The notes below the pieces were generated by a model. The model did no database searches. It saw only the letters and a program-made list of their open reading frames with translations, and was not told the origin of the DNA. From NCBI RefSeq assembly GCF_013167455.1, contig NZ_CP038328.1: a DNA stretch of 64,000 nucleotides, one strand, 5' to 3'. Origin of the DNA: Escherichia coli O157:H7. GTDB lineage: Bacteria; Pseudomonadota; Gammaproteobacteria; Enterobacterales; Enterobacteriaceae. Positions within the stretch are counted from its first letter, which is position 1. The number at the start of each line of letters is the position of its first letter. The translations under genes and the position numbers were made by a program. Below, one piece after another: positions 1-64,000 of this stretch.

Positions 1-687
1 ACCGCGCTTGATGCGGCCAATGCCGATAACGCCAACATAGCTGTTGTAATCGAGCTGAGAAATCTGCATCTGGAACGGACCGTCAAGGTCAACGTCCGGC
101 GCAGGAACGTGGTCAACAATCGCCTGGTACAGCGGGGTCATGTCTTCCGCCATATCTTCGTGGTCCAGACCCGCGATACCGTTCAGCGCAGAAGCGTAAA
201 CGATCGGGAAGTCCAGCTGCTCGTCGGTCGCGTCGAGGTTAACGAACAGATCGAATACCTGATCCACAACCCAATCAGGACGCGCGCCAGGGCGGTCAAC
301 TTTGTTGATAACAACAATCGGCTTCAGGCCGTAAGCAAACGCTTTTTTGGTTACGAAGCGCGTTTGCGGCATCGGGCCGTCAAATGCGTCAACCACCAGC
401 AGCACTGAGTCTACCATGGACATTACACGTTCAACTTCACCACCGAAGTCGGCGTGCCCCGGGGTATCAACGATGTTGATACGGTAATCATTCCATTTGA
501 TAGCGGTGTTTTTCGCGAGGATGGTAATCCCACGCTCTTTCTCCAAATCGTTGGAGTCCATCACGCGCTCTTGGGTTTCGGCACGAGAGTCGAACGTACC
601 GGATTGTTGGAGCAGCTTGTCTACCAGGGTGGTTTTACCATGGTCTACGTGCGCGATGATGGCGATATTACGCAATTTTTCGATCAC
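1..687 (-). CDS. typA: GTP-binding translational regulator TypA/BipA, N-terminal part; gene continues beyond window start
   Basis: Minus-strand translation from GTG at 687 reads [26 protein letters not shown]... through ...[20 protein letters not shown] at position 1; divergent from glnA as in E. coli. Confidence 0.9.
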
Positions 688-838
688 AACTTTGCCTCAG
701 GCATTAGAAATAGCGCGTTATTGTACACGGATTAATCGCACTACAAAACAGGATCACAAACATCCTCCGCAAACAAGTATTGCAGAGTCCCTTTGTGATC
801 GCTTTCACGGAGCATAAAAAGGGTTATCCAAAGGTCAT

Positions 839-887
839 TGCACCAATATGGTGCTTAATGTTTCCATTGAAGCACTATATTGGTGCA
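839..887 (+). promoter_or_regulatory. Two NtrC (NRI) enhancer sites upstream of glnA
   Basis: tgcaccaatatggtgct (839-855) and gcactatattggtgca (872-887) match the TGCACC-N5-GGTGCA NtrC dyad. Confidence 0.8.
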
Positions 888-960
888 ACATTCACATCAT
901 GGTGCAGCCCTTTTGCACGATGTTAAGCATGATAACGCCTTTTAGGGGCAATTTAAAAGT

Positions 961-976
961 TGGCACAGTTTTCGCT
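961..976 (+). promoter_or_regulatory. sigma54 promoter glnAp2
   Basis: TGGCAC-N5-TCGCT (-24 GG / -12 GC spacing) about 85 bp upstream of glnA start. Confidence 0.8.
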
Positions 977-1059
977 TTATCTTTTTTACGGCGACACGGC
1001 CAAAATAATTGCAGATTTCGTTACCACGACGACAATGACCAATCCAGGAGAGTTAAAGT

Positions 1060-2469
1060 ATGTCCGCTGAACACGTACTGACGATGCTGAACGAGCACGA
1101 AGTGAAGTTTGTTGATTTGCGCTTCACCGATACCAAAGGTAAAGAACAGCACGTCACTATCCCTGCTCATCAGGTGAATGCTGAATTCTTCGAAGAAGGC
1201 AAAATGTTTGACGGCTCCTCGATTGGCGGCTGGAAAGGCATTAACGAATCCGACATGGTGCTGATGCCAGACGCATCCACCGCAGTGATTGACCCGTTCT
1301 TCGCCGACTCCACCCTGATTATCCGTTGCGACATCCTTGAACCTGGCACCCTGCAAGGCTATGACCGTGACCCGCGCTCTATTGCGAAGCGCGCCGAAGA
1401 TTACCTGCGTTCCACTGGCATTGCCGACACCGTACTGTTCGGGCCAGAACCTGAATTCTTCCTGTTCGATGACATCCGTTTCGGATCATCTATCTCCGGT
1501 TCCCACGTTGCTATCGACGATATCGAAGGCGCATGGAACTCCTCCACCCAATACGAAGGTGGTAACAAAGGTCACCGTCCGGCAGTGAAAGGCGGTTACT
1601 TCCCGGTTCCGCCGGTAGACTCTGCTCAGGATATTCGTTCTGAAATGTGTCTGGTGATGGAACAGATGGGTCTGGTGGTTGAAGCCCATCACCACGAAGT
1701 AGCGACTGCTGGTCAGAACGAAGTGGCTACCCGCTTCAATACCATGACCAAAAAAGCTGACGAAATTCAGATCTACAAATATGTTGTGCACAACGTAGCG
1801 CACCGCTTCGGTAAAACCGCGACCTTTATGCCAAAACCGATGTTCGGTGATAACGGCTCCGGTATGCACTGCCACATGTCGCTGTCTAAAAACGGCGTTA
1901 ACCTGTTCGCAGGCGACAAATACGCAGGTCTGTCTGAGCAGGCGCTGTACTACATTGGCGGCGTAATCAAACACGCTAAAGCGATTAACGCCCTGGCAAA
2001 CCCGACCACCAACTCTTATAAGCGTCTGGTCCCGGGCTACGAAGCTCCGGTAATGCTGGCTTACTCTGCACGCAACCGTTCTGCGTCTATCCGTATTCCG
2101 GTGGTTTCTTCTCCGAAAGCACGTCGTATCGAAGTACGTTTCCCGGATCCGGCGGCTAACCCGTACCTGTGCTTTGCTGCCCTGCTGATGGCCGGTCTTG
2201 ATGGCATCAAGAACAAGATCCATCCGGGCGAAGCCATGGACAAAAACCTGTATGACCTGCCGCCGGAAGAAGCGAAAGAGATCCCACAGGTTGCAGGCTC
2301 TCTGGAAGAAGCACTGAACGAGCTGGATCTGGACCGCGAGTTCCTGAAAGCCGGTGGCGTGTTCACGGATGAAGCGATCGATGCGTACATCGCTCTGCGT
2401 CGCGAAGAAGATGACCGCGTGCGTATGACTCCGCATCCGGTAGAGTTTGAGCTGTACTACAGCGTCTAA
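1060..2469 (+). CDS. glnA: Glutamine synthetase
   Basis: 469-aa [35 protein letters not shown]... recognised as GlnA. Confidence 0.97.
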
Positions 2470-2530
2470 TAGTTGAAGTTGTACTACCCGGCGCAACAAC
2501 GCCGGGATTTAGTTGCCGTGGAAACTTTCA

Positions 2531-2556
2531 GCCCATCTCTGCATGGGCTTTTTTCT
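2531..2556 (+). terminator. Rho-independent terminator after glnA
   Basis: gcccat-ctctgc-atgggc stem-loop followed by TTTTTT. Confidence 0.7.
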
Positions 2557-2599
2557 CCGTCAATTCTCTGATGCTTCGCGCTTTTTATCCGTAAAAAGC

Positions 2600-2621
2600 T
2601 ATAATGCACTAAAATGGTGCA
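2600..2621 (+). promoter_or_regulatory. glnL promoter -10 (TATAAT 2600-2605) overlapped by NtrC operator
   Basis: tataatgcactaaaatggtgca: TATAAT hexamer overlapping a TGCAC-N7-GGTGCA dyad immediately upstream of glnL. Confidence 0.7.
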
Positions 2622-2642
2622 ACCTGTTCAGGAGACTGCTTT

Positions 2643-3692
2643 ATGGCAACAGGCACGCAGCCCGATGCTGGGCAGATCCTCAACTCGCTGATTAACAGTA
2701 TTTTGTTAATCGATGACAACCTGGCGATCCATTACGCCAACCCCGCCGCGCAACAACTGCTCGCCCAAAGCTCCCGCAAATTGTTTGGTACGCCGTTACC
2801 GGAACTGTTGAGCTACTTCTCATTAAATATTGAGCTGATGCAAGAAAGTCTGGAGGCGGGGCAAGGTTTTACCGATAACGAAGTGACGCTGGTCATCGAC
2901 GGTCGCTCGCATATCCTTTCTGTGACGGCCCAGCGTATGCCGGACGGCATGATCCTGCTGGAGATGGCGCCGATGGATAACCAGCGCCGCTTAAGCCAGG
3001 AACAGCTACAACATGCTCAACAAGTTGCTGCCCGTGATTTAGTGCGTGGCCTGGCACATGAGATTAAAAATCCGCTTGGCGGTTTACGTGGCGCGGCGCA
3101 GCTACTCAGCAAAGCATTACCTGACCCGTCACTGCTGGAATATACCAAAGTGATTATCGAACAGGCGGACCGGCTGCGAAATCTGGTCGACCGTCTGTTG
3201 GGGCCGCAGCTGCCCGGTACGCGCGTTACCGAAAGTATTCACAAAGTAGCTGAACGCGTGGTAACGCTGGTGTCGATGGAACTGCCGGACAACGTGCGGT
3301 TGATTCGTGATTACGATCCCAGCCTGCCGGAACTGGCGCACGACCCGGATCAAATTGAACAGGTCTTGCTGAATATTGTGCGCAATGCGCTACAGGCGCT
3401 GGGGCCGGAAGGCGGTGAAATCATTCTGCGTACCCGCACCGCGTTTCAACTGACCTTACACGGCGAACGCTATCGGCTGGCGGCGCGGATTGATGTGGAA
3501 GATAACGGGCCAGGCATTCCGCCTCATTTGCAGGATACGCTGTTTTACCCGATGGTCAGCGGCCGCGAAGGTGGCACCGGGCTTGGCTTATCCATCGCTC
3601 GTAATTTGATTGATCAGCATTCAGGCAAAATTGAATTTACCAGTTGGCCAGGGCATACCGAGTTCTCGGTTTACCTGCCTATCAGGAAATAA
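2643..3692 (+). CDS. glnL: Nitrogen regulation sensor histidine kinase NtrB (NRII)
   Basis: 349-aa ORF with H-box ([11 protein letters not shown]) and ATP-binding G-box motifs. Confidence 0.96.
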
Positions 3693-3703
3693 AGGTGACG
3701 TTT

Positions 3704-5113
3704 ATGCAACGAGGGATAGTCTGGGTAGTCGATGACGATAGTTCCATCCGTTGGGTGCTTGAACGTGCGCTCGCTGGAGCGGGTTTAACCTGTACAACAT
3801 TTGAGAACGGCGCGGAGGTACTGGAGGCGCTGGCGAGCAAAACGCCGGATGTGCTGCTTTCAGATATCCGTATGCCGGGAATGGACGGGCTGGCACTGCT
3901 CAAGCAGATTAAACAGCGCCATCCGATGCTTCCGGTCATCATTATGACCGCACATTCCGATCTGGATGCTGCCGTCAGCGCCTATCAACAAGGGGCGTTT
4001 GATTATCTGCCCAAACCGTTTGATATCGACGAAGCCGTGGCGCTGGTTGAGCGCGCCATCAGTCATTACCAGGAACAGCAGCAGCCGCGTAATGTTCAGC
4101 TTAACGGCCCAACGACCGATATCATCGGCGAAGCGCCAGCCATGCAGGACGTGTTCCGTATTATCGGTCGGCTTTCGCGTTCTTCTATTAGCGTGCTGAT
4201 TAACGGCGAATCCGGCACCGGTAAAGAACTGGTCGCTCATGCCCTGCATCGCCACAGTCCGCGAGCCAAAGCGCCATTTATCGCTCTGAATATGGCGGCT
4301 ATCCCGAAGGATTTGATCGAATCAGAACTGTTTGGTCACGAGAAAGGCGCGTTTACCGGCGCGAATACCATTCGTCAGGGGCGTTTTGAACAGGCTGATG
4401 GCGGTACATTATTTCTCGATGAAATTGGCGATATGCCGCTGGATGTGCAGACGCGTTTGCTGCGCGTGCTGGCAGACGGTCAGTTTTACCGCGTTGGCGG
4501 CTATGCGCCGGTGAAAGTGGATGTGCGGATTATCGCTGCCACTCACCAGAATCTCGAACAGCGGGTGCAGGAAGGTAAGTTCCGTGAGGATCTGTTCCAC
4601 CGCCTGAACGTTATCCGCGTTCATCTGCCGCCGCTGCGTGAGCGTCGGGAAGATATTCCCCGCCTGGCGCGCCATTTTTTACAGGTTGCCGCGCGAGAAC
4701 TGGGCGTAGAAGCGAAGTTGCTGCATCCGGAAACCGAAGCCGCGTTGACGCGTCTGGCGTGGCCAGGCAACGTGCGCCAGCTGGAAAACACCTGCCGCTG
4801 GCTAACGGTAATGGCTGCCGGACAGGAAGTGTTGATTCAGGATTTGCCTGGCGAACTGTTTGAATCAACGGTTGCGGAGAGTACTTCGCAAATGCAACCG
4901 GACAGTTGGGCGACGCTTCTTGCGCAGTGGGCAGACAGAGCGCTACGTTCCGGTCATCAAAATCTGCTTTCCGAAGCGCAGCCAGAGCTGGAGCGGACGT
5001 TACTGACGACCGCGTTGCGACATACGCAGGGGCATAAACAGGAGGCGGCGCGGCTACTCGGCTGGGGCCGCAACACCCTGACGCGTAAGTTAAAAGAGCT
5101 GGGGATGGAGTGA
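3704..5113 (+). CDS. glnG: Nitrogen regulation response regulator NtrC (NRI), sigma54 activator
   Basis: Start placed at internal ATG ([23 protein letters not shown]...) giving 469 aa; receiver domain, AAA+ GESGTGKE motif, C-terminal HTH. Confidence 0.95.
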
Positions 5114-5224
5114 TTCACGGCTTGTGTGTAAAGATTGATTATTGAGCGCAAATTGCTGGTATTTTGCGCTTTACTGTTCCGATAAGTTCAGTATGATCTT
5201 GCCCGGAAAACGGGGAGAGTCATT

Positions 5225-5335
5225 ATGCTGGAATCAATAATTAATCTGGTATCGAGTGGCGCAGTTGACAGCCACACACCGCAAACTGCTGTTGCTGCCG
5301 TGCTGTGTGCCGCGATGATTGGGCTGTTTAGTTGA
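5225..5335 (+). CDS. yshB: Small protein YshB (36 aa)
   Basis: ggagag SD then ATG; MLESIINLVSSGAVDSHTPQTAVAAVLCAAMIGLFS, matches my recollection of the small protein between glnG and hemN. Confidence 0.6.
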   Translation: MLESIINLVSSGAVDSHTPQTAVAAVLCAAMIGLFS

Positions 5336-5369
5336 GTTTCAGATTGCTGATGAAGTGCTCTTTGTTCAT

Positions 5370-5457
5370 GCCAGATGCTGCGTGAACGCCTTATCCGGCC
5401 TACAAAAGCAATATTTTCAACAGGTTTTGTAGGCCTGATAAGCGTAGCGCATCAGGC
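5370..5457. repeat. REP/BIME palindromic elements
   Basis: gccagatgctgcgtgaacgccttatccggcctac and gtaggcctgataagcgtagcgcatcaggc, classic REP consensus. Confidence 0.75.
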
Positions 5458-5524
5458 AATCTTGTTCTCAGCACATTGATGGCGCTTTCGTTTTCTACTT
5501 TGTAAACGAAGCGCCATTCACTAT

Positions 5525-6898
5525 TTAAATCACCCGAGAGAACTGCTGCATCCGCGCTTTCTGGCGCAGATAGGTATCAAAGCACATGCAAATGTTGCGG
5601 ATCAGCAAGCGACCTTTCGCCGTCACCTGTATTCCCTTCTCATCCACATCCACCAGCCCATCTTTTGCTAACGGGGCGAGCAGCTTGAGATCTTCCGCAA
5701 AGTAATCAGCGAAGTGCAAATCCCACTGTTTCTCAATAGGGGCGTAATCCAGACGGAAGTTGCAGATGAGCGACTTAATCACATCGCGGCGAATACAGTC
5801 ATCACGCGTTAGCGCAATACCACGCCACAGCGCATTGCCTTGTTCATCCACTTGCTGATAGTACTGCTTCAACTCTTTCTGGTTCTGCGCGTAGCAGTCG
5901 CCAATCATGCTGATGGCGGAAACGCCCATCCCCAGCAGATCGGTATCGCCCTGAGTGGTGTAGCCCTGGAAATTACGATGCAGCACGCCTTCACGCTGGG
6001 CCACCGCCAGCTCGTCATCCGGACGGGCAAAGTGATCCATACCGATAAACTGATAGCCCGATTGCGTCAGGAAGGCGATGGTTTCCTGCAGGATATCGAG
6101 TTTTTGCTGCGGACTCGGCAGGTCAGCATCTTTGATTTTGCGCTGAGCAGCAAAAATGGTCGGCAGATGCGCATAGTTAAAGACGCTCAGACGGTCAGGG
6201 TTTAGCTCCGCCACGCGTTTCAGGGTAAAGGCGAAACTTTCCGGCGTCTGTTTCGGCAGGCCGTAAATCAGGTCGATGTTGGTGGAGGTAAAGCCAATCT
6301 CACGCGCATGGTTAAGCAGCGCAAAGATAAACTCTTCATCCTGCTCGCGGTTAACCAGACGTTGCACTTCTTTGTTGAAGTCCTGCACGCCCATACTCAG
6401 GCGATTAAAGCCCTCGGCGCGTAAATGATCGAGTACATCCAGTTCGATTTCCCGCGGATCGACTTCGATCGAAATCTCCGCATCGGCATTGAACTGGAAG
6501 TTTTCGCGCAGCAGCTTCATCAGGCGGCTGATTTGCGCTTTATTAAGATACGTCGGCGTTCCGCCGCCCCAGTGCAGCTGGCTGACGTGACGCCCGGCGA
6601 ACAGCGGTGCACGATGGACGATTTCTTGCTCCAGCGCGTCCAGATACTGATCGGCCTTGTGCTGCTGGCGAGTAACAATCTTATTGCAGCCGCAGAAGTA
6701 ACAAAGCTTATGGCAGAACGGGATATGTACGTAGAGAGATAATGGACGCTCAGGATAGCGCGCCACGGCTTGTAAAAACGCCTGTTCGCCGAAGTCTTCT
6801 GAAAACTCCAGCGCGGTCGGGTACGAGGTGTATCGTGGCCCGGAATAGTTATATTTCTGGATCAGGGCCAGATCCCAGTCGATTTGCTGTACAGACAT
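5525..6898 (-). CDS. hemN: Oxygen-independent coproporphyrinogen III oxidase (radical SAM)
   Basis: ORF MSVQQIDWDLALIQKYNYSGPRYTSYPTALEF... with CxxxCxxC radical-SAM motif (CHKLCYFCGC); 457 aa from the ATG at 6898. Confidence 0.95.
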   Translation of the reverse strand: MSVQQIDWDLALIQKYNYSGPRYTSYPTALEFSEDFGEQAFLQAVARYPERPLSLYVHIPFCHKLCYFCGCNKIVTRQQHKADQYLDALEQEIVHRAPLFAGRHVSQLHWGGGTPTYLNKAQISRLMKLLRENFQFNADAEISIEVDPREIELDVLDHLRAEGFNRLSMGVQDFNKEVQRLVNREQDEEFIFALLNHAREIGFTSTNIDLIYGLPKQTPESFAFTLKRVAELNPDRLSVFNYAHLPTIFAAQRKIKDADLPSPQQKLDILQETIAFLTQSGYQFIGMDHFARPDDELAVAQREGVLHRNFQGYTTQGDTDLLGMGVSAISMIGDCYAQNQKELKQYYQQVDEQGNALWRGIALTRDDCIRRDVIKSLICNFRLDYAPIEKQWDLHFADYFAEDLKLLAPLAKDGLVDVDEKGIQVTAKGRLLIRNICMCFDTYLRQKARMQQFSRVI

Positions 6899-7086
6899 GC
6901 TCACTCCTTCCGATGGCGTCTCTGGCGGCTACGGCGTACCGGCGGATGCCCGTTTCGGGTCATCAGCCGGTTGCGCAGCCACTTTTGTCGCCGCGACAAC
7001 CGCTGTAGTTTAACGAATAACCACACCAGATAACATATAACCGGAAGGGTTATCAGCAGAACGGGAAGGCCCACGGCGGCAATCCG

Positions 7087-7593
7087 TTAGTTGCCCCGCA
7101 GCAGACGCATCATGTCTTCTTGCTTCTCGTCTTCTTCCTCTTCTTCGTCATCGTCATAAGAGAGGCCGAGTTTCTGCATCAACTCATCAATACGATCCAG
7201 TTTAGCATCCACCCAGGATTGCTCTTCGGCACTCAGGGTTTCGCCTGCTTCCAGACGTTCCAGCAGCGCATCCAGACGCTCATCCGTTTCTAGTAATTCC
7301 AACTCCGCCTGCGGTGAAAGCATAGGTTTCTCACTCTTCGGTTTGTGCTGTTTGGTGACTTTTTCAGTCACGCCCAATGGAATAGGGGTTTTACTGCCAA
7401 TACGTGGATCTTTCGGTGCGTTCTGGCCTTTGCTGCCTGACGTGTTGTTTCCGCCCGCTGCGCGGCTGCCCGGCGCATGACCACGACGTTTTTTCTGACG
7501 CTTGCGGTCACGAGCTTCCTGATTCAGCTCTTCGCGCGTTTTGCGACGCGCTTTTGCATGACCTTTGCTGCGTGATGGTGAAGATGGTTTCAT
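7087..7593 (-). CDS. yihI: Der GTPase-activating protein YihI
   Basis: [32 protein letters not shown]... basic N-terminus, acidic C-terminal tail. Confidence 0.9.
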
Positions 7594-7660
7594 AATGGTT
7601 CGTCTTTTAGCCGTTTTATTCAGTATAGATTTGCGGCGGAATCTAACAGAAAGCAAGCAA

Positions 7661-7904
7661 AGAAAAAAGGCGACAGATTACTCTGTCGCCTTTTTTCCTG
7701 ACTCATAACCCTTAACGGGTCTTACAATCCTTGCAGGCCGCCAACACACCCTGTTTTTCCATTAGCCGGAACAATCCGTGTTGATTCCATTTCCGTTTAA
7801 TTACGTCTCCGGACGTTTGTCTTCCTGACAATCCTCTGTCTTCGCCTCCTGGCGCTCCTGACCCTCATCCTGAGTCATTGTTCCTGTTAGCGTCCTCGCT
7901 CTAT
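7661..7904 (-). ncRNA. csrC: CsrC small RNA (CsrA-sequestering)
   Basis: Minus-strand sequence atagagcgaggacgctaacaggaacaatgactcaggatgagggtcaggagcg... with many GGA motifs, ending in ggcgacag/ctgtcgcc hairpin plus T-run; lies between yihI and engB. Confidence 0.85.
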
Positions 7905-8174
7905 GGGTGCTACTTTACGCCTTTGCTTTAAACAAACAATCAACCGCCATCAGTATTTGCACATTTTCAGAGTTTTATATAAAAGCAATTAACTGATTTA
8001 TATAGCTTATTTGACATGCATCGCAGAATTTTCTCTGCTATTTCGCATAAAGACTATCGGCAATGTCTCACAAAGCGTATGGCTTTTACTTACAACGCTC
8101 ACGCCGAAAAATCCGCCTTTTATTATGGTTCAGGTATAATCGCCGCAAAGCTTTGACTGACGGAGACGACCGCT

Positions 8175-8807
8175 TTGACTAATTTGAATTATCAACAGAC
8201 GCATTTTGTGATGAGTGCGCCTGATATTCGCCACCTACCTTCCGATACCGGAATTGAAGTGGCTTTTGCAGGCCGTTCCAACGCAGGTAAATCCAGCGCG
8301 CTGAACACGCTGACTAACCAGAAAAGCCTGGCTCGTACCTCAAAAACCCCTGGACGCACCCAGCTTATCAACCTGTTTGAAGTGGCTGACGGCAAGCGTC
8401 TGGTTGACTTGCCTGGGTACGGTTATGCGGAAGTCCCGGAAGAGATGAAGCGCAAATGGCAGCGCGCGCTCGGCGAGTACCTCGAAAAACGTCAGAGCCT
8501 ACAAGGTCTGGTAGTGCTAATGGATATTCGCCATCCGCTGAAAGATTTGGATCAGCAGATGATTGAGTGGGCGGTAGACAGCAATATCGCCGTGCTGGTA
8601 CTGCTGACCAAAGCGGACAAACTGGCAAGCGGCGCACGTAAAGCGCAATTGAATATGGTGCGTGAAGCGGTGCTGGCGTTTAACGGTGATGTGCAGGTTG
8701 AAACGTTTTCTTCGCTGAAGAAACAAGGCGTGGACAAGCTGCGGCAGAAACTGGATACCTGGTTTAACGAGATGCAGCCTGTAGAAGAAACGCAGGACGG
8801 CGAATAA
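8175..8807 (+). CDS. engB: Ribosome biogenesis GTPase EngB/YihA
   Basis: 210-aa [25 protein letters not shown]...[13 protein letters not shown]1 motif; apparent TTG start. Confidence 0.92.
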
Positions 8808-8825
8808 TTTTCTTACCTTAATGCT

Positions 8826-8910
8826 TATGCCGGATGTGGCGTATCCGGCCCATAAATTCAATAGATTACAATTCTACCGTTGGCCTGATAAACATGGTGC
8901 ATCAGGCATT
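8826..8910. repeat. REP-like palindromic elements
   Basis: gccggatgtggcgtatccggcc and ggcctgataaacatggtgcatcaggca imperfect REP units. Confidence 0.5.
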
Positions 8911-8932
8911 ACGGATCTTTCCTTTCGCCCAA

Positions 8933-9041
8933 TAAAAAACGCCCCAGTCATTACTGACTGGGGCGGCTAAAATATTCAGCCAAATCCGATTACGTGAAGT
9001 AAAAGGTCTGAAAGATAGAACATCTTACCTCTGTACCCTAC
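8933..9041 (-). ncRNA. spf: Spot 42 small RNA
   Basis: Minus strand reads GTAGGGTACAGAGGTAAGATGTTCTATCTTTCAGACCTTTTACTTCACGTAATCGGATTTGGCTGAATATTTTAGCCGCCCCAGTCAGTAATGACTGGGGCGTTTTTTA. Confidence 0.9.
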
Positions 9042-9188
9042 GCGACTAACTTTACTCTTTTTTGTTCAGTTCAGAAAGCACTTTTTGTAATTTTTTTTCA
9101 GTTGTTGCATAGGAATTTCTAATAGCCATCACAAAACGTGACAGCTTATGTTGCTTACTTACGAAAAAAGGGCATGTTCAGGCGAATC

Positions 9189-11975
9189 TTAGTGCGCCTG
9201 ATCCCAGTTTTCGCCACTCCCCACTTCCACCAGCAACGGCACATCCAGACGGGTACAGTTTTCCATCAGTTGATGAATCTGCTTCGCAACGGCATCGACA
9301 TCATCTCTATGAACTTCAAATACCAGTTCATCGTGTACCTGCATGATCATACGTACACGCGGTTGCTCAGCCTGTAACCACGCATCAACGGCAATCATCG
9401 CCCGTTTGATAATGTCGGCGGCGGTTCCCTGCATTGGCGCGTTAATGGCTGCACGTTCAGCCGCTGCACGACGAGCACCATTGCTGGATTTGATATCCGG
9501 CAGATACAGACGGCGTCCGTCCAGCGTTTCAACGTAGCCCTGCTCTTTCGCCTGAGCACGGGTGCGTTCCATATACTCCAGCACGCCAGGGTAGCGTTCG
9601 AAGTAAAGGTCCATGTACTTCTGCGCTTCTTTACGTGGAATGTTCAATTGCCGCGCCAGACCGAAAGCACTCATGCCATAAATCAGACCAAAGTTGATCG
9701 CTTTCGCGCTACGGCGTTGCTCGCTGGTGACGGTTTCCAGTGGCAAACCAAACACTTCTGCCGCCGTTGCCCGGTGGATATCTTTTCCTTCCGCGAATGC
9801 GGTCAGCAAGCCTTTGTCACGCGAGAGATGCGCCATAATGCGCAGTTCAATCTGCGAGTAGTCCGCTGAGACAATCACATAATCCTCTGGCGCAATAAAC
9901 GCCTGGCGGATACGACGACCTTCTTCGTTACGCACCGGAATGTTTTGCAGGTTAGGATCGGTTGACGATAAACGTCCCGTTGCAGTTACAGCCTGGTGAT
10001 AAGAGGTATGCACACGCCCGGTTTTCGGGTTGATCATCAGCGGCAGCTTGTCGGTGTAAGTCGATTTCAGCTTCGCCAGACCACGATACTCCAGAATCAC
10101 TTTTGGCAACGGATAGTCCAGCGCCAGTTCTTCCAGTACCTCTTCCGACGTTGACGGCGCGCCACCCGGCGTTTTCTTCAGCGGTTTAATGCCCTGTTTT
10201 TCAAACAGAATGGTTTGTAACTGCTTGGTGGAAGAAAGGTTAAATTCCTCACCTGCAATTTCATGCGCTTTCTTTTCCAGCTCAGCCAGACGAAGGGTGA
10301 GCTCTTCAGAATGATTGTGCAGCACTTTCGGATCGATCTTCACACCGTTACGTTCAATGCGTGAAAGTACTGGCACCAGCGGCATTTCGATATTCTCGAA
10401 GACGTTCAACGGCCCTTTGTGTTTTTGCAGATCCGGCCACATTTTCAGATGCAACTGCAAGGTGACATCAGCATCTTCGGCGGCGTAACGTCCGGCCTCT
10501 TCGAGGGCAATCTGGTTAAAAGTCAGTTGATTTTTGCCTTTACCCGCAATCTCTTCAAAAGTGATGGTTTTGTGCTTCAACCAACGTTCCGCGAGGCTGT
10601 CCATATCGTGACGCCCGGCAACGCTATTGAGAATGTAGGACTCCAGCATGGTATCAAACGCAATCCCACGCAGCTCAATGCCGTAATTCGCCAGAATACC
10701 GCGATCGTATTTCAGGTTTTGCCCGACCTTCAGCGCCTTTTCATCTTCCAGCAGCGGTTTTAGCAACTCGAGTGCACGCTCGCGAGAGATTTGATCGGGC
10801 GCATCAAGATAATCATGAGCAACCGGAATATATGCCGCTACGCCTGGCTCGATAGCAAAAGAAAGCCCGACCAGGTTAGCTGAGATGTTATCAAGGCTGT
10901 CGGTTTCGGTATCAAATGCAAATACCGGCGCTTTTTCCAGCTTCGCAATCCACGCTTTCAGTGTTTCTTCATCAAGGATGGTGACGTAGTTGTCATAAGA
11001 AATCACCGTTGCCGTCACTTCTGGTGCTTCGTCTGCAACACTGGTTTCCTGTGGCTTCGCGGCTGGTTTTGCCCCTTTGGCCTGTAACCATTTGCCCGCT
11101 TCGACATCAGCAGTCCAGCGTTTGAACTCATACTTTTTGAACAGCCCCAACAACTCTTCCGCTGCCGGTTGCTGCACTTCCAGTTGTTCACAGGTCAGCT
11201 CCAGTTCAACGTCGGTTTTAATCGTCGCCAGCTGGTATGAGAGATAAGCAACTTCTTTGTTTTGCTCGAGCTTCGCTGCCATTGTTTTCGCGCCACGGAA
11301 GCTCAACCCAGCAATTTTTTCTGGCTCGGCATACAGCGTATCCAGCCCGCCAAGACCTTGCAGCAATGCCTGCGCGGTTTTTTCACCGACGCCCGGTACG
11401 CCAGGAATGTTATCAGAGGAGTCACCCATCAGCGCCAGGAAATCGATGATCAGTTCTGGCGGCACGCCGTACTTATTCACCACCTCTTCCGGTCCGAGGA
11501 TGGTATTCGTCATGGTGTTGATAAGCGTAATATTTGGCGTCACCAGCTGCGCCATATCTTTATCGCCAGTGCTGATCAGCACCGGACGCCCGGCTTTTTC
11601 GGCTTCGCGCGCCAGAGTACCGATAACGTCGTCCGCTTCTACGCCAGAAACCGCCAGCAGCGGCAGTCCCATCGCTTTAACCATCGCGTGCAAGGGTTCG
11701 ATTTGTGCTCGCAGATCGTCCGGCATTGGCGGGCGATGTGATTTGTAATGTTCAAACAGTTCATCACGAAAGGTTTTTCCCTTGGCGTCAAAGACCACCG
11801 CTGCATGCGTCGGTTTATATTGCATGATCAGACTGCGCAGCATGTTGAGGACACCATACATCGCACCGGTCGGCTCGCCTGCGCTGTTAGTCAGCGGGGG
11901 AAACGCGTGATATGCGCGATAAAGATAAGATGAACCATCTACAAGGATAAGTGGATTTTGGGGGATCTGAACCAT
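9189..11975 (-). CDS. polA: DNA polymerase I
   Basis: 928-aa [45 protein letters not shown]... Confidence 0.97.
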
Positions 11976-12338
11976 AATGTCCGTGCCTGTTTATCAGATT
12001 ATGGGTAAAGGATGCCACAGACAGGATAAAAACATGAGTTTTTCACCGCTTTTCGTGAAAATCTTTTGTAGATCTTCTGGATCGCTCGCAAATCGTCATG
12101 TGGATAACTTTGTGCATAAATTATTTACATCGCTTTTAATTTATTATCATGCTTTTTACAGCATGATGTTTGTCTTTGTTTTTCATGCAGTTAAAAATAA
12201 ATCCATCCCTAATAATTGAGATAATGGGATTTTTTCTAATGTGGATAGATATGAATTATTTTTCTCCTTAAGGATCATCCGTTATTTGGGTCGTTTTCTG
12301 CTAAAATCTGCGCCTTGCGCTTCTTTAGCGCACTGTCT

Positions 12339-13271
12339 ATGGCTAACCTTTTGAATAAATTCATTATGACGAGAATACTCGCTGCGATAACCCTTTTGCT
12401 GAGTATCGTATTGACCATTTTGGTCACTATTTTTTGTTCCGTCCCGATCATCATTGCCGGGATTGTAAAACTATTGCTACCTGTGCCAGTCATTTGGCGA
12501 AAGGTTTCGCGTTTTTGTGATTTTATGATGTATTGCTGGTGTGAAGGTCTGGCGGTATTACTGCATCTGAACCCACACCTGCAATGGGAAGTTCACGGGC
12601 TGGAAGGGTTAAGTAAGAAGAACTGGTATCTGCTTATTTGTAACCACCGTAGTTGGGCAGATATTGTCGTACTGTGCGTGCTGTTTCGTAAGCACATTCC
12701 GATGAATAAATATTTCCTCAAGCAACAGCTGGCCTGGGTGCCATTTCTTGGCCTGGCGTGCTGGGCGCTGGATATGCCGTTTATGAAGCGTTATTCCCGC
12801 GCTTATTTATTACGTCATCCGGAGCGACGTGGTAAAGATGTTGAAACCACTCGGCGTTCTTGTGAAAAGTTTCGCCTGCATCCCACCACCATTGTCAATT
12901 TCGTTGAAGGCTCCCGTTTCACGCAAGAAAAACATCAGCAAACCCACTCCACTTTCCAAAACTTGTTGCCACCAAAGGCGGCAGGCATTGCGATGGCGCT
13001 AAATGTACTGGGTAAACAATTCGATAAACTGCTTAATGTTACGTTGTGTTATCCGGACAATAACCGTCAGCCGTTCTTCGATATGTTAAGCGGTAAACTG
13101 ACGCGGATTGTCGTACATGTGGATTTACAGCCTATTGCCGATGAGTTACATGGCGACTACATCAATGACAAAAGCTTTAAGCGCCATTTTCAGCAATGGC
13201 TGAACTCATTGTGGCAGGAAAAAGACCGACTTCTGACGTCGTTGATGTCATCACAGCGGCAGGACAAGTAA
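12339..13271 (+). CDS. yihG: Putative acyltransferase YihG (PlsC family)
   Basis: [24 protein letters not shown]... ; HxxxxD-type acyltransferase region ([10 protein letters not shown]). Confidence 0.88.
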
Positions 13272-13276
13272 ATTTT

Positions 13277-13304
13277 GCTCGCCTCTGAATGAGCAGAGGC
13301 GAGT
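13277..13304. terminator. Bidirectional stem-loop between convergent yihG and yihF
   Basis: gctcgcctctg-aatgag-cagaggcgag perfect inverted repeat. Confidence 0.6.
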
Positions 13305-13311
13305 GAGTATT

Positions 13312-14742
13312 TTAATGAACAAAACGTCCGGCACGAGACATAAATTCTTCTTCGCTCATCTCCTGTCCGTTAAAAACAACTTTACCCGGTGTATAACGCA
13401 GCTGCAGCGAGGCGGTATTGTTGTCAATCGTGATTAACTGAAACATCTGACCTAATGTCATCATCCCGCTGATTTGTTTATCAGCCTGCTTTTGCGCTTT
13501 TTCCGCATCCATTCCTTCAGATAAATTAAGCTGTTTTGCGGTTTCTGTGACGACATTAAGCGGTAACTTCACATCAAAATTGAGCGATTTGATATCTTTG
13601 TTTGTGGATGATGAAGATTTGGCTGGGTCGGCAATACTGATATCCAGATTGGCATTTAGTTCGCCGAGTGCGTTCTTCCATCTTACCGGTTGTTTAATGG
13701 TCGGCTCACTTTGTTGTAATAACGGTAAATACTCTTTGAACAATGCAGCATTCACTTCTTGCAGAGCAACTTCATCGTTTGCTAATTCAGGGTGTGCAGC
13801 AAGCTGCTTCTGCATCGCAATGTTATACTGGATGATAAATTGGCGCACCGCTGAGGGATCAATAGATTCAGCAATCAATGACCACTCACCACTACCGAGT
13901 TGCTGATTCCCTTTTGTTAACTTATCAAGTTCGTAGGTCAGATTGACATTGATATAATCTTTGTCTTTAACGCGATCCAGCCTGGTTTTTGCAACGAAAG
14001 CATCGATTTGGGCAACGTCTTCCCCGTGATTGATAATGTTAATCTGATTAAATTTCGACTCGCTTTCACCAACCGGAAATTTCTTTTCTTCTAATCGCGC
14101 CAGAGAATCAATGGTAAAACTTTTTGCCGTTACTTTGTTCATTGGTGATAATTGCAGAACAATATCTTCGACTTTGCCTTCAATATCCAGGTTAGACAAT
14201 GAACTACTATCACCATTAAAAGTAAACTGGCCCTCACCAAAAGAAAACTTTCCATACTCTGCAGGGGCAACATCTAATGTCGTAGAGAATGAGCCACCAA
14301 ACGCGAATCGCAATGTCGCTTCCACGGGCGATTTATTTTTCGCGGCGATAAATAGCGGTTGTGTCAGTTCATTATTCACTAAGTTCACTTTTGCCGCTGC
14401 CAGTGCTGGGATGACATTACCATGCATTAACATTGTGATGGGCAACGGACCGTGCTCAACATCCACATCAAATACAACTTTCTGGCCTGGCTTGATATTG
14501 AGATCGGGTGCACCGTTATCGAATGTCATTTGCATTTGAAAACGGGAATTAAAAAAGCCTTTGTCAAAATTTTGATAACTTAACGTCATATCGTAGGCAT
14601 GTTCACCTTTCTTTTTAGCATCGTTAAAATCTTTAATAAATTTTTCGACACCAGGCTGAATTTGCGTACCTGTGTACCATGTGCCACCACCCCAGATTAC
14701 GGCTAACGCAACAATAACACCTGTAGCTGACTTACGTATCAT
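13312..14742 (-). CDS. yihF: DUF945-type protein YihF
   Basis: MIRKSATGVIVALAVIWGGGTWYTG... N-terminal signal anchor; 476 aa from internal ATG. Confidence 0.85.
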   Translation of the reverse strand: MIRKSATGVIVALAVIWGGGTWYTGTQIQPGVEKFIKDFNDAKKKGEHAYDMTLSYQNFDKGFFNSRFQMQMTFDNGAPDLNIKPGQKVVFDVDVEHGPLPITMLMHGNVIPALAAAKVNLVNNELTQPLFIAAKNKSPVEATLRFAFGGSFSTTLDVAPAEYGKFSFGEGQFTFNGDSSSLSNLDIEGKVEDIVLQLSPMNKVTAKSFTIDSLARLEEKKFPVGESESKFNQINIINHGEDVAQIDAFVAKTRLDRVKDKDYINVNLTYELDKLTKGNQQLGSGEWSLIAESIDPSAVRQFIIQYNIAMQKQLAAHPELANDEVALQEVNAALFKEYLPLLQQSEPTIKQPVRWKNALGELNANLDISIADPAKSSSSTNKDIKSLNFDVKLPLNVVTETAKQLNLSEGMDAEKAQKQADKQISGMMTLGQMFQLITIDNNTASLQLRYTPGKVVFNGQEMSEEEFMSRAGRFVH

Positions 14743-14855
14743 ATAAATATTCCCTGATAAAACAGCAAAACTTTGAATATCCACTTATGCTGAAATAATG
14801 TCCAGCGGCAGGATGCATTATCAGAATGTATTTATATTTATTAAATAATAAAAAA

Positions 14856-14878
14856 AGCCCGTGAATATTCACGGGCTT
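14856..14878 (-). terminator. Rho-independent terminator downstream of dsbA
   Basis: gcccgtgaa-tat-tcacgggc hairpin flanked by A/T runs. Confidence 0.7.
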
Positions 14879-14896
14879 TATGTAATTTACATTGAA

Positions 14897-15523
14897 TTAT
14901 TTTTTCTCGGACAGATATTTCACTGTATCAGCATACTGCTGAACAAAAACATCCATATTGCTGGTATCCATACCCTGCGGATTCAGCTGATATTTACCGT
15001 TAACAAACATCGCCGGAACACCACGCAATTGCACGTCAGCTGCAGCTTTTTCCTGCTGAGCGACCAGAGATTTCACCACGAAGCTGTTCCACGCCGCGTC
15101 GTACTCTTCACCTTTAATACCTGCGTTGATAAATACATCGCGGATATCAGATGCTGAACGAATGGTCTGGGTTTTCTGTACGCCTTCAAACAGCGGAACA
15201 GTCACTTTGTCTTCCACGCCCAGCGCCATCGCCACAGCCCATGCCTGAGTCAGATCTTTGCCCAGGTCACCACCCATGAAGTTGACGTGGTATTTAGTCA
15301 TCTTCACGCCTTCCGGCAGTTTTTTCTTCACATTATCAGAAATATGCAGAACTTCTTCAAACTGATAGCAGTGCGGGCAGAAGAAAGAGAAAAACTCCAG
15401 CACTTGCGGCGCGCCAGCTACCGGTTTTTCCAGGGTAGTGTACTGTTTACCATCTTCATACTGCGCCGCCGATGCGCTAAACGCTAAAACTAAACCAGCC
15501 AGCGCCAGCCAAATCTTTTTCAT
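14897..15523 (-). CDS. dsbA: Periplasmic thiol:disulfide oxidoreductase DsbA
   Basis: 208 aa, signal peptide, CPHC active site ([16 protein letters not shown]). Confidence 0.97.
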
Positions 15524-15539
15524 GATCTACTCTCTCCGA

Positions 15540-16526
15540 TTAATACATAGGTGTTAATTGCAAAGGGGGTTCTTGTAGAACTTTTGCCTGTTCTATAAAA
15601 GTCGCCGTCTGTCGTAGCCAGTAATCTTCCCCGGTTAACCACGGGAAATTTTTCGGGAACGCGGGATCAGCCCAACGCCGCATTAGCCAGGCAAGATAAT
15701 AAACCAAACGCATGGCGCGTAAAGGTTCAATCAGTCCGATTTCAGCGGTGTCGAACTCGCTAAATTCTTCATAAGCTTCAATAATAGTTTCCAGTTGCAT
15801 CCGCTGCTCGGCTTTATCGCCATTGAGCAACATCCACAAATCCTGAATAGCTGGACCATTACGTGCATCATCCAGATCAACAAACATTGGACCATCGCGC
15901 CAGAGAATATTCCCGGCGTGGCAGTCTCCATGTAGCCGCAGAACGGTGAAATCTTCCCGCCAGTGTGCTGTAACGGCGGCGATCAGCTCATCTGTCGCTT
16001 TCAGGAATGCCGCTTTCAACCCGGAAGGTATCAGTGTAGCGTCCTCAAACAGCTTGCGTGGCTCAATGAGATATTCATTCAGACCGATGGTCGGGCGATG
16101 GATAAAAAGCTGTTTGCGCCCCGTCTGGTGCATACGCCCTAAATAACGCCCAACCGCTTCCATCTGATCGATATTATCAGCTTCGAACTGGCGACCACCG
16201 ACGCTTGGAAAAACAGCGAAATAAAATCCCTGATGATTCAATAAAGTCTGACCGTTAAAAGCCACAGGTGCTGCAACCGGAACTTCATCATTTACCAGCT
16301 GCAACGCAAATTGATGTTCTTCGAGGATTTGATCGGCTGTCCAACGTTCAGGACGATAAAATTTGACGACAAAACGTCGACGATCTTCGTCCTGAAATTG
16401 ATAGACACGGTTTTCATAGCTGTTAAGCGGGGTAAGACCGGAATCCACCCGGATCCCTTGCTCAAACAGAGCGTCCATGATGGTATCCGGGTGTAGTGTC
16501 TGGAAAGTAAAAGCGCTGTTGTTCAT
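15540..16526 (-). CDS. srkA: Stress response kinase A (YihE)
   Basis: 328-aa ORF MNNSAFTFQTLHPDTIMDALFEQGIRVDSG... Confidence 0.92.
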   Translation of the reverse strand: MNNSAFTFQTLHPDTIMDALFEQGIRVDSGLTPLNSYENRVYQFQDEDRRRFVVKFYRPERWTADQILEEHQFALQLVNDEVPVAAPVAFNGQTLLNHQGFYFAVFPSVGGRQFEADNIDQMEAVGRYLGRMHQTGRKQLFIHRPTIGLNEYLIEPRKLFEDATLIPSGLKAAFLKATDELIAAVTAHWREDFTVLRLHGDCHAGNILWRDGPMFVDLDDARNGPAIQDLWMLLNGDKAEQRMQLETIIEAYEEFSEFDTAEIGLIEPLRAMRLVYYLAWLMRRWADPAFPKNFPWLTGEDYWLRQTATFIEQAKVLQEPPLQLTPMY

Positions 16527-16602
16527 CCCATCATCCGGAAAACATTACGAATGATGAAGGATATCATTTCACGATGATTTTGGTGGCGCCGCTTACAAGC
16601 TT

Positions 16603-16872
16603 TTACTCTTTAATTACGCCGCGAGCGCGTAACAGCGCCGTTTTGAAGTCTTCTTCATAATCTTTCTGCAAACCCGGGATCACCGCATCTTTCGCGGAAT
16701 CACGCATTTTCAGGTGATAGATCAGAATGTCATCCGTCAAATCCGCCAGTTCGCCGTCAAAACCTGACTCTTTCGCCAGTTTCTGCAAAAATTGCAACAG
16801 GTTAAGGTCTGGCTCTTTTTGCCAGGCTGGCTGGAGGAGTTCAATAACTTCATTCAGACGTTTACATTTCAT
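16603..16872 (-). CDS. yihD: DUF1040 protein YihD
   Basis: [33 protein letters not shown]..., 89 aa. Confidence 0.85.
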
Positions 16873-16941
16873 AGTAATGCTCCTTACTCTTGAGACAGAC
16901 ACGTTAGCAGGGTCAATCCCACAATAAAAGAGGCGATATCG

Positions 16942-17526
16942 GTGAATCTGATGACGACGATAACAGGCGTTGTGCTGGCAGGCGGTAAAGCCAGACGAAT
17001 GGGCGGCGTAGATAAAGGATTGCTGGACTTAAATGGCAAACCGCTGTGGCAACATGTCGCTGACGCGCTTATGACGCAGCTCTCTCACGTCGTGGTTAAT
17101 GCTAATCGTCATCAGGAAATCTATCAGGCAGGCGGTCTGAAAGTGATTGAAGATTCACTGGCGGATTACCCAGGCCCTCTGGCAGGGATGCTTTCAGTAA
17201 TGCAGCAGGAAGCTGGTGAGTGGTTTTTGTTTTGTCCGTGCGATACGCCTTACATTCCCCATGATTTAGCCGCCCGGCTTAATCATCAGCGCAAAGATGC
17301 GCCTGTCGTGTGGGTCCATGACGGTGAACGCGATCACCCGACTATTGCTATGGTAAACCGCGCTATTGAGCCTTTATTACTAGAATATCTGCAAGCAGGA
17401 GAACGCCGGGTAATGGCATTTATGCGTCTGGCTGGCGGTCATGCGGTTGATTTCAGCGATCATAAAGATGCATTTGTTAACGTGAATACGCCAGAGGAGC
17501 TTGCCCGATGGCAGGAAAAACGATGA
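16942..17526 (+). CDS. mobA: Molybdenum cofactor guanylyltransferase
   Basis: 194 aa [22 protein letters not shown]..., LAGGxxxRMG motif. Confidence 0.93.
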
Positions 17527-18035
17527 TACCGTTACTCGCCTTTGCCGCGTGGAGTGGTACCGGAAAAACTACGCTTTTGAAAAAACTGATCCCGGCATTA
17601 TGCGCCAGAGGGATCCGTCCAGGGCTGATTAAGCATACGCACCATGATATGGATGTTGATAAGCCAGGCAAAGATAGCTATGAGCTGCGCAAGGCTGGCG
17701 CGGCACAAACCATCGTTGCCAGCCAGCAACGATGGGCCTTGATGACGGAAACACCAGACGAAGAAGAGCTGGATCTACAGTTTCTCGCAAGTCGAATGGA
17801 TACCTCAAAGCTGGATTTGATTCTGGTCGAAGGGTTTAAGCATGAAGAGATCGCAAAGATTGTGCTGTTTCGCGATGGAGCCGGACATCGACCTGAAGAA
17901 TTAGTGATAGACAGGCATGTTATTGCTGTAGCCAGTGATGTGCCGCTTAATCTTGATGTCGCATTACTGGATATTAATGATGTTGAGGGGCTGGCTGATT
18001 TTGTGGTGGAGTGGATGCAAAATCAGGACGGATAA
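17508..18035 (+). CDS. mobB: Molybdopterin-guanine dinucleotide biosynthesis adapter MobB
   Basis: 175 aa with Walker A GTGKTT; overlaps mobA 3' end by 19 nt. Confidence 0.92.
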
Positions 18036-18095
18036 GCAAGAGTAGGCTGGAGCAGACGCGCCAGCGTCGCATCCGGCATTTTTTTGCACCAACGC

Positions 18096-18123
18096 AAAAA
18101 GGCCATCCGTCAGGATGGCCTTT
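18096..18123 (-). terminator. rrn operon terminator (T1-type)
   Basis: ggccatcc-gtca-ggatggcc hairpin followed by T-run on minus strand, just 3' of 5S rRNA. Confidence 0.75.
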
Positions 18124-18134
18124 CGCTTTATTTG

Positions 18135-18254
18135 ATGCCTGGCAGTTCCCTACTCTCGCATGGGGAGACCCCACACTACCATCGGCGCTACGGCGTTTCA
18201 CTTCTGAGTTCGGCATGGGGTCAGGTGGGACCACCGCGCTAAGGCCGCCAGGCA
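18135..18254 (-). rRNA. rrfA: 5S ribosomal RNA
   Basis: 120-nt match to E. coli 5S (TGCCTGGCGGC...GGAACTGCCAGGCAT) on minus strand. Confidence 0.95.
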
Positions 18255-18346
18255 AATTCTGTTTTATCAGACCGCTTCTGCGTTCTGATTTAATCTGTAT
18301 CAGGCCGAAAATCTTCTCTCATCCGCCAAAACACCTTCGGCGTTGT

Positions 18347-21251
<2,905 letters not shown>

Positions 21252-21434
21252 TCACAACCCGAAGATGTTTCTTTCGATTCATCATCGTGTTGCGAAAATT
21301 TGAGAGACTCACGAACAACTCTCGTTGTTCAGTGTTTCAATTTTCAGCTTGATCCAGATTTTTAAAGAGCAAAACTTCGCAGTGAACCTTTGCAGGTACA
21401 CTCTGAAGTATTTTTTATTTAATCACTACAGAGA

Positions 21435-21510
21435 TGGTGGAGCTATGCGGGATCGAACCGCAGACCTCCTGCGTGCAAAGCAGGCGCTCTCCCAGCTGAG
21501 CTATAGCCCC
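21435..21510 (-). tRNA. alaT: tRNA-Ala (UGC)
   Basis: Reverse complement equals GGGGCTATAGCTCAGCTGGGAGAGCGCCTGCTTTGCACGCAGGAGGTCTGCGGTTCGATCCCGCATAGCTCCACCA. Confidence 0.97.
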
Positions 21511-21552
21511 ATAACATGTAGTTAAAACCTCTTCAAATTTGCCGTGCAAATT

Positions 21553-21629
<77 letters not shown>

Positions 21630-21697
21630 GTAGAGGTTTTACTGCTCATTTTCATCAGACAATCTGTGTGAGCACTGCAAAGTACAGTTCTTTAAGG

Positions 21698-23239
<1,542 letters not shown>

Positions 23240-23362
23240 AAAAGTTTGATGCTCAAAGAATTAAACTTCGTAATGAATTACGTGTTCACTCTTGAGACTT
23301 GGTATTCATTTTTCGTCTTGCGACGTTAAGAATCCGTATCTTCGAGTGCCCACACAGATTGT

Positions 23363-23382
23363 CTGATAAATTGTTAAAGAGC
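23363..23382 (-). promoter_or_regulatory. rrn leader boxA antitermination element
   Basis: Minus strand TGCTCTTTAACAATTTATCA. Confidence 0.8.
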
Positions 23383-23423
23383 AGTTGCGACGCGGCTTTC
23401 AGCTCACTGTCGCGAGGTGGCGT

Positions 23424-23452
23424 ATATTACGCTTTCCCACTACAGAGTCAAG
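23424..23452 (-). promoter_or_regulatory. rrn P2 promoter
   Basis: Minus strand TTGACT-N17-TAATAT. Confidence 0.75.
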
Positions 23453-23543
23453 CATTTATTTTTGCTTTCTCTGCCGGAATTCTCAGGAGAATCCCGCTGA
23501 CCCGGCGGCGTGTTTGCCGTTGTTCCGTGTCAGTGGTGGCGCA

Positions 23544-23570
23544 TTATAGGGAGTTATTCCGGCCTGACAA
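23544..23570 (-). promoter_or_regulatory. rrn P1 promoter
   Basis: Minus strand TTGTCA-N16-TATAAT followed by GC-rich discriminator; AT-rich UP-element-like stretch immediately upstream. Confidence 0.8.
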
Positions 23571-23619
23571 GGGGAAATTTAAAATAATTTTCTGACCGCG
23601 CATTTTTTATTCTTTATGC

Positions 23620-24165
23620 TTATTTCAGCGTCGGTTTGTCGGTTAAATGGGCGATTTCTCGGGCGAAATTCGCCACCTGCTCCCAATCGGTATAGACAAC
23701 TTCTTTGCGCGTATCCGTTTCACCGCCTGACATCTTCATAATCAGCTTGATCATAAAACGGTCGTACCAGCGATAACGTGGGTAACGCAGCGCCCCGGCA
23801 ATGACCGCGCAGCGATCGGGACGCCATTGCGAGTTCATCAGAAACTTCCGCGCGTAGCTGTTGGTCTGTGGAGTGCGCTTCTCCGGTTTACGCGCCACCA
23901 GGTTTACGGAGTAAAACGCGCTCGGCATCGAATTCAGCCGCGTCGCATGCTTTTTGACAAATTCCTGGAACGCAGAGTGGTAGTGACCATAGCGAATAGA
24001 AGCACCAATGACCACACGGTCGTAGTTTTCCCACTGTGGTTCTTCAATGCGGTGCACATTGGCGACATCCGCCTGGATCCCCAGTTCTTTCAGTTCCGAA
24101 GCCAAGTAGGAGGCAATCTCGCGCGTTTGTCCGTCCCTTGTTGAGAAAAGAATTAATGTTTTCAC
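23620..24165 (-). CDS. hemG: Protoporphyrinogen IX dehydrogenase (flavodoxin-like)
   Basis: 181 aa [25 protein letters not shown]... Confidence 0.95.
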
Positions 24166-24176
24166 GTATTACTCCA

Positions 24177-25628
24177 TCATTCACGCCAGAAAGTCGGGGT
24201 AAAGAGCACCAGCAATGTAAAGACCTCGAGACGACCAAACAGCATGTTGGCAATCAGGATCCATTTAGCCACCGGGTTCATACTGGTAAAGTTATCAGCA
24301 ACCACGCCAAGCCCTGGCCCCAGGTTATTCAATGTCGCAACAACCGAGGCAAAGGCAGAAAAGTCATCCACGCCCGTGGCGATAATCGCCAGCATACTGA
24401 CAATAAACACCAATGCATAGGCGGAGAAAAATCCCCAAACGGCTTCGAGGATACGTTCCGGCAGTGCGCGATTCCCCAGCTTAATGCTATAGACGGCGTT
24501 CGGATGCACCAGTCGTTTCAGTTCACGGTTCCCCTGCTTAAACAGCAGCAGGATGCGGATCACTTTCAGGCCACCGCCCGTTGACCCGGCACAACCGCCG
24601 ATAAAAGCTGAACATAAAAGCAGTACCGGCAAAAAGAGCGGCCAGCGGGCAATGCTGTCAGTCGTAAACCCGGCGGTTGTCGCCATCGACACCACCTGGA
24701 AAAACGCCTGGTTAATTGTCATCAGCGCCGAACTGTAGACATTATGAAACCACAGTACGAGGGTACAAATAACCACCAGCGTAAACTGTACGCCGATAAA
24801 CATGCGAAATTCCGGATCGCGCCAATAAACCTTCAGACTACGCCCACTTAACAGTGAAAAGTGCAGACCGTAGTTACAGCCGGAGATCAGCAGGAAGATA
24901 GCAATGATAGTGTTAATAGTCGGGCTATCGAAATAACCGATACTGGCATCATGTGTCGAGAAGCCGCCAATAGCGATAGTCGCAAAGCTATGGCCGATGG
25001 CATCAAAGGCATCCATTCCGGCAAACCACAACGCCAGCGCACAGGCGACGGTCAGCAAGACATAAATCAACCACAGGGTTTTCGCCGTTTCCGCAATTCG
25101 CGGGCGCATTTTGTTATCTTTCAGCGGGCCGGGCATTTCTGCGCGATAGAGCTGCATCCCACCCACGCCGAGGATAGGCAGTATCGCAACCGCTAACACG
25201 ATGATCCCCATCCCGCCAAACCATTGCAGCATCTGGCGATAAAAGAGGATGGCATGAGGGAGCGAATCCAGCCCCACCAGCGTAGTGGCCCCGGTGGTGG
25301 TCAGGCCAGAGAAAGATTCAAAAAACGCATCGGTAATCGTGAGGTTCGGGCTTTCCGAGAAGATAAAAGGGAGCGCACCGACACTACCCAGCACGGTCCA
25401 GAACAGCACCACTATCAGAAACCCCTCACGGGATTTCAGTTCGCCCTTCTCTTTGCGGTTCGGCCACCACAGCATAGAGCCAATGGCGAGGGCGACAAAA
25501 AAGGTCTGGGTAAAAGCGCGGCCCGCTCCATCCCGGTAGATGAGTGCTACCAGCCCAGGGATAATCATGGTCCCTGAAAATAAGATGACCAGTAGTCCAA
25601 CGATTCGGGTAATGGCGCGAAAATGCAT
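24177..25628 (-). CDS. trkH: Trk system potassium uptake protein
   Basis: 483 aa polytopic membrane protein MHFRAITRIVGLLVILFSG... Confidence 0.95.
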   Translation of the reverse strand: MHFRAITRIVGLLVILFSGTMIIPGLVALIYRDGAGRAFTQTFFVALAIGSMLWWPNRKEKGELKSREGFLIVVLFWTVLGSVGALPFIFSESPNLTITDAFFESFSGLTTTGATTLVGLDSLPHAILFYRQMLQWFGGMGIIVLAVAILPILGVGGMQLYRAEMPGPLKDNKMRPRIAETAKTLWLIYVLLTVACALALWFAGMDAFDAIGHSFATIAIGGFSTHDASIGYFDSPTINTIIAIFLLISGCNYGLHFSLLSGRSLKVYWRDPEFRMFIGVQFTLVVICTLVLWFHNVYSSALMTINQAFFQVVSMATTAGFTTDSIARWPLFLPVLLLCSAFIGGCAGSTGGGLKVIRILLLFKQGNRELKRLVHPNAVYSIKLGNRALPERILEAVWGFFSAYALVFIVSMLAIIATGVDDFSAFASVVATLNNLGPGLGVVADNFTSMNPVAKWILIANMLFGRLEVFTLLVLFTPTFWRE

Positions 25629-25666
25629 CTCTGCCGCTTCCTTAGTTCTGCAAAACGAAGTGGGGA

Positions 25667-26281
25667 TTATTCTTCAATCGCTAACAATTGCAATGAACCA
25701 CGGCTAAAATCCGCCAGCTTCGCGGAAAATTCAGCCACTTTCGCCGCCGGAAGCGCCACCCGCAGCAGAACGAATGCCTGATAATCACTGTTGATAATTT
25801 TGCCGTCACACTGCCCCAGCAACGCTTCAATGCCGGTTAACTGACTATATTCACATTGCAAAGTATATTCGGTTAATGGCGTCTTGCGTTGGGTCGTTAG
25901 CTGGCGCAGCGCCTGATTCACGCCGCCGCCATACGCTTTCACTAACCCACCGGTGCCAAGCAATATGCCGCCGTAGTAGCGCACCACCACAGCGGTAATT
26001 TCCCCAACGCCGCTGCCCATTAGCTGGGCGAGCATCGGTTTACCTGCCGTTCCCGCCGGCTCCCCGTCGTCAGAGAAACCCAGCTGTTGAGAATCATCCG
26101 GCGCACCCGCCACCCACGCCACGCAATGGTGGCGGGCATCGGGGTGTTCTGCCCGCACCGATTCAACAAACGCTTTCGCCGCCTCAACGCCATCGGTATG
26201 CGCCAACAGCGTAATGAAGCGGCTTTTTTTGATCTCTTCAACGACCGTGACCGGTGCCGCAGGAATTAACCAGCTTTCCAT
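25667..26281 (-). CDS. yigZ: IMPACT-family protein YigZ
   Basis: [31 protein letters not shown]...; start ATG overlaps pepQ stop (ATGATG context). Confidence 0.88.
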   Translation of the reverse strand: MESWLIPAAPVTVVEEIKKSRFITLLAHTDGVEAAKAFVESVRAEHPDARHHCVAWVAGAPDDSQQLGFSDDGEPAGTAGKPMLAQLMGSGVGEITAVVVRYYGGILLGTGGLVKAYGGGVNQALRQLTTQRKTPLTEYTLQCEYSQLTGIEALLGQCDGKIINSDYQAFVLLRVALPAAKVAEFSAKLADFSRGSLQLLAIEE

Positions 26282-27612
26282 CACGCCAGTTTCAGATCCC
26301 GGGTCATGTTTTCCACGTTATTTTCGTGGATCACCACGTTGTCTTCGATACGAATGCCGCCGAACGGTTTCAGTGCTTCAATTTTCTGCCAGTTGAAGTG
26401 CTTGCTGAACTGCCCTTCACGCCACGGTGCCAGCAGCGATTCAATGAAGTAGATACCCGGTTCGATGGTTAACACCATGCCCGGCTGGAGAATACGGGTG
26501 CAGCGCAGGTACGGATATTTTGCCGGTGCCGCGAGGTGCGTACCGCTATCATCCTGCATAAAACCGGCGACGTCATGCACCTGCAGGCCCAGCGGATGGC
26601 CGATACCATGCGGCATAAACGGCCCGGTAAGATCGTTTTCGACCATCGCCTCTTCACTCATATCGGTGATGATTTGATGTTTACGCAGCAATTTGGCGAT
26701 GCGCTGATGGAACTGGATGTGGTAATCCACATAGCTAACGCCAGCTTTCATGGTCGCGATCAGCGCCAGTTGTTCATCATTTACGTCTTTCACCAGCTGT
26801 GCGTAATCGTTGTCACTTTTTGCCGACCAGGTACGGGTCAGGTCAGCGGCATAGCCGTTATATTCGGCCCCGGCATCCAGCAGGAAGCTGCGCATCTCTT
26901 CCGACGCCTGATGATCCAGTTTGGTGTAATGCAGCACCGCAGCGTGTTCGTTGAGTGCCACAATGTTGCTGTAAGGTACGTCGGTATCACGATGACCGGT
27001 CGCAGTCAGATAGGCAATATTGATATCGAACTCGCTCATGCCAGAACGGAACGCTTCTTCTGCCGCGCGATGACCGTTGACCGCCATTTTCTGCGCTTCA
27101 CGCATACAGGCCAGCTCGTACTCGGTTTTGAAGGAGCGGTAGTAATGCAGGTAGTCGATAACCCCTTTCGGGTTGATATTGCTGGCCTCAATACCCAGTT
27201 GCAGCGCACGTTCCGGCACCGGACCGATATAACCGATATTGCCGCGCGCAGCAGGCAACAGACTACCAATGCCATCGGCTTTCGGCAGCGCGATCACTTC
27301 TACATCTTCAGTCCAGAAGGAGGTCGGCAGCGGTTCGACGTTGTGCCAGTAATCAACCGGCAGATAGAACCACAGTTTCGGCTTATTCACGCCATCCACC
27401 AGCAGCCAGCAGTTTGGCACCTGAGTTACCGGCACCCACGCTTTGAATTGCGGGTTCACTTTAAACGGATAGGGATGATCGTCGAGAAAAACGTTGAACA
27501 GTTCGCCGGAGTGAATAAGTAACGCATCCAGCTTGAAGCGCGTCAGCGCATCGCGAGTTCGTTCCTGCAATGTAGCTATATGATTTTTATAGAGCGAGGC
27601 CAGTGATTCCAT
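26281..27612 (-). CDS. pepQ: Xaa-Pro dipeptidase (prolidase)
   Basis: 443 aa [37 protein letters not shown]... Confidence 0.95.
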
Positions 27613-27759
27613 TTTTTACCCTTCTGTTTTTTTGACCTTAAGTCTCCGCATCTTAGCACATCGTTCATCCAGAGCGTGATTTCTGCCGAGCGTGATCAGA
27701 TCGGCATTTCTTTAATCTTTTATTTGCATATTTTTAACACAAAATACACACTTCGATGC

Positions 27760-27776
27760 ATCTGGTACGACCAGAT
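27760..27776 (+). promoter_or_regulatory. FadR operator of fadBA
   Basis: ATCTGGTACGACCAGAT palindrome about 25 bp upstream of the fadB start. Confidence 0.8.
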
Positions 27777-27801
27777 CACCTTGCGGATTCAGGAGACTGA
27801 C

Positions 27802-29991
27802 ATGCTTTACAAAGGCGACACCCTGTACCTTGACTGGCTGGAAGATGGCATTGCCGAACTGGTATTTGATGCCCCAGGTTCAGTTAATAAACTCGACACT
27901 GCGACCGTCGCCAGCCTCGGCGAGGCCATCGGCGTGCTGGAACAGCAATCAGATCTAAAAGGGCTGCTGCTGCGTTCGAACAAAGCAGCCTTTATCGTCG
28001 GTGCTGATATCACCGAATTTTTGTCCCTGTTCCTCGTTCCTGAAGAACAGTTAAGTCAGTGGCTGCACTTTGCCAATAGCGTGTTTAATCGCCTGGAAGA
28101 TCTGCCGGTGCCGACCATTGCTGCCGTCAATGGCTATGCGCTGGGCGGTGGCTGCGAATGCGTGCTGGCGACCGATTACCGTCTGGCGACGCCGGATCTG
28201 CGCATCGGTCTGCCGGAAACCAAACTGGGCATCATGCCGGGCTTTGGCGGTTCTGTACGTATGCCACGTATGCTGGGCGCTGACAGTGCGCTGGAAATCA
28301 TTGCCGCCGGTAAAGATGTCGGCGCGGATCAGGCGCTGAAAATCGGTCTGGTGGATGGCGTAGTCAAAGCAGAAAAACTGATTGAAGGGGCGATGGCGAT
28401 TTTACGCCAGGCCATTAACGGCGACCTCGACTGGAAAGCGAAACGTCAGCCGAAGCTGGAACCGCTAAAACTGAGCAAGATTGAAGCCACCATGAGCTTC
28501 ACCATCGCTAAAGGGATGGTCGCACAAACGGCAGGAAAACATTACCCGGCCCCCATCACCGCAGTAAAAACCATTGAAGCTGCGGCTCGTTTTGGTCGTG
28601 AAGAAGCCTTAAACCTAGAAAACAAAAGCTTTGTCCCGCTGGCGCATACCAACGAAGCTCGCGCACTGGTCGGCATTTTCCTTAACGATCAATATGTAAA
28701 AGGCAAAGCGAAGAAACTCACCAAAGACGTTGAAACCCCGAAACAGGCCGCCGTGCTGGGCGCAGGCATTATGGGTGGCGGCATCGCTTACCAGTCTGCG
28801 TGGAAAGGCGTGCCGGTGATTATGAAAGATATTAACGACAAGTCGTTAGCCCTCGGCATGACTGAAGCCGCGAAACTACTGAACAAGCAGCTTGAGCGCG
28901 GCAAGATCGATGGTCTGAAACTGGCTGGCGTGATCTCCACGATCCACCCAACGCTCGACTACGCCGGATTTGAGCGCGTGGATGTTGTGGTAGAAGCGAT
29001 TGTTGAAAACCCGAAAGTGAAAAAAGCCGTGCTGGCAGAAACCGAGCAGAAAGTACGCCCGGATACCGTGCTGGCGTCTAACACTTCAACCATTCCTATC
29101 AGCGAACTGGCCAACGCGCTGGAACGTCCGGAAAACTTCTGCGGGATGCACTTCTTTAACCCGGTCCACCGAATGCCGTTGGTGGAAATTATTCGCGGCG
29201 AGAAAAGCTCCGACGAAACTATTGCGAAAGTCGTCGCCTGGGCGAGCAAGATGGGTAAAACGCCGATTGTGGTTAACGATTGCCCCGGCTTCTTCGTCAA
29301 CCGCGTGCTGTTCCCGTATTTCGCCGGTTTCAGCCAGTTGCTGCGCGACGGCGCGGATTTCCGCAAGATCGACAAAGTGATGGAAAAACAGTTTGGCTGG
29401 CCTATGGGTCCGGCATATCTGCTGGACGTTGTGGGCATTGACACCGCGCATCACGCCCAGGCAGTCATGGCAGCGGGCTTCCCACAGCGGATGCAGAAAG
29501 ATTATCGCGATGCCATCGACGCGCTGTTTGATGCCAACCGCTTTGGTCAGAAGAACGGCCTCGGTTTCTGGCATTATAAAGAAGACAGCAAAGGTAAGCC
29601 GAAGAAAGAAGAAGACGCCGCTGTTGACGACCTGCTGGCAGAAGTGAGCCAGCCGAAGCGCGATTTCAGCGAAGAAGAGATTATCGCCCGCATGATGATC
29701 CCGATGGTCAACGAAGTGGTGCGCTGTCTGGAAGAAGGCATTATCGCCACTCCGGCAGAAGCGGATATGGCGCTGGTCTACGGCCTGGGCTTCCCTCCGT
29801 TCCACGGCGGCGCGTTCCGCTGGCTGGACACCCTCGGCAGCGCAAAATACCTCGATATGGCACAGCAATATCAGCACCTCGGCCCGCTGTACGAAGTGCC
29901 GGAAGGTCTGCGTAATAAAGCGCGTCATAACGAACCGTACTATCCCCCGGTTGAGCCAGCCCGTCCGGTTGGCGACCTGAAAACGGCTTAA
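27802..29991 (+). CDS. fadB: Fatty acid oxidation complex alpha subunit (enoyl-CoA hydratase / 3-hydroxyacyl-CoA dehydrogenase)
   Basis: [32 protein letters not shown]..., 729 aa from the annotated-type ATG. Confidence 0.96.
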
Positions 29992-31164
<1,173 letters not shown>

Positions 31165-31165
31165 C

Positions 31166-31290
31166 CACTTGCCGGATGCGGCGTGAACGCCTTATCCGGT
31201 CTACCGATCCGGCACCAATGTAGGCCTGATAAGACGCGCCAGCGTCGCATCAGGCATCGTGTGCCGAATGCCGGATGCGACATAGATCTA
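31166..31290. repeat. REP/BIME cluster
   Basis: gccggatgcggcgtgaacgccttatccggtctac, gtaggcctgataagacgcgccagcgtcgcatcaggc, gccggatgcgac repeats. Confidence 0.8.
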
Positions 31291-31324
31291 AATGCCACTG
31301 AATAAAGTTTTAGTTGCCGTTCTT

Positions 31325-31350
31325 CCCGCCTGTCAGGGGCGGGTTTTTTT
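31325..31350 (+). terminator. Rho-independent terminator of fadBA
   Basis: cccgcc-tgtcagg-ggcggg hairpin plus TTTTTTT. Confidence 0.75.
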
Positions 31351-31355
31351 ATATC

Positions 31356-32057
31356 TCAGATAAATGCAAACGCATCGCCAAACAGGCGATCTTCCCGCGC
31401 ATTACGCTCACTGCAAAACAGGTCACGGGCAATTTTCGCCATCTCAAAACGTCCGGCAATATAGATATCATGCTCTGCCAGCGTACCGTGATCCTGCAAT
31501 ACCGCCGTTAACACGGTGCCAGTACGCCCACGCCAGCCCGCTTCCGGTTGTTCAACCACCGGCACCACTTGCAGACCAGGATGCTTCAACGAAAGCGCCT
31601 CAAGCTCGCAGAGATCATACAGATGCTGCTCTTCACGCCCGCCCCAGTAAATGGTGATATCACGGTTTGGGTTACGCGCCAACGCTGTCAGCAAAATCGA
31701 GCGGGCATAAGAGAACCCGGTGCCGCCCGCAATCAAAATCATCGGACGCTCTTCATCATCGCGCAGCCACGCTTCTCCGTGGGGAATATCGACCACGATT
31801 TGATGATCTTTGAGGATGCGGTCCATGACTGCTTTCGCGTAAAGGTTGATTTCAGAAGCGCCAATATGCAGCTCGATAAACCCTTTTTCATCCGGCGTCG
31901 AGGCCATTGAGAACGGACGTTTGTCGCGCTCATCCATCACTACCATCAAATACTGACCAGCACGAAAAGAAAAGGCCGCGTCTGGCACGATGCGGACACG
32001 ATATACGGTATCCGTGATAGCTTCTACCGAGGTCACTTTACAGCTTAAGGTTGTCAT
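31356..32057 (-). CDS. fre: NAD(P)H-flavin reductase
   Basis: [40 protein letters not shown]..., 233 aa. Confidence 0.93.
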
Positions 32058-32102
32058 GCGCTTTCTCTGTCGGATCGATAAATAGGGCAAAACAAACGCG
32101 CA

Positions 32103-33596
32103 TCAGGCGCTTTTACCGTTGTTAAAAATAGCCAGTTCATCCCAGATGGCGTCAATATGTGCGACAACATCTGGATCTTTTTTGATGGGACGTCCCCATT
32201 CACGCTGGGTTTCCCCCGGCCATTTATTCGTGGCATCCAGCCCCATTTTTGAACCCAGCCCGGAGACAGGCGAGGCAAAATCCAGATAATCAATAGGCGT
32301 ATTTTCTACCAGAACAGTATCCCGCGCTGGGTCCATACGGGTGGTAATCGCCCAAATCACATCGTTCCAGTCGCGTGCGTTAACGTCATCATCGCAAACG
32401 ATCACAAATTTAGTGTACATAAACTGGCGTAAGAACGACCAGACGCCCATCATGACGCGCTTCGCGTGTCCGGCGTACTGTTTTTTGATTGTCACTACCG
32501 CCAGGCGATAAGAGCAGCCTTCCGGCGGCAGGTAAAAATCGACAATTTCCGGGAACTGCTTTTGCAGAATGGGAACAAATACTTCGTTCAACGCCACTCC
32601 CAGTACCGCGGGTTCATCTGGCGGACGCCCGGTATAGGTGGAATGGTAAATCGCATCTTCACGCTGGGTAATATGCGTCACGGTAAATACCGGGAAACTA
32701 TCGACTTCGTTATAGTAACCAGTGTGGTCACCATACGGTCCTTCTGGCGCCATTTCGCCTTGTTCGATATACCCTTCCAGCACAATCTCCGCACTGGCGG
32801 GCACTTCGAGATCATTGGAAATACACTTCACTACTTCGGTTTTGGTGCCACGTAGCAATCCGGCAAAGGCGTATTCCGACAAAGTATCTGGTACTGGTGT
32901 GACTGCACCGAGAATGGTTGCCGGATCAGCGCCCAACGCCACAGAGATCGGGAAACGTTCACCTGGATGCGCCGCACACCACTCCTGATAATCCAGCGCG
33001 CCGCCGCGATGCGACAGCCAACGCATAATCAGCTTGTTTTTACCAATCAGTTGCTGGCGATAAATGCCCAGATTCTGTCGCTCTTTATGAGGGCCACGTG
33101 TAACGGTTAGCCCCCATGTAATCAGCGGCGCGGCATCTTCCGGCCAACAGGTCATAATGGGAATACGGTTGAGATCGACGTCATCGCCAGAGACGATTTT
33201 TTGTTGGCAGGGTGCACCGCGCAGTCGCTTTGTCGGCATGTTTAACACCTGCTTAAACTGCGGCAGCTTATCAAACAGATCGCGAAAACCTTTTGGCGGC
33301 TCTGGTTCTTTCAGAAATGCTAATAATTTACCGACTTCACGCAGTGCTGAAACATCTTCCTGGCCCATACCCATCGCTACGCGCTTTGGCGTACCGAACA
33401 AGTTGCACAGCACCGGCATTGAGTACCCTTTAGGGTTTTCAAACAACAGCGCAGGCCCACCAGCACGCAGCGTGCGGTCAGCAATTTCAGTGATTTCCAG
33501 ATGCGGGTCCACCGGGAGCGTGATACGTTTTAGCTCACCCTGCTGTTCAAGCAACGTCAAGAAGTCGCGTAAATCGTTATATTTCATGGCGTCCAT
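32103..33596 (-). CDS. ubiD: 3-octaprenyl-4-hydroxybenzoate decarboxylase
   Basis: 497 aa [31 protein letters not shown]... Confidence 0.95.
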
Positions 33597-33717
33597 TGTA
33601 GCCTCTTAATCTGCGCCCATTATACGGCGTTCATCTTTGCGATGCTGTAAATTTGTTAAATTAGCGTGAACTCTGACGGTATAACGCAAACCGGGGAATA
33701 TAATTAACTTAGCGTAA

Positions 33718-35030
<1,313 letters not shown>

Positions 35031-35071
35031 CCTGTACTCCATATGACAACCGCCCTGACGGGCGGTTGAAT

Positions 35072-35848
35072 TTATTCTTCAGTTTTTTCGCTTTCTGCTT
35101 CAGCGTCGTTTTCCTCTTCCCGATTTCGCCCTTTACCAACGTAAAAGCGTGAGAAGAAGACACCGATTTCAAACAGACAGTACATCGGGATCGCCAACAG
35201 CGTTTGCGAGAAGACATCCGGCGGCGTCAGCAACATCCCGACAACGAATGCACCAACCAGCACATACGGGCGTTTTTTGCGTAAGTCTTCTGGCGAGGTA
35301 ATCCCCATCCAGCACAGCAGCACAATTGCCACCGGCACTTCAAAGGAGACACCAAACGCCATAAACAGCGCCATAACGAAGCTTAAATAGCTGGCGATGT
35401 CGGTGGATACCTGCACCCCTTCCGGCGCGGTATTGGCAAGGAAGCCAAATGCCAGCGGAAAGACCACAAAGTAGGCGAACGCCATGCCGATATAAAATAG
35501 CAGAGAGCTGGAAACCAGCAGCGGCACCACCAGGCGACGTTCATGCTTATACAGCGCTGGGGCGATAAATGCCCACACCTGATAGAGAATCACCGGCGCT
35601 GACAGAATCAGCGACACCATAAAGGTCAGCTTGATCGGCGTAAAGAACGGCGAGGCCACGTCGGTGGCGATCATCGTTGAACCTTGCGGCAACTGCTTGA
35701 TCAATGGCGCGGATACCAGGTGATAGATGTCATTGGCGAAATAGACCAGACACAGGAATATCACGATCACCGCGATAATGCAGTTCAGCAGACGCTTACG
35801 CAGCTCAATCAGATGCGTGATAAGCGGTTGAGTATCTTCTACAGACAT
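35072..35848 (-). CDS. tatC: Twin-arginine translocase subunit TatC
   Basis: 258 aa [29 protein letters not shown]... Confidence 0.96.
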
Positions 35849-35850
35849 GT

Positions 35851-36366
35851 TTACGGTTTATCACTCGACGAAGGGGAAGGTGCAGCGGTTTTCGGTTCAG
35901 CGTCCGCAGCAGGTTTTACCACCGGCTCTGGCGTGGTTTCTGGCTTCTGTTCCGGCGAACTGGCCTGCGTTTGTGCAGCGGCAGGCGTTACACCCTCATG
36001 CGCAGCTTCATTATCTTTCACCACCGGGTTATGGATGGTGTGCGCTTCATCGCTCGCCTTTTCAGGATCGTTTGCAACGTAGGAACGCTTCATCGACTCC
36101 GCGGCCTGGCGTAGTTCATCCATCGACGCTTTCAGTTCGGGCGTCAGGTTAGTGAGGCTCGCCTTTTCAACCTTTTTCAGACTGTCCTGAAACTCCTGGA
36201 GTTTTAACTCCTGGGTCAGTTCGTTCTGCACCGTTGTCGCCAGTGAACGCAACGCGCGAATCCAGCCCGCTACCGTTTTTACCGCCACAGGCAGTCGTTG
36301 CGGCCCCAGAACGACGAGGCCGATGATGAACACCAATAGCAGTTCGCTAAAACCGATATCAAACAC
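35851..36366 (-). CDS. tatB: Twin-arginine translocase subunit TatB
   Basis: 171 aa [26 protein letters not shown]... Confidence 0.95.
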
Positions 36367-36369
36367 GGA

Positions 36370-36639
36370 TTACACCTGCTCTTTATCGTGGCGCTTCGCG
36401 TCTTCTGTTTTAGCCTGTTCCTGATTCGTATCCGCCTGCTTATCGGCGATAGTTTTCGCAGTAAAATCAGCATCCTGACTGGTTTTATCCTGCTTTGGTT
36501 CATCATCGCTCATTGCTTTTTTAAAGCCTTTGATCGACGCACCAAGATCGGAACCGATGGAGCCGAGCTTTTTGGTGCCAAAAAGCAGTACAACGATGAC
36601 GGCAATAATCAATAACTGCCAAATACTGATACCACCCAT
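36370..36639 (-). CDS. tatA: Twin-arginine translocase subunit TatA
   Basis: [33 protein letters not shown]..., 89 aa from internal ATG. Confidence 0.94.
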
Positions 36640-36717
36640 ACATGTTCCTCTGTGGTAGATGATGATTAAACAAAGCCGCATTATACGTTACACGGCCCGC
36701 CTTGAGCGATGAAAAAA

Positions 36718-38960
<2,243 letters not shown>

Positions 38961-38973
38961 TTCCGGTCTCCTG

Positions 38974-39729
38974 TCAGAACTTATAACCACGATGCAGCGC
39001 CACAACCCCTGCCGTCAGATTGTAGTAGTCGACACTTTCGAATCCGGCATCCTGCATCATGGCTTTCAGGGTATCCTGATCGGGATGCATACGGATGGAT
39101 TCTGCCAGATAACGGTAGCTGTCGGCGTCGTTCGCGACCAGTGAGCCAATACGCGGCAGCACATGGAAGGAGTATGCATCATAGGCTTTGCTCAGCGGCT
39201 CGATAATTGGCTTCGAGAACTCAAGCACCAGCAGGCGGCCGCCGGGTTTCAGCACGCGATACATTGAACGCAGTGCTTTATCTTTGTCGGTGACGTTACG
39301 CAGACCAAACGAAATGGTGATGCAATCAAAGGTGTTATCCGGGAACGGCAGCGCCTCAGCGTTCGCCTGAACATACTCAACGTTGCCAATCACACCGATA
39401 TTACGCAGCTTCTCGCGGCCCATTTTGAGCATGGATTCATTGATATCAGCAAGGACCACTTTGCCAGTTTCTCCGACCAGGCGGGAGAATTTCGCTGTCA
39501 GGTCGCCGGTGCCACCAGCCAGATCCAGCACGGTCTGCCCACGGCGTACGCCGCTGCAATCAATCGTGAATCGCTTCCACAAACGATGAATACCAAATGA
39601 CATCAAATCATTCATGACATCGTATTTTGATGCCACGGAATGGAAAACGTGGGCGACCATATCCGCTTTTTGTTCCTTCGCGACGGTCTGAAAACCAAAG
39701 TGCGTCGTTTCTTGTGACTTATCCACCAT
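38974..39729 (-). CDS. ubiE: Ubiquinone/menaquinone C-methyltransferase
   Basis: 251 aa [37 protein letters not shown]...; SAM-binding LDLAGGTGD. Confidence 0.96.
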
Positions 39730-39823
39730 CTCAATGCCTGCTCATCAAAAAATTGTTCCAGAAGTGTAACAGATTGGGCGTCGATGCCCTAGATTTCTAC
39801 CCGGCTTAACTACTCCCAATGGG

Positions 39824-41251
39824 CTAGCGCGACTGCTGATTATATTCATCATCGCGTTGATAAGCTTCATCATTCGGCTGCTCCGGAACCGACCGAAGTC
39901 GATACTCTTCATCCTGGCTCACCGCCTGTTCAGCCAAATCCGGATTAATCTCGCGTTTAATTTCTACTCCTAAACCGCGAAACGCTTCTGCCTGCGCCAG
40001 CACATTTCCGCGCCCTGAAGAGAGTTTTTTCATTGCCTGCCGATAGTTATCCTGCGCTTTGTCGAGACTTTGACCAATCGCGGACATGTCATCGATGAAC
40101 AAACGCATCTTGTCGTACAGCTTGCTGGCACGATCGGCGATTTGCTGGGCGTTGCGGCTTTGATGCTCATAACGCCACAGGTTGGCGATAGTGCGCAGCG
40201 CCACCAGCAGCGTAGTCGGGCTAACCAGCATGATATTGTTTTTCAACGCTTCGGTGATCAGCTCCGGCTGGCGGTCAAGCGCCAGTAAAAAAGCGGGTTC
40301 AACGGGAATAAACATCAGCACGTAATCCAGAGTTCGCAGCCCCGGCAGCTGTTGATAATCTTTGCGTCCCAGCAAACGGATATGGTTACGCACCGACGCG
40401 ATATGTTCCTGTAGCGCGCTTTCGCGGGTGTAGTCGTCTTCGGCGTTAAAATAGCGTTCATAGGCGACCAGCGTCATTTTGGCGTCGATCACCACATCTT
40501 TTCCCTGCGGCAGCCGCACGATGACATCCGGCTGCATCCGCGAGCGGGCGTCATTTTCGATGCTGACCTGGGTTTCATATTCATACCCTTCACGCAGACC
40601 GGAAGCCTCCAGCACCCGCGTCAATACTACCTCGCCCCAGTTGCCCTGGGTTTTATTGTCGCCTTTCAGCGCGCGCGTCAGGTTGATCGCTTCCTGGGCC
40701 ATTTGCGCGTTGAGTTGCTGGAGATTGCGAATTTCGTGGGTCAGGGTATGGCGTTCTTGTGCTTCTTTACCGAAGCTGTCCTGAACCTGACGGCGGAAAC
40801 CGTCCAGTTGTTCACGTAGCGGCGACAACAGGCTGTTCAGACTCTGACGGTTTTGCTCATCAACCCGGCGATTGCTGTGCTCAAAAATACGGTTGGCGAG
40901 GTTTTCAAACTGCTCACTGAGGCGCTGCTCGCTGTTAATCATCTGGCGAATTTTATCGTCAGCATGTTGCTGTGCGGCTTCCATCCGCGTGGTTACTTCA
41001 CGCAGATCGGCCTCCAGAGAGGTGTTAATACTTTGCAGGCTGCGCACTTCGTTATTGAGTAACTCGCACTCTGCACGCCAGTGCTCGCTTTGGGTAATTT
41101 GTTGTTTTACCGCGCTTAACTCCGCGACCATCTCTTCACGTTCAGCTAATTGCTCGGCTTTTTGCTGCGCATGTTGATAACTGGCAAACAGCCAGCCAAT
41201 TGCCACACCCACCAACGCAATAACTGCGTAAACCATGATTGAGAAATCCAC
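39824..41251 (-). CDS. rmuC: DNA recombination protein RmuC
   Basis: 475 aa MDFSIMVYAVIALVGVAIGWLFASYQHAQQKAEQ... Confidence 0.93.
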   Translation of the reverse strand: MDFSIMVYAVIALVGVAIGWLFASYQHAQQKAEQLAEREEMVAELSAVKQQITQSEHWRAECELLNNEVRSLQSINTSLEADLREVTTRMEAAQQHADDKIRQMINSEQRLSEQFENLANRIFEHSNRRVDEQNRQSLNSLLSPLREQLDGFRRQVQDSFGKEAQERHTLTHEIRNLQQLNAQMAQEAINLTRALKGDNKTQGNWGEVVLTRVLEASGLREGYEYETQVSIENDARSRMQPDVIVRLPQGKDVVIDAKMTLVAYERYFNAEDDYTRESALQEHIASVRNHIRLLGRKDYQQLPGLRTLDYVLMFIPVEPAFLLALDRQPELITEALKNNIMLVSPTTLLVALRTIANLWRYEHQSRNAQQIADRASKLYDKMRLFIDDMSAIGQSLDKAQDNYRQAMKKLSSGRGNVLAQAEAFRGLGVEIKREINPDLAEQAVSQDEEYRLRSVPEQPNDEAYQRDDEYNQQSR

Positions 41252-41353
41252 AACGCCTCCTGACGCAACAACTTACCCGCACAAAATAGAATTGTGCTGT
41301 ACAAACGTCCAGTTGGAAAGGCATTTCCTGCGAGGCGCTACGCAAAAATACAA

Positions 41354-41374
41354 AAGGCCGAACGCGTCGGCCTT
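41354..41374 (-). terminator. Rho-independent terminator of udp
   Basis: aaggccgacgcgttcggcctt hairpin followed by T-run on minus strand. Confidence 0.7.
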
Positions 41375-41391
41375 CAGACAGGAGAAGAGAA

Positions 41392-42153
41392 TTACAGCAG
41401 ACGACGCGCCGCTTCCACCACGATTTTCACCGCTTGGCTTTCAGTTTGTTTCATCGTCTCAGCATTCGGGATCTCTTGCTGGGTGCGGTTAACGATAACA
41501 CCCGCTACCATACCGGCACGCAGGCCCTGACTTGCACACATGGTCAGCAGGGTTGCAGATTCCATTTCATAGTTCATTACGCCCATCGCCTGCCACTCTT
41601 CCATAGAACCTTTAAAGTGACGAACTACGCGACCAGAGTAAGTATCGTAACGTTCCTGACCTGGGTAGAAGGTATCAGAAGAAGCTGTCACGCCAACGTG
41701 AGTTGTCGCGCCAATGGATTTCGCAGCTTCAACCAGCGCAGTCGTACATTCGAAATCAGCGACAGCCGGGAATTCCAGCGGTGCGAAGTGCAGGCTCGCG
41801 CCATCCAGACGGACAGACGCCGTGGTAACCAGGACATCACCCACATTAATATGCGGCTGAATAGCGCCCGTTGTACCGATACGCAGGAAGGTGCGAATGC
41901 CCAGCTGTGCCAGCTCTTCAACAGCAATAGAGGTAGACGGGCCGCCGATACCGGTAGAGCAGACGATAACAGGTTTACCATCCAGCTCTGCACGCCAGGT
42001 AGTGAATTCGCGGTGAGATGCCAGCTTAACCGGCTTATCCATCAGCGCGGCGATCTTTTCCACACGATCCGGGTCGCCAGGGACGATGGCAAGCGTAGCC
42101 CCTTGTAAATCGTTTTTAGTGAGGCCGAGATGAAAAACATCAGACTTGGACAT
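41392..42153 (-). CDS. udp: Uridine phosphorylase
   Basis: [35 protein letters not shown]..., 253 aa. Confidence 0.96.
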
Positions 42154-42226
42154 ATACAACTCCTCTGTGAATCGGTTTAGTCAGAAGAAGCAAAAAGACA
42201 CTTTACCGAAGGGTTTAACATTTTTT

Positions 42227-42294
42227 CGTGATACTCATCACCATGACGCAAATGCGTTGCATAAATTTACCCACCAAAGGTGATGCAAATCACA
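42227..42294 (-). promoter_or_regulatory. udp promoter: tandem CRP sites about 52 bp apart (CytR/CRP architecture)
   Basis: GTGATACTCATCAC (42228-42241) and GTGATGCAAATCAC (42280-42293), both GTGA-N6-TCAC. Confidence 0.7.
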
Positions 42295-42414
42295 TAAATC
42301 ACTCTTCATTCTGCAGGACTGCATAAAAGATGAGCCGATTCAGGCAATGTGATTTGTTGCATGCTGACTATAGTTAACATTGCGCAACATTTTTATAAGG
42401 GTACGGAGAATACC

Positions 42415-43230
42415 ATGGCAACAACACAACAATCTGGATTTGCACCTGCTGCATCGCCTCTCGCTTCGACCATCGTTCAGACCCCGGACGACGCGATTGT
42501 GGCGGGCTTCACCTCTATCCCTTCACAAGGGGATAACATGCCTGCTTACCATGCCAGACCAAAGCAAAGCGATGGCCCACTGCCAGTGGTCATTGTAGTG
42601 CAGGAAATTTTTGGCGTGCATGAACATATCCGCGACATTTGTCGCCGTCTGGCGCTGGAGGGGTATCTGGCTATCGCACCTGAACTTTACTTCCGCGAAG
42701 GCGATCCGAATGATTTTGCCGATATCCCCACGTTGCTTAGCGGTCTGGTAGCAAAAGTGCCTGACTCGCAGGTGCTGGCCGATCTCGATCATGTCGCCAG
42801 TTGGGCTTCCCGCAACGGCGGCGATGTTCATCGTTTAATGATCACCGGATTCTGCTGGGGTGGACGTATCACTTGGCTGTATGCCGCGCATAATCCACAG
42901 CTAAAAGCCGCAGTGGCGTGGTACGGCAAACTGACGGGCGATAAGTCGCTGAATTCACCGAAACAACCTGTTGATATCGCAACCGATCTTAACGCGCCGG
43001 TTCTCGGCTTATATGGCGGTCTGGATAACAGTATTCCGCAGGAGAGCGTTGAAACCATGCGCCAGGCGCTGCGGGCTGCTAATGCGAAAGCAGAGATTAT
43101 CGTGTACCCGGACGCCGGGCATGCATTCAACGCTGATTATCGCCCGAGCTATCATGCCGCATCTGCAGAAGATGGCTGGCAGCGTATGCTGGAATGGTTT
43201 AAGCAGTATGGTGGGAAGAAGTCGCTGTAA
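42415..43230 (+). CDS. ysgA: Putative dienelactone hydrolase / carboxymethylenebutenolidase
   Basis: [32 protein letters not shown]...; 271 aa from internal ATG. Confidence 0.85.
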
Positions 43231-43235
43231 TGAGA

Positions 43236-43265
43236 AAAGACCGGGTGGTATTACCACCCGGTTTG
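43236..43265. terminator. Bidirectional terminator between convergent ysgA and metE
   Basis: ccgggtggt-att-accacccgg hairpin flanked by A-run and T-run. Confidence 0.7.
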
Positions 43266-43269
43266 GATT

Positions 43270-45531
43270 TTACCCCCGACGCAAGTTCTGCGCCGCCTGC
43301 ACCATGTTCGCCAGTGCCGCGCGGGTTTCTGGCCAGCCGCGCGTTTTCAGGCCACAGTCCGGGTTGACCCACAGGCGCTCTGCCGGAATGCGTTTTGCCG
43401 CTTTCTTCAGCAAGGCTTCAATCCATTCCACGCTCGGTACGTTTGGCGAGTGAATGTCATAGACGCCTGGACCGATTTCATTCGGATAATCAAACTCTTC
43501 GAACGACTCCAGCAACTCCATGTCAGAACGCGAGGTTTCGATGGTGATGACGTCTGCGTCCAGTGCCGCAATCGAATCCATGATGTCGTTGAACTCGCAA
43601 TAACACATGTGAGTGTGGATTTGTGTGTCATCTTTCGCCACGGCGGCGTTGATACGGAAGGCCTCCACGCCCCACTGGAGATATGCATCCCAGTCGCTAC
43701 GACGCAGCGGTAAACCTTCGCGCAGCGCCGGTTCATCAATCTGGATGATGCCAATTCCTGCGGCTTCCAGGTCCGCCACTTCATCACGCAGCGCCAGCGC
43801 AATTTGTTTGGCGATGGTTTCACGGCTGACATCTTCACGCGGGAACGACCAGCAGAGAATGGTCACCGGGCCAGTCAGCATCCCTTTCACCGGTTTATCA
43901 GTCATAGATTGCGCATACTTCGCCCACTCCACGGTAATCGGTGCCGGGCGACTAACGTCACCAATAACAATCGGTGGCTTCACGCAGCGGGAACCGTAGC
44001 TCTGTACCCAACCGTTTTGCGTAAAGACAAACCCGTCGAGGTGCTCGCCAAAGTATTCCACCATGTCATTACGCTCGGCCTCGCCATGTACCAGCACATC
44101 CAGTCCCAAACGTTCCTGTTCAACAATGGCCTGCCTGATATGTTCCGCAATGCCCGTGCGGTAGTTATTGGCGTCGAGATTGCCCTTTTTGAAATCCAGA
44201 CGCAGGGTACGAATTTCCGTGGTTTGCGGGAAGGAACCAATCGTGGTGGTCGGCCACGCTGGCAGTTTAAAACGCGCACGCTGGGCTTCAGCACGCACTT
44301 CATAGACATTCGCACGCTGGCTGTCCTGGGCGGTGATCGCCGCCAGACGCTTTTCTACCGCCGGATTATGTACACGAGTAGAGTGACGACGCGCCTGAAT
44401 TGGGGCGCTCCACTCTGCCAGAGCTGCCGTGTCACCACTGTTCAGCGCATCGCGCAGCAGTGCCAGTTCATGGCATTTTTGTAGGGCGAAGGCAAACCAG
44501 CTTTTCACTTCTGCATCAAGACGCGTTTCCACGCTCAGGTCGATGGGGCTGTGCAGCAACGAGCAGGAAGATGCCACCCACAAATCACGTTTGCCGACAA
44601 TGTCCTTAATTTGCACATATTTCTCAGTAAGATCGGCGCGCCAGACGTTACGACCATTGATCAGACCCGCAGACAGCAGCCAGTCAGAAGGCAGGCGCTT
44701 GTGCAGTTCAACAACGTCATCTTTACCATGTACAAGGTCCACATGCAGCCCCTGAACAGGCAGCGCAGTAATCGTGTCGAGATTTGGCGTTACGCCTTCA
44801 AAATAGGTGGTCAGCAGCAGTTTCACCTGTCCCTGGAGCGCGTCGTAAGCGGGTTTGTATGCGTCCAGCCACGCCTGTGGTAGTTCCAGTACCAGCGCGG
44901 GTTCATCAATCTGTACCCACTCGATGCCACGTTTCGCCAGTTCTGCCAGCACTTGCTGATAAACCGGCAGAATGTCGTTCAGCAGGCTCAGGCGGTCAAA
45001 CTGTTCACCTTTCACTTTCCCCAGCCACAGCCAGGTAATCGGCCCCAGCAGCACAGGTTTCACCTTGTGGCCCAGCGCCAGCGCCTCGTCCACTTCGTCC
45101 AGCAGCTGCGTCCAGGTCAGTTTGAACTGTTGGCCTTTAACGAACTCCGGCACCATGTAGTGATAGTTGGTGTTAAACCATTTGGTCATTTCCGCTGCCG
45201 CCGCAGGTTCGCCAGTCGGCGCACGTCCACGACCAATACGGAACAGGGTGTCGATATCTACCGAACCATCTTTGTTCTGATGACGCGCCGGAACGTTACC
45301 CAGCAGCAGACTGGTGGTCAGTACATGATCGTACCAGGCAAAATCGCCCACCGGCAGCAGGTCGATACCCGCTTGCTTTTGTTGATCCCAGTGACGAGCA
45401 CGCAATTCACGCCCTACCGCCAGCAGTTCTTCACGCGTGGAGTTCCCCGCCCAATAACTCTCTTGCGCTTTTTTCAGCTCGCGACGCAGGCCAACGCGAG
45501 GGAAACCGAGGGTGTGATTCAATATTGTCAT
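43270..45531 (-). CDS. metE: Cobalamin-independent methionine synthase
   Basis: 753 aa [37 protein letters not shown]... Confidence 0.97.
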
Positions 45532-45665
45532 TTTTCTTCCTCTAATTATATGTAAATCCTATGGATTTTGAATTTAGGGAAGGCGGCAAGTTTATTCATC
45601 CCCGGGAGCTTACTGAAGTAAGTGACCGGGGTGGAGAAACGCAGCCAACGCACCATAAATTTAAA

Positions 45666-45705
45666 AGACGAAGGATTTTAGCCGTCCAGATGTTTACACA
45701 TCCAT
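45666..45705. promoter_or_regulatory. Putative tandem MetJ met-box array in metE-metR divergent control region
   Basis: agacgaag gattttag ccgtccag atgtttac acatccat: degenerate 8-bp repeats resembling AGACGTCT; weak match. Confidence 0.35.
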
Positions 45706-45766
45706 AATTGGCGGTTACTGTATATTCCTCAAGCGCAAATTATTCATGCCGAAGTGAAGGACTTTC

Positions 45767-46720
45767 ATGATCGAAGTAAAACACCTGAAAACGCTACAAG
45801 CGTTGCGGAACTGCGGCTCTCTCGCAGCCGCTGCGGCGACGTTGCATCAAACGCAATCCGCCCTGTCTCACCAGTTTAGCGATCTGGAACAACGCCTTGG
45901 CTTCCGGCTATTTGTGCGTAAGAGCCAGCCGCTACGCTTTACTCCACAGGGGGAAATCCTGTTGCAACTGGCAAACCAGGTGCTGCCGCAAATTAGCCAG
46001 GCGCTGCAAGCCTGCAATGAACCGCAACAGACGCGCCTGCGCATTGCCATTGAGTGCCATAGCTGTATTCAGTGGCTGACGCCCGCATTAGAAAATTTCC
46101 ATAAGAACTGGCCGCAGGTGGAGATGGATTTTAAATCGGGCGTAACGTTTGACCCGCAGCCTGCGTTGCAGCAGGGCGAGCTGGATCTGGTGATGACCTC
46201 CGATATTCTGCCGCGTAGTGGCCTGCATTATTCGCCGATGTTCGACTATGAAGTGCGTCTGGTGTTAGCACCTGACCATCCACTGGCGGCGAAAACGCGA
46301 ATCACGCCGGAAGATCTCGCCAGCGAAACGCTGTTGATTTATCCGGTGCAGCGTAGCCGACTGGATGTCTGGCGGCATTTTCTCCAGCCCGCAGGCGTTA
46401 GCCCGTCGCTGAAAAGCGTCGATAACACCTTATTGTTGATTCAGATGGTTGCCGCGCGGATGGGTATTGCCGCGCTACCACATTGGGTAGTAGAGAGTTT
46501 TGAGCGCCAGGGTCTGGTGGTGACCAAAACCCTGGGCGAAGGCTTGTGGAGCCGACTGTACGCCGCCGTGCGCGATGGCGAGCAGCGTCAGCCAGTTACG
46601 GAAGCGTTTATTCGCTCAGCGCGCAATCACGCCTGCGATCATCTGCCGTTTGTGAAGAGCGCGGAGCGACCCACTTACGATGCACCCACAGTGAGGCCAG
46701 GATCACCAGCGCGCCTGTAA
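45767..46720 (+). CDS. metR: LysR-family regulator MetR
   Basis: 317 aa [45 protein letters not shown]... Confidence 0.95.
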
Positions 46721-47507
46721 TAAACGTTGGCCAGTGCGGCTGTTGGTGCCAGATAGCCAGGTTAACCAGCAGCCCTGCCGGAACGTGCATATTATTCATA
46801 ATGCCCAGCGTTCCGGCGTCTACTTGGGTTGCGCCGTAGTTCCACATAAAGTAGCCAATCCCGGAAGCCACCACGCCAAGAAACACCAGAATGCCCCATT
46901 GCAACGTGGTTTGCGGCATTTTCTGCGCATTTCCCAGCAAGAACCATGCAATTACCGCCACCAGGAACGCGCCAAGATAGAACCACGCAAAGGCGTTATG
47001 CTGCGGCATCGGGCGAGTTTCCATCAGGCGTTTGTAACCCACCATGCCGATGGCAAAAGTGATATTGGAGAGTTGCACCAGCAACAAGCCAGTCCAGAAA
47101 TGGTCGGTGACCTGATCATAGCGAATAATCCCGGCACCAATCACCGCCAACAAGGCACTAAAAGCATATCCCCAGCGCAGACGGCGCTTACTCATGATGT
47201 CATAAATCAGCGTGATGTAGAGCGGCGTCAGTACGGTGAACAGCAGCAGTTCGGAAACCGTCAGGTAGAGATAAGCGCGGAAACTCAGCATATACATCAC
47301 GCCGAGCTGCATCGCGCCCACCAGCATATACAGGCCGACTGTTTTCAGGCTATTGCCACGGGTACGCAGAAACGGCAGAAAAACGAGTGCCGCCAGGCCA
47401 ACGCGCACCAGCACCGCAAAATAGCTATCGACGTGCCCCGCAAGGTACTCGCCATAAAAGCTAAAGGAGAAGGCCCACAGAATCGTGGTGATGATAAGTA
47501 GCGCCAC
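46608..47507 (-). CDS. yigM: EamA-family transporter YigM (biotin transporter BioP)
   Basis: 299 aa polytopic membrane protein [24 protein letters not shown]...; 3' end overlaps metR 3' end by 113 nt. Confidence 0.85.
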
Positions 47508-47582
47508 AATGGAAAACTCTTTGATTAACGAGTATCCATTGTAGCGAAGTATCAGGTTGACAACTGACCAAATAAAGAACGA

Positions 47583-48383
47583 TTACGATAAATAGAGTTT
47601 ACGCAGATAATGCGGCACCGCGTCGTCGGCATTAGTACCAATCACTTCCAGCTCGGGATGAAGGTCTTTCAGACGCTGGTGCGCACTGCCCATAATGCAG
47701 CCTTTCCCCGCCATCGACAGCATTTCGGCATCGTTCATCCCGTCACCAAACGCAATACAATCCTTCAGGCTGTAGCCCAGTTTCTTCGCCACCGCTTCCA
47801 GCGCATGGCCTTTTGAAACGCCGCCCGCCATCACTTCCAGACAGGTTAAGGTAGAGAAACTGACGTTGACGCGATCGCCCCAACGAGCGTTAATCGCCTG
47901 CTCCAGCGGCAGCAGTTGTTCATGGGAATCGCAGGTGAAGAACACTTTGCTGACGCCTTCCGGCTCCAGTAATCCAGGCTCATACAGCGCATATTTGAAC
48001 ACCGCTTCTTTAAAAAAGCGCATCTCTTCCGGGCGATGGCGATTCATAAACCATTCGTCGTCGCGATAAACGTTAGTAATGATGTCCGGATTGTCGTTGA
48101 CTACGCCAAACAGATCGCTGGCAATGTCGCGATCCAGGTTATGAGCAAAAATCAGATTACCATCCAGATCGTGAACGCGCGCACCATTGGAGGTAATCAT
48201 GTAAGACTTAATCTCCAGATTATCGCGAATTTGCCCCACATCAACGTGGTGACGACCGGTCGCAAACACAAAGTTGATGCCGCGCGCGGTGAGCAGCTTC
48301 AGGGGTTCTTTGGCGTAAGGGGATAATGTATGGTCGGGAGAAAGTAACGTGCCATCTAAATCAGACGCAACAACCTGGTACAT
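47583..48383 (-). CDS. yigL: HAD-family sugar phosphatase YigL (Cof-like)
   Basis: MYQVVASDLDGTLLSPDHTLSPYAKEPL..., 266 aa from internal ATG. Confidence 0.9.
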   Translation of the reverse strand: MYQVVASDLDGTLLSPDHTLSPYAKEPLKLLTARGINFVFATGRHHVDVGQIRDNLEIKSYMITSNGARVHDLDGNLIFAHNLDRDIASDLFGVVNDNPDIITNVYRDDEWFMNRHRPEEMRFFKEAVFKYALYEPGLLEPEGVSKVFFTCDSHEQLLPLEQAINARWGDRVNVSFSTLTCLEVMAGGVSKGHALEAVAKKLGYSLKDCIAFGDGMNDAEMLSMAGKGCIMGSAHQRLKDLHPELEVIGTNADDAVPHYLRKLYLS

Positions 48384-48390
48384 AAGAAAT

Positions 48391-49413
48391 TTAAACCTCT
48401 GTAGAGCGGTTTCCGCTGGGTGAGTTATGCCTGTTGAAAAAATCAACGATGGCGTGGAGCGCAACTGAGCGCATTGCGTCCTTTTCAAAAAGGATCTCAT
48501 GGTACGCACCTTTAATTACCAGCGGTCGTCCCCCTTCGACAGGATGGCCCGCGGCGGTGCGGAGTTCACAAAAACGGTCATGAATGCGGTTATCCACCAC
48601 GCGTTCCTCTTCAGCCTGCAAGAGAAGCGTTGGCGTGGCGTCATCACCCGCACCGGCTAACACCTGTTCGCCAGCCAGAATACTTTCGCGTACCCAATGG
48701 TAGGTCGGCCCACCGACGCGAATCGTTGGGTCATCAGCATAGAAGCGTAAGTTACGTCGATATCGCTGTCTGCTGTGGGTCAGTACGTTGATAGCAAACG
48801 GCAACGCGCGCCAGCGCCCGGTGCCTATTGCATAGCCATCACGGAAACGTGGATGCGCTTCGGCCCAGTTGAGGATCTGCCGTGCCATAAATGACGGCAT
48901 ACGAATCACGATCCCAAACATTGGCGCAGTTAGCGCAATGGCGTCACATACACCTGGATGGCGTTGCAGAAATAATGTGGAGATCGCACCGCCCATCGAA
49001 TGTGCCAGTATATAGCGTTTACGCCACGGACCGGGCTGGACCTCCTGTTGCCAGAATGCCGCCAGATCATCAACATAATCATTAAAGCGATTAACATGCC
49101 CGAGATGCGGATCGGCTAACAGGCGACCGGAACGTCCCTGCCCGCGATGGTCGATGATTAAGACATCAAACCCCAAATGGAACAAATCGTAGGCCAGTTC
49201 CGCATATTTTACGTAACTCTCAATACGCCCCGGGCAGATGACTACCACCCGGTCATGGTGCTGTGCGCGAAAACGGACAAAGCGCACCGGAATGTCATCC
49301 ACACCAGTAAACTCTGCTTCATCACGCTGACGCCAGAAATCAGTCAGCGGTCCCATGGTAAAAGCAGCAAACGCGTTTTCTCTTGTTTCCCAGTCTTTTT
49401 GCTGCTGAAACAT
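48391..49413 (-). CDS. pldB: Lysophospholipase L2
   Basis: 340 aa MFQQQKDWETRENAFAAFTMGPLTDFWRQRDEAEF...; GHSMGG lipase motif. Confidence 0.94.
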   Translation of the reverse strand: MFQQQKDWETRENAFAAFTMGPLTDFWRQRDEAEFTGVDDIPVRFVRFRAQHHDRVVVICPGRIESYVKYAELAYDLFHLGFDVLIIDHRGQGRSGRLLADPHLGHVNRFNDYVDDLAAFWQQEVQPGPWRKRYILAHSMGGAISTLFLQRHPGVCDAIALTAPMFGIVIRMPSFMARQILNWAEAHPRFRDGYAIGTGRWRALPFAINVLTHSRQRYRRNLRFYADDPTIRVGGPTYHWVRESILAGEQVLAGAGDDATPTLLLQAEEERVVDNRIHDRFCELRTAAGHPVEGGRPLVIKGAYHEILFEKDAMRSVALHAIVDFFNRHNSPSGNRSTEV

Positions 49414-49523
49414 CGGGTAATCTGCCTCTTAAACCACGTAAAATCGTTTTTTTTAGCGTGCCTGACACAACGCTGCGACAGTAGCGTATTGTGGCACAAA
49501 AATAGACACACCGGGAGTTCATC

Positions 49524-50144
49524 ATGACCTTAGAATGGTGGTTTGCCTACCTACTGACATCAATCATTTTAAGCCTGTCGCCAGGCTCTGGTGCAATCAA
49601 CACTATGACCACCTCGCTCAACCACGGTTATCGCGGCGCGGTGGCGTCTATTGCCGGGCTTCAGACCGGACTGGCGATTCATATTGTGCTGGTTGGCGTG
49701 GGGTTGGGGACGCTATTTTCCCGCTCAGTGATTGCGTTTGAAGTGTTGAAGTGGGCAGGCGCGGCTTACTTGATTTGGCTGGGAATACAGCAATGGCGCG
49801 CCGCTGGCGCAATTGATCTTAAATCGCTGGCCTCTACTCAATCGCGTCGACATTTGTTCCAGCGCGCAGTTTTTGTGAATCTCACCAATCCCAAAAGTAT
49901 TGTGTTTCTGGCGGCGCTATTTCCGCAATTCATCATGCCGCAACAGCCGCAACTGATGCAGTATATCGTGCTCGGTGTCACCACTATTGTGGTCGATATT
50001 ATTGTGATGATCGGTTACGCCACCCTTGCTCAACGGATTGCTCTATGGATTAAAGGACCAAAGCAGATGAAGGCGCTGAATAAGATTTTCGGCTCGTTGT
50101 TTATGCTGGTGGGAGCGCTGTTAGCATCGGCGAGGCATGCGTGA
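49524..50144 (+). CDS. rhtB: LysE-family homoserine/homoserine-lactone exporter
   Basis: 206 aa [32 protein letters not shown]...; position next to pldB. Confidence 0.9.
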
Positions 50145-50149
50145 AAAAT

Positions 50150-50200
50150 AATGTCGGATGCGGCGTAAACGCCTTATCCGACTTACTCTGAAGACGCGTC
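50150..50200. repeat. REP element
   Basis: gtcggatgcggcgtaaacgccttatccgac. Confidence 0.7.
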
Positions 50201-50205
50201 TGGCA

Positions 50206-50826
50206 TTACCGCGAAATAATCAAATGAATGCCAAATCCGGCAAATAACGCCCCGGCAAAACCATCAATCCACTTCGCCAGACGTTGATAACCACGGCGCA
50301 TTTGCGGCAGGGCAAACAGGCTGGCCACCACAGTAAACCACGCCAGCGTTTCGACAATAATCAACGCGAAAATGCCCCAGCGCGCGGTAGTGCCAACGTT
50401 ATCACCGACAAACAATGAGAACACCGAGCCAAAGTAGATAATCGCTTTCGGATTAGCGAGATTGGTCAGTAAACCTTTCAGGAAACTGCGCCCACTTTTC
50501 GCCAGCTCGACCTGTGGCGCAGGTGCAGAAACCGCCTCTTTTTTCAGCGCGCCGCGCAGCATCTGGTAACCCATCCAGCAGAGATACAGGCCACCGCCAA
50601 CCATAATCAGCGTATGCAGCCAGGCCATTTTTTCGATAATCAAATGCAGGCCAAGCAACGCAATCCCTGCCCAAACCATAACGCCGCAGGTAATACCCAG
50701 CACGCCCATCATCGCTTCTTTACGGGAACGACTGACAGCGGTCTGAGAGACAAAAAAGAAATCGGGACCGGGACTCATAAGCGCCACAATGTGCACCATG
50801 GCGACGGTGAGAAATAACATCAACAT
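50206..50826 (-). CDS. rhtC: LysE-family threonine exporter
   Basis: 206 aa MLMLFLTVAMVHIVALMSPGPDFFFVSQTAVSRSRKE...; position next to recQ. Confidence 0.9.
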   Translation of the reverse strand: MLMLFLTVAMVHIVALMSPGPDFFFVSQTAVSRSRKEAMMGVLGITCGVMVWAGIALLGLHLIIEKMAWLHTLIMVGGGLYLCWMGYQMLRGALKKEAVSAPAPQVELAKSGRSFLKGLLTNLANPKAIIYFGSVFSLFVGDNVGTTARWGIFALIIVETLAWFTVVASLFALPQMRRGYQRLAKWIDGFAGALFAGFGIHLIISR

Positions 50827-50889
50827 ACATTTGACTCGCGGGGGAAACGTTTACGGAGTCTTCATCCTGGCACTTTTTTATGCTGCTGA

Positions 50890-52719
50890 CTACTCTTCGT
50901 CGTCGCCATCGACATGCGCACGAATCAGCGCCATAAACGGTTTACCAAAGCGTTCCAGCTTGCGCATCCCAACGCCGTTAACGCTGAGCATTTCGCTGGC
51001 GGTGATCGGCATCTGTTCAGCCATCTCAATCAAGGTTGCGTCGTTAAACACCACGTACGGCGGGACATTACTTTCATCGGCAATCGATTTACGCAGTTTG
51101 CGTAATTTGGCGAACAGTTTGCGATCATAGTTGCCGCCGAACGATTTCTGCATCGCTTTCGGTTTGAGCGCCACGATACGCGGCACGGCAAGTTGTAAAG
51201 AGGATTCGCCGCGCAGCACCGGGCGCGCGGCCTCTGTCAGTTGTAGGGCAGAATGCTGGGCAATATTTTGCGTCACCAGGCCGAGGTGAATCAGCTGGCG
51301 GATCACGCTCACCCAATGTTCATGGCTTTTATCACGGCCCATGCCATAGACTTTCAGTTTGTCATGACCATAGTCGCGGATACGCTGGTTATTAGCACCA
51401 CGAATCACTTCCACCACATAACCCATCCCAAACCGCTGATTCACACGACCAATGGTGGAAAGGGCAATCTGAGCATCGGTTGAACCGTCGTACTGTTTCG
51501 GCGGATCGAGGCAGATATCGCAGTTCCCGCACGGCTCCTGACGCCCTTCGCCAAAATAGTTCAGCAATACCAGACGACGGCAAGTTTGCGCTTCGGCAAA
51601 CGCGCCCATCGCATTGAGTTTGTGGCGCTCGATATCCTGCAACTGCCCCTGCGGCTTCTCTTCCAGACAACGGCGCAGCCACGCCATATCAGCTGGATCG
51701 TAAAACAACATCGCTTCCGCAGGCAGGCCATCACGCCCGGCGCGACCGGTTTCCTGATAATAGGATTCGATATTGCGCGGAATATCAAAGTGGACCACGA
51801 AGCGAACGTTTGGTTTATTGATGCCCATGCCGAACGCCACCGTCGCCACCACAATTTGCAGGTCATCGCGCTGGAATTTCTCCTGCACGTCGGCGCGGAC
51901 ATTATTTTCCAGCCCGGCATGATAGGCCGCCGCGCTAATACCCTTGCTTTGCAGGCGCGCAGCGGTGTCTTCTACTTTCGCCCGGCTGTTGCAGTAGATA
52001 ATGCCGGACTTACCGCGCTGTTCCTGCACGTAGCGCATCAACTGATCGAGCGGTTTGAATTTCTCCATCAGCATGTAGCGAATATTCGGACGGTCAAAAC
52101 TGCTGATTTGAATCAGCGGATCGTTCAGCCCCAGCAGGCGCACGATATCCTGGCGCGTGGTGTCGTCGGCTGTGGCGGTCAGCGCCATAAACGGCAGCGT
52201 CGGGAACCGCTGGCGCAACTGACCGAGCGCGGCATATTCCGGGCGGAAATCGTGGCCCCATTGGGAGATACAGTGCGCTTCATCAACGGCTAATAACACC
52301 GGATTCCAGTGCGCCAGATGCTCAAGAAAGTTATCCAGCATCAGGCGTTCCGGGGCGATATAAAGCAGACGAATTTGCCCGGTGCGGCAGCCTGTCATCA
52401 CTTCAAGTTGCTGTTCGCGGGTTTGCGTCGAGTTAAGGCACGCCGCCGCCACGCCGTTGGCTTGCAGTTGATCCACCTGATCTTTCATCAACGAAATCAG
52501 CGGTGAAACAACCACGGTAAGGCCGTTTAGCAATAAGGCAGGAATTTGATAGCAAAGGGATTTTCCGCCACCGGTGGGCATGACGACCAGGCAATCGCGA
52601 CCGGAAAGCACAGTGTCGATAATTTCTTCCTGGCCGGGGCGAAACTGTTGGTAGCCAAAGGTTTCTTGTAAAACCTGTTTAGCTCCGGACTCCAGATTCA
52701 ACACTTCCGCCTGCGCCAC
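50890..52719 (-). CDS. recQ: ATP-dependent DNA helicase RecQ
   Basis: (M)[33 protein letters not shown]... DEAH box, RQC zinc motif, HRDC tail; GTG start assumed (alternative GTG 6 nt upstream). Confidence 0.95.
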
Positions 52720-52741
52720 ATTCACCCCGATTGCCTGAAAT

Positions 52742-52768
52742 AAAAACAGGCGCTATTTTCAGCGCCTG
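52742..52768 (-). terminator. Rho-independent terminator of pldA
   Basis: caggcgct-gaaaata-agcgcctg hairpin followed by TTTTT on minus strand. Confidence 0.7.
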
Positions 52769-52851
52769 CGCGAGAAACTGCAATGCTTTTAGTCTCTGAG
52801 AGGGTAATCCTGGATGCTGGATTCCAGATTTGCCAACCACTCAACCGTTCA

Positions 52852-53721
52852 TCAAAACAAATCGTTTAGCATAACCCCCACACCGACACGGGTCTGGTTG
52901 AAGTTATAGTCGATGAGCGATTCGCCATAGCCGCTGTAAACCTGAGTATAAAGGCGCACATGTTTGGTGATCGGGTAACTTAAGCCTAACTCCGCGCCGC
53001 CGTAGCCGGTGTTCCAGTTGTACTGTCCTTTCGCACTGAGCACCGCATCACCGAGGTGATAGCCGATTTTAAGCTGGTAGTAACCCATATATTTGGTGAT
53101 ATCCGGGTTATCGTCAGTATTACCCACCACATACCACGGCTTCACTTCTACCAGCCAGTTACCGTTTTCTGCCATCAGGCGAGTATAAAGGCGGTTCCAG
53201 CTGCGGGAGGTCGGGTCTGAACGCCCGTTAGAGTCGTGGTTATACCCCATCTCCACATCGCGCAGCGTCCAACCTGCAAAACGGTAATCGGTGGCAAAAC
53301 CGAGGAACAATTGCGGTTCGTAGTTGGTTTCACGAAACGGTGAAGACTCTTCGCTATTGGACAGTTGCCACCAGGATTTTTGCGTATAAGACGCACCCAA
53401 CACCGAGTTCGGGCCTAAAATCCCACGCCACAGCGGAAATGCCAGGCTCAACTGAAACTTTACTTCATCCTTACGCGCATTTTCCGCCCAGTCGTAACTG
53501 GCAATCGCTTCTTTGTTCAGATCGCTGGTTTGGGTGTAGATGAGGTAGTTGGTGTCATAAGGATAGAGCGTGAACGGATTGTCATGCTCCTGCAGCATAT
53601 TGGCGATAATACTGCCACGCACCGCTGGCGCGTCATGCACCTCTTTCACCGTTGCCTCTTGTGCATATACTGCCATAGGCAACATAAACACCGGCAACAA
53701 CCAGCCCTGCAGAGTCCGCAT
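52852..53721 (-). CDS. pldA: Outer membrane phospholipase A
   Basis: 289 aa MRTLQGWLLPVFMLPMAVYAQEATVKEVHDAP... with signal peptide. Confidence 0.96.
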   Translation of the reverse strand: MRTLQGWLLPVFMLPMAVYAQEATVKEVHDAPAVRGSIIANMLQEHDNPFTLYPYDTNYLIYTQTSDLNKEAIASYDWAENARKDEVKFQLSLAFPLWRGILGPNSVLGASYTQKSWWQLSNSEESSPFRETNYEPQLFLGFATDYRFAGWTLRDVEMGYNHDSNGRSDPTSRSWNRLYTRLMAENGNWLVEVKPWYVVGNTDDNPDITKYMGYYQLKIGYHLGDAVLSAKGQYNWNTGYGGAELGLSYPITKHVRLYTQVYSGYGESLIDYNFNQTRVGVGVMLNDLF

Positions 53722-53885
53722 CGGTCGTGTTCTCCGTAACGAATTATTGATAAGGTGAATGTTTTTCTGCGGGGTATTTTACATACTTAACTCCATTGCC
53801 GTTAGTTATCCCTTCCTAAAGTAGAAACCAACAACAAAGAATCATAAAATCAACATTTCATTAACCAATGAAGTGTAAGGATGAT

Positions 53886-54353
53886 ATGTCTGCCGTACTG
53901 ACCGCTGAACAAGCCCTGAAATTAGTGGGTGAGATGTTTGTTTATCACATGCCATTTAACCGCGCATTGGGGATGGAACTGGAGCGTTACGAAAAAGAGT
54001 TCGCACAGCTGGCCTTTAAAAATCAGCCAATGATGGTGGGCAACTGGGCGCAAAGCATTTTGCACGGCGGGGTCATTGCGTCGGCGCTGGATGTCGCCGC
54101 CGGTCTGGTGTGCGTAGGAAGTACCTTAACCCGCCACGAAACCATCAGTGAAGATGAACTACGCCAGCGGCTATCGCGGATGGGGACCATTGATCTTCGC
54201 GTCGATTATCTGCGCCCAGGCAGAGGCGAGCGTTTTACTGCTACCAGTAGCCTGTTGCGTGCAGGCAATAAAGTCGCCGTCGCCCGCGTTGAATTACACA
54301 ATGAAGAACAGCTTTATATTGCCAGTGCCACCGCCACCTATATGGTAGGTTGA
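53886..54353 (+). CDS. yigI: Hotdog-fold thioesterase YigI
   Basis: [38 protein letters not shown]..., 155 aa. Confidence 0.9.
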
Positions 54354-54404
54354 AGACATAAAAGCAGGTAAACTGCTGTTACCAATTAAAAATGAGTATT
54401 CCCG

Positions 54405-55292
54405 ATGGATGCAAAACAAACGCGGCAGGGCGTATTACTCGCTCTTGCCGCTTATTTTATTTGGGGTATAGCCCCAGCGTACTTCAAGTTGATTTACTAC
54501 GTGCCCGCCGATGAGATCCTGACGCATCGCGTGATCTGGTCGTTTTTCTTTATGGTGGTGCTGATGAGCATTTGCCGCCAGTGGTCCTATTTAAAAACGC
54601 TGATTCAGACGCCACAGAAAATTTTTATGCTGGCAGTCTCTGCCGTGCTGATTGGTGGCAACTGGCTACTGTTTATCTGGGCGGTGAACAATCACCATAT
54701 GCTGGAAGCGAGCCTTGGTTACTTTATTAACCCGCTGGTGAACATTGTGCTGGGGATGATTTTCCTCGGCGAGCGATTCCGCCGGATGCAATGGCTGGCG
54801 GTGATTCTGGCGATATGTGGCGTGTTAGTCCAGCTGTGGACTTTTGGTTCGCTACCTATTATCGCGCTGGGGCTGGCATTTAGTTTTGCCTTCTACGGCC
54901 TGGTGCGCAAGAAGATTGCGGTAGAAGCACAAACCGGCATGTTAATTGAAACCATGTGGCTGCTGCCCGTGGCGGCGATTTACCTGTTTGCTATTGCCGA
55001 CAGCTCAACCAGCCATATGGGGCAAAACCCGATGTCGCTGAATTTACTGCTGATCGCCGCCGGTATTGTCACTACCGTACCGCTGTTGTGTTTTACCGCC
55101 GCTGCCACGCGCCTTCGTCTCTCAACGTTAGGCTTTTTCCAGTACATTGGCCCGACGCTGATGTTCCTGCTGGCTGTGACGTTTTATGGTGAAAAACCGG
55201 GTGCCGATAAGATGGTGACTTTCACCTTTATTTGGGTGGCGCTGGCAATTTTTGTGATGGATGCGATTTATACGCAGCGTAGAAAAAGTTAA
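54405..55292 (+). CDS. rarD: EamA/DMT-family transporter RarD
   Basis: 295 aa MDAKQTRQGVLLALAAYFIWGIAPAYFKLIYYVPADEILTHRV... Confidence 0.95.
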   Translation: MDAKQTRQGVLLALAAYFIWGIAPAYFKLIYYVPADEILTHRVIWSFFFMVVLMSICRQWSYLKTLIQTPQKIFMLAVSAVLIGGNWLLFIWAVNNHHMLEASLGYFINPLVNIVLGMIFLGERFRRMQWLAVILAICGVLVQLWTFGSLPIIALGLAFSFAFYGLVRKKIAVEAQTGMLIETMWLLPVAAIYLFAIADSSTSHMGQNPMSLNLLLIAAGIVTTVPLLCFTAAATRLRLSTLGFFQYIGPTLMFLLAVTFYGEKPGADKMVTFTFIWVALAIFVMDAIYTQRRKS

Positions 55293-55338
55293 GAATTAAC
55301 ATGGGTAGGCCGTTTAAAGAGCCTACCCACTGACTTAT

Positions 55339-55653
55339 TTATCTTTTTTTGAAAAAAATTAAGATAAGAAAAAGAACAATATTTGTTACAGGAAATCCCC
55401 CCAAAACTCCCCAGTACTTACTCCATCCTAGAGACATCGTATATCTACCAAGGATTTGACAAAACCCAAAACTTAACCCTATACCTATACTTCTTAAATT
55501 TAATGTCGTAGTCAGGCTTAAAATAAATAGAACAAGGATGGTAATAGCCCACCACAATAACCATGCCTTAACAAAATCAGATTTTTTGCTGTAAGGTTCT
55601 TTACCCAAGAACAACTGCCAAAAGTTACCATTTCCCATATAGAATCCATTCAC
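55339..55653 (-). CDS. Hypothetical small membrane protein (104 aa, about 3 predicted TM helices)
   Basis: Open frame in very AT-rich DNA where stops are frequent by chance; hydrophobic segments AWLLWWAITILVLFILSL, IGIGLSFGFCQILG, VTNIVLFLILIFF; no family assigned. Confidence 0.55.
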   Translation of the reverse strand: MNGFYMGNGNFWQLFLGKEPYSKKSDFVKAWLLWWAITILVLFILSLTTTLNLRSIGIGLSFGFCQILGRYTMSLGWSKYWGVLGGFPVTNIVLFLILIFFKKR

Positions 55654-55776
55654 CCAAGATATTGTTTATAGAATAAAAATACATTCCAATTATATTTAAT
55701 TAAAATATACCCCATCAATAAAAACTTACACACTCTAAATTACTACTGTATAGTTATCAATGCAAAGACTGCTATA

Positions 55777-55794
55777 TTGCATATATATATGCAA
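55777..55794. promoter_or_regulatory. Perfect 18-bp palindrome in divergent promoter region
   Basis: TTGCATATATATATGCAA is its own reverse complement; lies between the divergent 104-aa and 128-aa ORFs. Confidence 0.4.
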
Positions 55795-55853
55795 ACCACA
55801 TAATTCAGGTAATATATATTCAAAACAATTATATATATAAAACAATGTAAAAA

Positions 55854-56240
55854 ATGTTCAAATCATCCATCAGAAATATATTCTACCCATCCAAGCTTGA
55901 GCGTTTATCACGCTTTCAGTTCATAATCTATACATTAACATCATGGTCAATATTAATAACTTTGAATGATATCAACCTGGCTTTGAGTTTTATTCTGGTT
56001 ATTAATAATACCTATGTAAATATCAATATTGGAGCAAAAAGAATAAGAGATACTGGATGTAAGGCAATCTACTTTGTATTGATTTCATTGGGTTTGACAC
56101 TTTTTTCTATTATCTCTGCAGCAATTGAAGGGGTGAGATGTGAGTCATTAAGCGTCCAACTCAACGTGGCATGGATATTATTCACAACAATTATGTTATC
56201 TGCGATTCCCTCTGCTAAAATGTCGCTGTCAGCACACTAA
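55854..56240 (+). CDS. Hypothetical inner-membrane protein, DUF805(YhaH)-like (128 aa)
   Basis: ORF in AT-rich DNA; motifs LERLSRFQF and KRIRDTGCKA resemble the DUF805 signature (GRxxRKEYW ... RRLHDxxxSG) from memory; several TM segments. Confidence 0.6.
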   Translation: MFKSSIRNIFYPSKLERLSRFQFIIYTLTSWSILITLNDINLALSFILVINNTYVNINIGAKRIRDTGCKAIYFVLISLGLTLFSIISAAIEGVRCESLSVQLNVAWILFTTIMLSAIPSAKMSLSAH

Positions 56241-56264
56241 CTTACTCACAGCGACATCGTATAG

Positions 56265-56409
56265 TTACAGCCAGTTCTTGCGCTTAAAGTACAGATACGG
56301 TGCCAGGCCCGCGAGGATCATAAAGATAATCGCGCCTGGGTAGCCGAAACTCCACTTCAGTTCTGGCATAAACTCAAAGTTCATGCCATAGCTGGAGGCA
56401 ATCGGCGTA
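56265..56409 (-). repeat. Duplicated 3' end of corA (gene fragment; direct repeat of 57976-58120)
   Basis: About 145 bp nearly identical to the genuine corA 3' end; encodes ...[44 protein letters not shown] in frame; identity decays toward the inner edge. Confidence 0.9.
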
Positions 56410-56597
56410 GGAAAAAGTTTCCTAATCGGTAAATTCAATATTTTGTTATTAACAATGAGCAAGACCAATCATTAACGACGTTCTCTTCAGAGATGTAATG
56501 AAAAAATGTGAAGTGTACTTCTTTTTTAAATATTTTTTTACCCTAGCATTTGTTCTCAAATTGATATTGAGCTTAAATATAACCAAGGAAAATGTAA

Positions 56598-57446
56598 ATG
56601 AATAACACATTACTTCCATCAATTAATATTCCCTGTACACTTTTCGAAACTATTAGTTTATTTGATAATTATTCTGCTGATGATATGCAATATGGTGATA
56701 TGGTAGAACAAGATTTTCTCTCACTCGGCCTAAGCGATATCTCAGCAAAAGTTGATCCTTACAGACTTATTAAATACCATTTCCCTGGCCCAGGTTCTAT
56801 TAATGTTGCTTTTAGTGCCTCAAGTTCCGGAACAAAAATATCACAACGTGAATGCACTGATATTTTATTTGCAGAAATGAAAGAACTAGCAAAAATGTTT
56901 TCCTTTTTTGGACAATATAAAACACTTATCGAAGATCTGATTGAACATTTTAGATATGGAAATGGCAGCAATTTTCATAGCCAACAATTAAATTTATCTT
57001 TTCATGAAAAAATAAATAAATATGGTTATAATAGTCCAATACGAATAATCAAAGAATGTATCGAAAATGGCATTAATTCAACTCCCTCGACAGGATACCA
57101 ACCTCTTATCCTGCAAAGCATTAAAACCAAATTACTTTCATCAAGACTAAATAAATTTAATGACTTCGAGGACAGTTTTAATGGCTTAGGAATCAGTGTT
57201 CATGATATTTCAGCTCAAAAAATATCTCTTTTAAGTTTTCAAAAATACGCTATAGGATGGAGTGCAACAATTCATTTTGTAGCACAGGACCACTTCGGTC
57301 TTGATGTAACTGATATCAAAAACAAGACTTACAGCAAATATAGATTTTTTCGCATATGGTTCTTTTTACAACGGCATAAAGACTTTGCTTTCAAACCTTT
57401 TTTCACCAATTTTAACACTATCGAAAGAATCGAAAATTATCTATGA
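56598..57446 (+). CDS. Hypothetical protein, 282 aa, no signal peptide, no recognised family
   Basis: 849-nt ORF in about 30% GC DNA (estimated by eye), which is improbable by chance; AAGGA SD 9 nt upstream of ATG; stop overlaps next ORF start (ATGA). Confidence 0.8.
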   Translation: MNNTLLPSINIPCTLFETISLFDNYSADDMQYGDMVEQDFLSLGLSDISAKVDPYRLIKYHFPGPGSINVAFSASSSGTKISQRECTDILFAEMKELAKMFSFFGQYKTLIEDLIEHFRYGNGSNFHSQQLNLSFHEKINKYGYNSPIRIIKECIENGINSTPSTGYQPLILQSIKTKLLSSRLNKFNDFEDSFNGLGISVHDISAQKISLLSFQKYAIGWSATIHFVAQDHFGLDVTDIKNKTYSKYRFFRIWFFLQRHKDFAFKPFFTNFNTIERIENYL

Positions 57447-57934
57447 AAAGCAAACTCCAAAAAATTATATTATGTTTATTTCTTCTATGCTGCATCTATA
57501 ATTTATGGACATTGCGTCCTGTACAGATTTTGTATACATACTCTGATGCTGGCAATTCAGTCTTTCTGGTCGTTGATCATCTGCCATGGACTGACAGCGA
57601 TAAAATAAATTGGTATCTGAAGCATCAGAATGAAATTAAAAATCAACATCCCCTACCAGAAGGTAGTTGGCATACCTGGTATGTCATTGATATCGGTAAT
57701 GGCTTCACTGACTATAAAAAATATATCGAAGGGCCGTATGAAGATCTCTACTGTTTCCCGACAATTAAGAGCAATGATAATTGCATCACGAAAAATTACT
57801 TAATGGTTATTAATGAATACCCTTATCGTAACACTCATATTGGTATTAACGATTTTACTGAGTATCAATTAACACAAGAAAATAAAATAGAGCAAGTTTT
57901 CAATCCGCATAACTTTAAAAAAGACAATTTTTAG
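57443..57934 (+). CDS. Hypothetical membrane-anchored or secreted protein, 163 aa
   Basis: N-terminal K-rich then hydrophobic stretch (MKSKLQKIILCLFLLCCIYNLWTL) typical of signal peptide/anchor; translationally coupled to upstream ORF; ends 41 nt before convergent corA stop. Confidence 0.75.
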   Translation: MKSKLQKIILCLFLLCCIYNLWTLRPVQILYTYSDAGNSVFLVVDHLPWTDSDKINWYLKHQNEIKNQHPLPEGSWHTWYVIDIGNGFTDYKKYIEGPYEDLYCFPTIKSNDNCITKNYLMVINEYPYRNTHIGINDFTEYQLTQENKIEQVFNPHNFKKDNF

Positions 57935-57975
57935 AAATAAGCCGGATAAAAAAATAGCTTTATCCGGCACTCATA

Positions 57976-58926
57976 TTACAACCAGTTCTTCCGCTTAAAG
58001 TACAGATACGGTGCCAGGCCCGCGAGGATCATAAAGATAATCGCGCCTGGGTAGCCGAAACTCCACTTCAGTTCTGGCATAAACTCAAAGTTCATCCCGT
58101 AGCTGGAAGCAACCAGCGTTGGCGGCAGGAACACGACGGATACCACCGAGAAAATTTTGATGATGCGGTTCTGCTCGATGTTGATAAAACCCATTGCCGC
58201 CTGCATCAGGAAGTTCACCTTCTGGAACAGGGATTCGTTATGCGGCAGCAGGGATTCGATATCTCGCAGGATTTCACGCGCCTGCTCCAGTTGCCCACCC
58301 GGTAAGCGTGCTTTACGTACCAGGAAGTTGAGCGCGCGCTGGGTATCCATCAGACACAGGCGCACTTTCCAGCCGATATCTTCCAGTTCCGCCAGAGTGG
58401 AGAGCGCCTCGTCGTACTCATCGCCCTGATGCCCTTCCATAATCACCCGGCTCAATTGCTCCAGGTCGCTATAGATATTTTCAATTTCATCTGCCAACTG
58501 TTCGATTTTGGTTTCGAACAGATCCAGCAGCAACTCGTAGGCGTTACCGTCTACCATCGACTGGCTACGGGCACGCATACGATACAGACGAAAAGCGGGC
58601 AGTTCACGCTCACGCAGAGTAAACAGACGACCATCACGGATGGTAAATGCCACAGTGGAGTTACCGGCGTGATCTTCCGCATCTTCAAAGAAGAAGAAGG
58701 AGTGAATATGCAGGCCGTCATCGTCTTCAAAGAAACGTGCCGATGCTTCGATGTCTTCCAGTTCCGGGCGGGTTGCCAGGCTCTGGCCAAGTTCAGATTG
58801 TACGCGCAGTCGCTCGTCGTCGTCCGGTTCGACAAGATCAATCCATACTGCATTTACAAGGGGTTGTGACTCTTCGACTTCCAGCCGGGTCAGTCGGTTA
58901 TTTTCCAGTTGAAATGCGCTCAGCAT
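57976..58926 (-). CDS. corA: Magnesium/cobalt transporter CorA
   Basis: [43 protein letters not shown]... with [10 protein letters not shown] signature near C-terminus; 316 aa. Confidence 0.96.
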
Positions 58927-59295
58927 GACCGGGACTCCCAATGCTTAAAATATCGGACAGTTCGGTGGGCACACAGAAACAAATTGGGTTTCAGACCATT
59001 AAACAGCCTGACTCAGCGCGACGGGAAAAATTGAGGTCGCTGACAACCGCTAAGGCTATCAGCAAAAAGGGATAGCCTTAGGAGTTGATCCTGGATGACA
59101 GGATAGTGAGCCAGTATCTACTGGGTGTGTCCAAGGCGAATGTCCTCTTAGAGTGATCGTGCGCGCATGTTACGCCAGCAAAATTTTGCCGTCAACACGC
59201 AACAGAACACCACAGAACAATAGTTGAACTTCGCGCTTTTTGGTACTCGTCAAGGTCGCTAACAGGATAAAAAAATCCCACATCCAGGACCTATA

Positions 59296-60060
59296 ATGGC
59301 GCATCGGCTACTCATTGGTAAAGGAATGATCACCTTGAATCTCAAACGGATTTTTCTCGCCCTCACCTTACTTCCCTTGTTTGCTGTTGCCGCTGATGAT
59401 TGCGCACTCTCAGATCCAACGCTGACCGTACAGGCGTATACCGTTAATCCTCAAACAGAGCGGGTGAAAATGTACTGGCAAAAAGCCAATGGCGAAGCGT
59501 GGGGAACTTTACATGCTCTGCTGGCGGATATGAATAGTCAGGGTCAGGTGCAGATGGCGATGAACGGCGGCATCTATGATGAAAGCTATGCGCCGCTCGG
59601 TTTGTACATCGAAAACGGTCAGCAGAAGGTGGCGTTAAATCTCGCTTCAGGTGAAGGGAATTTCTTTATCCGTCCTGGCGGCGTGTTTTATGTCGCGGGA
59701 GATAAAGTCGGCATCGTTCGTCTGGATGCCTTCAAAACCAGTAAAGAGATTCAGTTTGCGGTGCAGTCAGGGCCAATGTTGATGGAAAACAGTGTAATTA
59801 ATCCGCGTATTCATCCCAACGTCGCCTCACGTAAAATTCGTAACGGTGTTGGAATTAATAAACATGGGAATGCCGTGTTTTTGTTGAGCCAGCAGGCGAC
59901 AAATTTTTATGATTTTGCCTGTTATGCCAAAGCGAAACTGAACGTTGAGCAGCTGCTTTATCTTGATGGCACGATTTCACATATGTATATGAAAGGCGGG
60001 GCAATCCCGTGGCAACGCTATCCTTTTGTCACCATGATTTCCGTCGAGCGGAAAGGTTAA
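59296..60060 (+). CDS. yigE: DUF2233-type periplasmic protein YigE
   Basis: 254 aa MAHRLLIGKGMITLNLKRIFLALTLLPLFAVAADDCALSDP... with signal peptide. Confidence 0.85.
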   Translation: MAHRLLIGKGMITLNLKRIFLALTLLPLFAVAADDCALSDPTLTVQAYTVNPQTERVKMYWQKANGEAWGTLHALLADMNSQGQVQMAMNGGIYDESYAPLGLYIENGQQKVALNLASGEGNFFIRPGGVFYVAGDKVGIVRLDAFKTSKEIQFAVQSGPMLMENSVINPRIHPNVASRKIRNGVGINKHGNAVFLLSQQATNFYDFACYAKAKLNVEQLLYLDGTISHMYMKGGAIPWQRYPFVTMISVERKG

Positions 60061-60142
60061 GCATTGTACACTCGAGGAGGCCAGACAAACTGGGGCTGGC
60101 TACACAGCTGGAAAATCATCAGATAAATGAAGGGAAACAAAA

Positions 60143-61045
60143 ATGAAAAAAACGCTCGCAACGTTATTTTTATTAACGTGTCTGGGATCATCATCCGCTT
60201 ATGCGGATAACGCTTTGATTTTACAAACTGATTTTAGCCTGAAAGATGGTGCCGTCTCGGCGATGAAAGGGGTCGCATTCGGTGTTGACCATAATCTTAA
60301 AATATTTGATTTAACACACGAAATTCCACCGTATAACATCTGGGAAGGCGCTTACCGCCTGTATCAGACCGCCAGTTACTGGCCGCAAGGTTCGGTATTT
60401 GTCAGTGTGGTCGATCCGGGCGTAGGCACTGACCGTAAATCGATAGTGCTGAAAACCAAAAACGGTCAATACTTCGTTTCACCGGATAACGGTACGCTCA
60501 CTTTGGTGGCGGAATCGCTGGGTATTGAGAGCGTCCGGGAAATCGACGAAAAAGCTAACCGCCTGAAAGGTTCTGAAAAGTCATATACCTTCCACGGTCG
60601 TGACGTGTATGCCTACACCGGTGCACGTCTGGCTTCCGGGGCGATCACGTTCGAGCAGGTGGGGCCTGAGCTTCCTGCAAAGGTTGTCGAACTTTCTTAT
60701 CAGAAAGCAAAAGCAACAAAAGGTGAAGTGAAGGGCAATATCCCGATTCTCGATATTCAGTACGGCAACGTCTGGAGCAATATCAGCGACGAGTTGCTGA
60801 ATCAGGCGGGGATCAAACTCAACGACACGTTGTGTGTGACCATTTCCGAAGGTTCCCGGCAAAAATACGCAGGGAAAATGCCGTATGTCGCAAGCTTCGG
60901 CGATGTGCCGGAAGGACAGCCGATGGTGTATCTGAACAGCTTATTGAATGTTTCCGTGGCGCTGAATATGGATAATTTCGCGCAGAAACATCAGGTTGCG
61001 TCTGGTGCTGACTGGAATATTGATGTGAAGAAATGTGATAAGTAA
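60143..61045 (+). CDS. SAM hydroxide adenosyltransferase-like (DUF62 / chlorinase-fluorinase fold) protein with N-terminal signal peptide
   Basis: 300 aa; signal peptide MKKTLATLFLLTCLGSSSAYA then family motifs QTDFSLKDGAVSAMKGV, VVDPGVGTDRKS, FVSPDNGTLTLV, YGNVWSNISDELLNQAGI (recalled from fluorinase/SalL-type enzymes). Confidence 0.75.
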   Translation: MKKTLATLFLLTCLGSSSAYADNALILQTDFSLKDGAVSAMKGVAFGVDHNLKIFDLTHEIPPYNIWEGAYRLYQTASYWPQGSVFVSVVDPGVGTDRKSIVLKTKNGQYFVSPDNGTLTLVAESLGIESVREIDEKANRLKGSEKSYTFHGRDVYAYTGARLASGAITFEQVGPELPAKVVELSYQKAKATKGEVKGNIPILDIQYGNVWSNISDELLNQAGIKLNDTLCVTISEGSRQKYAGKMPYVASFGDVPEGQPMVYLNSLLNVSVALNMDNFAQKHQVASGADWNIDVKKCDK

Positions 61046-61057
61046 GGTGCTGATGCC

Positions 61058-61082
61058 GGATGCGGTGTGGCGCACCGCATCC
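61058..61082. terminator. Stem-loop between convergent DUF62-like gene and uvrD
   Basis: ggatgcggtg-tggcg-caccgcatcc perfect 10-bp inverted repeat; no clear T-run, may be REP-like. Confidence 0.5.
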
Positions 61083-61089
61083 CGCAACG

Positions 61090-63252
61090 TTATACCGTCT
61101 CCAGCCGGGCGTATGCCGCCACCAGCCATTTAATACCCTGGCCCTGGAATGCCACCTGCAAACGGCTATGCTCGCCGCTGCCTTCCATATTGACGATAGT
61201 GCCTTCACCAAACTTAGCGTGGCGTACACGCTGGCCGAGCTTGTAGCCGCTGTCGTTCTCGACCATCGGCGTACCCATACGCTGATGGCTGACCGGGCGG
61301 CTTACCGTGGCGCGCAGGCGCACCTCTTCCACACACTCTTCCGGCAACTCACCGATAAAGCGCGACGGGCGATGGTAAACCTCTTTGCCATACAGACGGC
61401 GAGTTTCCGCGTAGGTCAGCGTCAGTTTCTGCATCGCGCGGGTTACACCAACGTAGGCCAGACGGCGTTCTTCTTCCAGACGTCCGCCTTCATCCAGCGA
61501 CATCTGGCTTGGGAACATGCCCTCTTCCATACCGACGATAAACACCTGCGGGAACTCCAGGCCTTTCGCCGAGTGCAGCGTCATCAACTGCACTGCATCC
61601 TGCCAGGTATCCGCCTGCCCCTCGCCCGCTTCCAGCGCCGCATGGGAGAGGAACGCCTGCAGCGGCATTAAATCTTCGTCTTCTTCGTTGTAGCTGAATT
61701 GGCGCGTTGCCGTCACTAGTTCCTCTAAGTTTTCGATACGCGTCTGACCTTTTTCGCCCTTCTCCTGCTCGTACATGGTACGCAGGCCGGAGTCTTTAAT
61801 TACCCGGTCAGTCTGTACATGCAGCGGCATATCGGCAGTTTCCTGCGCTAAGGCGTCGATCAGTTCCATAAACCGCTGTAAGGCGCTGGCAGCACGTCCG
61901 GCGAGGGCTTTTTCCTGCAACAGTTCACGACATGCCTGCCAGAGTGTTAACTGGCGATCGCGCGATGTCTGACGTACCACGTCCAGCGTCCGGTCACCAA
62001 TACCCCGCGTTGGCGTATTCACCACACGCTCAAAGGCCGCGTCGTCGTTGCGGTTGGCAATCAGGCGCAGATACGAGAGCGCATCTTTGATTTCCTGGCG
62101 TTCGAAGAAGCGCATCCCGCCGTAAATACGGTACGGCATACTGGCCTGCAATAACGCCTCTTCGAGCACCCGCGACTGGGCGTTGCTGCGGTAGAGAATG
62201 GCGCACTCGGCGAGCGCCCCACCGTTGTCCTGCCAGGTTTTGATGCGGTTAACGACAAAACGCGCTTCATCGAGTTCGTTAAAAGCGCAATAGAGGGAAA
62301 TAGGCTCACCGTCCGCGCCATCGGTCCACAGTTTTTTACCCAGACGCCCGTTGTTGTTTTCAATCAGGGCGTTCGCGGCGCTCAGAATGTTACTGGTAGA
62401 ACGATAGTTCTGCTCCAGACGGATAGTTTCGGCACCGGGGAAATCATTGAGGAAACGCTGAATATTCTCCACCTGCGCCCCGCGCCAGCCGTAGATTGAC
62501 TGGTCGTCATCACCGACGATCATCACTTTGCCGGTGTCGCCCGCCAGCAGGCGGATCCACGCGTACTGAATGTTGTTGGTATCCTGGAATTCGTCCACCA
62601 GGATGTTGGTAAAACGTTCGCGGTAGTGTTGCAGGATATGCGGCTTGTTAAGCCACAACTCGTGAGCGCGCAGCAGCAGCTCGGCGAAGTCCACCAGGCC
62701 TGCACGATCGCACGCTTCCTGATACGCCTGATACACCTTCTGCCAGGTCTGCTCCACCGGATTACCGTAGCTTTGAATATGATGCGGACGCAGGCCTTCA
62801 TCTTTCTGGCTGTTGATGTACCACATTGCCTGGCGCGGCGGCCACTGCTTCTCGTCGAGGTTCATGGCTTTGATCAGACGCTTAAGCAGGCGTAGCTGGT
62901 CTTCGCTATCGAGGATCTGGAAATCCTGCGGCAGATTGGCGTCCATATGGTGCGCACGCAGCAAACGGTGCGCCAGCCCGTGGAAGGTGCCGACCCACAT
63001 GCCGCCCTGGCTGGTGCCCATCAGTTGCCCGATACGATGACGCATCTCCGCCGCCGCTTTGTTGGTAAACGTCACAGCCATAATCGAGTATGGCGAGCAG
63101 TTTTCCACGCTCATCAGCCAGGCGATACGATGCACCAGTACGCGCGTCTTACCACTGCCCGCGCCCGCCAGCACCAGAAGGTTGCTGCGCGGCGCGGCCA
63201 CCGCTTCGCGCTGTTTGTCATTAAGGCTGTCGAGCAGGTAAGAAACGTCCAT
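61090..63252 (-). CDS. uvrD: DNA helicase II
   Basis: MDVSYLLDSLNDKQREAVAAPRSNLLVLAGAGSGKTRVLVHRIAWL..., 720 aa from internal ATG. Confidence 0.97.
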   Translation of the reverse strand: MDVSYLLDSLNDKQREAVAAPRSNLLVLAGAGSGKTRVLVHRIAWLMSVENCSPYSIMAVTFTNKAAAEMRHRIGQLMGTSQGGMWVGTFHGLAHRLLRAHHMDANLPQDFQILDSEDQLRLLKRLIKAMNLDEKQWPPRQAMWYINSQKDEGLRPHHIQSYGNPVEQTWQKVYQAYQEACDRAGLVDFAELLLRAHELWLNKPHILQHYRERFTNILVDEFQDTNNIQYAWIRLLAGDTGKVMIVGDDDQSIYGWRGAQVENIQRFLNDFPGAETIRLEQNYRSTSNILSAANALIENNNGRLGKKLWTDGADGEPISLYCAFNELDEARFVVNRIKTWQDNGGALAECAILYRSNAQSRVLEEALLQASMPYRIYGGMRFFERQEIKDALSYLRLIANRNDDAAFERVVNTPTRGIGDRTLDVVRQTSRDRQLTLWQACRELLQEKALAGRAASALQRFMELIDALAQETADMPLHVQTDRVIKDSGLRTMYEQEKGEKGQTRIENLEELVTATRQFSYNEEDEDLMPLQAFLSHAALEAGEGQADTWQDAVQLMTLHSAKGLEFPQVFIVGMEEGMFPSQMSLDEGGRLEEERRLAYVGVTRAMQKLTLTYAETRRLYGKEVYHRPSRFIGELPEECVEEVRLRATVSRPVSHQRMGTPMVENDSGYKLGQRVRHAKFGEGTIVNMEGSGEHSRLQVAFQGQGIKWLVAAYARLETV

Positions 63253-63308
63253 TGGCACCGCCGCGTAAAAATAGGTTGGGCGGAGAAGCGCAACGCCCTC
63301 CGCCAAAA

Positions 63309-63328
63309 AGCTGGGTATATATACAGAT
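63309..63328 (-). promoter_or_regulatory. LexA (SOS) box of uvrD
   Basis: Minus strand ATCTGTATATATACCCAGCT, CTG-N10-CAG, 57 bp upstream of uvrD start. Confidence 0.85.
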
Positions 63329-63335
63329 TTGCTGA

Positions 63336-64000
63336 TTATATCAGCGAGGTCAGAGATGCCAACCGGGAAATTTCCAGATGCGGGAGTAAACGGCTATCCC
63401 AGGTTTGCATCAGATCGCCATTTTCCGGTCTGATCCAACAGGCCTGCATTCCGCTGCGAATTGCCCCACCCACGTCAGTGGTGAGATCGTCACCTACATG
63501 TAAGATCTCGCCGATCGGCACGTTGAGTTTTTCCGCCGCCAGGAAGTACATATCGCTGAACGGTTTCGAGCGCCCGTGCGGGCCAGCGCGCAGCACAAAC
63601 TCAAAATAATCCCCCAAACCAAACAGTTCCGGCTGAGCGTTACCGTTGGTGATCGCCACCAGCGGCCATTTCTTCGCCAGCTGTTTTAAGGTGTCGTGGG
63701 TTTGCTGCGGGACGTCGATCCTGCTGCGCCATTTAGCAAAGTTGATCATTGCCGCGTGTGCGCCTGCACTGGCTTCTTCCGCGCTCAATCCGGCGTCAAG
63801 CATCGCTTGTTCTATTGAGCGAAAACGCCAGCGCGTCACGTCGTGATAAATCTCGGGTTCCGCTTCCCGTACCGCCTGGCGCAGGCGTTGCAGATCTTCA
63901 TTCTGGAAGCTGCGCAGCGCCGGATGGTAATTTTGCACAAAGGTAAGCGCCTCCTGCTCGGTGCGCAAAATCACCGGACGGTTATCGTAAAGGGTATCAT
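63336..64000 (-). CDS. yigB: HAD-family phosphatase YigB (C-terminal part; start lies beyond window end)
   Basis: In-frame translation ...[34 protein letters not shown]...; open to the window edge. Confidence 0.85.

What the first reader, a model, noticed from the sequence alone, without database searches (positions are those of the whole stretch)
55293..56264. AT-rich sub-island with two divergent small membrane-protein genes next to rarD
Directly after the rarD terminator hairpin the composition drops sharply and two small ORFs are transcribed divergently (104 aa on minus, 128 aa DUF805-like on plus) from an AT-rich 200-bp control region. From memory, K-12 carries only two small genes (yigG, yigF) in a roughly 0.9-kb rarD-corA interval, whereas here the interval is about 2.7 kb with different organisation. 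I cannot verify from memory which, if any, of these ORFs correspond to yigF/yigG. Together with the downstream cassette this looks like a variable accessory locus.
Basis: partly seen in the sequence, partly recalled or inferred. Interest (0 to 1): 0.5.

Follow-up and report, generated by a model that had tools for sequence, protein, structure and literature searches.

The report
AT-rich replacement islet between rarD and corA
This is a real 980-bp stretch of foreign-looking, AT-rich DNA in E. coli O157:H7 that replaces the K-12 genes yigG-yigF with two other small membrane-protein genes, one of them missing from every RefSeq annotation inspected; it is an ordinary variable accessory locus of unknown function.

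Summary
The window is E. coli O157:H7. Homology to K-12 stops 8 nt before the rarD stop codon (55284) and resumes at the corA stop codon (56265). The 980 bp between (GC 0.32, against 0.51 for the window) have no DNA match to K-12 yigG-yigF.

The islet carries two divergent ORFs:
- orf99 (55339-55638, minus strand; Sakai ECs_4748).
- orf128 (55854-56240, plus strand; unannotated in every RefSeq record inspected).

Both are intact and gap-free in 8 divergent alleles. Both show an excess of synonymous change only in the predicted frame (pN/pS 0.23; p=3e-11 and 0.004), so both are real genes.

orf128 is a deep relative of YigG: 22-30% identity, whereas E. coli and Salmonella YigG share 56%. orf99 is a rare orphan. 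Both look DUF805-like by fold, but neither reaches a significant Pfam score.

The islet occurs in 1463 of 5426 complete E. coli genomes. The rarD-corA slot has at least six haplotypes, built from two independently assorting modules: this islet or yigGF, and a DUF3289/DUF943 colicin-M-like toxin-immunity cassette with a duplicated corA 3' end.

Function is unknown, and about a quarter of carriers have lost the orf128 start codon. This is a new member of a known kind, of low to moderate interest.

The parts
54405..55292 (+). rarD (flanking core gene). Its last 8 nt (55285-55292) already belong to the variable segment, so O157 RarD ends ...QRRKS (295 aa) and K-12 RarD ends ...QRRTSK.
55285..56264 (.). 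The 980-bp AT-rich replacement islet (GC 0.319). It is bounded by the loss of K-12 homology at 55284/55285 and its return at the corA stop codon, 56265.
55300..55332 (.). GC-rich hairpin between the convergent ends of rarD and orf99. It is a probable bidirectional terminator and is islet-specific: K-12 has a different sequence here.
   Evidence: (I12)
55339..55638 (-). orf99 (Sakai ECs_4748, WP_000526425.1): a small membrane protein of 2-3 predicted TM helices. The GTG at 55653 would give 104 aa, but the 5 extra codons vary non-synonymously between alleles, so ATG 55638 is the likelier start.
55639..55853 (.). Divergent intergenic spacer (GC about 0.22). It is the most variable part of the islet: 31% variable columns plus 39 gap columns among 8 alleles. 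An embedded block at 55717-55762 is better conserved, and weak sigma-70-like sites point both ways.
55854..56240 (+). orf128: a 128-aa predicted 4-helix membrane protein and deep YigG/DUF805-like relative. It has no Shine-Dalgarno sequence and is not annotated in any RefSeq record inspected.
56220..56259 (-). Hairpin followed by UUUU on the corA-sense strand (-24.6 kcal/mol, z -4.7). It is the corA terminator of the cassette-free arrangement, overlaps the last codons of orf128, and is now stranded behind the corA' fragment.
   Evidence: arrangement in L008
56265..56411 (-). corA' pseudogene fragment: a 147-bp copy of the corA 3' end, 95% identical to 57976-58122. Context, not part of the islet.
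   Evidence: (D1)
56412..57975 (+). Separate AT-rich cassette (GC 0.315). It holds a DUF3289/YPO3983-family gene (56598-57446) and a DUF943 gene (57443-57934), then a terminator hairpin at 57941-57968. Context.
   Evidence: PMC11148199
57976..58926 (-). Intact corA (flanking core gene).

Best explanation
Window 55285-56264 is a horizontally acquired, AT-rich replacement islet. It fills the rarD-corA slot as an alternative to the K-12 yigG-yigF islet.

It encodes two divergently oriented small polytopic inner-membrane proteins with a DUF805-like fold. orf128 is a deeply diverged relative of YigG that lies outside the Escherichia-Salmonella YigG clade. orf99 (ECs_4748) belongs to a very rare family.

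Shown:
- The boundaries of the islet.
- The absence of DNA homology to K-12.
- Its presence in about 27% of complete E. coli genomes.
- The modular haplotype structure of the locus.
- Purifying selection on both reading frames.
- Start-codon loss in part of the population.

Inferred:
- The islet moves between lineages by homologous recombination in the conserved rarD and corA flanks, because it has no mobility genes or terminal repeats of its own.
- Like K-12 yigFG, it is probably weakly or conditionally expressed, H-NS-silenced xenogeneic DNA.
- The proteins act in the inner membrane or envelope. The only phenotype in the family is reduced surface attachment and altered aggregation of a Salmonella yigG deletion mutant.

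The molecular activity is not known for any DUF805 protein.
For: Identity and boundaries:
- The window matches O157:H7 genomes at 100%.
- blastn to K-12 stops at 55284 and restarts at 56265.

Composition: GC is 0.319 against 0.511 for the window.

Distribution:
- Islet in 1463 of 5426 genomes.
- O157-type islet plus cassette in about 1407.
- Islet directly abutting corA in 24, and also in Escherichia sp. MOD1-EC7003.
- yigGF plus cassette in 299.
- Cassette without islet or yigGF in an estimated ~930 (obtained by subtraction).
- A 78.5%-identity yigGF variant.

Coding evidence:
- Both ORFs are intact and gap-free in 8 alleles, while the spacer has 39 gap columns.
- dN/dS is 0.14-0.21.
- Synonymous excess appears only in the predicted frame: orf128 p=3.2e-11, orf99 p=0.004.
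- Variable sites by codon position are 16/14/49 for orf128 and 7/3/11 for orf99.

Homology of orf128:
- Against K-12 YigG, 29% identity at E=3e-5.
- NF008474 at E=5.5e-6.
- 22-30% identity to all YigG orthologs, against 56% between K-12 and Salmonella YigG.
- Foldseek top hits are Salmonella proteins at 48-49% identity, then YigG and DUF805 proteins.

Homology of orf99:
- Only about 5 full-length remote homologs among 1.84 billion representatives.
- One of them (P0116) matches Pfam DUF805 over its full length at E=1.8e-4.
- Foldseek hits are dominated by DUF805 proteins.

No mobility or defence signal: no phage, true plasmid, PADLOC, PHROG or Rfam match.

Literature:
- K-12 yigF/yigG is listed as a promoter island of alien DNA (PMC3661553).
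- K-12 yigG carries an H-NS-repressed intragenic promoter (PMC7229825).
- A Salmonella yigG deletion affects attachment (PMC3579871).
Against: - No expression or protein evidence was found. A search for ECs4748, ECs4747 and my guessed EDL933 tags Z5334-Z5336 returned nothing relevant.
- orf128 has no Shine-Dalgarno sequence.
- orf128 is unannotated in every RefSeq record inspected.
- Its ATG is ATA in at least 351 of 1418 carriers, and an IS1 truncates it in one strain. Selection is therefore relaxed in part of the population.
- The DUF805 assignment is sub-threshold by sequence: E=0.32 for orf128, no hit for orf99, and hhalign between the orf99 and YigG-family alignments is not significant.
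- Structure models are only moderately confident (pLDDT 68 and 71.5).
- Helical membrane folds match each other easily.
- H-NS silencing and the recombination route are inferred by analogy, not tested.
Confidence: 0.75

Rival explanations
1. One or both ORFs are not functional genes in O157:H7. On this reading they are decaying remnants or chance open frames in AT-rich foreign DNA, and the islet is neutral baggage.
For: - orf128 has no Shine-Dalgarno sequence and is not called by PGAP or in the Sakai record.
- ATG is changed to ATA in at least 351 genomes.
- An IS1 insertion truncates it in strain 13C1079T.
- No family has a known function.
- orf99 differs from the AF3 allele by only 4 changes, which is uninformative (w=0.78).
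Against: - Frame-specific synonymous excess: p=3e-11 for orf128 and p=0.004 for orf99.
- No indel or stop in 8 alleles down to 83% DNA identity, while the spacer between them is full of indels.
- Detectable homologs exist, with conserved motifs such as R-[IL]-R-D-[ST]-G.
- O157:H7 itself keeps the ATG.
Confidence: 0.12
2. The small membrane proteins are orphan immunity or protection factors that work together with the adjacent DUF3289/DUF943 colicin-M-like toxin-immunity cassette. The whole rarD-corA interval would then be a bacterial competition island.
For: - About 96% of islet carriers also have the cassette (about 1407 of 1463), against about 31% of the other genomes.
- DUF3289 is toxic in the periplasm and DUF943 neutralises it (PMC11148199).
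- Immunity proteins are often small membrane proteins (my own knowledge).
Against: - The modules assort independently: islet without cassette (24 genomes and Escherichia sp. MOD1-EC7003), cassette with yigGF (299), and cassette with neither.
- Physical linkage within 1 kb and shared ancestry are enough to explain the co-occurrence.
- DUF943 already supplies the immunity.
- There are no PADLOC hits.
- Remote orf99 homologs have no toxin neighbours.
Confidence: 0.08
3. The interval is simply a fast-evolving vertical allele of yigG-yigF, colinear with K-12.
For: - orf128 is a YigG homolog in the same orientation relative to rarD.
- The sequence just upstream of both start codons shares ATGTAAAA (by eye).
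Against: - There is no DNA alignment.
- The partner gene is unrelated to yigF, lies on the opposite strand and sits on the other side of the yigG-like gene.
- orf128 is 22-30% identical to YigG, while Salmonella and E. coli orthologs share 56%.
- Both types coexist within E. coli with nearly identical flanks (98.7% and 98.5%).
Confidence: 0.03
4. The islet is the remnant of an integrative mobile element or prophage.
For: - Low GC.
- A 147-bp direct repeat of the corA 3' end lies nearby, the pattern left by elements that integrate into gene 3' ends (my own knowledge).
Against: - The repeat brackets the DUF3289/DUF943 cassette, not the islet.
- No integrase or transposase gene and no long terminal repeats (only short low-identity matches) were found in 55285-56264.
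- There is no phage match.
- The only 'plasmid' hits are records of 1.0 and 4.8 Mb, which I take to be chromosomal sequence filed as plasmids.
- There are no PHROG hits.
Confidence: 0.02

Closest known systems
E. coli K-12 yigG-yigF islet (b3818-b3817) between rarD and corA
   Same: - Same chromosomal slot.
- Also AT-rich and regarded as alien DNA (PMC3661553, PMC7229825).
- Also two small membrane-protein genes of about 100-130 aa.
- orf128 is a distant homolog of YigG and shares the S-R-x-x-[FY]-I and R-[IL]-R-D-[ST]-G motifs.
   Different: - No DNA homology.
- The genes are divergent rather than tandem.
- The yigG-like gene is distal to rarD rather than proximal.
- The partner (orf99) is unrelated to YigF/DUF2628.
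- orf128 scores 26.5 bits against the 217-bit YigG equivalog cut-off.
Pfam DUF805 (PF05656; E. coli YhaH and YhaI are members)
   Same: - Small proteins of 3-4 TM helices.
- Foldseek hit lists for both models are dominated by DUF805 proteins.
- A remote orf99 homolog (P0116) matches the DUF805 HMM end to end at E=1.8e-4.
- K-12 YigG matches at E=0.023.
   Different: - Neither O157 protein gives a significant Pfam match (E=0.32, and none).
- The canonical RRLHD-x-G-x-SGW loop (recalled from memory) is only loosely recognisable.
- The function of DUF805 is itself unknown.
DUF3289/DUF943 (YPO3983-family) colicin-M-like toxin-immunity pair
   Same: It is the immediate neighbour (56598-57934), is equally AT-rich, and is also a variable module in the same slot.
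   Different: It is a different module with different proteins. It assorts independently of the islet and carries its own corA' fragment. It is not part of the finding's coordinates.
Small strain-specific replacement segments from O157:H7 versus K-12 genome comparisons (O-islands and K-islands, S-loops and K-loops)
   Same: A short strain-specific segment that replaces a different K-12 segment at the same backbone position. This is from my own knowledge of the Perna 2001 and Hayashi 2001 comparisons.
   Different: I could not check whether this segment has an island number in those lists. My searches by locus tag found nothing.

Membership tests
YigG (NCBIfam NF008474, equivalog) | Whole-protein score at or above the curated cut-off of 217 bits. 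| tested here: not met
   orf128 scores 26.5 bits at E=5.5e-6, while K-12 YigG scores 255.6 bits. It is homologous but not an equivalog.
YigG (NCBIfam NF008474, equivalog) | Orthologous position and orientation, immediately downstream of rarD on the same strand. | tested here: not met
   The strand is the same, but orf99 lies between rarD and orf128. Identity to every YigG ortholog is 22-30%, against 56% between E. coli and Salmonella.
Pfam DUF805 (PF05656) | Significant match to the family HMM. | tested here: not met
   orf128 gives E=0.32. orf99 gives no DUF805 hit. K-12 YigG gives E=0.023.
Pfam DUF805 (PF05656) | Homology through intermediates, or the same fold. | tested here: inconclusive
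   P0116 (36% identical to orf99, phmmer E=3.2e-5) matches DUF805 positions 3-102 of 111 at E=1.8e-4. Foldseek lists are dominated by DUF805 proteins, but at E=0.3-2 for orf99 and E>=1.7e-3 for entries named DUF805 in the orf128 list. Models have pLDDT 68-71.5. hhalign between the orf99 family and the YigG family is not significant.
YigF / DUF2628 | Sequence similarity of the second gene to YigF. | tested here: not met
   BLASTP of orf99 against YigF gives E=4.8, and of orf128 against YigF E=6.8.
Integrative genomic island or mobile element | Integrase or transposase gene, flanking direct repeats, or similarity to phage or plasmid DNA. | tested here: not met
   No such ORFs and no repeats bracket 55285-56264. 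There are no phage, PHROG or PADLOC hits. The only 'plasmid' hits are records of 1.0 and 4.8 Mb, which I take to be chromosomal sequence filed as plasmids.
H-NS-silenced xenogeneic DNA / 'promoter island' | AT content well above the genome background. | tested here: met
   GC is 0.319 for the islet and 0.215 for the spacer, against 0.511 for the window.
H-NS-silenced xenogeneic DNA / 'promoter island' | An abnormal density of promoter-like sites. | tested here: not met
   12 sites were found in 55200-58000 against 13.9 +/- 3.4 in dinucleotide-preserving shuffles. There is no excess beyond what composition gives. This is a different algorithm from the one used in PMC3661553.
H-NS-silenced xenogeneic DNA / 'promoter island' | H-NS occupancy and de-repression in an hns mutant. 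| not testable with these tools
   This needs ChIP-seq or RNA-seq in O157:H7. It has been shown only for K-12 yigG (PMC7229825).
DUF3289/DUF943 toxin-immunity pair (neighbouring cassette only) | Match to TIGR03034 (YPO3983 family) above its cut-off, followed by a DUF943 gene. | tested here: met
   The 282-aa ORF scores 439 bits against a 156-bit cut-off. The overlapping downstream 163-aa ORF is named DUF943 by PGAP and carries PF06092 in homologous loci. Toxicity and secretion were not tested here.

The most novel reading that the evidence does not exclude
The rarD-corA slot is a dedicated competition hot spot. On this reading the DUF805-like small membrane proteins (orf99, orf128, and K-12 YigG with its neighbour YigF) are interchangeable protective or immunity factors against envelope-targeting toxins. 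They would be swapped between lineages together with, or in response to, the colicin-M-like DUF3289/DUF943 cassette. That would give the DUF805 family its first function.
Probability: 0.08. Interest if true: 0.55.

Novelty: new member of a known kind. Interest (0 to 1): 0.25.

Why it matters
Three modest points.

1. orf128 is a conserved, selected 128-aa gene that is missing from every RefSeq record I inspected, including O157:H7 Sakai and 86-24. This is a concrete annotation gap in a major pathogen.

2. The rarD-corA slot has at least six haplotypes, built from two independently assorting AT-rich modules. It is a compact natural example of recombination-driven replacement at a fixed backbone site, and could serve as a lineage marker.

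3. Both genes appear to belong to the DUF805 fold, for which no function is known. Naturally exchangeable versions at one locus, some with start-codon loss, offer isogenic material for a phenotype screen.

None of this overturns current understanding.

Tried and rejected
- DNA colinearity with K-12 yigG-yigF: no alignment. Rejected.
- orf99 as a YigF/DUF2628 relative: no similarity. Rejected.
- A direct orf99-YigG family relationship by hhalign: probability 1.2%. Not supported.
- Pfam and NCBIfam naming of orf99: nothing.
- Defence-system, phage-family and RNA-family searches: nothing.
- Phage and plasmid DNA: no phage match, and the only 'plasmid' hits are records of 1.0 and 4.8 Mb, which I take to be chromosomal sequence filed as plasmids.
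- Solved structures: none.
- Genomic context of remote orf99 homologs: short metagenomic contigs with unrelated neighbours and no conserved partner.
- P0026, the 52%-identity hit in a draft assembly: it sits in a locus broken into many tiny ORFs although the DNA is 97% identical to the window. I take it to be an artefact of assembly frameshifts.
- Scan of 100,044 species genomes with the YigG/orf128 profile: it returned only near-identical E. coli-like sequences, three of them in MAG bins labelled Alistipes, Collinsella and Clostridium, plus Escherichia sp. MOD1-EC7003. It did not recover the Salmonella relatives seen by Foldseek, because the single peptide pattern used was narrow.
- Literature search by locus tag (ECs4748, ECs4747, Z5334-Z5336): nothing relevant. 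The Z numbers were my guesses.
- A LexA-box reading of TACTGTATAGTTATCAAT in the spacer: only the first half-site fits by eye. Dropped.
Full report

The 2.75-kb stretch 55250-58000 is 100% identical to many E. coli O157:H7 chromosomes. In window orientation the genes are:
- pldA (minus strand), yigI (plus), rarD (plus, 54405-55292).
- A 99/104-aa ORF on the minus strand (55339-55638, or to 55653).
- A 128-aa ORF on the plus strand (55854-56240).
- A 147-bp corA 3' fragment (56265-56411).
- A DUF3289/YPO3983-family gene (56598-57446) and a DUF943 gene (57443-57934).
- Intact corA (minus strand, 57976-58926).

GC falls from 0.507 in rarD to 0.319 over 55285-56264, and to 0.215 in the 200-bp spacer. 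The ten lowest-GC 980-bp windows of the 64 kb, all at or below 0.32, lie in this interval. The hairpin after rarD (55300-55332) is real, with z about -4.1 on both strands. K-12 has rarD-yigG-yigF-corA in 911 bp, against 2683 bp here.

**Boundaries**

blastn against the K-12 locus aligns up to 55284 (98.7% identity) and again from 56265 and from 57976 (corA). Nothing aligns in between, even with 11-nt words.

- Left breakpoint: eight nucleotides before the rarD stop codon, so the last residues of RarD differ.
- Right breakpoint: exactly at the corA stop codon.

The unit is thus 980 bp (55285-56264). It has its own hairpin shared by the convergent ends of rarD and orf99. It also has a second hairpin, at 56220-56259, which on the corA-sense strand is a good intrinsic terminator (-24.6 kcal/mol, z -4.7, followed by UUUU). 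That hairpin overlaps the last codons of orf128.

In strain AF3 and in Escherichia sp. MOD1-EC7003 the islet abuts the intact corA directly. In that arrangement the second hairpin is the corA terminator. In O157 it is stranded behind the corA' fragment.

**Are the two ORFs genes?**

I compared eight alleles: O157, AF3, a divergent allele from GCA_001660175.1, and five other E. coli taken across the identity range.

- Both ORFs are intact and contain no gap column.
- The spacer between them has 39 gap columns and 31% variable columns.
- Pairwise dN/dS is 0.14-0.17 for orf128 and 0.21 for orf99 between the deep alleles.
- For O157 against the most divergent allele, the synonymous excess is significant only in the predicted frame. 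orf128 gives pN/pS 0.23 at p=3.2e-11, and orf99 gives 0.23 at p=0.004. The two other frames give 0.5-1.3, are not significant, and contain 6-12 stops.
- Variable sites fall 16/14/49 by codon position for orf128 and 7/3/11 for orf99.

Both have therefore evolved as protein-coding genes.

For orf99, the five codons between the GTG (55653) and the ATG (55638) change non-synonymously between alleles, while the ATG is conserved. The 99-aa form used by PGAP and by the Sakai record (ECs_4748, 'membrane protein') is the likelier one.

**Caveats for orf128**

- It has no Shine-Dalgarno sequence: the upstream sequence is AACAATGTAAAAA-ATG.
- It is not annotated in any RefSeq record I inspected, including Sakai and 86-24. 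One search lists 'none' under the match in all 30 rows shown.
- In one common allele class the ATG is ATA, with no alternative in-frame canonical start before codon 37.
- The exact ATA-bearing 52-mer occurs in 351 of the 1418 genomes matched by this 52-mer. Representatives of the other identity classes keep ATG.
- One strain has an IS1 inserted in the 3' end.

The gene is therefore being lost in part of the population. O157:H7 retains the intact form.

**What the proteins are**

orf128:
- It aligns end to end with K-12 YigG at 29% identity (E=3e-5).
- It hits the YigG equivalog model NF008474 at E=5.5e-6, but with 26.5 bits against a 217-bit cut-off.
- It shares the motifs S-R-x-x-[FY]-I, Y-x-x-I-N and R-[IL]-R-D-[ST]-G, plus a conserved E and C.
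- It is 22-30% identical to YigG from E. coli, E. marmotae and Salmonella, which are 51-79% identical to each other. It therefore lies outside the Escherichia-Salmonella YigG clade. It is a xenolog or ancient paralog, not a fast allele.
- Pfam gives only DUF805 at E=0.32. K-12 YigG itself gives E=0.023.
- An AlphaFold model (pLDDT 68) has four long helices.
- Its best Foldseek matches are uncharacterised Salmonella proteins at 48-49% identity (S. enterica subsp. salamae and others), then YigG proteins, then a long run of DUF805 proteins.

orf99:
- It has no Pfam or NCBIfam match.
- Among 5.8 billion clustered proteins it has only near-identical E. coli relatives.
- Among 1.84 billion representatives it has about five full-length remote homologs at 31-45% identity. 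These come from short metagenomic contigs with unrelated neighbours.
- One of them, P0116, matches DUF805 over positions 3-102 of 111 at E=1.8e-4.
- The orf99 model (pLDDT 71.5) retrieves mostly DUF805 proteins, at weak E-values.
- hhalign between the orf99 and YigG alignments is not significant.
- orf99 is unrelated to YigF.

My reading is that both proteins are small inner-membrane proteins of the DUF805 fold. The link is transitive and structural, not a demonstrated family membership.

**The locus in the species**

The 972-bp interval occurs in 1463 of 5426 complete E. coli genomes. It is always chromosomal and single-copy in all but a few genomes (median one place per genome, at most two).

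The neighbouring cassette (56412-57975) occurs in 2632 genomes.

Junction-spanning queries and subtraction give approximate haplotype counts:

| Haplotype | Example | Genomes |
|---|---|---|
| Islet + corA' + cassette | O157 | about 1407 |
| Islet alone | AF3 | 24 |
| yigGF + corA' + cassette | BL21, where yigG is a pseudogene | 299 |
| Cassette after a yigG 5' relic, no corA' | SCU-125, ATCC 25922 | about 930 |
| yigGF alone | K-12 | about 2160 |
| yigGF variant at 78.5% identity | H105 | about 500 |

The two modules therefore assort independently.

The corA' fragment belongs with the cassette. The O157 and BL21 fragments differ at 4 of 147 positions from each other. They differ at 8 to 12 positions from all but one of the intact corA 3' ends compared.

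Within the islet, divergence is mosaic. Between O157 and the GCA_001660175.1 allele:
- dS is 0.14 in orf99.
- dS is about 1.4 in the 5' half of orf128, and the spacer is 66% identical.
- dS is 0.30 in the 3' half of orf128.

This fits repeated recombination among old alleles.

**Mechanism**

The islet has no integrase, transposase or bracketing repeats. It has no phage match, no true plasmid match, and no defence-system, PHROG or Rfam match.

The sharp breakpoints sit at the ends of two highly conserved core genes. The most economical route of spread is therefore homologous recombination in rarD and corA. This is an inference.

The K-12 counterpart is documented as a 'promoter island' of alien DNA (PMC3661553). 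It carries an H-NS-repressed intragenic promoter in yigG (PMC7229825). By analogy I expect this equally AT-rich islet to be H-NS-bound and weakly or conditionally expressed. This was not tested.

Promoter-like hexamer pairs exist in both directions in the spacer, but they are no more frequent than in composition-matched shuffles.

No DUF805 or DUF2628 protein has an assigned function in the literature I could search. The only phenotype in the family is reduced attachment and altered aggregation of Salmonella yigG deletion mutants (PMC3579871). I commit, with low confidence in this last step, to an inner-membrane or envelope-modulating accessory role.

**Rivals**

1. Non-functional remnants. 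The missing Shine-Dalgarno sequence, the missing annotation and the start-codon loss favour this. The frame-specific selection and indel-free conservation argue against it.
2. Orphan immunity factors tied to the DUF3289/DUF943 pair, which has been shown to be a colicin-M-like periplasmic toxin and its immunity protein (PMC11148199). Co-occurrence is 96%, but linkage explains that, and the modules occur apart.
3. A vertical allele of yigGF. This is contradicted.
4. A mobile-element remnant. No supporting feature was found.

**Verdict**

It is a small, strain-variable, horizontally acquired replacement islet that encodes two selected small membrane proteins of unknown function, next to a separate toxin-immunity cassette.

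It is a new member of a known kind. The most useful by-products are:
- The unannotated orf128.
- The six-haplotype structure of the rarD-corA slot.

Noticed in passing
window 56265-56411 and 57976-58122: A 147-bp direct duplication of the corA 3' end (95% identity) brackets the DUF3289/DUF943 cassette. The displaced copy resembles the BL21 fragment (4 differences) more than all but one of the intact corA 3' ends compared (8 to 12 differences), so it travels with the cassette. In GCA_001660175.1 the two copies are identical, which suggests gene conversion.
   Followed up: partly
window 56598-57934: A stand-alone DUF3289 (YPO3983 family, 439 bits) plus DUF943 gene pair, with start and stop overlapping. 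The pair is reported as a colicin-M-like periplasmic toxin and its immunity protein (PMC11148199). It is present in 2632 of 5426 complete E. coli genomes, including BL21 and ATCC 25922, and a few copies are on plasmids. I did not examine whether any T6SS delivers it.
   Followed up: partly
window 55854-56240: orf128 is absent from all RefSeq annotations inspected, although it is under purifying selection. In several genomes the PGAP locus tags skip one number exactly here (for example RS24270 then RS24260, and RS09305 then RS09295). This suggests a gene call that was later withdrawn.
   Followed up: partly
window 55854-55856; L020-L023: The start codon of orf128 is ATA instead of ATG in one common allele class. 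The exact 52-mer occurs in 351 of the 1418 genomes matched by this 52-mer. Strain 13C1079T (L025) has an IS1 inserted in the 3' end of orf128.
   Followed up: yes
window 55639-56033 versus 55339-55638: Divergence within the islet is strongly mosaic. For the same pair of alleles, dS is about 1.4 in the 5' half of orf128 (spacer 66% identical) but 0.14 in orf99. The cause could be recombination among old alleles or something else, and was not resolved.
   Followed up: partly
window 55717-55762: A 46-bp block inside the otherwise hypervariable spacer is conserved between alleles. It contains TACTGTATAGTTATCAAT, whose first half resembles a LexA half-site, and a -35/-10-like pair (CTTACA, 18 nt, TATAGT) facing orf128. 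It may be a regulatory site.
   Followed up: no
fold search result for orf128: The closest relatives of orf128 outside E. coli are uncharacterised proteins of Salmonella enterica subsp. salamae and other Salmonella (A0A6C8YH50 and A0A509CCT8, 48-49% identity). The word-indexed protein search and the genome scan both missed them. Their genomic context is unknown.
   Followed up: no
L027, L028, L029 (genome-contig scan): Contigs 98-99% identical to this E. coli locus sit in species-representative MAG bins labelled Alistipes, Collinsella and Clostridium. This is almost certainly binning contamination.
   Followed up: partly
L011 2595-2975 (BL21(DE3)): yigG is a pseudogene with an internal stop in BL21(DE3). 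That strain carries yigGF together with the corA' fragment and the DUF3289/DUF943 cassette.
   Followed up: no
window about 60143-61045 (downstream of yigE): The gene after yigE is called 'acetolactate synthase' in the Sakai record (ECs_4744) but 'SAM hydrolase/SAM-dependent halogenase family protein' by PGAP in strain 86-24. This is an annotation discrepancy. K-12 shows no gene there in the stretch listed (uvrD is followed directly by yigE).
   Followed up: no
L003 (GCA_002230675.1): This draft assembly has the locus at 97% DNA identity, but broken into many tiny ORFs. It produced a misleading '52% identical' orf99 homolog (P0026), probably through uncorrected indel errors.
   Followed up: partly

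What the first reader, a model, noticed from the sequence alone, without database searches (positions are those of the whole stretch)
55777..55794. Perfect 18-bp palindrome TTGCATATATATATGCAA in the divergent promoter region
A perfect dyad of this length in a promoter region is a likely operator for a dimeric regulator, possibly controlling both divergent small membrane-protein genes. The (AT)n core also gives strong intrinsic bendability and is a potential H-NS nucleation site, typical of silenced horizontally acquired DNA.
Basis: seen in the sequence. Interest (0 to 1): 0.35.

Follow-up and report, generated by a model that had tools for sequence, protein, structure and literature searches.

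The report
Strain-variable AT repeat, incidental palindrome
The 18-base palindrome is real, but it is a short AT-AT-AT repeat that changes length between E. coli strains and is missing from related versions of the same locus, so it is most likely an ordinary by-product of AT-rich acquired DNA and not a regulator's docking site.

Summary
TTGCATATATATATGCAA is at 55777-55794 exactly as described. It lies in a 215-bp, 68-88% A+T spacer between two divergent small membrane-protein genes, in a low-GC island between rarD and corA of E. coli O157:H7. The palindrome is an (AT)5 microsatellite, self-complementary by nature, plus 4-bp arms TTGC/GCAA. Of about 1432 complete E. coli genomes carrying the segment, 1042 have (AT)5, 356 have (AT)4 and 4 have (AT)6, so the half-site spacing is not fixed. 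Diverged alleles with both flanking genes intact have a broken dyad (TTGCATGGATATAACAA; TTGCATAGATATAGCAA) or none. A 38-bp block 16 bp to the left, holding a good minus-strand promoter, is invariant in those with a broken dyad and partly conserved in the allele that has none. No second copy exists in the window, no regulator gene lies in the island, and no Enterobacterales species representative carries the 18-mer. A perfect palindrome of at least 18 bp arises in 28% of shuffled windows. The tract is stable in the O157:H7 clone (357 genomes with n=5, one O55:H7 relative with n=4), so it is not a phase switch. The operator reading is not supported. The AT-rich, H-NS-prone acquired-DNA reading is plausible but applies to the whole island and was not tested. 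Low interest.

The parts
55777..55794 (.). Perfect 18-bp palindrome TTGC(AT)5GCAA
   Evidence: Read directly. Unique in the window with up to 3 mismatches. As single-stranded DNA the hairpin is only -5 kcal/mol, z = -2.1.
55781..55790 (.). (AT)5 dinucleotide microsatellite core, with copy number that varies among strains
   Evidence: n=4, 5 and 6 alleles have identical flanks (alignments A1 and A3). Counts are 356, 1042 and 4 genomes. The O157 haplotype has n=5 in 357 genomes and n=4 in one O55:H7 strain.
55812..55819 (.). Second AT run, (AT)4, also length-polymorphic
   Evidence: Strain S3 has one extra AT unit here. Run listed.
55830..55839 (.). Third run, (TA)5, also polymorphic
   Evidence: Length and sequence differences among strains in alignments A1 and A3. 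Run listed.
55724..55761 (-). 38-bp block conserved across diverged alleles. It contains the predicted minus-strand sigma-70 promoter TTGATA-17-TAGAGT (55760 to 55732), probably for the 99-aa gene. The palindrome would lie at about -52 to -69 relative to its inferred start site.
   Evidence: Promoter scan gives 9/12 and my approximate PWM gives 11.6 bits. The block is identical in O157, A37, SCU-172 and L013. In L008 the block is only partly conserved, but TTGATA-17-TAGGAT is retained. No transcript data.
55689..55718 (-). Second predicted minus-strand promoter, TTGATG-18-TATAAT
   Evidence: 10/12 and 12.8 bits. Prediction only.
55777..55804 (+). Weak candidate plus-strand promoter TTGCAT-16-CATAAT, whose spacer contains the AT run. 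The spacer is 14, 16 or 18 nt for n=4, 5 or 6.
   Evidence: 7.6 bits in my PWM scan. It drops out of the top candidates at n=4. It falls below the threshold of the tool's own scan. It is not conserved in L008.
55339..55638 (-). 99-aa predicted membrane protein gene (Sakai ECs_4748, WP_000526425.1)
   Evidence: Annotated in RefSeq. No Pfam or NCBIfam family. dN/dS 0.21-0.25.
55854..56240 (+). 128-aa predicted membrane protein ORF, a distant YigG/DUF805-like relative, not annotated in RefSeq
   Evidence: 29% identity over its full length to K-12 YigG, E = 3e-5. Weak PRK11371 hit. Intact and the same length in diverged alleles, with dN/dS 0.17. Absent from the PGAP and Sakai annotations.

Best explanation
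The palindrome is an incidental consequence of a short (AT)n microsatellite in the AT-rich spacer of a horizontally acquired island. Replication slippage adds or removes whole AT units. This step is inferred from unit-step length variants with identical flanks. Any (AT)n run is its own reverse complement, so the run together with the 4-bp arms TTGC/GCAA reads as a perfect dyad at every n. There is no dedicated sequence-specific regulator. Whatever the tract does is generic: it adds TpA-rich, flexible, easily melted DNA to a 68-88% A+T divergent promoter region. DNA of this kind in E. coli carries many promoter-like sequences and is typically coated by H-NS. That last point is inferred from composition and from published work on the K-12 counterpart locus. 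The selectively maintained control element of the spacer is the neighbouring block at 55724-55761, which holds a minus-strand promoter, and not the palindrome.
For: Unit-step variants (AT)4, (AT)5 and (AT)6 have identical flanks. Population counts are 356, 1042 and 4. Both n=4 and n=5 occur among unrelated serotypes, for example O103:H2 and strain W with n=4 and O26, O111 and O104:H4 with n=5. An O55:H7 strain differs from O157:H7 over 169-171 nt only by one AT unit. Two further AT/TA runs within 60 bp are also polymorphic. In diverged alleles the dyad is degraded or missing: TTGCATGGATATAACAA in A37 and SCU-172, TTGCATAGATATAGCAA in L013, and no counterpart in L008-L012. Both flanking ORFs stay intact in these alleles and are under purifying selection. 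The spacer as a whole is 74-82% identical between alleles, no better than the flanking coding sequence. The 38-bp block next to the palindrome is invariant in four of the five allele types and partly conserved in L008. GC is 26-35% against about 50% in the flanks. The segment is present in 1435 of 5426 genomes. A palindrome of this length appears in 28% of shuffled windows. PMC3661553 reports K-12 yigF-yigG as a promoter island. PMC7229825 reports an H-NS-repressed, AT-tract-dependent promoter inside yigG.
Against: Given an (AT)5 run, four complementary flanking pairs are only about a 1% coincidence. The arms are fixed in about 1400 genomes, although those genomes are 95-100% identical across the whole segment, so this says little. 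The direction of change (dyad gained or dyad lost) is not resolved, because the two flanking genes give conflicting distances among the three allele groups. No transcription, H-NS or footprint data were available for this locus (one search found no paper). The whole O157:H7 genome could not be scanned for degenerate copies.
Confidence: 0.72

Rival explanations
1. The dyad is an operator bound by a dimeric transcription factor that controls one or both divergent membrane-protein genes.
For: It is a perfect dyad with 4-bp G/C-containing arms in a divergent intergenic region. It lies at about -52 to -69 from the inferred start of the conserved minus-strand promoter, or at about +17 to +34 of a weak plus-strand candidate. 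Both are positions where regulators can act. The arms are about a 1% coincidence.
Against: Half-site spacing varies by 2 bp, roughly 70 degrees of helical twist, between common alleles. The right arm is mutated or the dyad is absent in alleles with intact genes. No other copy exists in the window with up to 3 mismatches. The 24 exact copies among 100,044 species representatives are scattered in unrelated taxa, and none is in Enterobacterales. No regulator gene lies in or beside the island. From my own knowledge of E. coli motifs (CRP, LexA, Fis, NtrC, PurR, the sigma-54 -24/-12 element), checked by eye only, none fits.
Confidence: 0.06
2. The AT run is the spacer of a plus-strand promoter, TTGCAT-N-CATAAT, for the yigG-like gene. 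Changes in n reset the spacer to 14, 16 or 18 nt and so tune or switch expression between lineages. This would be a slow version of the TA-repeat promoter switch of Haemophilus influenzae hifA/hifB.
For: TTGCAT (55777-55782) and CATAAT (55799-55804) are 16 nt apart at n=5. The candidate survives at n=6 and is lost at n=4. CATAAT is kept in the S3 and fM51a variants. n really does vary between lineages.
Against: The candidate is weak: 3/6 plus 5/6 matches, 7.6 bits, below the threshold of the tool's own scan. A quarter of carrier genomes have n=4, which would disable it. It is absent from L008-type alleles, where the gene is still intact. The tract is short at 4-6 units. It is invariant across 357 genomes with the O157 haplotype, so there is no switching on clonal time scales. 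There is no transcript evidence.
Confidence: 0.12
3. The 18-mer is a specific high-affinity nucleation site for H-NS or another nucleoid protein such as Fis or IHF, from which silencing of the island spreads.
For: It has alternating TpA steps in a 26-35% GC island with patchy strain distribution. The K-12 counterpart locus is reported as a promoter island, and yigG is reported to hold an H-NS-repressed intragenic promoter (PMC3661553, PMC7229825).
Against: The palindrome does not match the 10-bp motif TCGATAAATT within 2 mismatches, while 15 such matches lie elsewhere in the island. The 40-bp stretches that include it (68-78% A+T) are among the least AT-rich parts of the spacer, which reaches 88% on either side. 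It is not conserved in diverged alleles. The G-to-C spacing is 14 bp, not the 15 bp of the Fis core motif (my own knowledge of the motif, read from the sequence).
Confidence: 0.08
4. The palindrome acts through structure, as a DNA cruciform or as an RNA hairpin such as a terminator, attenuator or 5'-UTR element.
For: A 7-bp stem with a 4-nt loop is predicted. It would lie in the 5' UTR if the weak plus-strand promoter at 55725-55754 is used.
Against: The predicted hairpin has a free energy of only -5 kcal/mol, and 11 of 200 shuffles fold as well. No T-run follows on either strand and no terminator was called there. There is no Rfam match. It is not conserved.
Confidence: 0.02

Closest known systems
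Short polymorphic simple-sequence repeats in non-coding E. coli DNA (replication-slippage microsatellites)
   Same: A tandem dinucleotide run. Whole-unit length differences among strains with identical flanks. It lies in non-coding, AT-rich DNA, and neighbouring runs are also polymorphic.
   Different: Nothing essential. It attracts attention only because (AT)n is self-complementary and happens to be flanked by 4 complementary base pairs.
TA-repeat promoter switch between hifA and hifB of Haemophilus influenzae (phase variation by changing the -35/-10 spacing; recalled from the literature, not read here)
   Same: An AT/TA dinucleotide repeat in a divergent intergenic region. The repeat number would change the spacer of a candidate promoter.
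   Different: The tract is 4-6 units, not about 9-11. It is invariant within the O157:H7 clone (357 genomes against 1 relative). The promoter is weak and unproven, and it is absent in other alleles.
Palindromic operators of dimeric repressors (LacI, TetR or Cro-type)
   Same: A perfect inverted repeat in a promoter region.
   Different: Variable half-site spacing, no conservation, no cognate regulator gene nearby and no further copies found.
H-NS-silenced AT-rich 'promoter islands' with AT-tract-dependent spurious promoters, including K-12 yigF-yigG (PMC3661553, PMC7229825)
   Same: The same chromosomal position between rarD and corA. One gene is a distant yigG homologue. Very low GC and many promoter-like hexamers.
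   Different: The island sequence and gene order differ from K-12. H-NS binding and spurious transcription were not measured for this allele.

Membership tests
Palindromic operator of a dimeric transcription factor | Two inverted half-sites at a fixed centre-to-centre distance | tested here: not met
   The symmetry is perfect, but the distance between the TTGC and GCAA arms is 8, 10 or 12 bp in 356, 1042 and 4 genomes.
Palindromic operator of a dimeric transcription factor | Conservation of the site in orthologous promoter regions above the background of the spacer | tested here: not met
   The dyad is broken in A37, SCU-172 and L013 and absent in L008-L012. An adjacent 38-bp block is invariant in the first three.
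Palindromic operator of a dimeric transcription factor | A cognate regulator gene nearby, or further copies of the site forming a regulon | tested here: inconclusive
   No regulator gene lies in the island or its flanks. There is no second copy in the 64-kb window and none in any Enterobacterales species representative. The full O157:H7 genome could not be scanned.
Palindromic operator of a dimeric transcription factor | Demonstrated protein binding | not testable with these tools
   Needs EMSA, footprinting or ChIP.
Simple-sequence repeat (slippage microsatellite) | Tandem head-to-tail copies of a 1-6 nt unit | tested here: met
   (AT)5 at 55781-55790.
Simple-sequence repeat (slippage microsatellite) | Alleles that differ by whole repeat units while the flanks are identical | tested here: met
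   n=4, 5 and 6 in alignments A1 and A3. The O55:H7 strain TB182A is 100% identical to the n=4 version of the O157 sequence over 169 nt.
Phase-variable contingency locus (repeat-controlled promoter) | The repeat lies between the -35 and -10 elements of a functional promoter | tested here: inconclusive
   Only a weak candidate, TTGCAT-16-CATAAT. No start-site data.
Phase-variable contingency locus (repeat-controlled promoter) | Frequent length change within a clone, which needs a long tract | tested here: not met
   4-6 units only. The O157 haplotype has n=5 in 357 genomes and n=4 in a single O55:H7 genome.
Xenogeneic, H-NS-silenced AT-rich island | GC content far below the host genome, and patchy distribution among strains | tested here: met
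   26-35% GC against about 50%. Present in 1435 of 5426 genomes. K-12 carries different genes at the same site.
Xenogeneic, H-NS-silenced AT-rich island | H-NS occupancy and de-repression in an hns mutant | not testable with these tools
   Only literature on the K-12 counterpart locus (PMC3661553, PMC7229825). No paper mentions ECs4747 or ECs4748.
H-NS high-affinity nucleation site (10-bp motif TCGATAAATT, recalled from the literature) | Match to the motif at the palindrome | tested here: not met
   No match within 2 mismatches overlaps 55777-55794.
Intrinsic terminator or structured RNA | A stable G+C-rich hairpin followed by a U-run, or a match to a described RNA family | tested here: not met
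   No terminator called at the site. Free energy of -5 kcal/mol. No Rfam match at E of 1 or below.

The most novel reading that the evidence does not exclude
The three polymorphic AT/TA runs in this 215-bp divergent spacer act as evolutionary tuning knobs. Unit changes in the palindromic (AT)n run reset the spacer of the TTGCAT/CATAAT promoter to 14, 16 or 18 nt. They also shift everything upstream of the conserved minus-strand promoter. E. coli lineages would then differ heritably in expression of an unannotated YigG-like membrane protein, a slow lineage-level analogue of repeat-controlled promoters in Haemophilus and Neisseria.
Probability: 0.1. Interest if true: 0.3.

Novelty: new member of a known kind. 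Interest (0 to 1): 0.1.

Why it matters
It matters little. The practical lesson is that a perfect palindrome built on an (AT)n run in AT-rich acquired DNA should not be read as an operator without comparative support. Here, strain comparison shows variable spacing and no conservation. The by-products are modestly useful. One is a conserved, apparently real 128-aa yigG-like gene that RefSeq does not annotate. Another is a conserved 38-bp promoter block that is the better candidate for control of this locus. The third is a simple AT-unit marker that separates O157:H7 (n=5) from the one O55:H7 genome that carries the same haplotype (n=4).

Tried and rejected
- **Rfam:** a scan of 54800-58200 at E of 1 or below found nothing.
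- **Terminator scan:** none at the site.
- **Exact 18-mer scan of 100,044 species representatives:** 24 scattered hits in unrelated, mostly AT-rich taxa and none in Enterobacterales, so there is no evidence of a shared motif. This used the only genome-contig scan.
- **Whole-genome search for degenerate copies in O157:H7:** not possible. BLAST needs at least 30 nt, masks the AT run, and an 18-nt match would not reach the E-value limit.
- **Known binding motifs:** I compared CRP, LexA, DnaA, PurR, NtrC, Fis, IHF, ArcA and the sigma-54 -24/-12 element by eye from memory. None fits. TACTGTATAGTTATCAAT at 55743-55760 resembles half a LexA box but lacks the CAG half.
- **H-NS 10-mer scan:** enriched in the island, as expected from composition, but not on the palindrome.
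- **Literature:** searches for ECs4747 and ECs4748 found no paper. A search for E. coli SSR polymorphism papers returned only unrelated organisms. The SSR and hif comparisons therefore rest on my own recollection.
- **L008-type allele:** a search of complete E. coli genomes found none close to it (best full-length matches 85.5%). That search instead led to the A37/SCU-172 allele.
- **Pfam and NCBIfam for the 99-aa protein:** no family.

Full report
**Observation.** The sequence at 55777-55794 is TTGCATATATATATGCAA, a perfect palindrome. It cannot be extended, because A flanks it on both sides. It is the only match in the window even with up to 3 mismatches. It is the second-longest perfect palindrome in the 64 kb, after a 26-bp one at 14854-14879. 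Ten of its 18 bases are an (AT)5 run, which is self-complementary by construction. The non-trivial part is only the 4-bp arms, TTGC and GCAA.

**Chance.** In 300 block-wise dinucleotide-preserving shuffles of the window, 28% contained at least one perfect palindrome of 18 bp or more. Only 1.3% had one inside 55300-58000. Given an (AT)5 run, four complementary flanking pairs have a probability of about 0.6-1% at local composition. So the palindrome is real. It is mildly unusual locally and unremarkable for a reader scanning 64 kb.

**Setting.**
- The window is E. coli O157:H7, with 100% identity to many O157:H7 chromosomes.
- The palindrome lies in a 215-bp spacer between a 99-aa gene on the minus strand (55339-55638; Sakai ECs_4748, 'membrane protein') and a 128-aa ORF on the plus strand (55854-56240).
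- The plus-strand ORF is not annotated by RefSeq in any genome I looked at. It is 29% identical over its full length to K-12 YigG and has a weak hit to PRK11371. It is intact and the same length in diverged alleles.
- Both ORFs have dN/dS of 0.17-0.25. 'Divergent promoter region between two small membrane-protein genes' is therefore a fair description.
- The segment from about 55300 to 56250 has 26-35% GC against about 50% in rarD and corA. It is present in only 1435 of 5426 complete E. coli genomes. It replaces the yigG-yigF pair that K-12 has between rarD and corA. It is acquired-type, AT-rich DNA.

**What the palindrome is.**
- An alignment of five strains showed that the AT run varies in whole units with identical flanks: (AT)4, (AT)5 and (AT)6.
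- I turned this into population counts with 100-104-nt queries. In those queries the 99%-or-better identity band can only hold genomes with the same n and at most one substitution. The counts are n=5 in 1042 genomes, n=4 in 356 and n=6 in 4, out of about 1432 carriers.
- Both common alleles occur in unrelated serotypes. O103:H2, O45:H2, strain W and O55:H7 have n=4. O157:H7, O26, O111 and O104:H4 have n=5. This implies recurrent change or recombination.
- With a 171-nt query carrying the O157 haplotype, 357 genomes have n=5. Only one has n=4: O55:H7 strain TB182A, which is otherwise 100% identical.
- The run therefore changes on evolutionary time and is stable within the O157:H7 clone. It is not a phase switch.
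- Two more AT/TA runs within 60 bp, at 55812-55819 and 55830-55839, are polymorphic as well.

**Comparative test of function.** More diverged versions of the locus were recovered through the 128-aa protein and through a BLAST search with one of them.

| Allele | Source | Sequence at the palindrome position | Dyad |
|---|---|---|---|
| Major allele | about 1400 complete E. coli genomes | TTGC(AT)4-6GCAA | perfect |
| L013 | metagenome contig; 128-aa protein 88% identical | TTGCATAGATATAGCAA | imperfect |
| A37, SCU-172 | complete E. coli genomes | TTGCATGGATATAACAA | broken, right arm mutated |
| L008-L012 | same synteny from pldA to corA; rarD 94% identical | ACATTATAG..AAAG | absent |

The 99-aa gene is annotated and the 128-aa ORF is intact in A37 and SCU-172, at 121 and 120 of 128 residues identical. 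Both are also intact in L013 and in L008. The spacer as a whole is only 74-82% identical between alleles.

The 38 bp at 55724-55761 are identical in the O157, A37, SCU-172 and L013 alleles and partly conserved in L008. This block holds a minus-strand promoter prediction, TTGATA-17-TAGAGT, which becomes TAGGAT in L008. Selection in this spacer is therefore visible, but it falls next to the palindrome and not on it.

**Operator reading.** A dimeric regulator needs a fixed half-site distance, and here that distance takes three values, two of them common.
- The site is not conserved.
- There is no second copy in the window.
- The exact 18-mer occurs only 24 times in 100,044 species representatives, in scattered, mostly AT-rich taxa and never in Enterobacterales.
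- No regulator gene lies in or next to the island. The neighbours are rarD, two membrane proteins, a corA fragment, a DUF3289/YPO3983-family gene, a DUF943 gene and corA.

I give this reading 6%.

**Other readings.**
- *Structure:* the hairpin is only -5 kcal/mol, and 11 of 200 shuffles fold as well. No T-run or terminator call accompanies it and there is no Rfam match.
- *Promoter tuning:* TTGCAT (55777) and CATAAT (55799) are 16 nt apart at n=5, 18 nt at n=6 and 14 nt at n=4. This resembles repeat-controlled promoters. But the candidate is weak at 7.6 bits and falls below the tool's own threshold. It would be disabled in a quarter of carriers, it is missing from L008-type alleles, and the tract does not vary within a clone. 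I give this 12%.
- *Specific H-NS or Fis nucleation site:* the 18-mer does not match the 10-bp H-NS motif. The 40-bp stretches that include it are among the least AT-rich parts of the spacer. I give this 8%.

The generic version is plausible: the whole island is H-NS-prone, AT-rich acquired DNA rich in promoter-like hexamers. It is supported by composition and by the literature on the K-12 counterpart. PMC3661553 reports yigF-yigG as a 'promoter island'. PMC7229825 reports an H-NS-repressed, AT-tract-dependent promoter inside yigG. It was not tested for this allele, and no paper mentions ECs4747 or ECs4748.

**Best explanation (0.72).** The palindrome is an incidental dyad created by a short AT microsatellite that slippage resizes, sitting in the AT-rich spacer of an acquired island.
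- *Shown:* the anatomy, the unit-step polymorphism, the lack of conservation, the stability within O157:H7 and the conserved neighbouring block.
- *Inferred:* slippage as the mechanism, promoter identities and H-NS involvement.
- *Unresolved:* whether the perfect dyad is derived or ancestral. The two flanking genes give conflicting distances among allele groups, which suggests recombination. It is also unknown whether degenerate copies exist elsewhere in the O157:H7 genome.

**Verdict.** The operator interpretation is not supported, and the AT-rich/H-NS interpretation is plausible only in a generic sense. This is an ordinary member of a known kind, a short polymorphic simple-sequence repeat. 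Interest is low (0.1).

Noticed in passing
window 55854-56240 (+): A 128-aa ORF that RefSeq does not annotate, neither in the PGAP genomes examined nor in Sakai, where it falls in the gap between ECs_4747 and ECs_4748. It looks like a real gene. It is a distant full-length homologue of K-12 YigG at 29% identity, it is intact and the same length in alleles down to 82% protein identity, and its dN/dS is 0.17. It has no Shine-Dalgarno sequence; an A-rich leader precedes the ATG.
   Followed up: yes
window 56265-56411 (-) and 57976-58122 (-): A 147-bp copy of the 3' end of corA lies 1.5 kb before the intact corA and is 94.6% identical to it. A low-GC DUF3289 (TIGR03034, YPO3983 family) gene and a DUF943 gene sit between the two. 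Strains A37 and SCU-172 lack this pair, and their yigG-like ORF abuts the intact corA. The pair therefore looks like an insertion that brought or duplicated a corA end.
   Followed up: partly
window 55724-55761: A 38-bp block, CTTACACACTCTAAATTACTACTGTATAGTTATCAATG, is identical in four alleles that differ elsewhere in the spacer. It contains the minus-strand promoter prediction TTGATA-17-TAGAGT and a half LexA-box-like TACTGTATAG. It is the better candidate for a real control element at this locus.
   Followed up: partly
L004 (strain S3) 617-619, equivalent to window 55854-55856: Strain S3 has ATA in place of the ATG start of the 128-aa ORF, which suggests loss or re-start of the gene in that strain.
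   Followed up: no
L006 (strain DETEC-E601) 3101-3864; also hit H275 (O111:H11 strain 88-19539): IS1 has replaced most of the island in DETEC-E601, leaving rarD, IS1, a truncated DUF943 gene and corA. An IS1 also interrupts the segment in an O111:H11 strain. The island appears to be dispensable.
   Followed up: no
L040 (strain SCU-172), alignment A3 columns 45-54, equivalent to window about 55683-55692: A 10-bp deletion in the spacer removes part of the predicted -10 region of the proximal minus-strand promoter, TTGATG-18-TATAAT.
   Followed up: no
window 14854-14879: The longest perfect palindrome in the window is 26 bp, AAAGCCCGTGAATATTCACGGGCTTT. It is G+C-rich with A/T ends and looks like a bidirectional terminator hairpin.
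   Followed up: no
window 55303-55328: An 8-bp G+C-rich inverted repeat, GGGTAGGC...GCCTACCC, lies between the convergent ends of rarD and the 99-aa gene. It is probably a shared terminator at the left edge of the low-GC island. The tool's terminator scan did not call it, because no T-run follows.
   Followed up: no

Follow-up and report, generated by a model that had tools for sequence, protein, structure and literature searches.

How does an Escherichia coli chromosome come to carry the last 147 nt of corA a second time, on the far side of a small gene cassette that adjoins the intact gene? An earlier note on the window, i.e., the whole stretch of 64,000 nt of E. coli O157:H7 DNA under study, had described a displaced 3' fragment of corA at positions 56265-56409. 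A repeat search returned a direct repeat with copies at 56265-56411 and 57976-58122, 1711 nt apart, such that the start given before was correct and the end fell 2 nt short:

56265..56411, minus strand: 3' fragment of corA, the left repeat copy, a pseudogene comprising codons ~268-316 and the stop codon
57976..58926, minus strand: intact corA, 316 aa

Compared base by base, the 147-nt copies show 8 mismatches (94.6% identity), which, counted from the stop codon, lie at offsets 5, 15, 120, 123, 132, 137, 139 and 144. Between them extends a perfect run of 104 nt (56281-56384, offsets 16-119), and past offset 146 the agreement is at chance level (11 of 30 positions). The fragment is real and reads in frame to the stop codon, as had been claimed: its translation comprises 44 residues identical to CorA 273-316, through TAA, and the two distal differences between the copies, CGC/CGG at R311 and CTG/TTG at L315, are both synonymous. 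The 3-kb region of the window is 100% identical to O157:H7-type chromosomes, and in an identical RefSeq record (L001) the fragment is annotated as a pseudogene, 'CorA family divalent cation transporter, incomplete, missing N-terminus'. An ORF of 67 aa on the minus strand (56265-56468) contains the fragment; it starts with TTG directly after an in-frame TAA and TGA, and its predicted product would hold the GMN motif and TM2 of CorA.

The DNA between the copies, 1.56 kb in length, has a GC content of 31.5%, compared with 52% for corA. It holds only two ORFs, both on the plus strand, with the start of the second overlapping the first by 4 nt:

56412..56597, plus strand: non-coding cassette leader, whose homologous counterpart in the C-type loci defined below is the ~186 nt that precede DUF3289
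56598..57446, plus strand: DUF3289 / YPO3983-family protein, 282 aa (Pfam PF11692, 2e-84; TIGR03034, 6e-132)
57443..57934, plus strand: DUF943 membrane protein, 163 aa (Pfam PF06092, 2e-26)
57941..57968, minus strand: terminator-like hairpin directly after the intact corA stop, in the cassette-side flank, common to C-type loci

DUF3289 has been described as a colicin-M-like toxin that is active in the periplasm and neutralized by DUF943 (PMC11148199), and an orphan DUF3289 protein of Aeromonas jandaei is a proven T6SS effector (PMC12135965). By domain content and order, the pair in the window is predicted to be such a colicin-M-like toxin with its cognate immunity protein, of a T6SS effector family. 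PDB entries named 'DUF3289 family protein' match the window protein weakly, and PADLOC, run on the four local ORFs, returned no defence-system match.

Neither integrase nor transposase genes nor terminal inverted repeats were found in the insert, and a check of its ends for target duplications was negative as well. That the cassette was moved as a transposon or IS-mobilized unit, with the corA repeat as an artefact of the target site, might be thought of because IS1 and IS4 elements occur at the locus in some strains, but it is barely credible, since terminal inverted repeats are absent at 56412 and 57975, a duplication of 147 nt far exceeds any target-site duplication, and the copies are non-identical with an inner boundary that is not sharp. 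The sharply bounded, identical copies with terminal inverted repeats which the earlier note had named as the mark of a transposon are not seen. A plasmid or other mobile origin of the cassette was considered and rejected as well, because the plasmid matches covered corA only, apart from two mis-filed records of chromosome size.

A corA gene ~95% identical to that of E. coli also occurs on over 60 plasmids, among them many conjugative ones and many from Salmonella or E. coli; examples are R27 (NC_002305.1, 87328-87650) and pHCM1 (NC_003384.1, 2596-2918). On the chromosome of E. coli TW01221 (L015, 8248-11459), an IS1-corA-ysgD-yigE'-IS1 block adjoins glcA and resembles a composite transposon that carries a copy of the corA region.

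Across the comparison set of 5426 complete E. coli genomes, the rarD-corA interval takes five configurations:

Type A: rarD-yigG-yigF-corA; example K-12
Type B: rarD-hypothetical-128-aa ORF-corA; example 2014C-3011; uninterrupted in 52 of 5426 genomes
Type C: rarD-DUF3289-DUF943-corA, without the fragment; examples UTI89 and GPT24-01; 931 of 5426 genomes
Type D: type A plus corA'-cassette; examples L003, L017 and L018; included in the 1708 genomes with the junction
Type E: type B plus corA'-cassette; the window; ~1405 of 5426 genomes cover at least 80% of a 3-kb E-type query

Types D and E share the junction between corA' and the cassette, which 1708 of the 5426 genomes (~31%) possess. The C-type order recurs in Salmonella enterica subsp. 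arizonae and diarizonae (L008, 2882-6344; L011, 2882-6345), with a toxin that is 65% identical at the protein level; consequently the cassette must be old at this slot, and type C is not derived from type D or E. This distribution suggests that the presence/absence polymorphism of the rarD-corA slot is old and common to Escherichia and Salmonella. In a protein search, homologues were also found in Salmonella subsp. houtenae and salamae. The C-type leader is preceded on its left by ~120 nt that are without counterpart in the other types.

The C-type loci count against the idea that the cassette is a decayed integrative element, a prophage or island which entered at an attachment site in the corA 3' end and lost its integrase. 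In its layout the locus does resemble attL/attR duplications: an imported 3' end completes the gene, the displaced native end lies beyond the insert, and the GC content of the insert is low. On the other hand, no integrase, excisionase or phage gene is found in the insert or within ±8 kb, where the RefSeq annotation lists core genes only (xerC, ~7 kb from the insert, is a housekeeping gene). Moreover, the 931 E. coli genomes without the fragment have the cassette at an unchanged place with respect to the corA stop and with an identical 30-nt cassette-side flank, and the Salmonella subspecies likewise carry it at corA without a fragment. Finally, the limits of identity vary by strain with no fixed core, distal SNPs and core variants are not constant from one strain or copy to the next, and the inner boundary decays over 27 nt. 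An origin of this kind is very improbable.

To the left of the fragment, the window holds a resident segment of B type, which replaces yigG-yigF of K-12:

55339..56240: low-GC (32%) resident B-type segment
55339-55638, minus strand: hypothetical 99-aa gene
55854-56240, plus strand: 128-aa ORF, without annotation in the identical RefSeq record

The 128-aa ORF is a distant homologue of YigG (29% identity, E 3e-5, with a weak match to NCBIfam PRK11371); in Pfam, neither resident ORF gave a significant match. A 33-nt repeat, D2 (55416 / 56236; 73% identity, 11-mer seed), was treated as a chance occurrence. Decayed neighbours were seen in several strains (L003, 1691-2071 and 2835-3682; L017, 4201-5091; L020, 1574-2456), comprising an internal stop in yigG, a frameshifted DUF3289, and an internal stop or frameshift in rarD. 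Pseudogenes of this kind suggest relaxed selection on parts of the slot.

With the configurations in hand, each copy of the repeat can be assigned to an allele, along the lines of the alignment to other corA genes that the earlier note had proposed; the fragment has a B-type end and the intact copy a C-type end:

56265..56384, minus strand: distal part of the fragment, with no difference from the intact corA end in B-type genomes that lack the cassette
57976..58122, minus strand: right repeat copy, the 3' end of intact corA, matching the C-type allele

Offsets 0-119 of the fragment, together with 60 nt of downstream flank, equal the intact corA end of 2014C-3011, bar one SNP in the flank. The intact copy shows a single mismatch to C-type GPT24 over offsets -30 to +199 and carries C-type variants that include positions beyond the repeat (G123, C138, T144, C156, G159). 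Taken together, these matches identify the fragment as the resident corA end, whereas the intact 3' end would have come with the cassette from a C-type-like donor, a direction of transfer that we infer from the sequences. All variants within 56265-56384 are synonymous and stem from the functional allele pool; over codons 273-316 the fragment departs from K-12 at four positions, all synonymous and all found in intact corA genes. The earlier proposal of a functional, allelically different corA as the source is borne out by the match to 2014C-3011, but the distal SNPs are not specific to the fragment: both sites are standing corA polymorphisms, the intact copy having G..G in 13P460A, L006, Oki and 'C cow', and Salmonella corA having G at the first of them. 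Among 13 intact copies, the last 51 codons vary synonymously only, with one exception. Fragments in other strains have acquired private nonsynonymous changes (A304T, S288G, N313H), as expected of a pseudogene.

The cassette is itself a mosaic when set against type C (L002). Over window positions 56412-57300, which take in the leader and ~235 codons from the start of DUF3289, the divergence amounts to 10-18%, whereas over 57300-58122 the last ~48 codons of DUF3289, the whole of DUF943 and the corA end are almost identical. That present C-type DNA departs so far from the cassette, throughout the leader and ~700 nt from the start of the toxin gene, counts against the origin favoured below. A protein search for a donor of the divergent left part found no foreign source: toxins with at least 96% identity came from E. 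coli only, the C-type allele stood at 85%, Salmonella and others at 66% or below, and one metagenomic contig at 78% had too little left flank. A scan of species representatives likewise gave no closer donor of the left part.

What remains is the joint between corA-derived DNA and the cassette, at about 56411/56412, and the stretch of the fragment that adjoins it:

56385..56411, minus strand: old inner edge of the scar, where 6 of 27 nt differ from the intact copy

In 8 of 8 D/E loci read, edge and joint are identical, with GGAgGCAAtc[c/g]GCGTaGG on one side and AAAAAGTTTCC on the other, although the DNA to the left of this shared junction contains either yigF (L003, L017, L018) or the 128-aa ORF (window, L019, L020). 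One junction sequence in two left-hand backgrounds implies that it arose once and was later moved by homologous recombination. A search for the same junction elsewhere, which the earlier note had recommended, succeeded on a large scale: a 181-nt junction query was matched in a single piece by the 1708 genomes, in ~340 of them with at least 99% identity to the window's junction, and the recurrence of the structure excludes an assembly artefact, an explanation which that note had allowed for. Its view of the decaying inner edge as an old junction without an att site agrees with a single degenerate junction whose identity limits vary by strain. In contrast, the corA 3' end does not qualify as the recombination or integration hotspot for which it had been taken, since one junction and one cargo type are found in 5426 genomes; what varies is the rarD-corA intergenic slot, exchanged by homologous recombination. 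Candidates for other cargo flanked by corA fragments were rejected, as the two-place genomes checked (H21, H40) are IS1 or IS4 rearrangements. A perfect palindrome, TAGGAAA-AAG-TTTCCTA (56408-56424; 7-bp arms, 3-nt spacer), lies exactly on the corA'/cassette junction.

The edge is more diverged than the rest of the fragment. Codons 268-272 carry the variants CCT268, L270P (L270R in other strains), V271I and GCC272, which are private in that none of them occurs in the intact corA genes sampled, 13 from E. coli and 2 from Salmonella. This amounts to ~5 changes in 5 codons, far above the ~3% that neutral drift gives elsewhere in the oldest fragments, and the excess has to be accounted for separately: the edge may be much older, the donor corA may have been divergent, or the joining may have been mutagenic. 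Two of the changes are synonymous and one is conservative, so that the original donor corA may itself have been divergent. Neither the species-representative scan nor the protein search found a donor corA with the edge variants. At the joint, the nearest available donor-like sequence has 69% identity over the first 26 nt and is too divergent for a call on microhomology.

That the repeat has consequences to this day is illustrated by O157:H7 strain Z1835, in which the B-type flank and the distal SNPs of the fragment are fused to the interior of the window's intact corA. Relative to the window exactly 1711 bp are missing and the flanks are otherwise identical, which is the expected product of a crossover inside the 104-nt perfect core. 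Z1835-like genomes account for 7 of the 52 cassette-free B-type genomes. Judged from these sequences, the repeat still appears to work as a recombination substrate that deletes the cassette precisely. This deletion product, like the anatomy, the allele identities and the shared junction, is directly observed; the assignment of gains and losses, with Z1835 as a probable loss, follows from parsimony.

These observations are likely, and we hold this with good confidence, to reflect one old illegitimate joint combined with a homologous crossover in corA, after which the module was spread and refreshed by homologous recombination. C-type DNA (rarD-DUF3289-DUF943-corA) would have entered, by recombination, a chromosome in which corA was followed by other genes, and the resident corA 3' end would have been pushed aside to become the fragment. 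One end of the incoming DNA would have engaged in homologous recombination within corA, while the other, ~186 nt upstream of the toxin gene, would have formed an illegitimate joint ~147 nt inside the corA 3' end. The product would be L-corA'(147 nt)-cassette-corA, with corA kept whole by the imported 3' end and terminator. Thereafter the module may have moved among backgrounds, with the fragment (or rarD) and corA serving as arms. The bulk of the fragment would have been replaced repeatedly by functional alleles, by re-displacement or gene conversion, while the last ~27 nt, too near to the end of homology for exchange, would have retained the oldest and most diverged sequence. Like the reason for the edge decay, the type of illegitimate event is inferred, and two routes may be envisaged: integration of a recircularized fragment by a single crossover, or homology-facilitated illegitimate recombination. 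The layout L-a'-X-a-b is that expected of a single crossover between a circle (X + a) and chromosomal a-b. Among 60 insertions obtained by E. coli conjugation with homology on one side, 56 arose from single crossovers of recircularized DNA and had duplicated 109-950 bp of the homologous locus, and 4 were true homology-facilitated illegitimate recombination (PMC3240628). The C-type variants that lie immediately outside the repeat in the window would be explained better by a linear-fragment event whose homologous crossover fell deeper in corA; the signal separating the circular from the linear sub-mechanism is blurred by later recombination. A donor that has a near-identical cassette leader left of the junction did not come to light, and the original event is beyond reconstruction.

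The perfect core admits a second reading, according to which the fragment is equally old throughout and owes its 104 nt of identity to gene conversion by the adjacent intact corA rather than to re-displacement. Offsets 16-119 are indeed identical in both window copies, and the intact copy of 13P460A equals the window fragment over offsets 0-119, such that conversion from a copy of that type would give the same result. The distal SNPs of the fragment differ from its present neighbour, however, and match cassette-free B-type genes together with their 60-nt flank, which renders this course of events unlikely. It can be regarded as a variant of the illegitimate joint followed by homologous exchange, because both need exchange with functional alleles that cannot extend to the inner edge.

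Could the fragment also serve a purpose? It might act as a recombinase-free handle for gain and loss of the cassette and run antisense to corA, and the 67-aa ORF could disturb the CorA pentamer, a set of functions that we regard as quite improbable. If it held, the cassette could enter any naive E. coli by two homologous crossovers within corA sequence and be removed precisely via the repeat. Any transcript that reads into the cassette from its left side would include 147 nt in antisense orientation to the corA mRNA 3' end, 104 nt of them perfect, and cassette expression could thus be coupled to the Mg2+ transporter. Independent of any such role, the locus is a natural example of a small competitive-weapon cassette gained beside a gene of essential function without mobile-element machinery, whose scar would then drive both its spread and its precise loss. 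It also accounts for a pseudogene annotated in ~1700 complete genomes and yields a simple, PCR-testable presence/absence polymorphism within O157:H7. A search of a literature library found no paper on the locus.

With respect to its cargo, the window pair resembles the orphan DUF3289/DUF943 pairs in domains, gene order and the overlapping gene for a small membrane protein, and like them it is without linkage to T6SS structural genes; toxicity, immunity and T6SS delivery are features of other members of the family, which the window pair, known from its sequence, may share (PMC11148199; PMC12135965). Displaced 3' ends are established for rhs, CDI and Vibrio T6SS modules (Kirchberger et al. 2017, PMC5361080). 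Those loci and the corA locus are alike in that an incoming effector-immunity module displaces a resident 3' end which survives downstream as an orphan. At corA, by contrast, the displaced end belongs to a housekeeping neighbour and not to the toxin gene, and an equivalent corA end is imported, such that no new protein variant results. C-terminal displacement with orphan 3' ends in rhs/CDI-type loci was reportedly treated by Jackson and co-workers in 2009. In Huaxiibacter chinensis and Trabulsiella guamensis (L010, 4001-5918; L012, 4001-8451), the DUF3289-DUF943 pair has further DUF943 genes and orphan C-terminal fragments of DUF3289 (aa 215-281 and 242-281) behind it, an arrangement that represents displacement-type immunity arrays within the family. 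The boundary of the cassette mosaic in the window lies close to the start of the orphan toxin pieces in these other genera.

A displaced end at an attachment site is known from E. coli K-12, where e14 or phage 21 leaves a 3' pseudogene of icd. Both at icd and at corA, an imported 3' end with synonymous variants keeps the gene whole, and the native end becomes a pseudogene beyond the insert. The corA locus differs in having no integrase, att core or phage genes, in its cargo of 1.5 kb, and in the presence of the same cargo at the same slot also without duplication.

Close counterparts are the single-crossover (Campbell-type) insertions, which likewise display one-sided homology, a flanking direct duplication, one illegitimate joint and no dedicated recombinase (PMC3240628). 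Those insertions were rare laboratory products, at ~1e-9 or fewer per recipient, whereas the corA locus is natural, ancient, fixed in ~31% of E. coli and since moved by homologous recombination. The related homology-facilitated illegitimate recombination goes back to de Vries & Wackernagel 2002 and Prudhomme et al. 2002, as these are cited in PMC3240628. At corA, the repeat derives from the adjacent gene, one copy is continuous with intact corA, the cargo adjoins corA without duplication in type C, and a repeat-mediated deletion product is present. In all these respects the locus fits the known class of duplication-flanked insertions formed by homologous and illegitimate recombination; it is a real but ordinary recombination scar that involves no new mechanism, and its cargo belongs to a known effector-immunity family.

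What the first reader, a model, noticed from the sequence alone, without database searches (positions are those of the whole stretch)
56411..57975. AT-rich two-gene cassette bracketed by a direct repeat of the corA 3' end
A 1.57-kb segment carrying two translationally coupled ORFs (282 aa and 163 aa; stop/start overlap ATGA at 57443-57446) sits between an intact corA and a displaced, nearly identical copy of the last 145 bp of corA (56265-56409 vs 57976-58120). Composition is strikingly AT-rich compared with the flanking E. coli core genes, which suggests horizontal acquisition. Target-site 3'-end duplication is the signature of cargo inserted by site-specific or homology-driven replacement, yet no integrase or transposase is present. 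A soluble protein followed by a membrane-anchored or exported partner fits a toxin/immunity or small defence module, but I recognise neither protein, so function is pure inference.
Basis: partly seen in the sequence, partly recalled or inferred. Interest (0 to 1): 0.85.

Follow-up and report, generated by a model that had tools for sequence, protein, structure and literature searches.

The report
Orphan cell-wall toxin–immunity pair beside corA
The two AT-rich genes next to corA are an interbacterial toxin and its immunity protein of a family described in 2024-2025, and the duplicated corA end is a scar of recombination between two alternative versions of this locus, not the footprint of a mobile element.

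Summary
In detail: a 147-nt copy of the corA 3' end (56265-56411, 95% identical) lies 1.7 kb from intact corA (57976-58926, minus strand). It brackets two overlapping genes (ATGA at 57443-57446) at 31-33% GC against 51% for the window.

The pair is "orphan": no T6SS gene lies nearby. About half of complete E. coli genomes carry it (2632 of 5426). It sits at the same rarD-corA site in Salmonella and Atlantibacter.

The junction after the corA fragment holds a roughly 15-nt relic of the rarD 3' end. Atlantibacter has an independent corA'|rarD' junction with different breakpoints. So the repeat comes from additive, homology-anchored illegitimate recombination between two old alternative alleles (yigG-yigF versus the toxin pair), not from an integrase.

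This is a new member of a known kind, of moderate interest.

The parts
54405..55292 (+). rarD (EamA-family transporter), the left conserved flank. Its last ~10 nt already differ between locus types.
   Evidence: ORF and RefSeq annotation. BLAST between locus types stops ~8-11 nt before the rarD stop.
55293..56264. Left AT-rich variable segment (GC 0.32). In this (O157-type) allele it replaces K-12 yigG-yigF. It holds a small membrane-protein ORF on the minus strand (55339-55653; RefSeq aa) and an unannotated divergent yigG-like ORF (55854-56240, +).
   Evidence: YigG similarity: 29% identity, E 3e-5, NF008474 E 5.5e-6.
56265..56411 (-). corA' : displaced pseudogene copy of the last 147 nt of corA (the resident copy, contiguous with the yigF-side flank in KC-type genomes).
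   Evidence: 95% identity to 57976-58122. Annotated as partial CorA. In strain VTB96816v it is contiguous with yigG-yigF exactly as in K-12.
56405..56432 (+). Junction with a rarD' relic. GCGTAGGAAAAAGTT matches the rarD 3' end (55278-55291, GCGTAGAAAAAGTT), and read in the rarD frame it runs to a TAA at 56430-56432. (C)AGCGT is shared by corA and rarD at the join (microhomology).
   Evidence: The best match of 56402-56432 anywhere in the window, apart from itself, is the rarD 3' end. 8 of 5000 shuffles reach that score. The same junction occurs in KC- and O157-type genomes.
56433..56597 (+). Upstream region of the operon (GC 0.27), with AAGGA 9 nt before the ATG (56585-56589). No consensus sigma-70 site was detected.
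   Evidence: The homologous region starts at 56429 in C-type genomes.
56598..57446 (+). Effector (toxin): stand-alone DUF3289/YPO3983-family protein of 282 aa with no signal peptide. Invariant family motif QDHFGLDxxD...WFxLQR...KPF (D231, H232, F233, G234, D239, W254, Q258, P267, F268).
57443..57934 (+). Immunity protein: DUF943, 163 aa. It has an N-terminal transmembrane helix (residues 2-23) and a beta-rich domain with two invariant cysteines (C104, C114). It is translationally coupled to the effector by an ATGA overlap.
57941..57968 (.). GC-rich hairpin GCCGGATAAA...TTTATCCGGC between the convergent DUF943 and corA genes. It is terminator-like and travels with the cassette-side corA end. 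A related hairpin follows corA in Salmonella.
57976..58926 (-). Intact corA. Its last 147 nt (57976-58122) are the second repeat copy. This copy carries two synonymous changes (TAC GGG instead of TAT GGC) shared by all three cassette-bearing E. coli loci compared (one genome per type).

Best explanation
The two genes are an orphan interbacterial effector-immunity pair.

The 282-aa DUF3289 protein is a toxin that acts on the cell envelope from the periplasm. It most likely cleaves a peptidoglycan lipid precursor, as proposed for its relatives, and it is harmless in the producer's cytoplasm. The DUF943 protein is anchored in the inner membrane with its domain in the periplasm, where it blocks incoming toxin. 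Delivery is most likely by a type VI secretion system encoded elsewhere in the genome. In O157:H7 that system is reported to be degenerate, so here the pair may now serve mainly as protection against attack by other carriers.

The duplicated corA end is a recombination scar. Two old alternative alleles occupy the rarD-corA interval: yigG-yigF-type genes, or the toxin pair. In an E. coli ancestor they were stacked by one homologous crossover plus one illegitimate, microhomology-level join. That join linked a point about 150 nt before the corA stop to a point about 15 nt before the rarD stop. The resulting 147-nt direct repeat should also allow RecA-dependent loss of the pair.

Shown here: family membership, fold matches to both chains of a solved effector-immunity complex, gene pairing, population distribution and junction anatomy. 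Inferred: biochemical target, T6SS delivery in E. coli, direction of the recombination event and repeat-mediated loss.

For: T6SS link: among 28 longer homologs, 9 carry PAAR, 1 carries Hcp, and others carry peptidoglycan-related domains (M23, PG_binding, SH3, M14). In the literature, a Yersinia PAAR-DUF3289 is toxic only in the periplasm, rounds cells and is rescued by its DUF943 partner (PMC11148199). An orphan DUF3289 protein of Aeromonas jandaei is secreted T6SS-dependently and validated in competition assays (PMC12135965).

Pairing: a DUF943 gene follows DUF3289 in 72 of 73 loci, often in tandem arrays with orphan immunity genes and truncated toxin 3' ends. Neighbouring genes are housekeeping.

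Architecture: four E. coli locus types share breakpoints. There is a rarD' relic at the junction. Atlantibacter has an independent corA'(264 nt)|rarD'(198 nt) junction. The pair occupies the same site in Salmonella. Counts are 1709 + 931 carriers against 2721 K-12-type genomes.
Against: No T6SS gene lies within 7 kb, and this protein carries no PAAR, Hcp, VgrG or known delivery domain. T6SS dependence for this pair is therefore extrapolated.

The O157:H7 T6SS is reported to be impaired (insertion in tssM), and no T6SS-dependent killing of K-12 was seen, even though K-12 lacks this immunity gene (PMC12981562).

No promoter-like site was detected upstream, and expression was not verified.

The rarD' relic in E. 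coli is only about 15 nt long.
Confidence: 0.72

Rival explanations
1. The segment is the remnant of a site-specific integrative element. Like phages 21 and e14 at icd, the element would have integrated into the 3' end of corA carrying a replacement gene end, and later lost its integrase.
For: A direct repeat of a gene's 3' end flanking AT-rich cargo is the classical pattern. The cassette-side corA end carries its own synonymous variants and its own downstream hairpin.
Against: There is no integrase in any of the four E. coli locus types, nor in Salmonella or Atlantibacter. The sequence next to the corA fragment is a relic of rarD, the gene on the other side of the interval. Atlantibacter has a similar composite with different breakpoints (264 nt of corA, 198 nt of rarD). 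Salmonella carries the pair at this site with no repeat at all. Elsewhere the pair sits at many unrelated sites without corA.
Confidence: 0.06
2. It is an intracellular toxin-antitoxin or anti-phage defence module (abortive infection).
For: It is a two-gene, translationally coupled, AT-rich, variably present cassette.
Against: None of the four ORFs hits PADLOC. The second protein is membrane-anchored with a periplasmic domain and conserved cysteines. Both proteins match a T6SS effector-immunity crystal complex. Homologs are fused to PAAR or Hcp. The published toxicity of a relative requires export to the periplasm.
Confidence: 0.04
3. It is a real toxin-immunity pair, but delivery is T6SS-independent (for example bacteriocin-like release by lysis or vesicles). 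Alternatively, in most E. coli only the immunity gene matters, as defence against T6SS-armed neighbours.
For: The pair is orphan, with no secretion gene nearby. The toxin is weakly colicin M-like, and colicin M-class toxins are released bacteriocins. The O157:H7 T6SS is reported degenerate, yet the pair is intact there. Orphan DUF943 arrays without toxin genes are common.
Against: There is no lysis gene and no LexA-box-like site near the operon. No receptor-binding or translocation domain is evident beyond the DUF3289 domain. An orphan DUF3289 effector has been shown to be T6SS-secreted in Aeromonas. The toxin gene keeps every invariant residue.
Confidence: 0.2

Closest known systems
BtpeA-BtpiA (Bfe5 and its immunity protein), T6SS effector-immunity complex of Bacteroides fragilis (PDB 9JDI; 9JG8/9JG9)
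   Different: Sequence identity is only 12-21%. BtpeA is a 608-residue protein whose C-terminal domain is the toxin, and it belongs to the Bacteroidota T6SS spike complex. The E. coli protein is a stand-alone 282-aa protein with an extra conserved N-terminal ~85 residues, far from any T6SS gene.
T6EC1-T6IC1 of Yersinia pseudotuberculosis (PAAR-DUF3289 with DUF943; Mol Syst Biol 2024, PMC11148199)
   Same: Same two Pfam families in the same order. The immunity protein has the same topology (N-terminal transmembrane helix, periplasmic bulk). The published phenotype is periplasmic toxicity with cell rounding, rescued by DUF943.
   Different: T6EC1 is fused to PAAR and encoded in a T6SS operon. 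The E. coli protein has no PAAR and is orphan. Stand-alone relatives are only about 35-40% identical to PAAR-fused ones.
Orphan DUF3289 effector of Aeromonas jandaei (PLoS Biol 2025, PMC12135965)
   Same: It is a stand-alone, orphan DUF3289 effector with a downstream immunity gene. T6SS-dependent secretion and immunity were shown experimentally.
   Different: Its immunity protein is a 95-aa protein with three transmembrane helices, not DUF943. It comes from a different bacterial order.
Colicin M-class bacteriocins (colicin M, PaeM, pectocin M1, syringacin M) with immunity protein Cmi
   Different: The E. coli protein has no TonB box or receptor-binding domain. The conserved motif differs in spacing from the colicin M catalytic motif. 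Lipid II cleavage has not been demonstrated for any DUF3289 protein in the papers I could read.
icd / icdC duplication at the e14 and phage 21 attachment site (established knowledge)
   Same: An intact gene plus a displaced copy of its 3' end flank foreign DNA.
   Different: That duplication is made by an integrase at a fixed core. Here there is no integrase, the junction partner is the rarD 3' end, and the breakpoints differ between genera.

Membership tests
DUF3289 / YPO3983 (BtpeA-like) antibacterial effector | Full-length match to PF11692 / TIGR03034 above the curated cut-off | tested here: met
   PF11692 i-E 2.1e-84 over residues 10-278. TIGR03034 scores 439 bits against a cut-off of 156.
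DUF3289 / YPO3983 (BtpeA-like) antibacterial effector | Conserved C-terminal motif (Q)DHFGLDxxD ... FRxWFxLQR ... KPF | tested here: met
   These residues are invariant in 30 stand-alone and 28 fused homologs and are present in the window protein. The same motif aligns to BtpeA.
DUF3289 / YPO3983 (BtpeA-like) antibacterial effector | Fold of the solved effector domain | tested here: met
   [not shown]
DUF3289 / YPO3983 (BtpeA-like) antibacterial effector | Cognate immunity gene immediately downstream | tested here: met
   [not shown]
DUF3289 / YPO3983 (BtpeA-like) antibacterial effector | Periplasmic toxicity neutralised by the immunity protein | not testable with these tools
   This is shown only for relatives.
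T6SS effector (sensu stricto) | Fusion to, or genetic linkage with, PAAR, VgrG, Hcp, an adaptor or a delivery domain | tested here: not met
   The protein has a single Pfam domain. Genes within ±7 kb are recQ, pldA, yigI, rarD, corA, ysgD, yigE, a SAM hydrolase gene and uvrD. Linkage exists only in homologs (9 PAAR and 1 Hcp among 28).
T6SS effector (sensu stricto) | T6SS-dependent secretion and killing | not testable with these tools
   This is published for an Aeromonas orphan homolog. The O157:H7 T6SS is reported degenerate.
Colicin M-class lipid II phosphoesterase | Colicin M catalytic-domain fold | tested here: inconclusive
   [not shown]
Colicin M-class lipid II phosphoesterase | Catalytic motif DxYDx5HR and cleavage of lipid II | not tested
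   No residue-level superposition was available. By eye, DHFGLDxxD has a different spacing. A biochemical assay is required.
Anti-phage defence system (PADLOC catalogue) | Match to any defence-system protein model | tested here: not met
   0 families at E <= 1 for all four ORFs between rarD and corA.
Integrase-borne genomic island with att duplication | Recombinase gene, and identical breakpoints across independent occurrences | tested here: not met
   No recombinase ORF is present. The junction partner is rarD. Atlantibacter has different breakpoints. Salmonella has no repeat.

The most novel reading that the evidence does not exclude
The rarD-corA interval may be a long-lived, trans-species balanced polymorphism. 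The toxin-immunity pair would behave as a kin-discrimination (greenbeard-like) locus, and 'allele stacking' through corA'|rarD' joins would be a recurrent, recombinase-free route by which enterobacteria add, and through the resulting repeat later lose, orphan effector-immunity pairs. The stand-alone DUF3289 proteins, with their conserved N-terminal ~85 residues, might also use a loading or delivery route that has not yet been described.
Probability: 0.2. Interest if true: 0.6.

Novelty: new member of a known kind. Interest (0 to 1): 0.38.

Why it matters
About half of sequenced E. coli, including O157:H7 and apparently B strains, carry an intact cell-wall toxin-immunity pair beside corA. The EHEC T6SS effector inventories I could read do not mention it.

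If the pair is active, carriers and non-carriers such as K-12 are mutually incompatible in contact-dependent competition. That is relevant to gut colonisation and to competition experiments that use K-12 as prey.

The locus also gives a clean, datable example of how orphan effector-immunity pairs are gained without any mobile-element machinery. It shows too that persistent AT-richness need not mean recent acquisition.

Tried and rejected
- PADLOC gave no hits, so defence-system membership was dropped.
- Rfam found nothing in 50000-64000, so there is no riboswitch or sRNA explanation.
- A LexA-box scan found no site near the operon and no more sites than chance, so there is no sign of colicin-type SOS control.
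- The promoter scan found nothing convincing upstream of the operon, so I make no claim about transcription.
- Direct sequence search of PDB with the single protein gave only a weak C-terminal hit (E 9e-6). The profile and the fold searches were needed.
- A literature search for the PDB codes and for 'BtpeA' found only one passing mention, and the primary structure paper is not in the library.
- I first read the C-type locus (rarD, yigG 5' remnant, cassette) as a simple deletion derivative of the composite. That remains the simplest reading. However, its right endpoint falls within 2 nt of the end of the rarD' relic, which I cannot explain.
- I could not cross-tabulate cassette presence against T6SS presence across genomes. 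The tools return counts, not full lists.

Full report
**1. Observation**

corA lies on the minus strand at 57976-58926 and is intact. A second copy of its last 147 nt lies at 56265-56411, 95% identical, and RefSeq annotates it as a partial CorA pseudogene. Between the copies are two ORFs. These are 56598-57446 (282 aa) and 57443-57934 (163 aa), and they overlap in ATGA.

GC is 0.31 and 0.33 for the two genes and 0.27 for the 186 nt upstream. The window as a whole is 0.51 and rarD and corA are 0.51-0.52.

Two things were missed. The low-GC tract begins at the rarD stop (55293) and includes a separate 1-kb segment (55293-56264) with its own small ORFs. Also, the junction after the corA fragment is not arbitrary sequence (section 5).

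**2. Identity of the two proteins**

Gene 1 is a full-length member of Pfam DUF3289 (E 2e-84) and NCBIfam TIGR03034 'YPO3983 family' (439 bits against a cut-off of 156). Gene 2 is DUF943 (E 2e-26). The window is 100% identical to E. coli O157:H7 genomes, whose RefSeq records use exactly these names. PADLOC has no match for either protein.

**3. What the family does**

Three papers in the library bear on this.

- A PAAR-DUF3289 protein from a Yersinia pseudotuberculosis T6SS operon is toxic to E. coli when sent to the periplasm and rounds the cells. Its DUF943 partner (N-terminal transmembrane helix, periplasmic bulk) neutralises it. Foldseek linked it to the colicin M homolog PaeM (PMC11148199).
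- An orphan DUF3289 protein of Aeromonas jandaei appears in the T6SS-dependent secretome. It behaves as an effector-immunity pair in competition assays (PMC12135965).
- DUF3289 and DUF943 clusters co-occur in Klebsiella (PMC12469244).

I tested the relationship independently.

- A profile of the family finds the same chain at E 1e-20. The aligned motif is DHFGLD..D ... FRxWFxLQ ... KPF, whose residues are invariant in my alignments.

So both genes of the cassette correspond to the two partners of one solved effector-immunity complex.

**4. Family anatomy and context**

A search of 1.84 billion representative proteins found 472 relatives at E <= 0.001. They fall into three groups. The first is stand-alone proteins of about 280 aa. 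The second is proteins of about 400-450 aa with an N-terminal extension. The third is proteins of 600-1450 aa in which only residues ~85-275 of the query match.

Of 28 longer relatives, 9 carry PAAR and 1 carries Hcp. Others carry peptidoglycan-related domains (M23, PG_binding_1, SH3, M14, a glycoside-hydrolase-like domain). This fits a cell-wall toxin that is often mounted on the T6SS spike.

A scan of one genome per species found 398 relatives. The 73 loci kept were nearly all from Enterobacterales by record title. A few metagenome bins carry other labels, for example L009 and L010, whose 98%-identical E. coli-like contigs look mis-binned.

In 72 of the 73 loci a DUF943 gene follows directly. 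Many loci are tandem arrays of pairs, runs of orphan DUF943 genes, or truncated DUF3289 3' ends followed by DUF943. That is the usual look of polymorphic toxin loci.

The genes upstream of ten such loci are unrelated, mostly housekeeping genes such as glgP, zntA, ilvY, yicC and dcrB. One is a P4-family primase and one had no family match. In the window the neighbours are recQ, pldA, yigI, rarD, corA, ysgD, yigE, a SAM-hydrolase gene and uvrD. The pair is thus 'orphan', like the Aeromonas case.

The effector has no signal peptide. The immunity protein has an N-terminal helix (residues 2-23) and two invariant cysteines. Both features are consistent with a periplasmic site of action.

**5. The corA repeat**

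E. coli genomes show four arrangements.

| Type | Example | Arrangement |
|---|---|---|
| K | K-12 | rarD-yigG-yigF-corA |
| KC | VTB96816v | K plus corA'(147 nt)-DUF3289-DUF943 inserted before corA |
| O157-type | this window | as KC, but yigG-yigF replaced by another AT-rich segment |
| C | GTEN_97 | rarD, yigG 5' remnant, DUF3289-DUF943-corA, no corA' |

Junction-specific searches of 5426 complete genomes gave these counts.

| Feature | Genomes |
|---|---|
| corA'|cassette junction (KC + O157-type) | 1709 |
| of which O157-type | 1407 |
| C junction | 931 |
| uninterrupted yigF-corA (K) | 2721 |
| cassette present in total | 2632 |

The corA'|cassette junction is identical in KC and O157-type genomes, so it arose once.

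The 30 nt after the corA fragment (56402-56432) have their best match in the whole 64-kb window at the 3' end of rarD. The junction reads GCGTAGGAAAAAGTT and rarD reads GCGTAGAAAAAGTT. Only 8 of 5000 shuffles reach this score. Read in the rarD frame, the relic runs to a TAA at 56430-56432. corA and rarD share (C)AGCGT at the join.

Atlantibacter subterranea has an independent version of the same architecture. It reads rarD, yigG-like, yigF-like, corA'(last 264 nt) | rarD'(last 198 nt, with its own C-terminus), DUF3289, DUF943, corA.

Salmonella enterica subspecies (houtenae, arizonae, diarizonae) have rarD-DUF3289-DUF943-corA with no repeat. Nucleotide identity to E. coli is 72% and 70% for the two genes, against 81-88% for rarD, yigI and corA. 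GC there is 0.38-0.40.

Taken together, two old alternative alleles occupy this interval. Composite loci arise when a fragment of one allele is added to the other by a homologous crossover in one flank gene and an illegitimate join between the corA 3' region and the rarD 3' end. A circularised fragment integrating by a single crossover would give the same product. Which allele was the recipient cannot be decided from these data.

The model needs no integrase, and several facts argue against a site-specific element. The breakpoints differ between genera. The junction partner is rarD. Salmonella lacks any repeat.

The 147-nt direct repeat is long enough for RecA-dependent deletion, which would regenerate a K-type locus. 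That step is inferred, not shown.

The locus is recombinationally active in other ways. Between the O157-type and C-type alleles, identity is 82-92% through codon 240 of the effector. It then jumps to 97-100% through the immunity gene.

**6. Is it used in this strain?**

O157:H7 carries a T6SS-2 cluster elsewhere. A 2026 paper reports that this system is degenerating (28-bp insertion in tssM, broken effectors). It also found no T6SS-dependent killing of K-12 MG1655, a strain that lacks this immunity gene (PMC12981562).

The corA-linked pair is absent from that paper's effector map and from a 2020 in-silico inventory of EHEC effectors. In O157:H7 the effector keeps all invariant residues. It may still be undeliverable under the tested conditions, and the immunity gene could still protect against carriers with working T6SSs. 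I found no usable expression evidence.

**7. Verdict**

The proteins belong to a family whose function was published in 2024-2025 and whose complex structure was released in 2025. The E. coli pair is a new, uncharacterised, very common orphan member of that family.

The mechanistic novelty lies only in the recombination scar (corA'|rarD' allele stacking, seen twice independently). A second point of interest is that EHEC effector inventories have apparently overlooked the pair.

My confidence by claim is as follows.

| Claim | Confidence |
|---|---|
| Family assignment | about 0.9 |
| Recombination-scar model | about 0.75 |
| T6SS delivery in E. coli | about 0.6 |
| Colicin M-like lipid II target | about 0.5 |

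Noticed in passing
window 57878-57975; L082 (plasmid R27, NC_002305.1) 4001-5257: The last 98 nt of the cassette (DUF943 3' end plus hairpin) are 96.9% identical to sequence on IncHI1 plasmid R27, pHCM1 and about 50 other conjugative Salmonella and E. coli plasmids. There they directly precede a plasmid-borne corA-ysgD copy. These plasmids therefore captured a chromosomal piece from a cassette-type E. coli, and they carry about 1 kb of homology to the chromosomal corA locus.
   Followed up: partly
[not shown]
   Followed up: partly
window 57317 (approx.), inside the DUF3289 gene: There is an allele mosaic. O157-type and C-type cassettes are 82-92% identical over effector codons 1-240, but 97-100% identical from codon 241 through the immunity gene. 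The effector proteins differ by 15% while the immunity proteins differ by 2.5%.
   Followed up: partly
window 60143-61045 (+): A 300-aa SAM hydrolase / halogenase-family gene lies between yigE and uvrD. It is present in the O157, KC and C-type loci examined but absent from the K-12-type locus, so it is a second presence/absence polymorphism 2 kb away.
   Followed up: no
L060 (Salmonella enterica subsp. diarizonae) 6088-6908: The DUF3289 gene matches in two overlapping tblastn segments (residues 8-185 and 167-281). This suggests a frameshifted toxin gene next to an intact DUF943 gene.
   Followed up: no
L002 3239-3241 (C-type E. coli) versus window 56428-56432: In C-type genomes the cassette is joined to a 5' remnant of yigG. 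The join falls within 2 nt of the end of the rarD' relic (the putative old rarD stop codon). The coincidence of this endpoint with the relic's end is unexplained.
   Followed up: partly
hit H92 (E. coli BL21-AI): BL21-AI shows the non-K-type pattern (73% coverage, two corA-end places), so it probably carries the composite locus. BL21 was the host in which the Yersinia DUF3289 toxin was shown to be toxic. If so, the resident DUF943 gene either does not cross-protect or is not expressed.
   Followed up: no
L007 (Enterobacter sp.) 6499-9319; L029, L035, L047 and others: Elsewhere the pair occurs in tandem arrays (up to about seven pairs in Rosenbergiella and Tatumella) and as runs of orphan DUF943 genes, at many unrelated chromosomal sites.
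   Followed up: partly

Follow-up and report, generated by a model that had tools for sequence, protein, structure and literature searches.

Two adjacent genes, at positions 56598-57446 and 57443-57934 of the 64-kb stretch of Escherichia coli O157:H7 DNA analysed here (the window), probably constitute an orphan DUF3289/DUF943 module of antibacterial toxin and immunity protein, which belongs to the same family as the BtpeA-CTD/BtpiA and T6EC1/T6IC1 pairs and would act by the mechanism proposed below. This reading is carried by the family membership of the proteins, by the matches of both to the chains of a solved complex, by the strict pairing of the two genes among their relatives, and by the fusion of some of these relatives to T6SS and cell-wall domains. 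Since 2024, the family has been characterised experimentally as a T6SS effector-immunity pair (PMC11148199, PMC12135965). The genes of the window, ECs_4747 and ECs_5766 in the Sakai annotation, are an unstudied copy of this known type of weapon and not a new type. The coordinates of the features discussed are collected in Table 1.

Table 1. Features of the rarD-corA region of the window, and loci of other genomes that carry tandem arrays of the module
Feature	Position	Strand	Remarks
Small AT-rich membrane-protein ORF, 99 aa, ECs_4748	55339-55653	-	Hypothetical or membrane protein in RefSeq/Sakai
Small AT-rich membrane-protein ORF, 128 aa	55854-56240	+	Without annotation in the RefSeq/Sakai records inspected
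corA 3'-end remnant, 147 bp (last 48 codons and stop)	56265..56411	-	Direct repeat D1 of 57976-58122; left edge of the acquired segment
AT-rich non-coding leader, presumed promoter region	56412..56597	+	Proximal ~150 bp common to other E. coli alleles (KE55 comparison)
Shine-Dalgarno sequence AAGGA	56585..56589	+	8 nt 5' of the ATG of the predicted toxin gene; direct sequence reading
Predicted toxin gene, 282 aa, DUF3289 / TIGR03034 (YPO3983)	56598..57446	+	ECs_4747 in O157:H7 Sakai
Predicted immunity gene, 163 aa, DUF943	57443..57934	+	Start overlaps the stop of the predicted toxin gene (ATGA); ECs_5766 in Sakai
GC-rich hairpin between the convergent predicted immunity gene and corA	57941..57968	.	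Minus-strand corA terminator according to the terminator scan
Intact corA, convergent with the module	57976..58941	-	Second repeat copy formed by its last 147 bp (57976-58122)
Loci with tandem DUF3289/DUF943 arrays	L020, L025, L026, L031, L037, L063, L065, L078		

The original prediction held that the long AT-rich frame of the predicted toxin gene is real and not open by chance, and this is borne out. The frame is intact, with the ATG at 56598, the TGA at 57444-57446 and 282 codons, and the probability that a frame of this length stays open by chance at the local base composition is about 2e-10. The dN/dS values of 0.08-0.22, obtained against orthologues from Atlantibacter and Salmonella and against another E. 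coli allele, indicate that the frame encodes a protein under purifying selection. RefSeq contains the identical frame as WP_001066403.1, a 'DUF3289 family protein', and in the Sakai annotation both ECs_4747 and ECs_5766 are listed as 'hypothetical protein'; elsewhere in RefSeq the two products carry nothing beyond the family names DUF3289 and DUF943. A literature search with the Sakai and EDL933 locus tags found no papers on this locus. The GC content of the gene is 31.4% vs about 50-53% in the flanking rarD and corA genes, and the whole AT-rich pocket, which extends from ~55.3 to 58.0 kb, has a GC content of ~33%. The Shine-Dalgarno sequence, rightly called a good one in the original prediction, precedes the gene, and a scan for the sigma-70 consensus found no site in the leader, with a count over the whole region not above that of shuffled sequence. 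Over its last 24 kb, the window matches many E. coli O157:H7 chromosomes with 100% identity.

No family had been recognised for the protein at the outset, a statement that fails because curated Pfam and NCBIfam models match it over its full length. The Pfam search proposed at that time gives DUF3289 (PF11692) with an E-value of 2.1e-84, positions 2-270 of the 272 positions of the model being aligned to residues 10-278 of the 282 residues of the protein, and the TIGR03034 model (YPO3983 family) is covered completely (1-274 of 274) with a score of 439.2 bits vs a cut-off of 156.45. The vague impression that the protein resembles an enterobacterial family of unknown function that pairs with a small membrane protein was right, the family being DUF3289 and its signal-anchored partner DUF943. 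The expected lack of a signal peptide and of a transmembrane segment agrees with the sequence-level analysis, in which no segment of membrane strength was found in the protein (the highest Kyte-Doolittle mean over 19 residues is 1.2). The description 'cytoplasmic protein' holds for the site of synthesis only; the evidence is in favour of a toxin active in the periplasm of other cells.

An alignment of 37 diverse full-length homologues with 22-64% identity (A1) was used to define the conserved residues of the family. D29, F91, H232, F233, G234, D239, W254, L257, Q258, P267 and F268 are invariant in this alignment, H202, D203, D231 and D236 are nearly invariant, and the protein of the window has all of them. 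The C-terminal aromatic-basic patch, which had been noticed by eye, is real and shows the strongest conservation within the family (FRIWFxLQR...KPF). Judged from the sequences, the conserved cluster of acidic residues and histidines suggests the site of a metal-dependent hydrolase. Models of anti-phage defence systems (PADLOC) and PHROGs models gave no matches to the predicted toxin, to the DUF943 protein or to the products of the two small ORFs upstream.

The product of the partner gene belongs to the Pfam family DUF943, 'enterobacterial putative membrane protein' (E-value 2e-26). It contains a single N-terminal hydrophobic helix or anchor (residues ~2-23) followed by an alpha/beta domain that is putatively periplasmic. 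Two cysteines, C104 and C114, are invariant in the DUF943 family, and their location beyond the membrane anchor fits a disulfide-bonded periplasmic domain. The predicted topology is thus consistent with an immunity protein that sits in the periplasm, where the toxin would act.

An exhaustive search yielded 472 representative DUF3289 relatives. They come as standalone proteins of ~280 residues, as proteins of ~400-450 residues with an N-terminal extension, and as proteins of 600-1450 residues in which DUF3289 is C-terminal. In a Pfam scan of 33 longer relatives, PAAR was found in nine, the PAAR-like DUF4280 in one and Hcp/TssD in one; the other domains fused in longer relatives are Peptidase_M23, SH3_3, PG_binding_1, LysM, Peptidase_M14 and glycoside hydrolase. 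Fusions to PAAR, DUF4280 and Hcp, taken together with fusions to peptidoglycan domains, are the signature of a cell-wall-acting T6SS cargo toxin. The PAAR-fused relatives are ~31-39% identical to the protein of the window.

The neighbourhoods were compared in 71 loci from other Enterobacterales, among them Salmonella, Atlantibacter, Lelliottia, Enterobacter, Trabulsiella, Erwinia, Pantoea, Tatumella, Serratia, Yersinia and Kosakonia. The original prediction had raised the question of whether homologues are always followed by a gene for a small signal-anchored protein, and the answer is clear: the ORF directly 3' of a full-length DUF3289 gene encodes DUF943 in 99 of 100 cases, mostly with a stop-start overlap of 1-17 nt and with an N-terminal transmembrane segment in the product. 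Clustering of the flanking ORFs showed that no gene families other than DUF3289 and DUF943 are conserved across the 71 loci, and it found no conserved third gene that could serve as adaptor or chaperone. The mobile unit is the two-gene module. A phmmer search with 17 T6SS proteins from the one Sakai cluster as probes detected no T6SS gene in the window and, within the 10-kb flanks of the 71 loci, neither a T6SS core gene nor VgrG, Hcp or Rhs.

In many genomes the module forms tandem arrays with up to nine toxin genes, each of which is accompanied by its own divergent immunity gene. Such arrays, with up to nine DUF3289/DUF943 pairs, toxin fragments and surplus immunity genes, were observed in Erwiniaceae and relatives (Tatumella, Rosenbergiella, Pantoea, Erwinia), and one array combines PAAR-DUF3289 genes with four DUF943 genes in an orphan setting. 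In total, 153 DUF943 ORFs vs 120 DUF3289 ORFs were counted in the other Enterobacterales, which means that orphan immunity genes exist.

In E. coli, the predicted toxin gene is present in 2646 of the 5426 complete genomes (49%), where it is always chromosomal and usually single-copy, and its alleles fall into two groups, with nucleotide identities of at least 95% and of ~80-90%. The gap between rarD and corA is filled by yigG-yigF, as in K-12, by the module alone, or by the composite arrangement of O157. In this composite arrangement, the two copies of the repeat D1, which are 95% identical and spaced by 1711 bp, bracket the module; the upstream copy is dead and is annotated in RefSeq as a partial CorA pseudogene. 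The hairpin assigned to corA may also stop the transcript of the module, which arrives from the opposite side. An analogous scar was observed in Atlantibacter subterranea (L004), where a corA' fragment (9271-9513) and a rarD' fragment (9618-9752) lie upstream of the toxin gene, and in Salmonella subspecies arizonae and diarizonae the module occupies the same site. The scars in O157 and Atlantibacter and the shared site in Salmonella suggest that the module spreads through recombination in the flanking genes, accompanied by partial duplication of the flanks, and not by means of a mobile element. No genuine mobile-element copies were found in the plasmid and phage collections. Two E. coli 'plasmid' matches proved to be records of 1-4.8 Mb, and the 'phage' matches are Salmonella contigs.

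Several other features of this region deserve mention. The two small membrane-protein ORFs are located between rarD and the remnant of corA, where they replace yigG-yigF of K-12, and the longer of them is weakly YigG-like (PRK11371, E-value 5.5e-6), with an N-x-x-x-[KQ]-R-[IL]-R-D-[ST]-G motif recognised by eye. At 60143-61045 on the plus strand, between yigE and uvrD, there is a gene for a secreted protein of 300 residues annotated as 'SAM hydrolase/SAM-dependent halogenase family protein'; it is present in O157 and SCU-176 and not in C439 and KE55, and represents a second presence/absence polymorphism near the module. The E. coli arrangement, with a toxin gene of 98% identity, was also seen in two short MAG contigs labelled 'uncultured Alistipes sp.' (L002) and 'uncultured Clostridium sp.' (L003). 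Both contain the ECs_4748-like ORF, the yigG-like ORF, the corA' remnant and the toxin gene, and L002 also contains corA and yigE; these are almost certainly E. coli contigs that were mis-binned into MAGs.

Comparison of the O157 allele with that of KE55 (L076, 3167-4015) revealed that all of the 38 amino-acid differences between the two predicted toxins (38/38) are located in residues 1-201, where dS is 0.435. Residues 202-282 are identical at the protein level with a dS of 0.022, and the immunity genes share 98.6% nucleotide identity. The confinement of the differences to residues 1-201 implies a recombination breakpoint within the toxin gene near codon 201. The variable part of the toxin is thus N-terminal, the opposite of what is seen in classical polymorphic toxins. 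It is conceivable, but in our opinion unlikely, that this reversed polarity means that the variable residues 1-201 determine the spike or tube carrier or the target, or else that lineages with a decayed T6SS, such as O157:H7, export the intact toxin by a new route. In the commensal E. coli strain SCU-176 (L075, 3168-4005), the toxin gene is annotated as frameshifted and the DUF943 gene is intact, a case of toxin decay with immunity kept.

For the E. coli module, we infer the delivery of the toxin, its chemistry and its mode of binding, and propose the following mechanism. The toxin of 282 residues, which has no export signal, would be synthesised in the cytoplasm and would presumably be harmless to the producer at this stage because its target is expected to lie in the cell envelope. 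Where the strain has a functional T6SS, it would be loaded non-covalently on the spike or tube, and injection would take it into the periplasm of a Gram-negative neighbour. In the periplasm of the prey it would damage the synthesis or the integrity of the cell wall; relatives cause cell rounding. D29, D34, H202, D203, D231, H232, D236 and D239 likely form a metal-dependent active site, and the chemistry that we favour, though unproven, would be a colicin M-like cleavage of the lipid-linked peptidoglycan precursor. Sister cells would be shielded by the DUF943 protein, the anchor helix of which would hold it in the inner membrane and the disulfide-stabilised periplasmic domain of which would bind and block the incoming toxin.

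It is quite possible, although we would not call it probable, that the protein is an envelope toxin without being a lipid II phosphodiesterase of the colicin M kind: it could be another hydrolase of peptidoglycan or of lipid-linked intermediates, or could sequester a target in the periplasm. A colicin M-like action on lipid II was proposed by Geller et al., who stated that the mechanism and the T6SS dependence were yet to be shown (PMC11148199). The colicin M family (PF14859) comprises the lipid II-degrading bacteriocins colicin M, PaeM, pectocins M1/M2 and syringacin M. PF14859 was not found in the Pfam scan of the predicted toxin, and neither single-sequence nor profile searches of PDB sequences returned colicin M. 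A comparison by hhalign of alignment A1 with an alignment of colicin M (A3) gave a probability of 0.1% and an E-value of 0.52, a negative result that is weakened by the shallowness of A3, which contains nine sequences, some of them frameshifted; of the 23 relatives behind the colicin M alignment, most are close or fragmentary. The catalytic motif of colicin M, D226-x-Y228-D229-x5-H235-R236, is not kept in the predicted toxin, which has D231-H-F233-G-L-D236-x-x-D239 without the following His-Arg, so that the resemblance of the two motifs, as judged by eye, is partial. The two proteins also differ in the way they would reach their target. The N-terminal 120 residues of colicin M have no counterpart in the predicted toxin, in which no TonB box, no receptor-binding (FhuA) domain and no translocation domain was found, DUF3289 filling the protein. 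Colicin M relies on receptor-mediated import and DUF3289 relatives on T6SS delivery, and the immunity family of colicin M differs from DUF943.

Cleavage of the precursor remains the chemistry that we favour, and the next step to be considered is delivery. The predicted toxin contains none of the known delivery domains (PAAR, MIX, PIX, WHIX or other), and there is no room for one, since the DUF3289 model spans residues 10-278 of 282. A 32-kDa toxin is also large for a cargo of the Hcp lumen. In O157:H7 Sakai, a T6SS cluster lies at aspV, and one of its genes, ECs_0219 (L073, 13971-15382), is annotated as a pseudogene, in line with the reported degeneration of the system. In O157:H7, the T6SS was described as degenerate, with a 28-bp insertion in tssM, a nonsense mutation in vipB and a deletion in clpV, and no killing of K-12 by EHEC was seen in competition (PMC12981562, 2026). 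An earlier study reported T6SS-dependent secretion in EHEC (PMC5363993). The reported degeneration and the lack of K-12 killing make delivery in the O157:H7 strain doubtful.

These circumstances bring up a second alternative, which we regard as somewhat unlikely, namely that in O157:H7 the pair is a defensive cassette or a relic, providing immunity against the DUF3289 toxins of other E. coli strains, with a toxin gene that has not yet decayed. A T6SS that is reported to be degenerate and inactive against K-12 (PMC12981562) and a Sakai cluster in which one gene is an annotated pseudogene are what one would expect under such a scenario, but the secretion described in the earlier EHEC report (PMC5363993) is not. 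The frameshifted toxin gene next to an intact DUF943 gene in SCU-176 and the excess of DUF943 over DUF3289 ORFs in other Enterobacterales (153 and 120) argue in the same direction, and immunity should be useful given that about half of E. coli genomes have the toxin; the O157 toxin ORF itself, however, is intact, keeps all invariant residues and is identical across many O157:H7 genomes. Its dN/dS is well below 1, which likewise speaks against a relic, though this value mostly reflects the history before T6SS decay.

A different route of delivery was also considered. The module could represent a T6SS-independent toxin-immunity system of the bacteriocin kind, released by lysis, with outer-membrane vesicles or through another secretion system, and although we find this very unlikely, the orphan state of all 71 close loci (71/71), where T6SS genes are missing within 10 kb and no adaptor gene is conserved, and the lack of a recognisable delivery domain in the toxin would agree with it. 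No receptor-binding or translocation domain, lysis gene or signal peptide is present, however, and PAAR, DUF4280 and Hcp are found covalently joined to relatives of the protein. Orphan T6SS effectors are, moreover, common in Enterobacterales, and an orphan standalone homologue from Aeromonas undergoes T6SS-dependent secretion (PMC12135965). Finally, we give hardly any credence to the view that the gene encodes a cytoplasmic housekeeping protein next to an unrelated small membrane protein, which would suit a product of 282 residues without signal peptide or transmembrane segment but not its location in a 31% GC island that occurs in only 49% of E. coli genomes and alternates with yigG-yigF, its tandem multi-copy arrays in other genera, the match of both proteins to an effector-immunity crystal complex, or the toxicity of its relatives in the periplasm (PMC11148199).

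The reading as an orphan toxin-immunity module, which we prefer, does not overturn current understanding. Re-annotation of the two hypothetical proteins as a toxin that acts in the periplasm and the corresponding immunity protein would add one more pair to the competition repertoire of E. coli, and the module offers a genetically tractable E. coli model for a family of unproven chemistry. The presence of an intact orphan effector in a pathogen whose T6SS is reportedly decaying bears on the competition of O157:H7 in the bovine and human gut. In the O157:H7 strain itself, the module may serve mainly as immunity or may be a recent relic.

Several characterised systems can be compared with the module of the window. 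It was shown by Geller et al. in 2024 that T6EC1 of Yersinia pseudotuberculosis IP32881, when exported through Tat, is toxic in the periplasm of E. coli and causes rounding of the cells, and that its DUF943 partner rescues them (PMC11148199). T6EC1/T6IC1 is the same Pfam pair, DUF3289 with DUF943, and T6IC1 resembles the predicted immunity protein in having one N-terminal transmembrane helix and a periplasmic body. T6EC1 differs from the predicted toxin in being a specialised fusion to PAAR, with its gene in a T6SS operon, whereas the protein of the window has neither a PAAR domain nor T6SS neighbours. A link between DUF3289 and DUF943 in T6SS loci was also noted in a survey of Klebsiella (PMC12469244). 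The orphan DUF3289 protein of Aeromonas jandaei DSM 7311 (WP_042032936.1) was shown by Fridman et al. in 2025 to be secreted in a T6SS-dependent manner and to belong to a true effector-immunity pair (PMC12135965). Like the predicted toxin, it is encoded away from T6SS genes and, by analogy, provides the best precedent for the function of an orphan copy as a T6SS effector; its immunity protein is different, with 95 residues, a signal peptide along with three transmembrane helices, and is not described as DUF943.

A structural counterpart comes from another phylum. BtpeA-CTD/BtpiA of Bacteroides fragilis is a T6SS effector-immunity complex with structures available as PDB entries 9JDI, 9JG8 and 9JG9 (Li et al. 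2025, Cell Host Microbe 33:1901). BtpeA is a protein of 608 residues with an N-terminal delivery part, is encoded inside the T6SS locus of B. fragilis and needs the adaptor BtapC; the E. coli protein, in contrast, is a bare toxin domain encoded by an orphan gene. H202 of the predicted toxin is replaced by Asn in BtpeA, and DUF943 and BtpiA have no detectable sequence similarity. A sequence profile of DUF3289 finds the BtpeA structure with an E-value of 1.4e-29, and DHFGLDxxD, FRxWFxLQ and KPF are kept between the toxins across phyla. Both proteins of the window give fold matches to the two chains of the solved BtpeA-CTD/BtpiA complex (9JDI); the predicted toxin and immunity protein of the window thus each have a counterpart in a single effector-immunity complex of known structure.

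Follow-up and report, generated by a model that had tools for sequence, protein, structure and literature searches.

The 163-aa protein encoded at 57443..57934 (+) of the window, by which we mean the whole 64,000-nucleotide stretch of the Escherichia coli O157:H7 chromosome that was analysed, very probably confers immunity to the DUF3289 toxin whose gene lies directly upstream, as its cognate partner. The initial annotation had proposed an immunity protein, an antitoxin or an accessory subunit for an upstream effector. Its immunity proposal is supported by the published assignment of DUF3289 as toxin and DUF943 as immunity protein (PMC11148199), by the conserved membrane anchor and Cys pair, and by the DUF3289 gene upstream; the accessory-subunit alternative found no such support. 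The relationship between DUF3289 and DUF943 is already known, having been published in 2024 for these two Pfam families. For the O157 pair itself, we infer the binding, the enzymatic target, the disulfide and the delivery route.

A DUF3289 gene and a DUF943 gene overlap between rarD and corA

The window carries the genes recQ-pldA-yigI-rarD on one side of the pair and corA-yigE-uvrD on the other, and many O157 genomes match its segment 56200-58100 at 100% identity. The 163-aa ORF starts with ATG, and its product begins with MKSKLQKIILCLFLLCCIYNLWTL. The protein matched Pfam DUF943 (PF06092) with an E value of 1.7e-26 (93.1 bits, model positions 1-149 of 151), and RefSeq names it "DUF943 family protein" (WP_000837557.1). 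The ORF is a real gene, as seen from the DUF943 match, the RefSeq annotation and a dN/dS of 0.17-0.22. No NCBIfam model matched the 163-aa protein, and neither the protein nor a profile of 100 family members gave a significant match to the PDB sequences.

The upstream gene, at 56598..57446 (+), encodes a 282-aa stand-alone effector, which matched Pfam DUF3289 (PF11692) over residues 10-278 with an E value of 2.1e-84 and NCBIfam TIGR03034 ("YPO3983 family") with 439 bits against a cutoff of 156. RefSeq names it "DUF3289 family protein" (WP_001066403.1). The Pfam search revealed no PAAR, VgrG or Hcp domain in this protein, and the sequence analysis revealed no signal peptide. A type II toxin-antitoxin system was considered as well and rejected, since the 163-aa protein is membrane-anchored, is predicted to face the periplasm, and contains no antitoxin domain of Pfam or NCBIfam.

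The two genes share the tetranucleotide ATGA at 57443..57446 (+), in which the stop codon of the effector gene and the start codon of the immunity gene overlap, as the initial annotation had noted. A Shine-Dalgarno-like AAGGA is located 8 nt 5' of the effector ATG (56585..56589, +), and no comparable motif was read off the sequence 5' of the immunity ATG, which fits translational coupling. The further claim that the overlap implies stoichiometric co-expression goes beyond what the ATGA supports, namely coupling, with stoichiometric expression not necessarily implied.

Downstream, the DUF943 stop codon ends at 57934 and the stop codon of the minus-strand corA begins at 57976, confirming the 41-nt gap given previously for these convergent genes. 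Within the gap, a GC-rich hairpin, GCCGGATAAA...TTTATCCGGC, with an 11-pair stem and a T-run toward corA, resembles a terminator (57941..57968, without an assigned strand). It is the sole terminator-like site in 56200-58100, a count that is not above the shuffled expectation and hence weak evidence. The promoter scan returned fewer sigma-70-like sites than were found in shuffled sequence, and no promoter is claimed.

A partial corA duplicate borders the module

A partial duplicate of the corA 3' end, comprising its last 147 nt, lies at 56265..56411 (-) and forms the left boundary of the low-GC module. It is a direct repeat with 95% identity to its counterpart in the intact corA (57976-58122), it starts exactly at the stop codon, it aligns with the corA 3' end of K-12, and in RefSeq it is listed as a pseudogene for a partial CorA. 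Between the two corA copies the GC content is 30-37%, against about 50% in the sequence on either side. Through these repeats, the module could be gained or lost. As a separate observation, two diagnostic sites in the partial copy are closer to the K-12 corA allele than to the intact O157 corA.

The rarD-corA interval exhibits at least four arrangements among E. coli strains. K-12 has rarD-yigG-yigF-corA without the pair, and BL21 has rarD-yigG-yigF-corA'-pair-corA. The strains K-15KW01 and MLI109 have rarD-pair-corA, as in Salmonella, and O157 is BL21-like, with two different small ORFs replacing yigG and yigF. These small ORFs, at 55339-55653 (-; 104 aa) and 55854-56240 (+; 128 aa), are very AT-rich and both encode hydrophobic proteins, and the segment that contains them was found in 1463 of the 5426 genomes. 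The 128-aa ORF showed a weak match to NCBIfam PRK11371 (E 5.5e-6, far under the cutoff) and is unannotated in the RefSeq strain PA20. Elsewhere in the window, between yigE and uvrD, the ORF at 60143-61045 (+) encodes a 300-aa protein with a signal peptide at a place where K-12 has no gene; RefSeq names it an S-adenosyl-L-methionine hydroxide adenosyltransferase family protein.

The DUF943 protein is predicted to be anchored in the inner membrane and to face the periplasm

The 163-aa protein contains exactly one hydrophobic segment, at approximately residues 7-24, for which the Kyte-Doolittle 19-residue window reached a maximum of 1.79; no other such window in the protein exceeded 1.6. Three Lys residues and no acidic residue precede the segment (+3 charge). 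From hydropathy and charge, codons 7-24 (57461..57514, +) are predicted to encode a transmembrane signal anchor with the N-terminus inside and the C-terminal part in the periplasm. For the family as a whole, a search over 1.84 billion representative proteins yielded 127 DUF943 representatives, 102 of which were full-length and were used for conservation. A comparable N-terminal helix was present in 94 of these 102 members, with a median start at residue 7 and a median preceding net charge of +2. A lipoprotein was ruled out, as there is no lipobox ([LVI][ASTVI][GAS]C) within the first 40 residues.

The initial annotation had left open whether this N-terminus is a signal peptide or a type II anchor. 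The single N-terminal hydrophobic helix was confirmed. It is more likely a type II signal anchor than a signal peptide that is cleaved, because of the hydrophobic stretch of about 18 residues, the absence of an AxA-type site and the confident model helix at residues 2-23. It seems improbable that the immunity role is unchanged but that a Sec signal peptide is cleaved to leave a soluble periplasmic protein. The layout of an n-region followed by an h-region does resemble a signal peptide, and the sole possible signal-peptidase site, L-W-T|L after residue 23, would release such a mature form. However, this site is poor, with a Thr at -1, which is rare, the hydrophobic run exceeds typical signal-peptide h-regions, and the AlphaFold helix is continuous and confident. 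The published homologue T6IC1 is also predicted to have a transmembrane helix at residues 7-26 (PMC11148199).

The Cys pair claimed for the mature part (CFPTIKSNDNC) is likewise present and conserved in the family. It corresponds to codons 104-114 (57752..57784, +), and C104 and C114 are retained in 97% and 95%, respectively, of the 102 full-length members, 91 of which have exactly two Cys residues outside the anchor. The further near-invariant positions P48, W57, G87, F105 and K117 are all present in the O157 protein. C104 and C114 likely form a periplasmic disulfide that closes a beta-hairpin, as suggested by their conservation and by their placement on adjacent model strands. On the basis of sequence features, namely the positive-inside charge, the single helix and the conserved Cys pair, the DUF943 protein is predicted to face the periplasm, and the anchor and the conserved Cys residues together would mark it as a type II-anchored protein whose extracytoplasmic domain is stabilised by a disulfide.

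Sequence and structure comparisons suggest a possible link to a solved effector-immunity complex

The AlphaFold2 model of the DUF943 protein, computed with the family alignment, had a mean pLDDT of 93.4 and a pTM of 0.84. It consists of a helix at residues 2-23 (pLDDT above 90) followed by an alpha/beta domain, in which both Cys residues lie on adjacent strands, E102-104 and E114-116. The model of the effector was of moderate quality (pLDDT 68), because its alignment contained only relatives of at least 57% identity.

For the effector, residues 188-272, including the conserved DHFGLD motif, matched PDB 9jdi_A and 9jg8_B by sequence (E 9e-6 for 9jdi_A), both of which carry the name "DUF3289 family protein". 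The top Foldseek match of the effector model was also 9jdi_A, the C-terminal domain of BtpeA (E 7e-7, probability 1.00). The second Foldseek match was PaeM (4g76), at an E value of 0.37 and a probability of 0.08 with the model of pLDDT 68. This PaeM match is not significant, and the link of the effector to colicin M therefore rests on the literature.

PDB 9jdi is reportedly the effector-immunity complex of the BtpeA C-terminal domain with BtpiA from Bacteroides fragilis, said to have been described by Li and colleagues in Cell Host Microbe in 2025. The best fold match of the DUF943 protein was the immunity chain of 9jdi, but Foldseek did not recover BtpiA. By sequence, no similarity between the DUF943 protein and BtpiA (9jdi chain C) was detectable, with 10% identity and a negative profile search. 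The comparisons thus suggest that the two adjacent genes may encode counterparts of both chains in a single solved effector-immunity complex, which would support the immunity role, with the BtpiA match having been missed by Foldseek.

The N-terminal residues 1-28 of the effector (56598-56681) were modelled as disordered (pLDDT about 31). Nevertheless, S8, P12, T14, L15, F16 and E17 are invariant or nearly so across relatives at 57-85% identity. In an effector without PAAR, VgrG or Hcp, this N-terminal motif may serve in binding or delivery.

The pairing is conserved across distant gene contexts

In 10 of the 11 gene contexts examined, a DUF3289 gene lies directly upstream of the DUF943 gene, usually with a 4-nt overlap. 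In Salmonella enterica (L003-L005), the pair occupies the same rarD/corA position and the overlap is 1 nt. In Enterobacter (L002, L008, L009), one pair or two tandem pairs lie amid housekeeping genes. DUF3289-DUF943 pairs were also found in the soil metagenomes L006 and L007, and L018 contains a stand-alone pair. The 4-nt overlap recurs in the distant pairs L006, L007, L008, L009 and L018. In L016, the upstream fragment corresponds to a DUF3289 C-terminus (E 1e-20). L019 (GCA_018257325.1) contains two PAAR-DUF3289 fusions, each followed by a DUF943 gene. The exception among the 11 contexts is L017, a contig of 1.1 kb.

No T6SS genes were found beside the stand-alone pairs in the contexts examined, and these pairs, being away from T6SS genes, are regarded as "orphan" modules. 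Two of the contexts showed additional features. At L019 9001-9963 and 10527-12258, the tandem PAAR-DUF3289 genes and their DUF943 partners are accompanied by two DUF943 fragments of 95 and 93 aa, which appear to be the remains of an additional immunity gene that was split or has decayed. On L017, the short ORF at 178-393, upstream of a distant DUF943 gene, begins with MTEMNDLYLKVDRIAGESKDANHLGWINI and by eye resembles the N-terminus of Hcp (TssD).

Among 5426 complete E. coli genomes, the pair was present in 2648, in every case chromosomally, and its most diverged alleles had about 89% nucleotide identity. Compared with the diverged alleles and with Salmonella, dN/dS was 0.11-0.20 for the effector and 0.17-0.22 for the immunity gene; these low values indicate that both genes are maintained by purifying selection. 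At synonymous sites the effector had diverged by 0.38-0.44, two- to threefold more than the flanking genes corA and rarD (0.11-0.19). For strain MLI109 (L012 2501-3837, compared with 56598-57934 of the window), the pair is a mosaic, with 88% nucleotide identity in the effector and 98.6% in the immunity gene, which indicates a recombination breakpoint inside the module or at the junction of the pair.

The pair is remote from the known T6SS cluster

According to the annotation of the window, no VgrG, PAAR, Hcp or adaptor gene adjoins the O157 pair. The T6SS cluster of O157 Sakai is located at aspV and comprises Hcp, TssB, TssC, TssM (ImpL), ClpV, VgrG and Rhs, with one pseudogene; the O157 pair lies megabases away from it. 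Given this distance and the lack of a PAAR, VgrG or Hcp domain in the 282-aa protein, delivery by that T6SS is a putative route.

For BL21 (L013, L015), the pair is intact and 99% identical to the O157 pair, and the aspV locus holds only IS elements. The retention of the pair in a strain with an empty aspV T6SS locus means that T6SS delivery cannot explain its retention in every strain.

Discussion

The closest precedent is the effector-immunity pair of Yersinia pseudotuberculosis IP32881, in which a PAAR-DUF3289 protein, T6EC1, is encoded in a T6SS operon (Geller et al., 2024, Mol Syst Biol; PMC11148199). In that work, toxicity of the Yersinia DUF3289 domain in E. coli BL21 was seen solely when it was directed to the periplasm, whereupon the cells became round, and co-expression of the downstream DUF943 protein, T6IC1, rescued the cells (PMC11148199). 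T6IC1 was predicted to have residues 1-6 inside, a transmembrane segment at 7-26 and the remainder in the periplasm; the structural similarity of DUF3289 to the colicin-M-like PaeM (4G76) was called "striking", and re-annotation of both Pfam families as toxin and immunity was proposed (PMC11148199). The O157 pair resembles T6EC1/T6IC1 in its two Pfam families, in the position of the immunity gene directly downstream on the same strand and in the predicted topology. T6EC1 is a PAAR fusion from a T6SS operon, whereas the 282-aa O157 effector stands alone and is encoded, together with its DUF943 partner, as an orphan module of two genes between rarD and corA.

In a survey of Klebsiella, DUF3289 and DUF943 clusters were linked 780 times (PMC12469244). 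In Aeromonas jandaei, the orphan DUF3289 effector WP_042032936.1 is secreted by the T6SS and kills cells without its immunity gene (PMC12135965). The O157 pair is similar in that an orphan DUF3289 effector is followed directly by a gene for a small membrane-associated immunity protein, whereas the Aeromonas immunity protein has 95 aa, a signal peptide and three TM helices and is not described as DUF943 (PMC12135965). This different immunity protein indicates that DUF943 is not the only solution for DUF3289.

The BtpeA/BtpiA pair belongs to a different phylum, and BtpeA differs from the O157 effector in having 608 aa and several domains and in being a component of the spike complex. A further analogue lies in the logic of colicin M and its immunity protein Cmi, in which, as proposed here, a toxin against lipid II or the cell-wall pathway in the periplasm is met by a membrane-anchored immunity protein. 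Cmi is anchored in the inner membrane via an N-terminal helix and exposes a periplasmic domain. A Cmi-like immunity protein was nevertheless rejected, as the 163-aa protein had neither a sequence nor a fold match to Cmi.

On the basis of these comparisons, the proposed mechanism is as follows. The effector and immunity genes would be co-transcribed, and through the ATGA the immunity gene would be translationally coupled to the toxin gene. The immunity protein would reside in the inner membrane via a single uncleaved N-terminal helix, at approximately residues 7-24, with its N-terminus in the cytoplasm, and would display in the periplasm an alpha/beta domain of about 140 residues, probably stabilised by a Cys104-Cys114 disulfide. 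This domain would bind DUF3289 toxin that is injected by a sibling cell or has leaked, and the binding would block a periplasm-acting, cell-wall-damaging activity, proposed to resemble the cleavage of lipid II by colicin M. Because of the solved Bacteroides complex and the published AlphaFold-Multimer models, inhibition is presumed to occur by direct binding that would occlude the conserved face of the toxin.

It is very improbable that the 163-aa protein instead acts as an accessory protein, chaperone or adaptor for the stability, export or loading of DUF3289, and is no inhibitor. Tight gene coupling would be equally typical of effector-chaperone pairs, and an effector without a delivery domain might need a helper, but the known T6SS adaptors and chaperones are cytoplasmic, whereas the 163-aa protein is predicted to face the periplasm and has a conserved Cys pair. 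Moreover, the best fold match, which Foldseek did not recover, is an immunity chain and no adaptor, and the homologue T6IC1 neutralises toxicity (PMC11148199). The chance that the DUF943 gene encodes an unrelated small membrane protein and is adjacent to the DUF3289 gene by coincidence is negligible: the arrangement persists in 10 of 11 contexts, even where DUF943 identity falls to about 25%, a conserved pairing that effectively refutes coincidence, and the two proteins have as their top matches both chains of a single crystal complex, with the DUF943 match not recovered by Foldseek.

We also regard it as unlikely that the pair is independent of the T6SS and constitutes an addiction-like toxin-immunity module or a purely defensive island at the rarD-corA hotspot. 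Such a role would accord with the orphan state of the pair in E. coli, Salmonella, Enterobacter and metagenome contexts, and with the intact pair of BL21 beside its empty aspV locus, a comparison that leaves room for other T6SS clusters in BL21. It would also accord with the count of 2648 genomes with the pair against 2279 of the 5426 with O157-type tssBC genes, which are totals and not an overlap. However, an effector without a signal peptide could not reach the periplasm of its own cell to enforce addiction, PAAR-fused DUF3289 proteins occur in L019 and in Yersinia T6EC1, and the orphan stand-alone DUF3289 protein of Aeromonas is secreted by the T6SS (PMC12135965). An immunity protein against the upstream DUF3289 toxin, putatively delivered by a T6SS, remains our preferred reading. 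Two more speculative readings, to which we jointly assign a low probability, go beyond it: that DUF943 would be a very remote homologue of BtpiA, which would make the pair an ancient one common to Proteobacteria and Bacteroidota, and that the PAAR-less module would be mainly a defensive immunity island or would use an unrecognised route via the N-terminal motif of the effector.

BL21, the host of the published DUF3289 toxicity assays, carries its own DUF943 gene, which evidently gave no protection against the Yersinia toxin. This suggests either that immunity is allele-specific or that the native DUF943 gene is poorly expressed, and it may bear on how those assays are interpreted.

The result is mostly practical and opens no new question. 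Two genes that were annotated as domains of unknown function can be annotated as a cell-wall-toxin/immunity pair in O157:H7, in BL21 and in about half of the complete E. coli genomes, and this annotation bears on the competition between strains in the gut.
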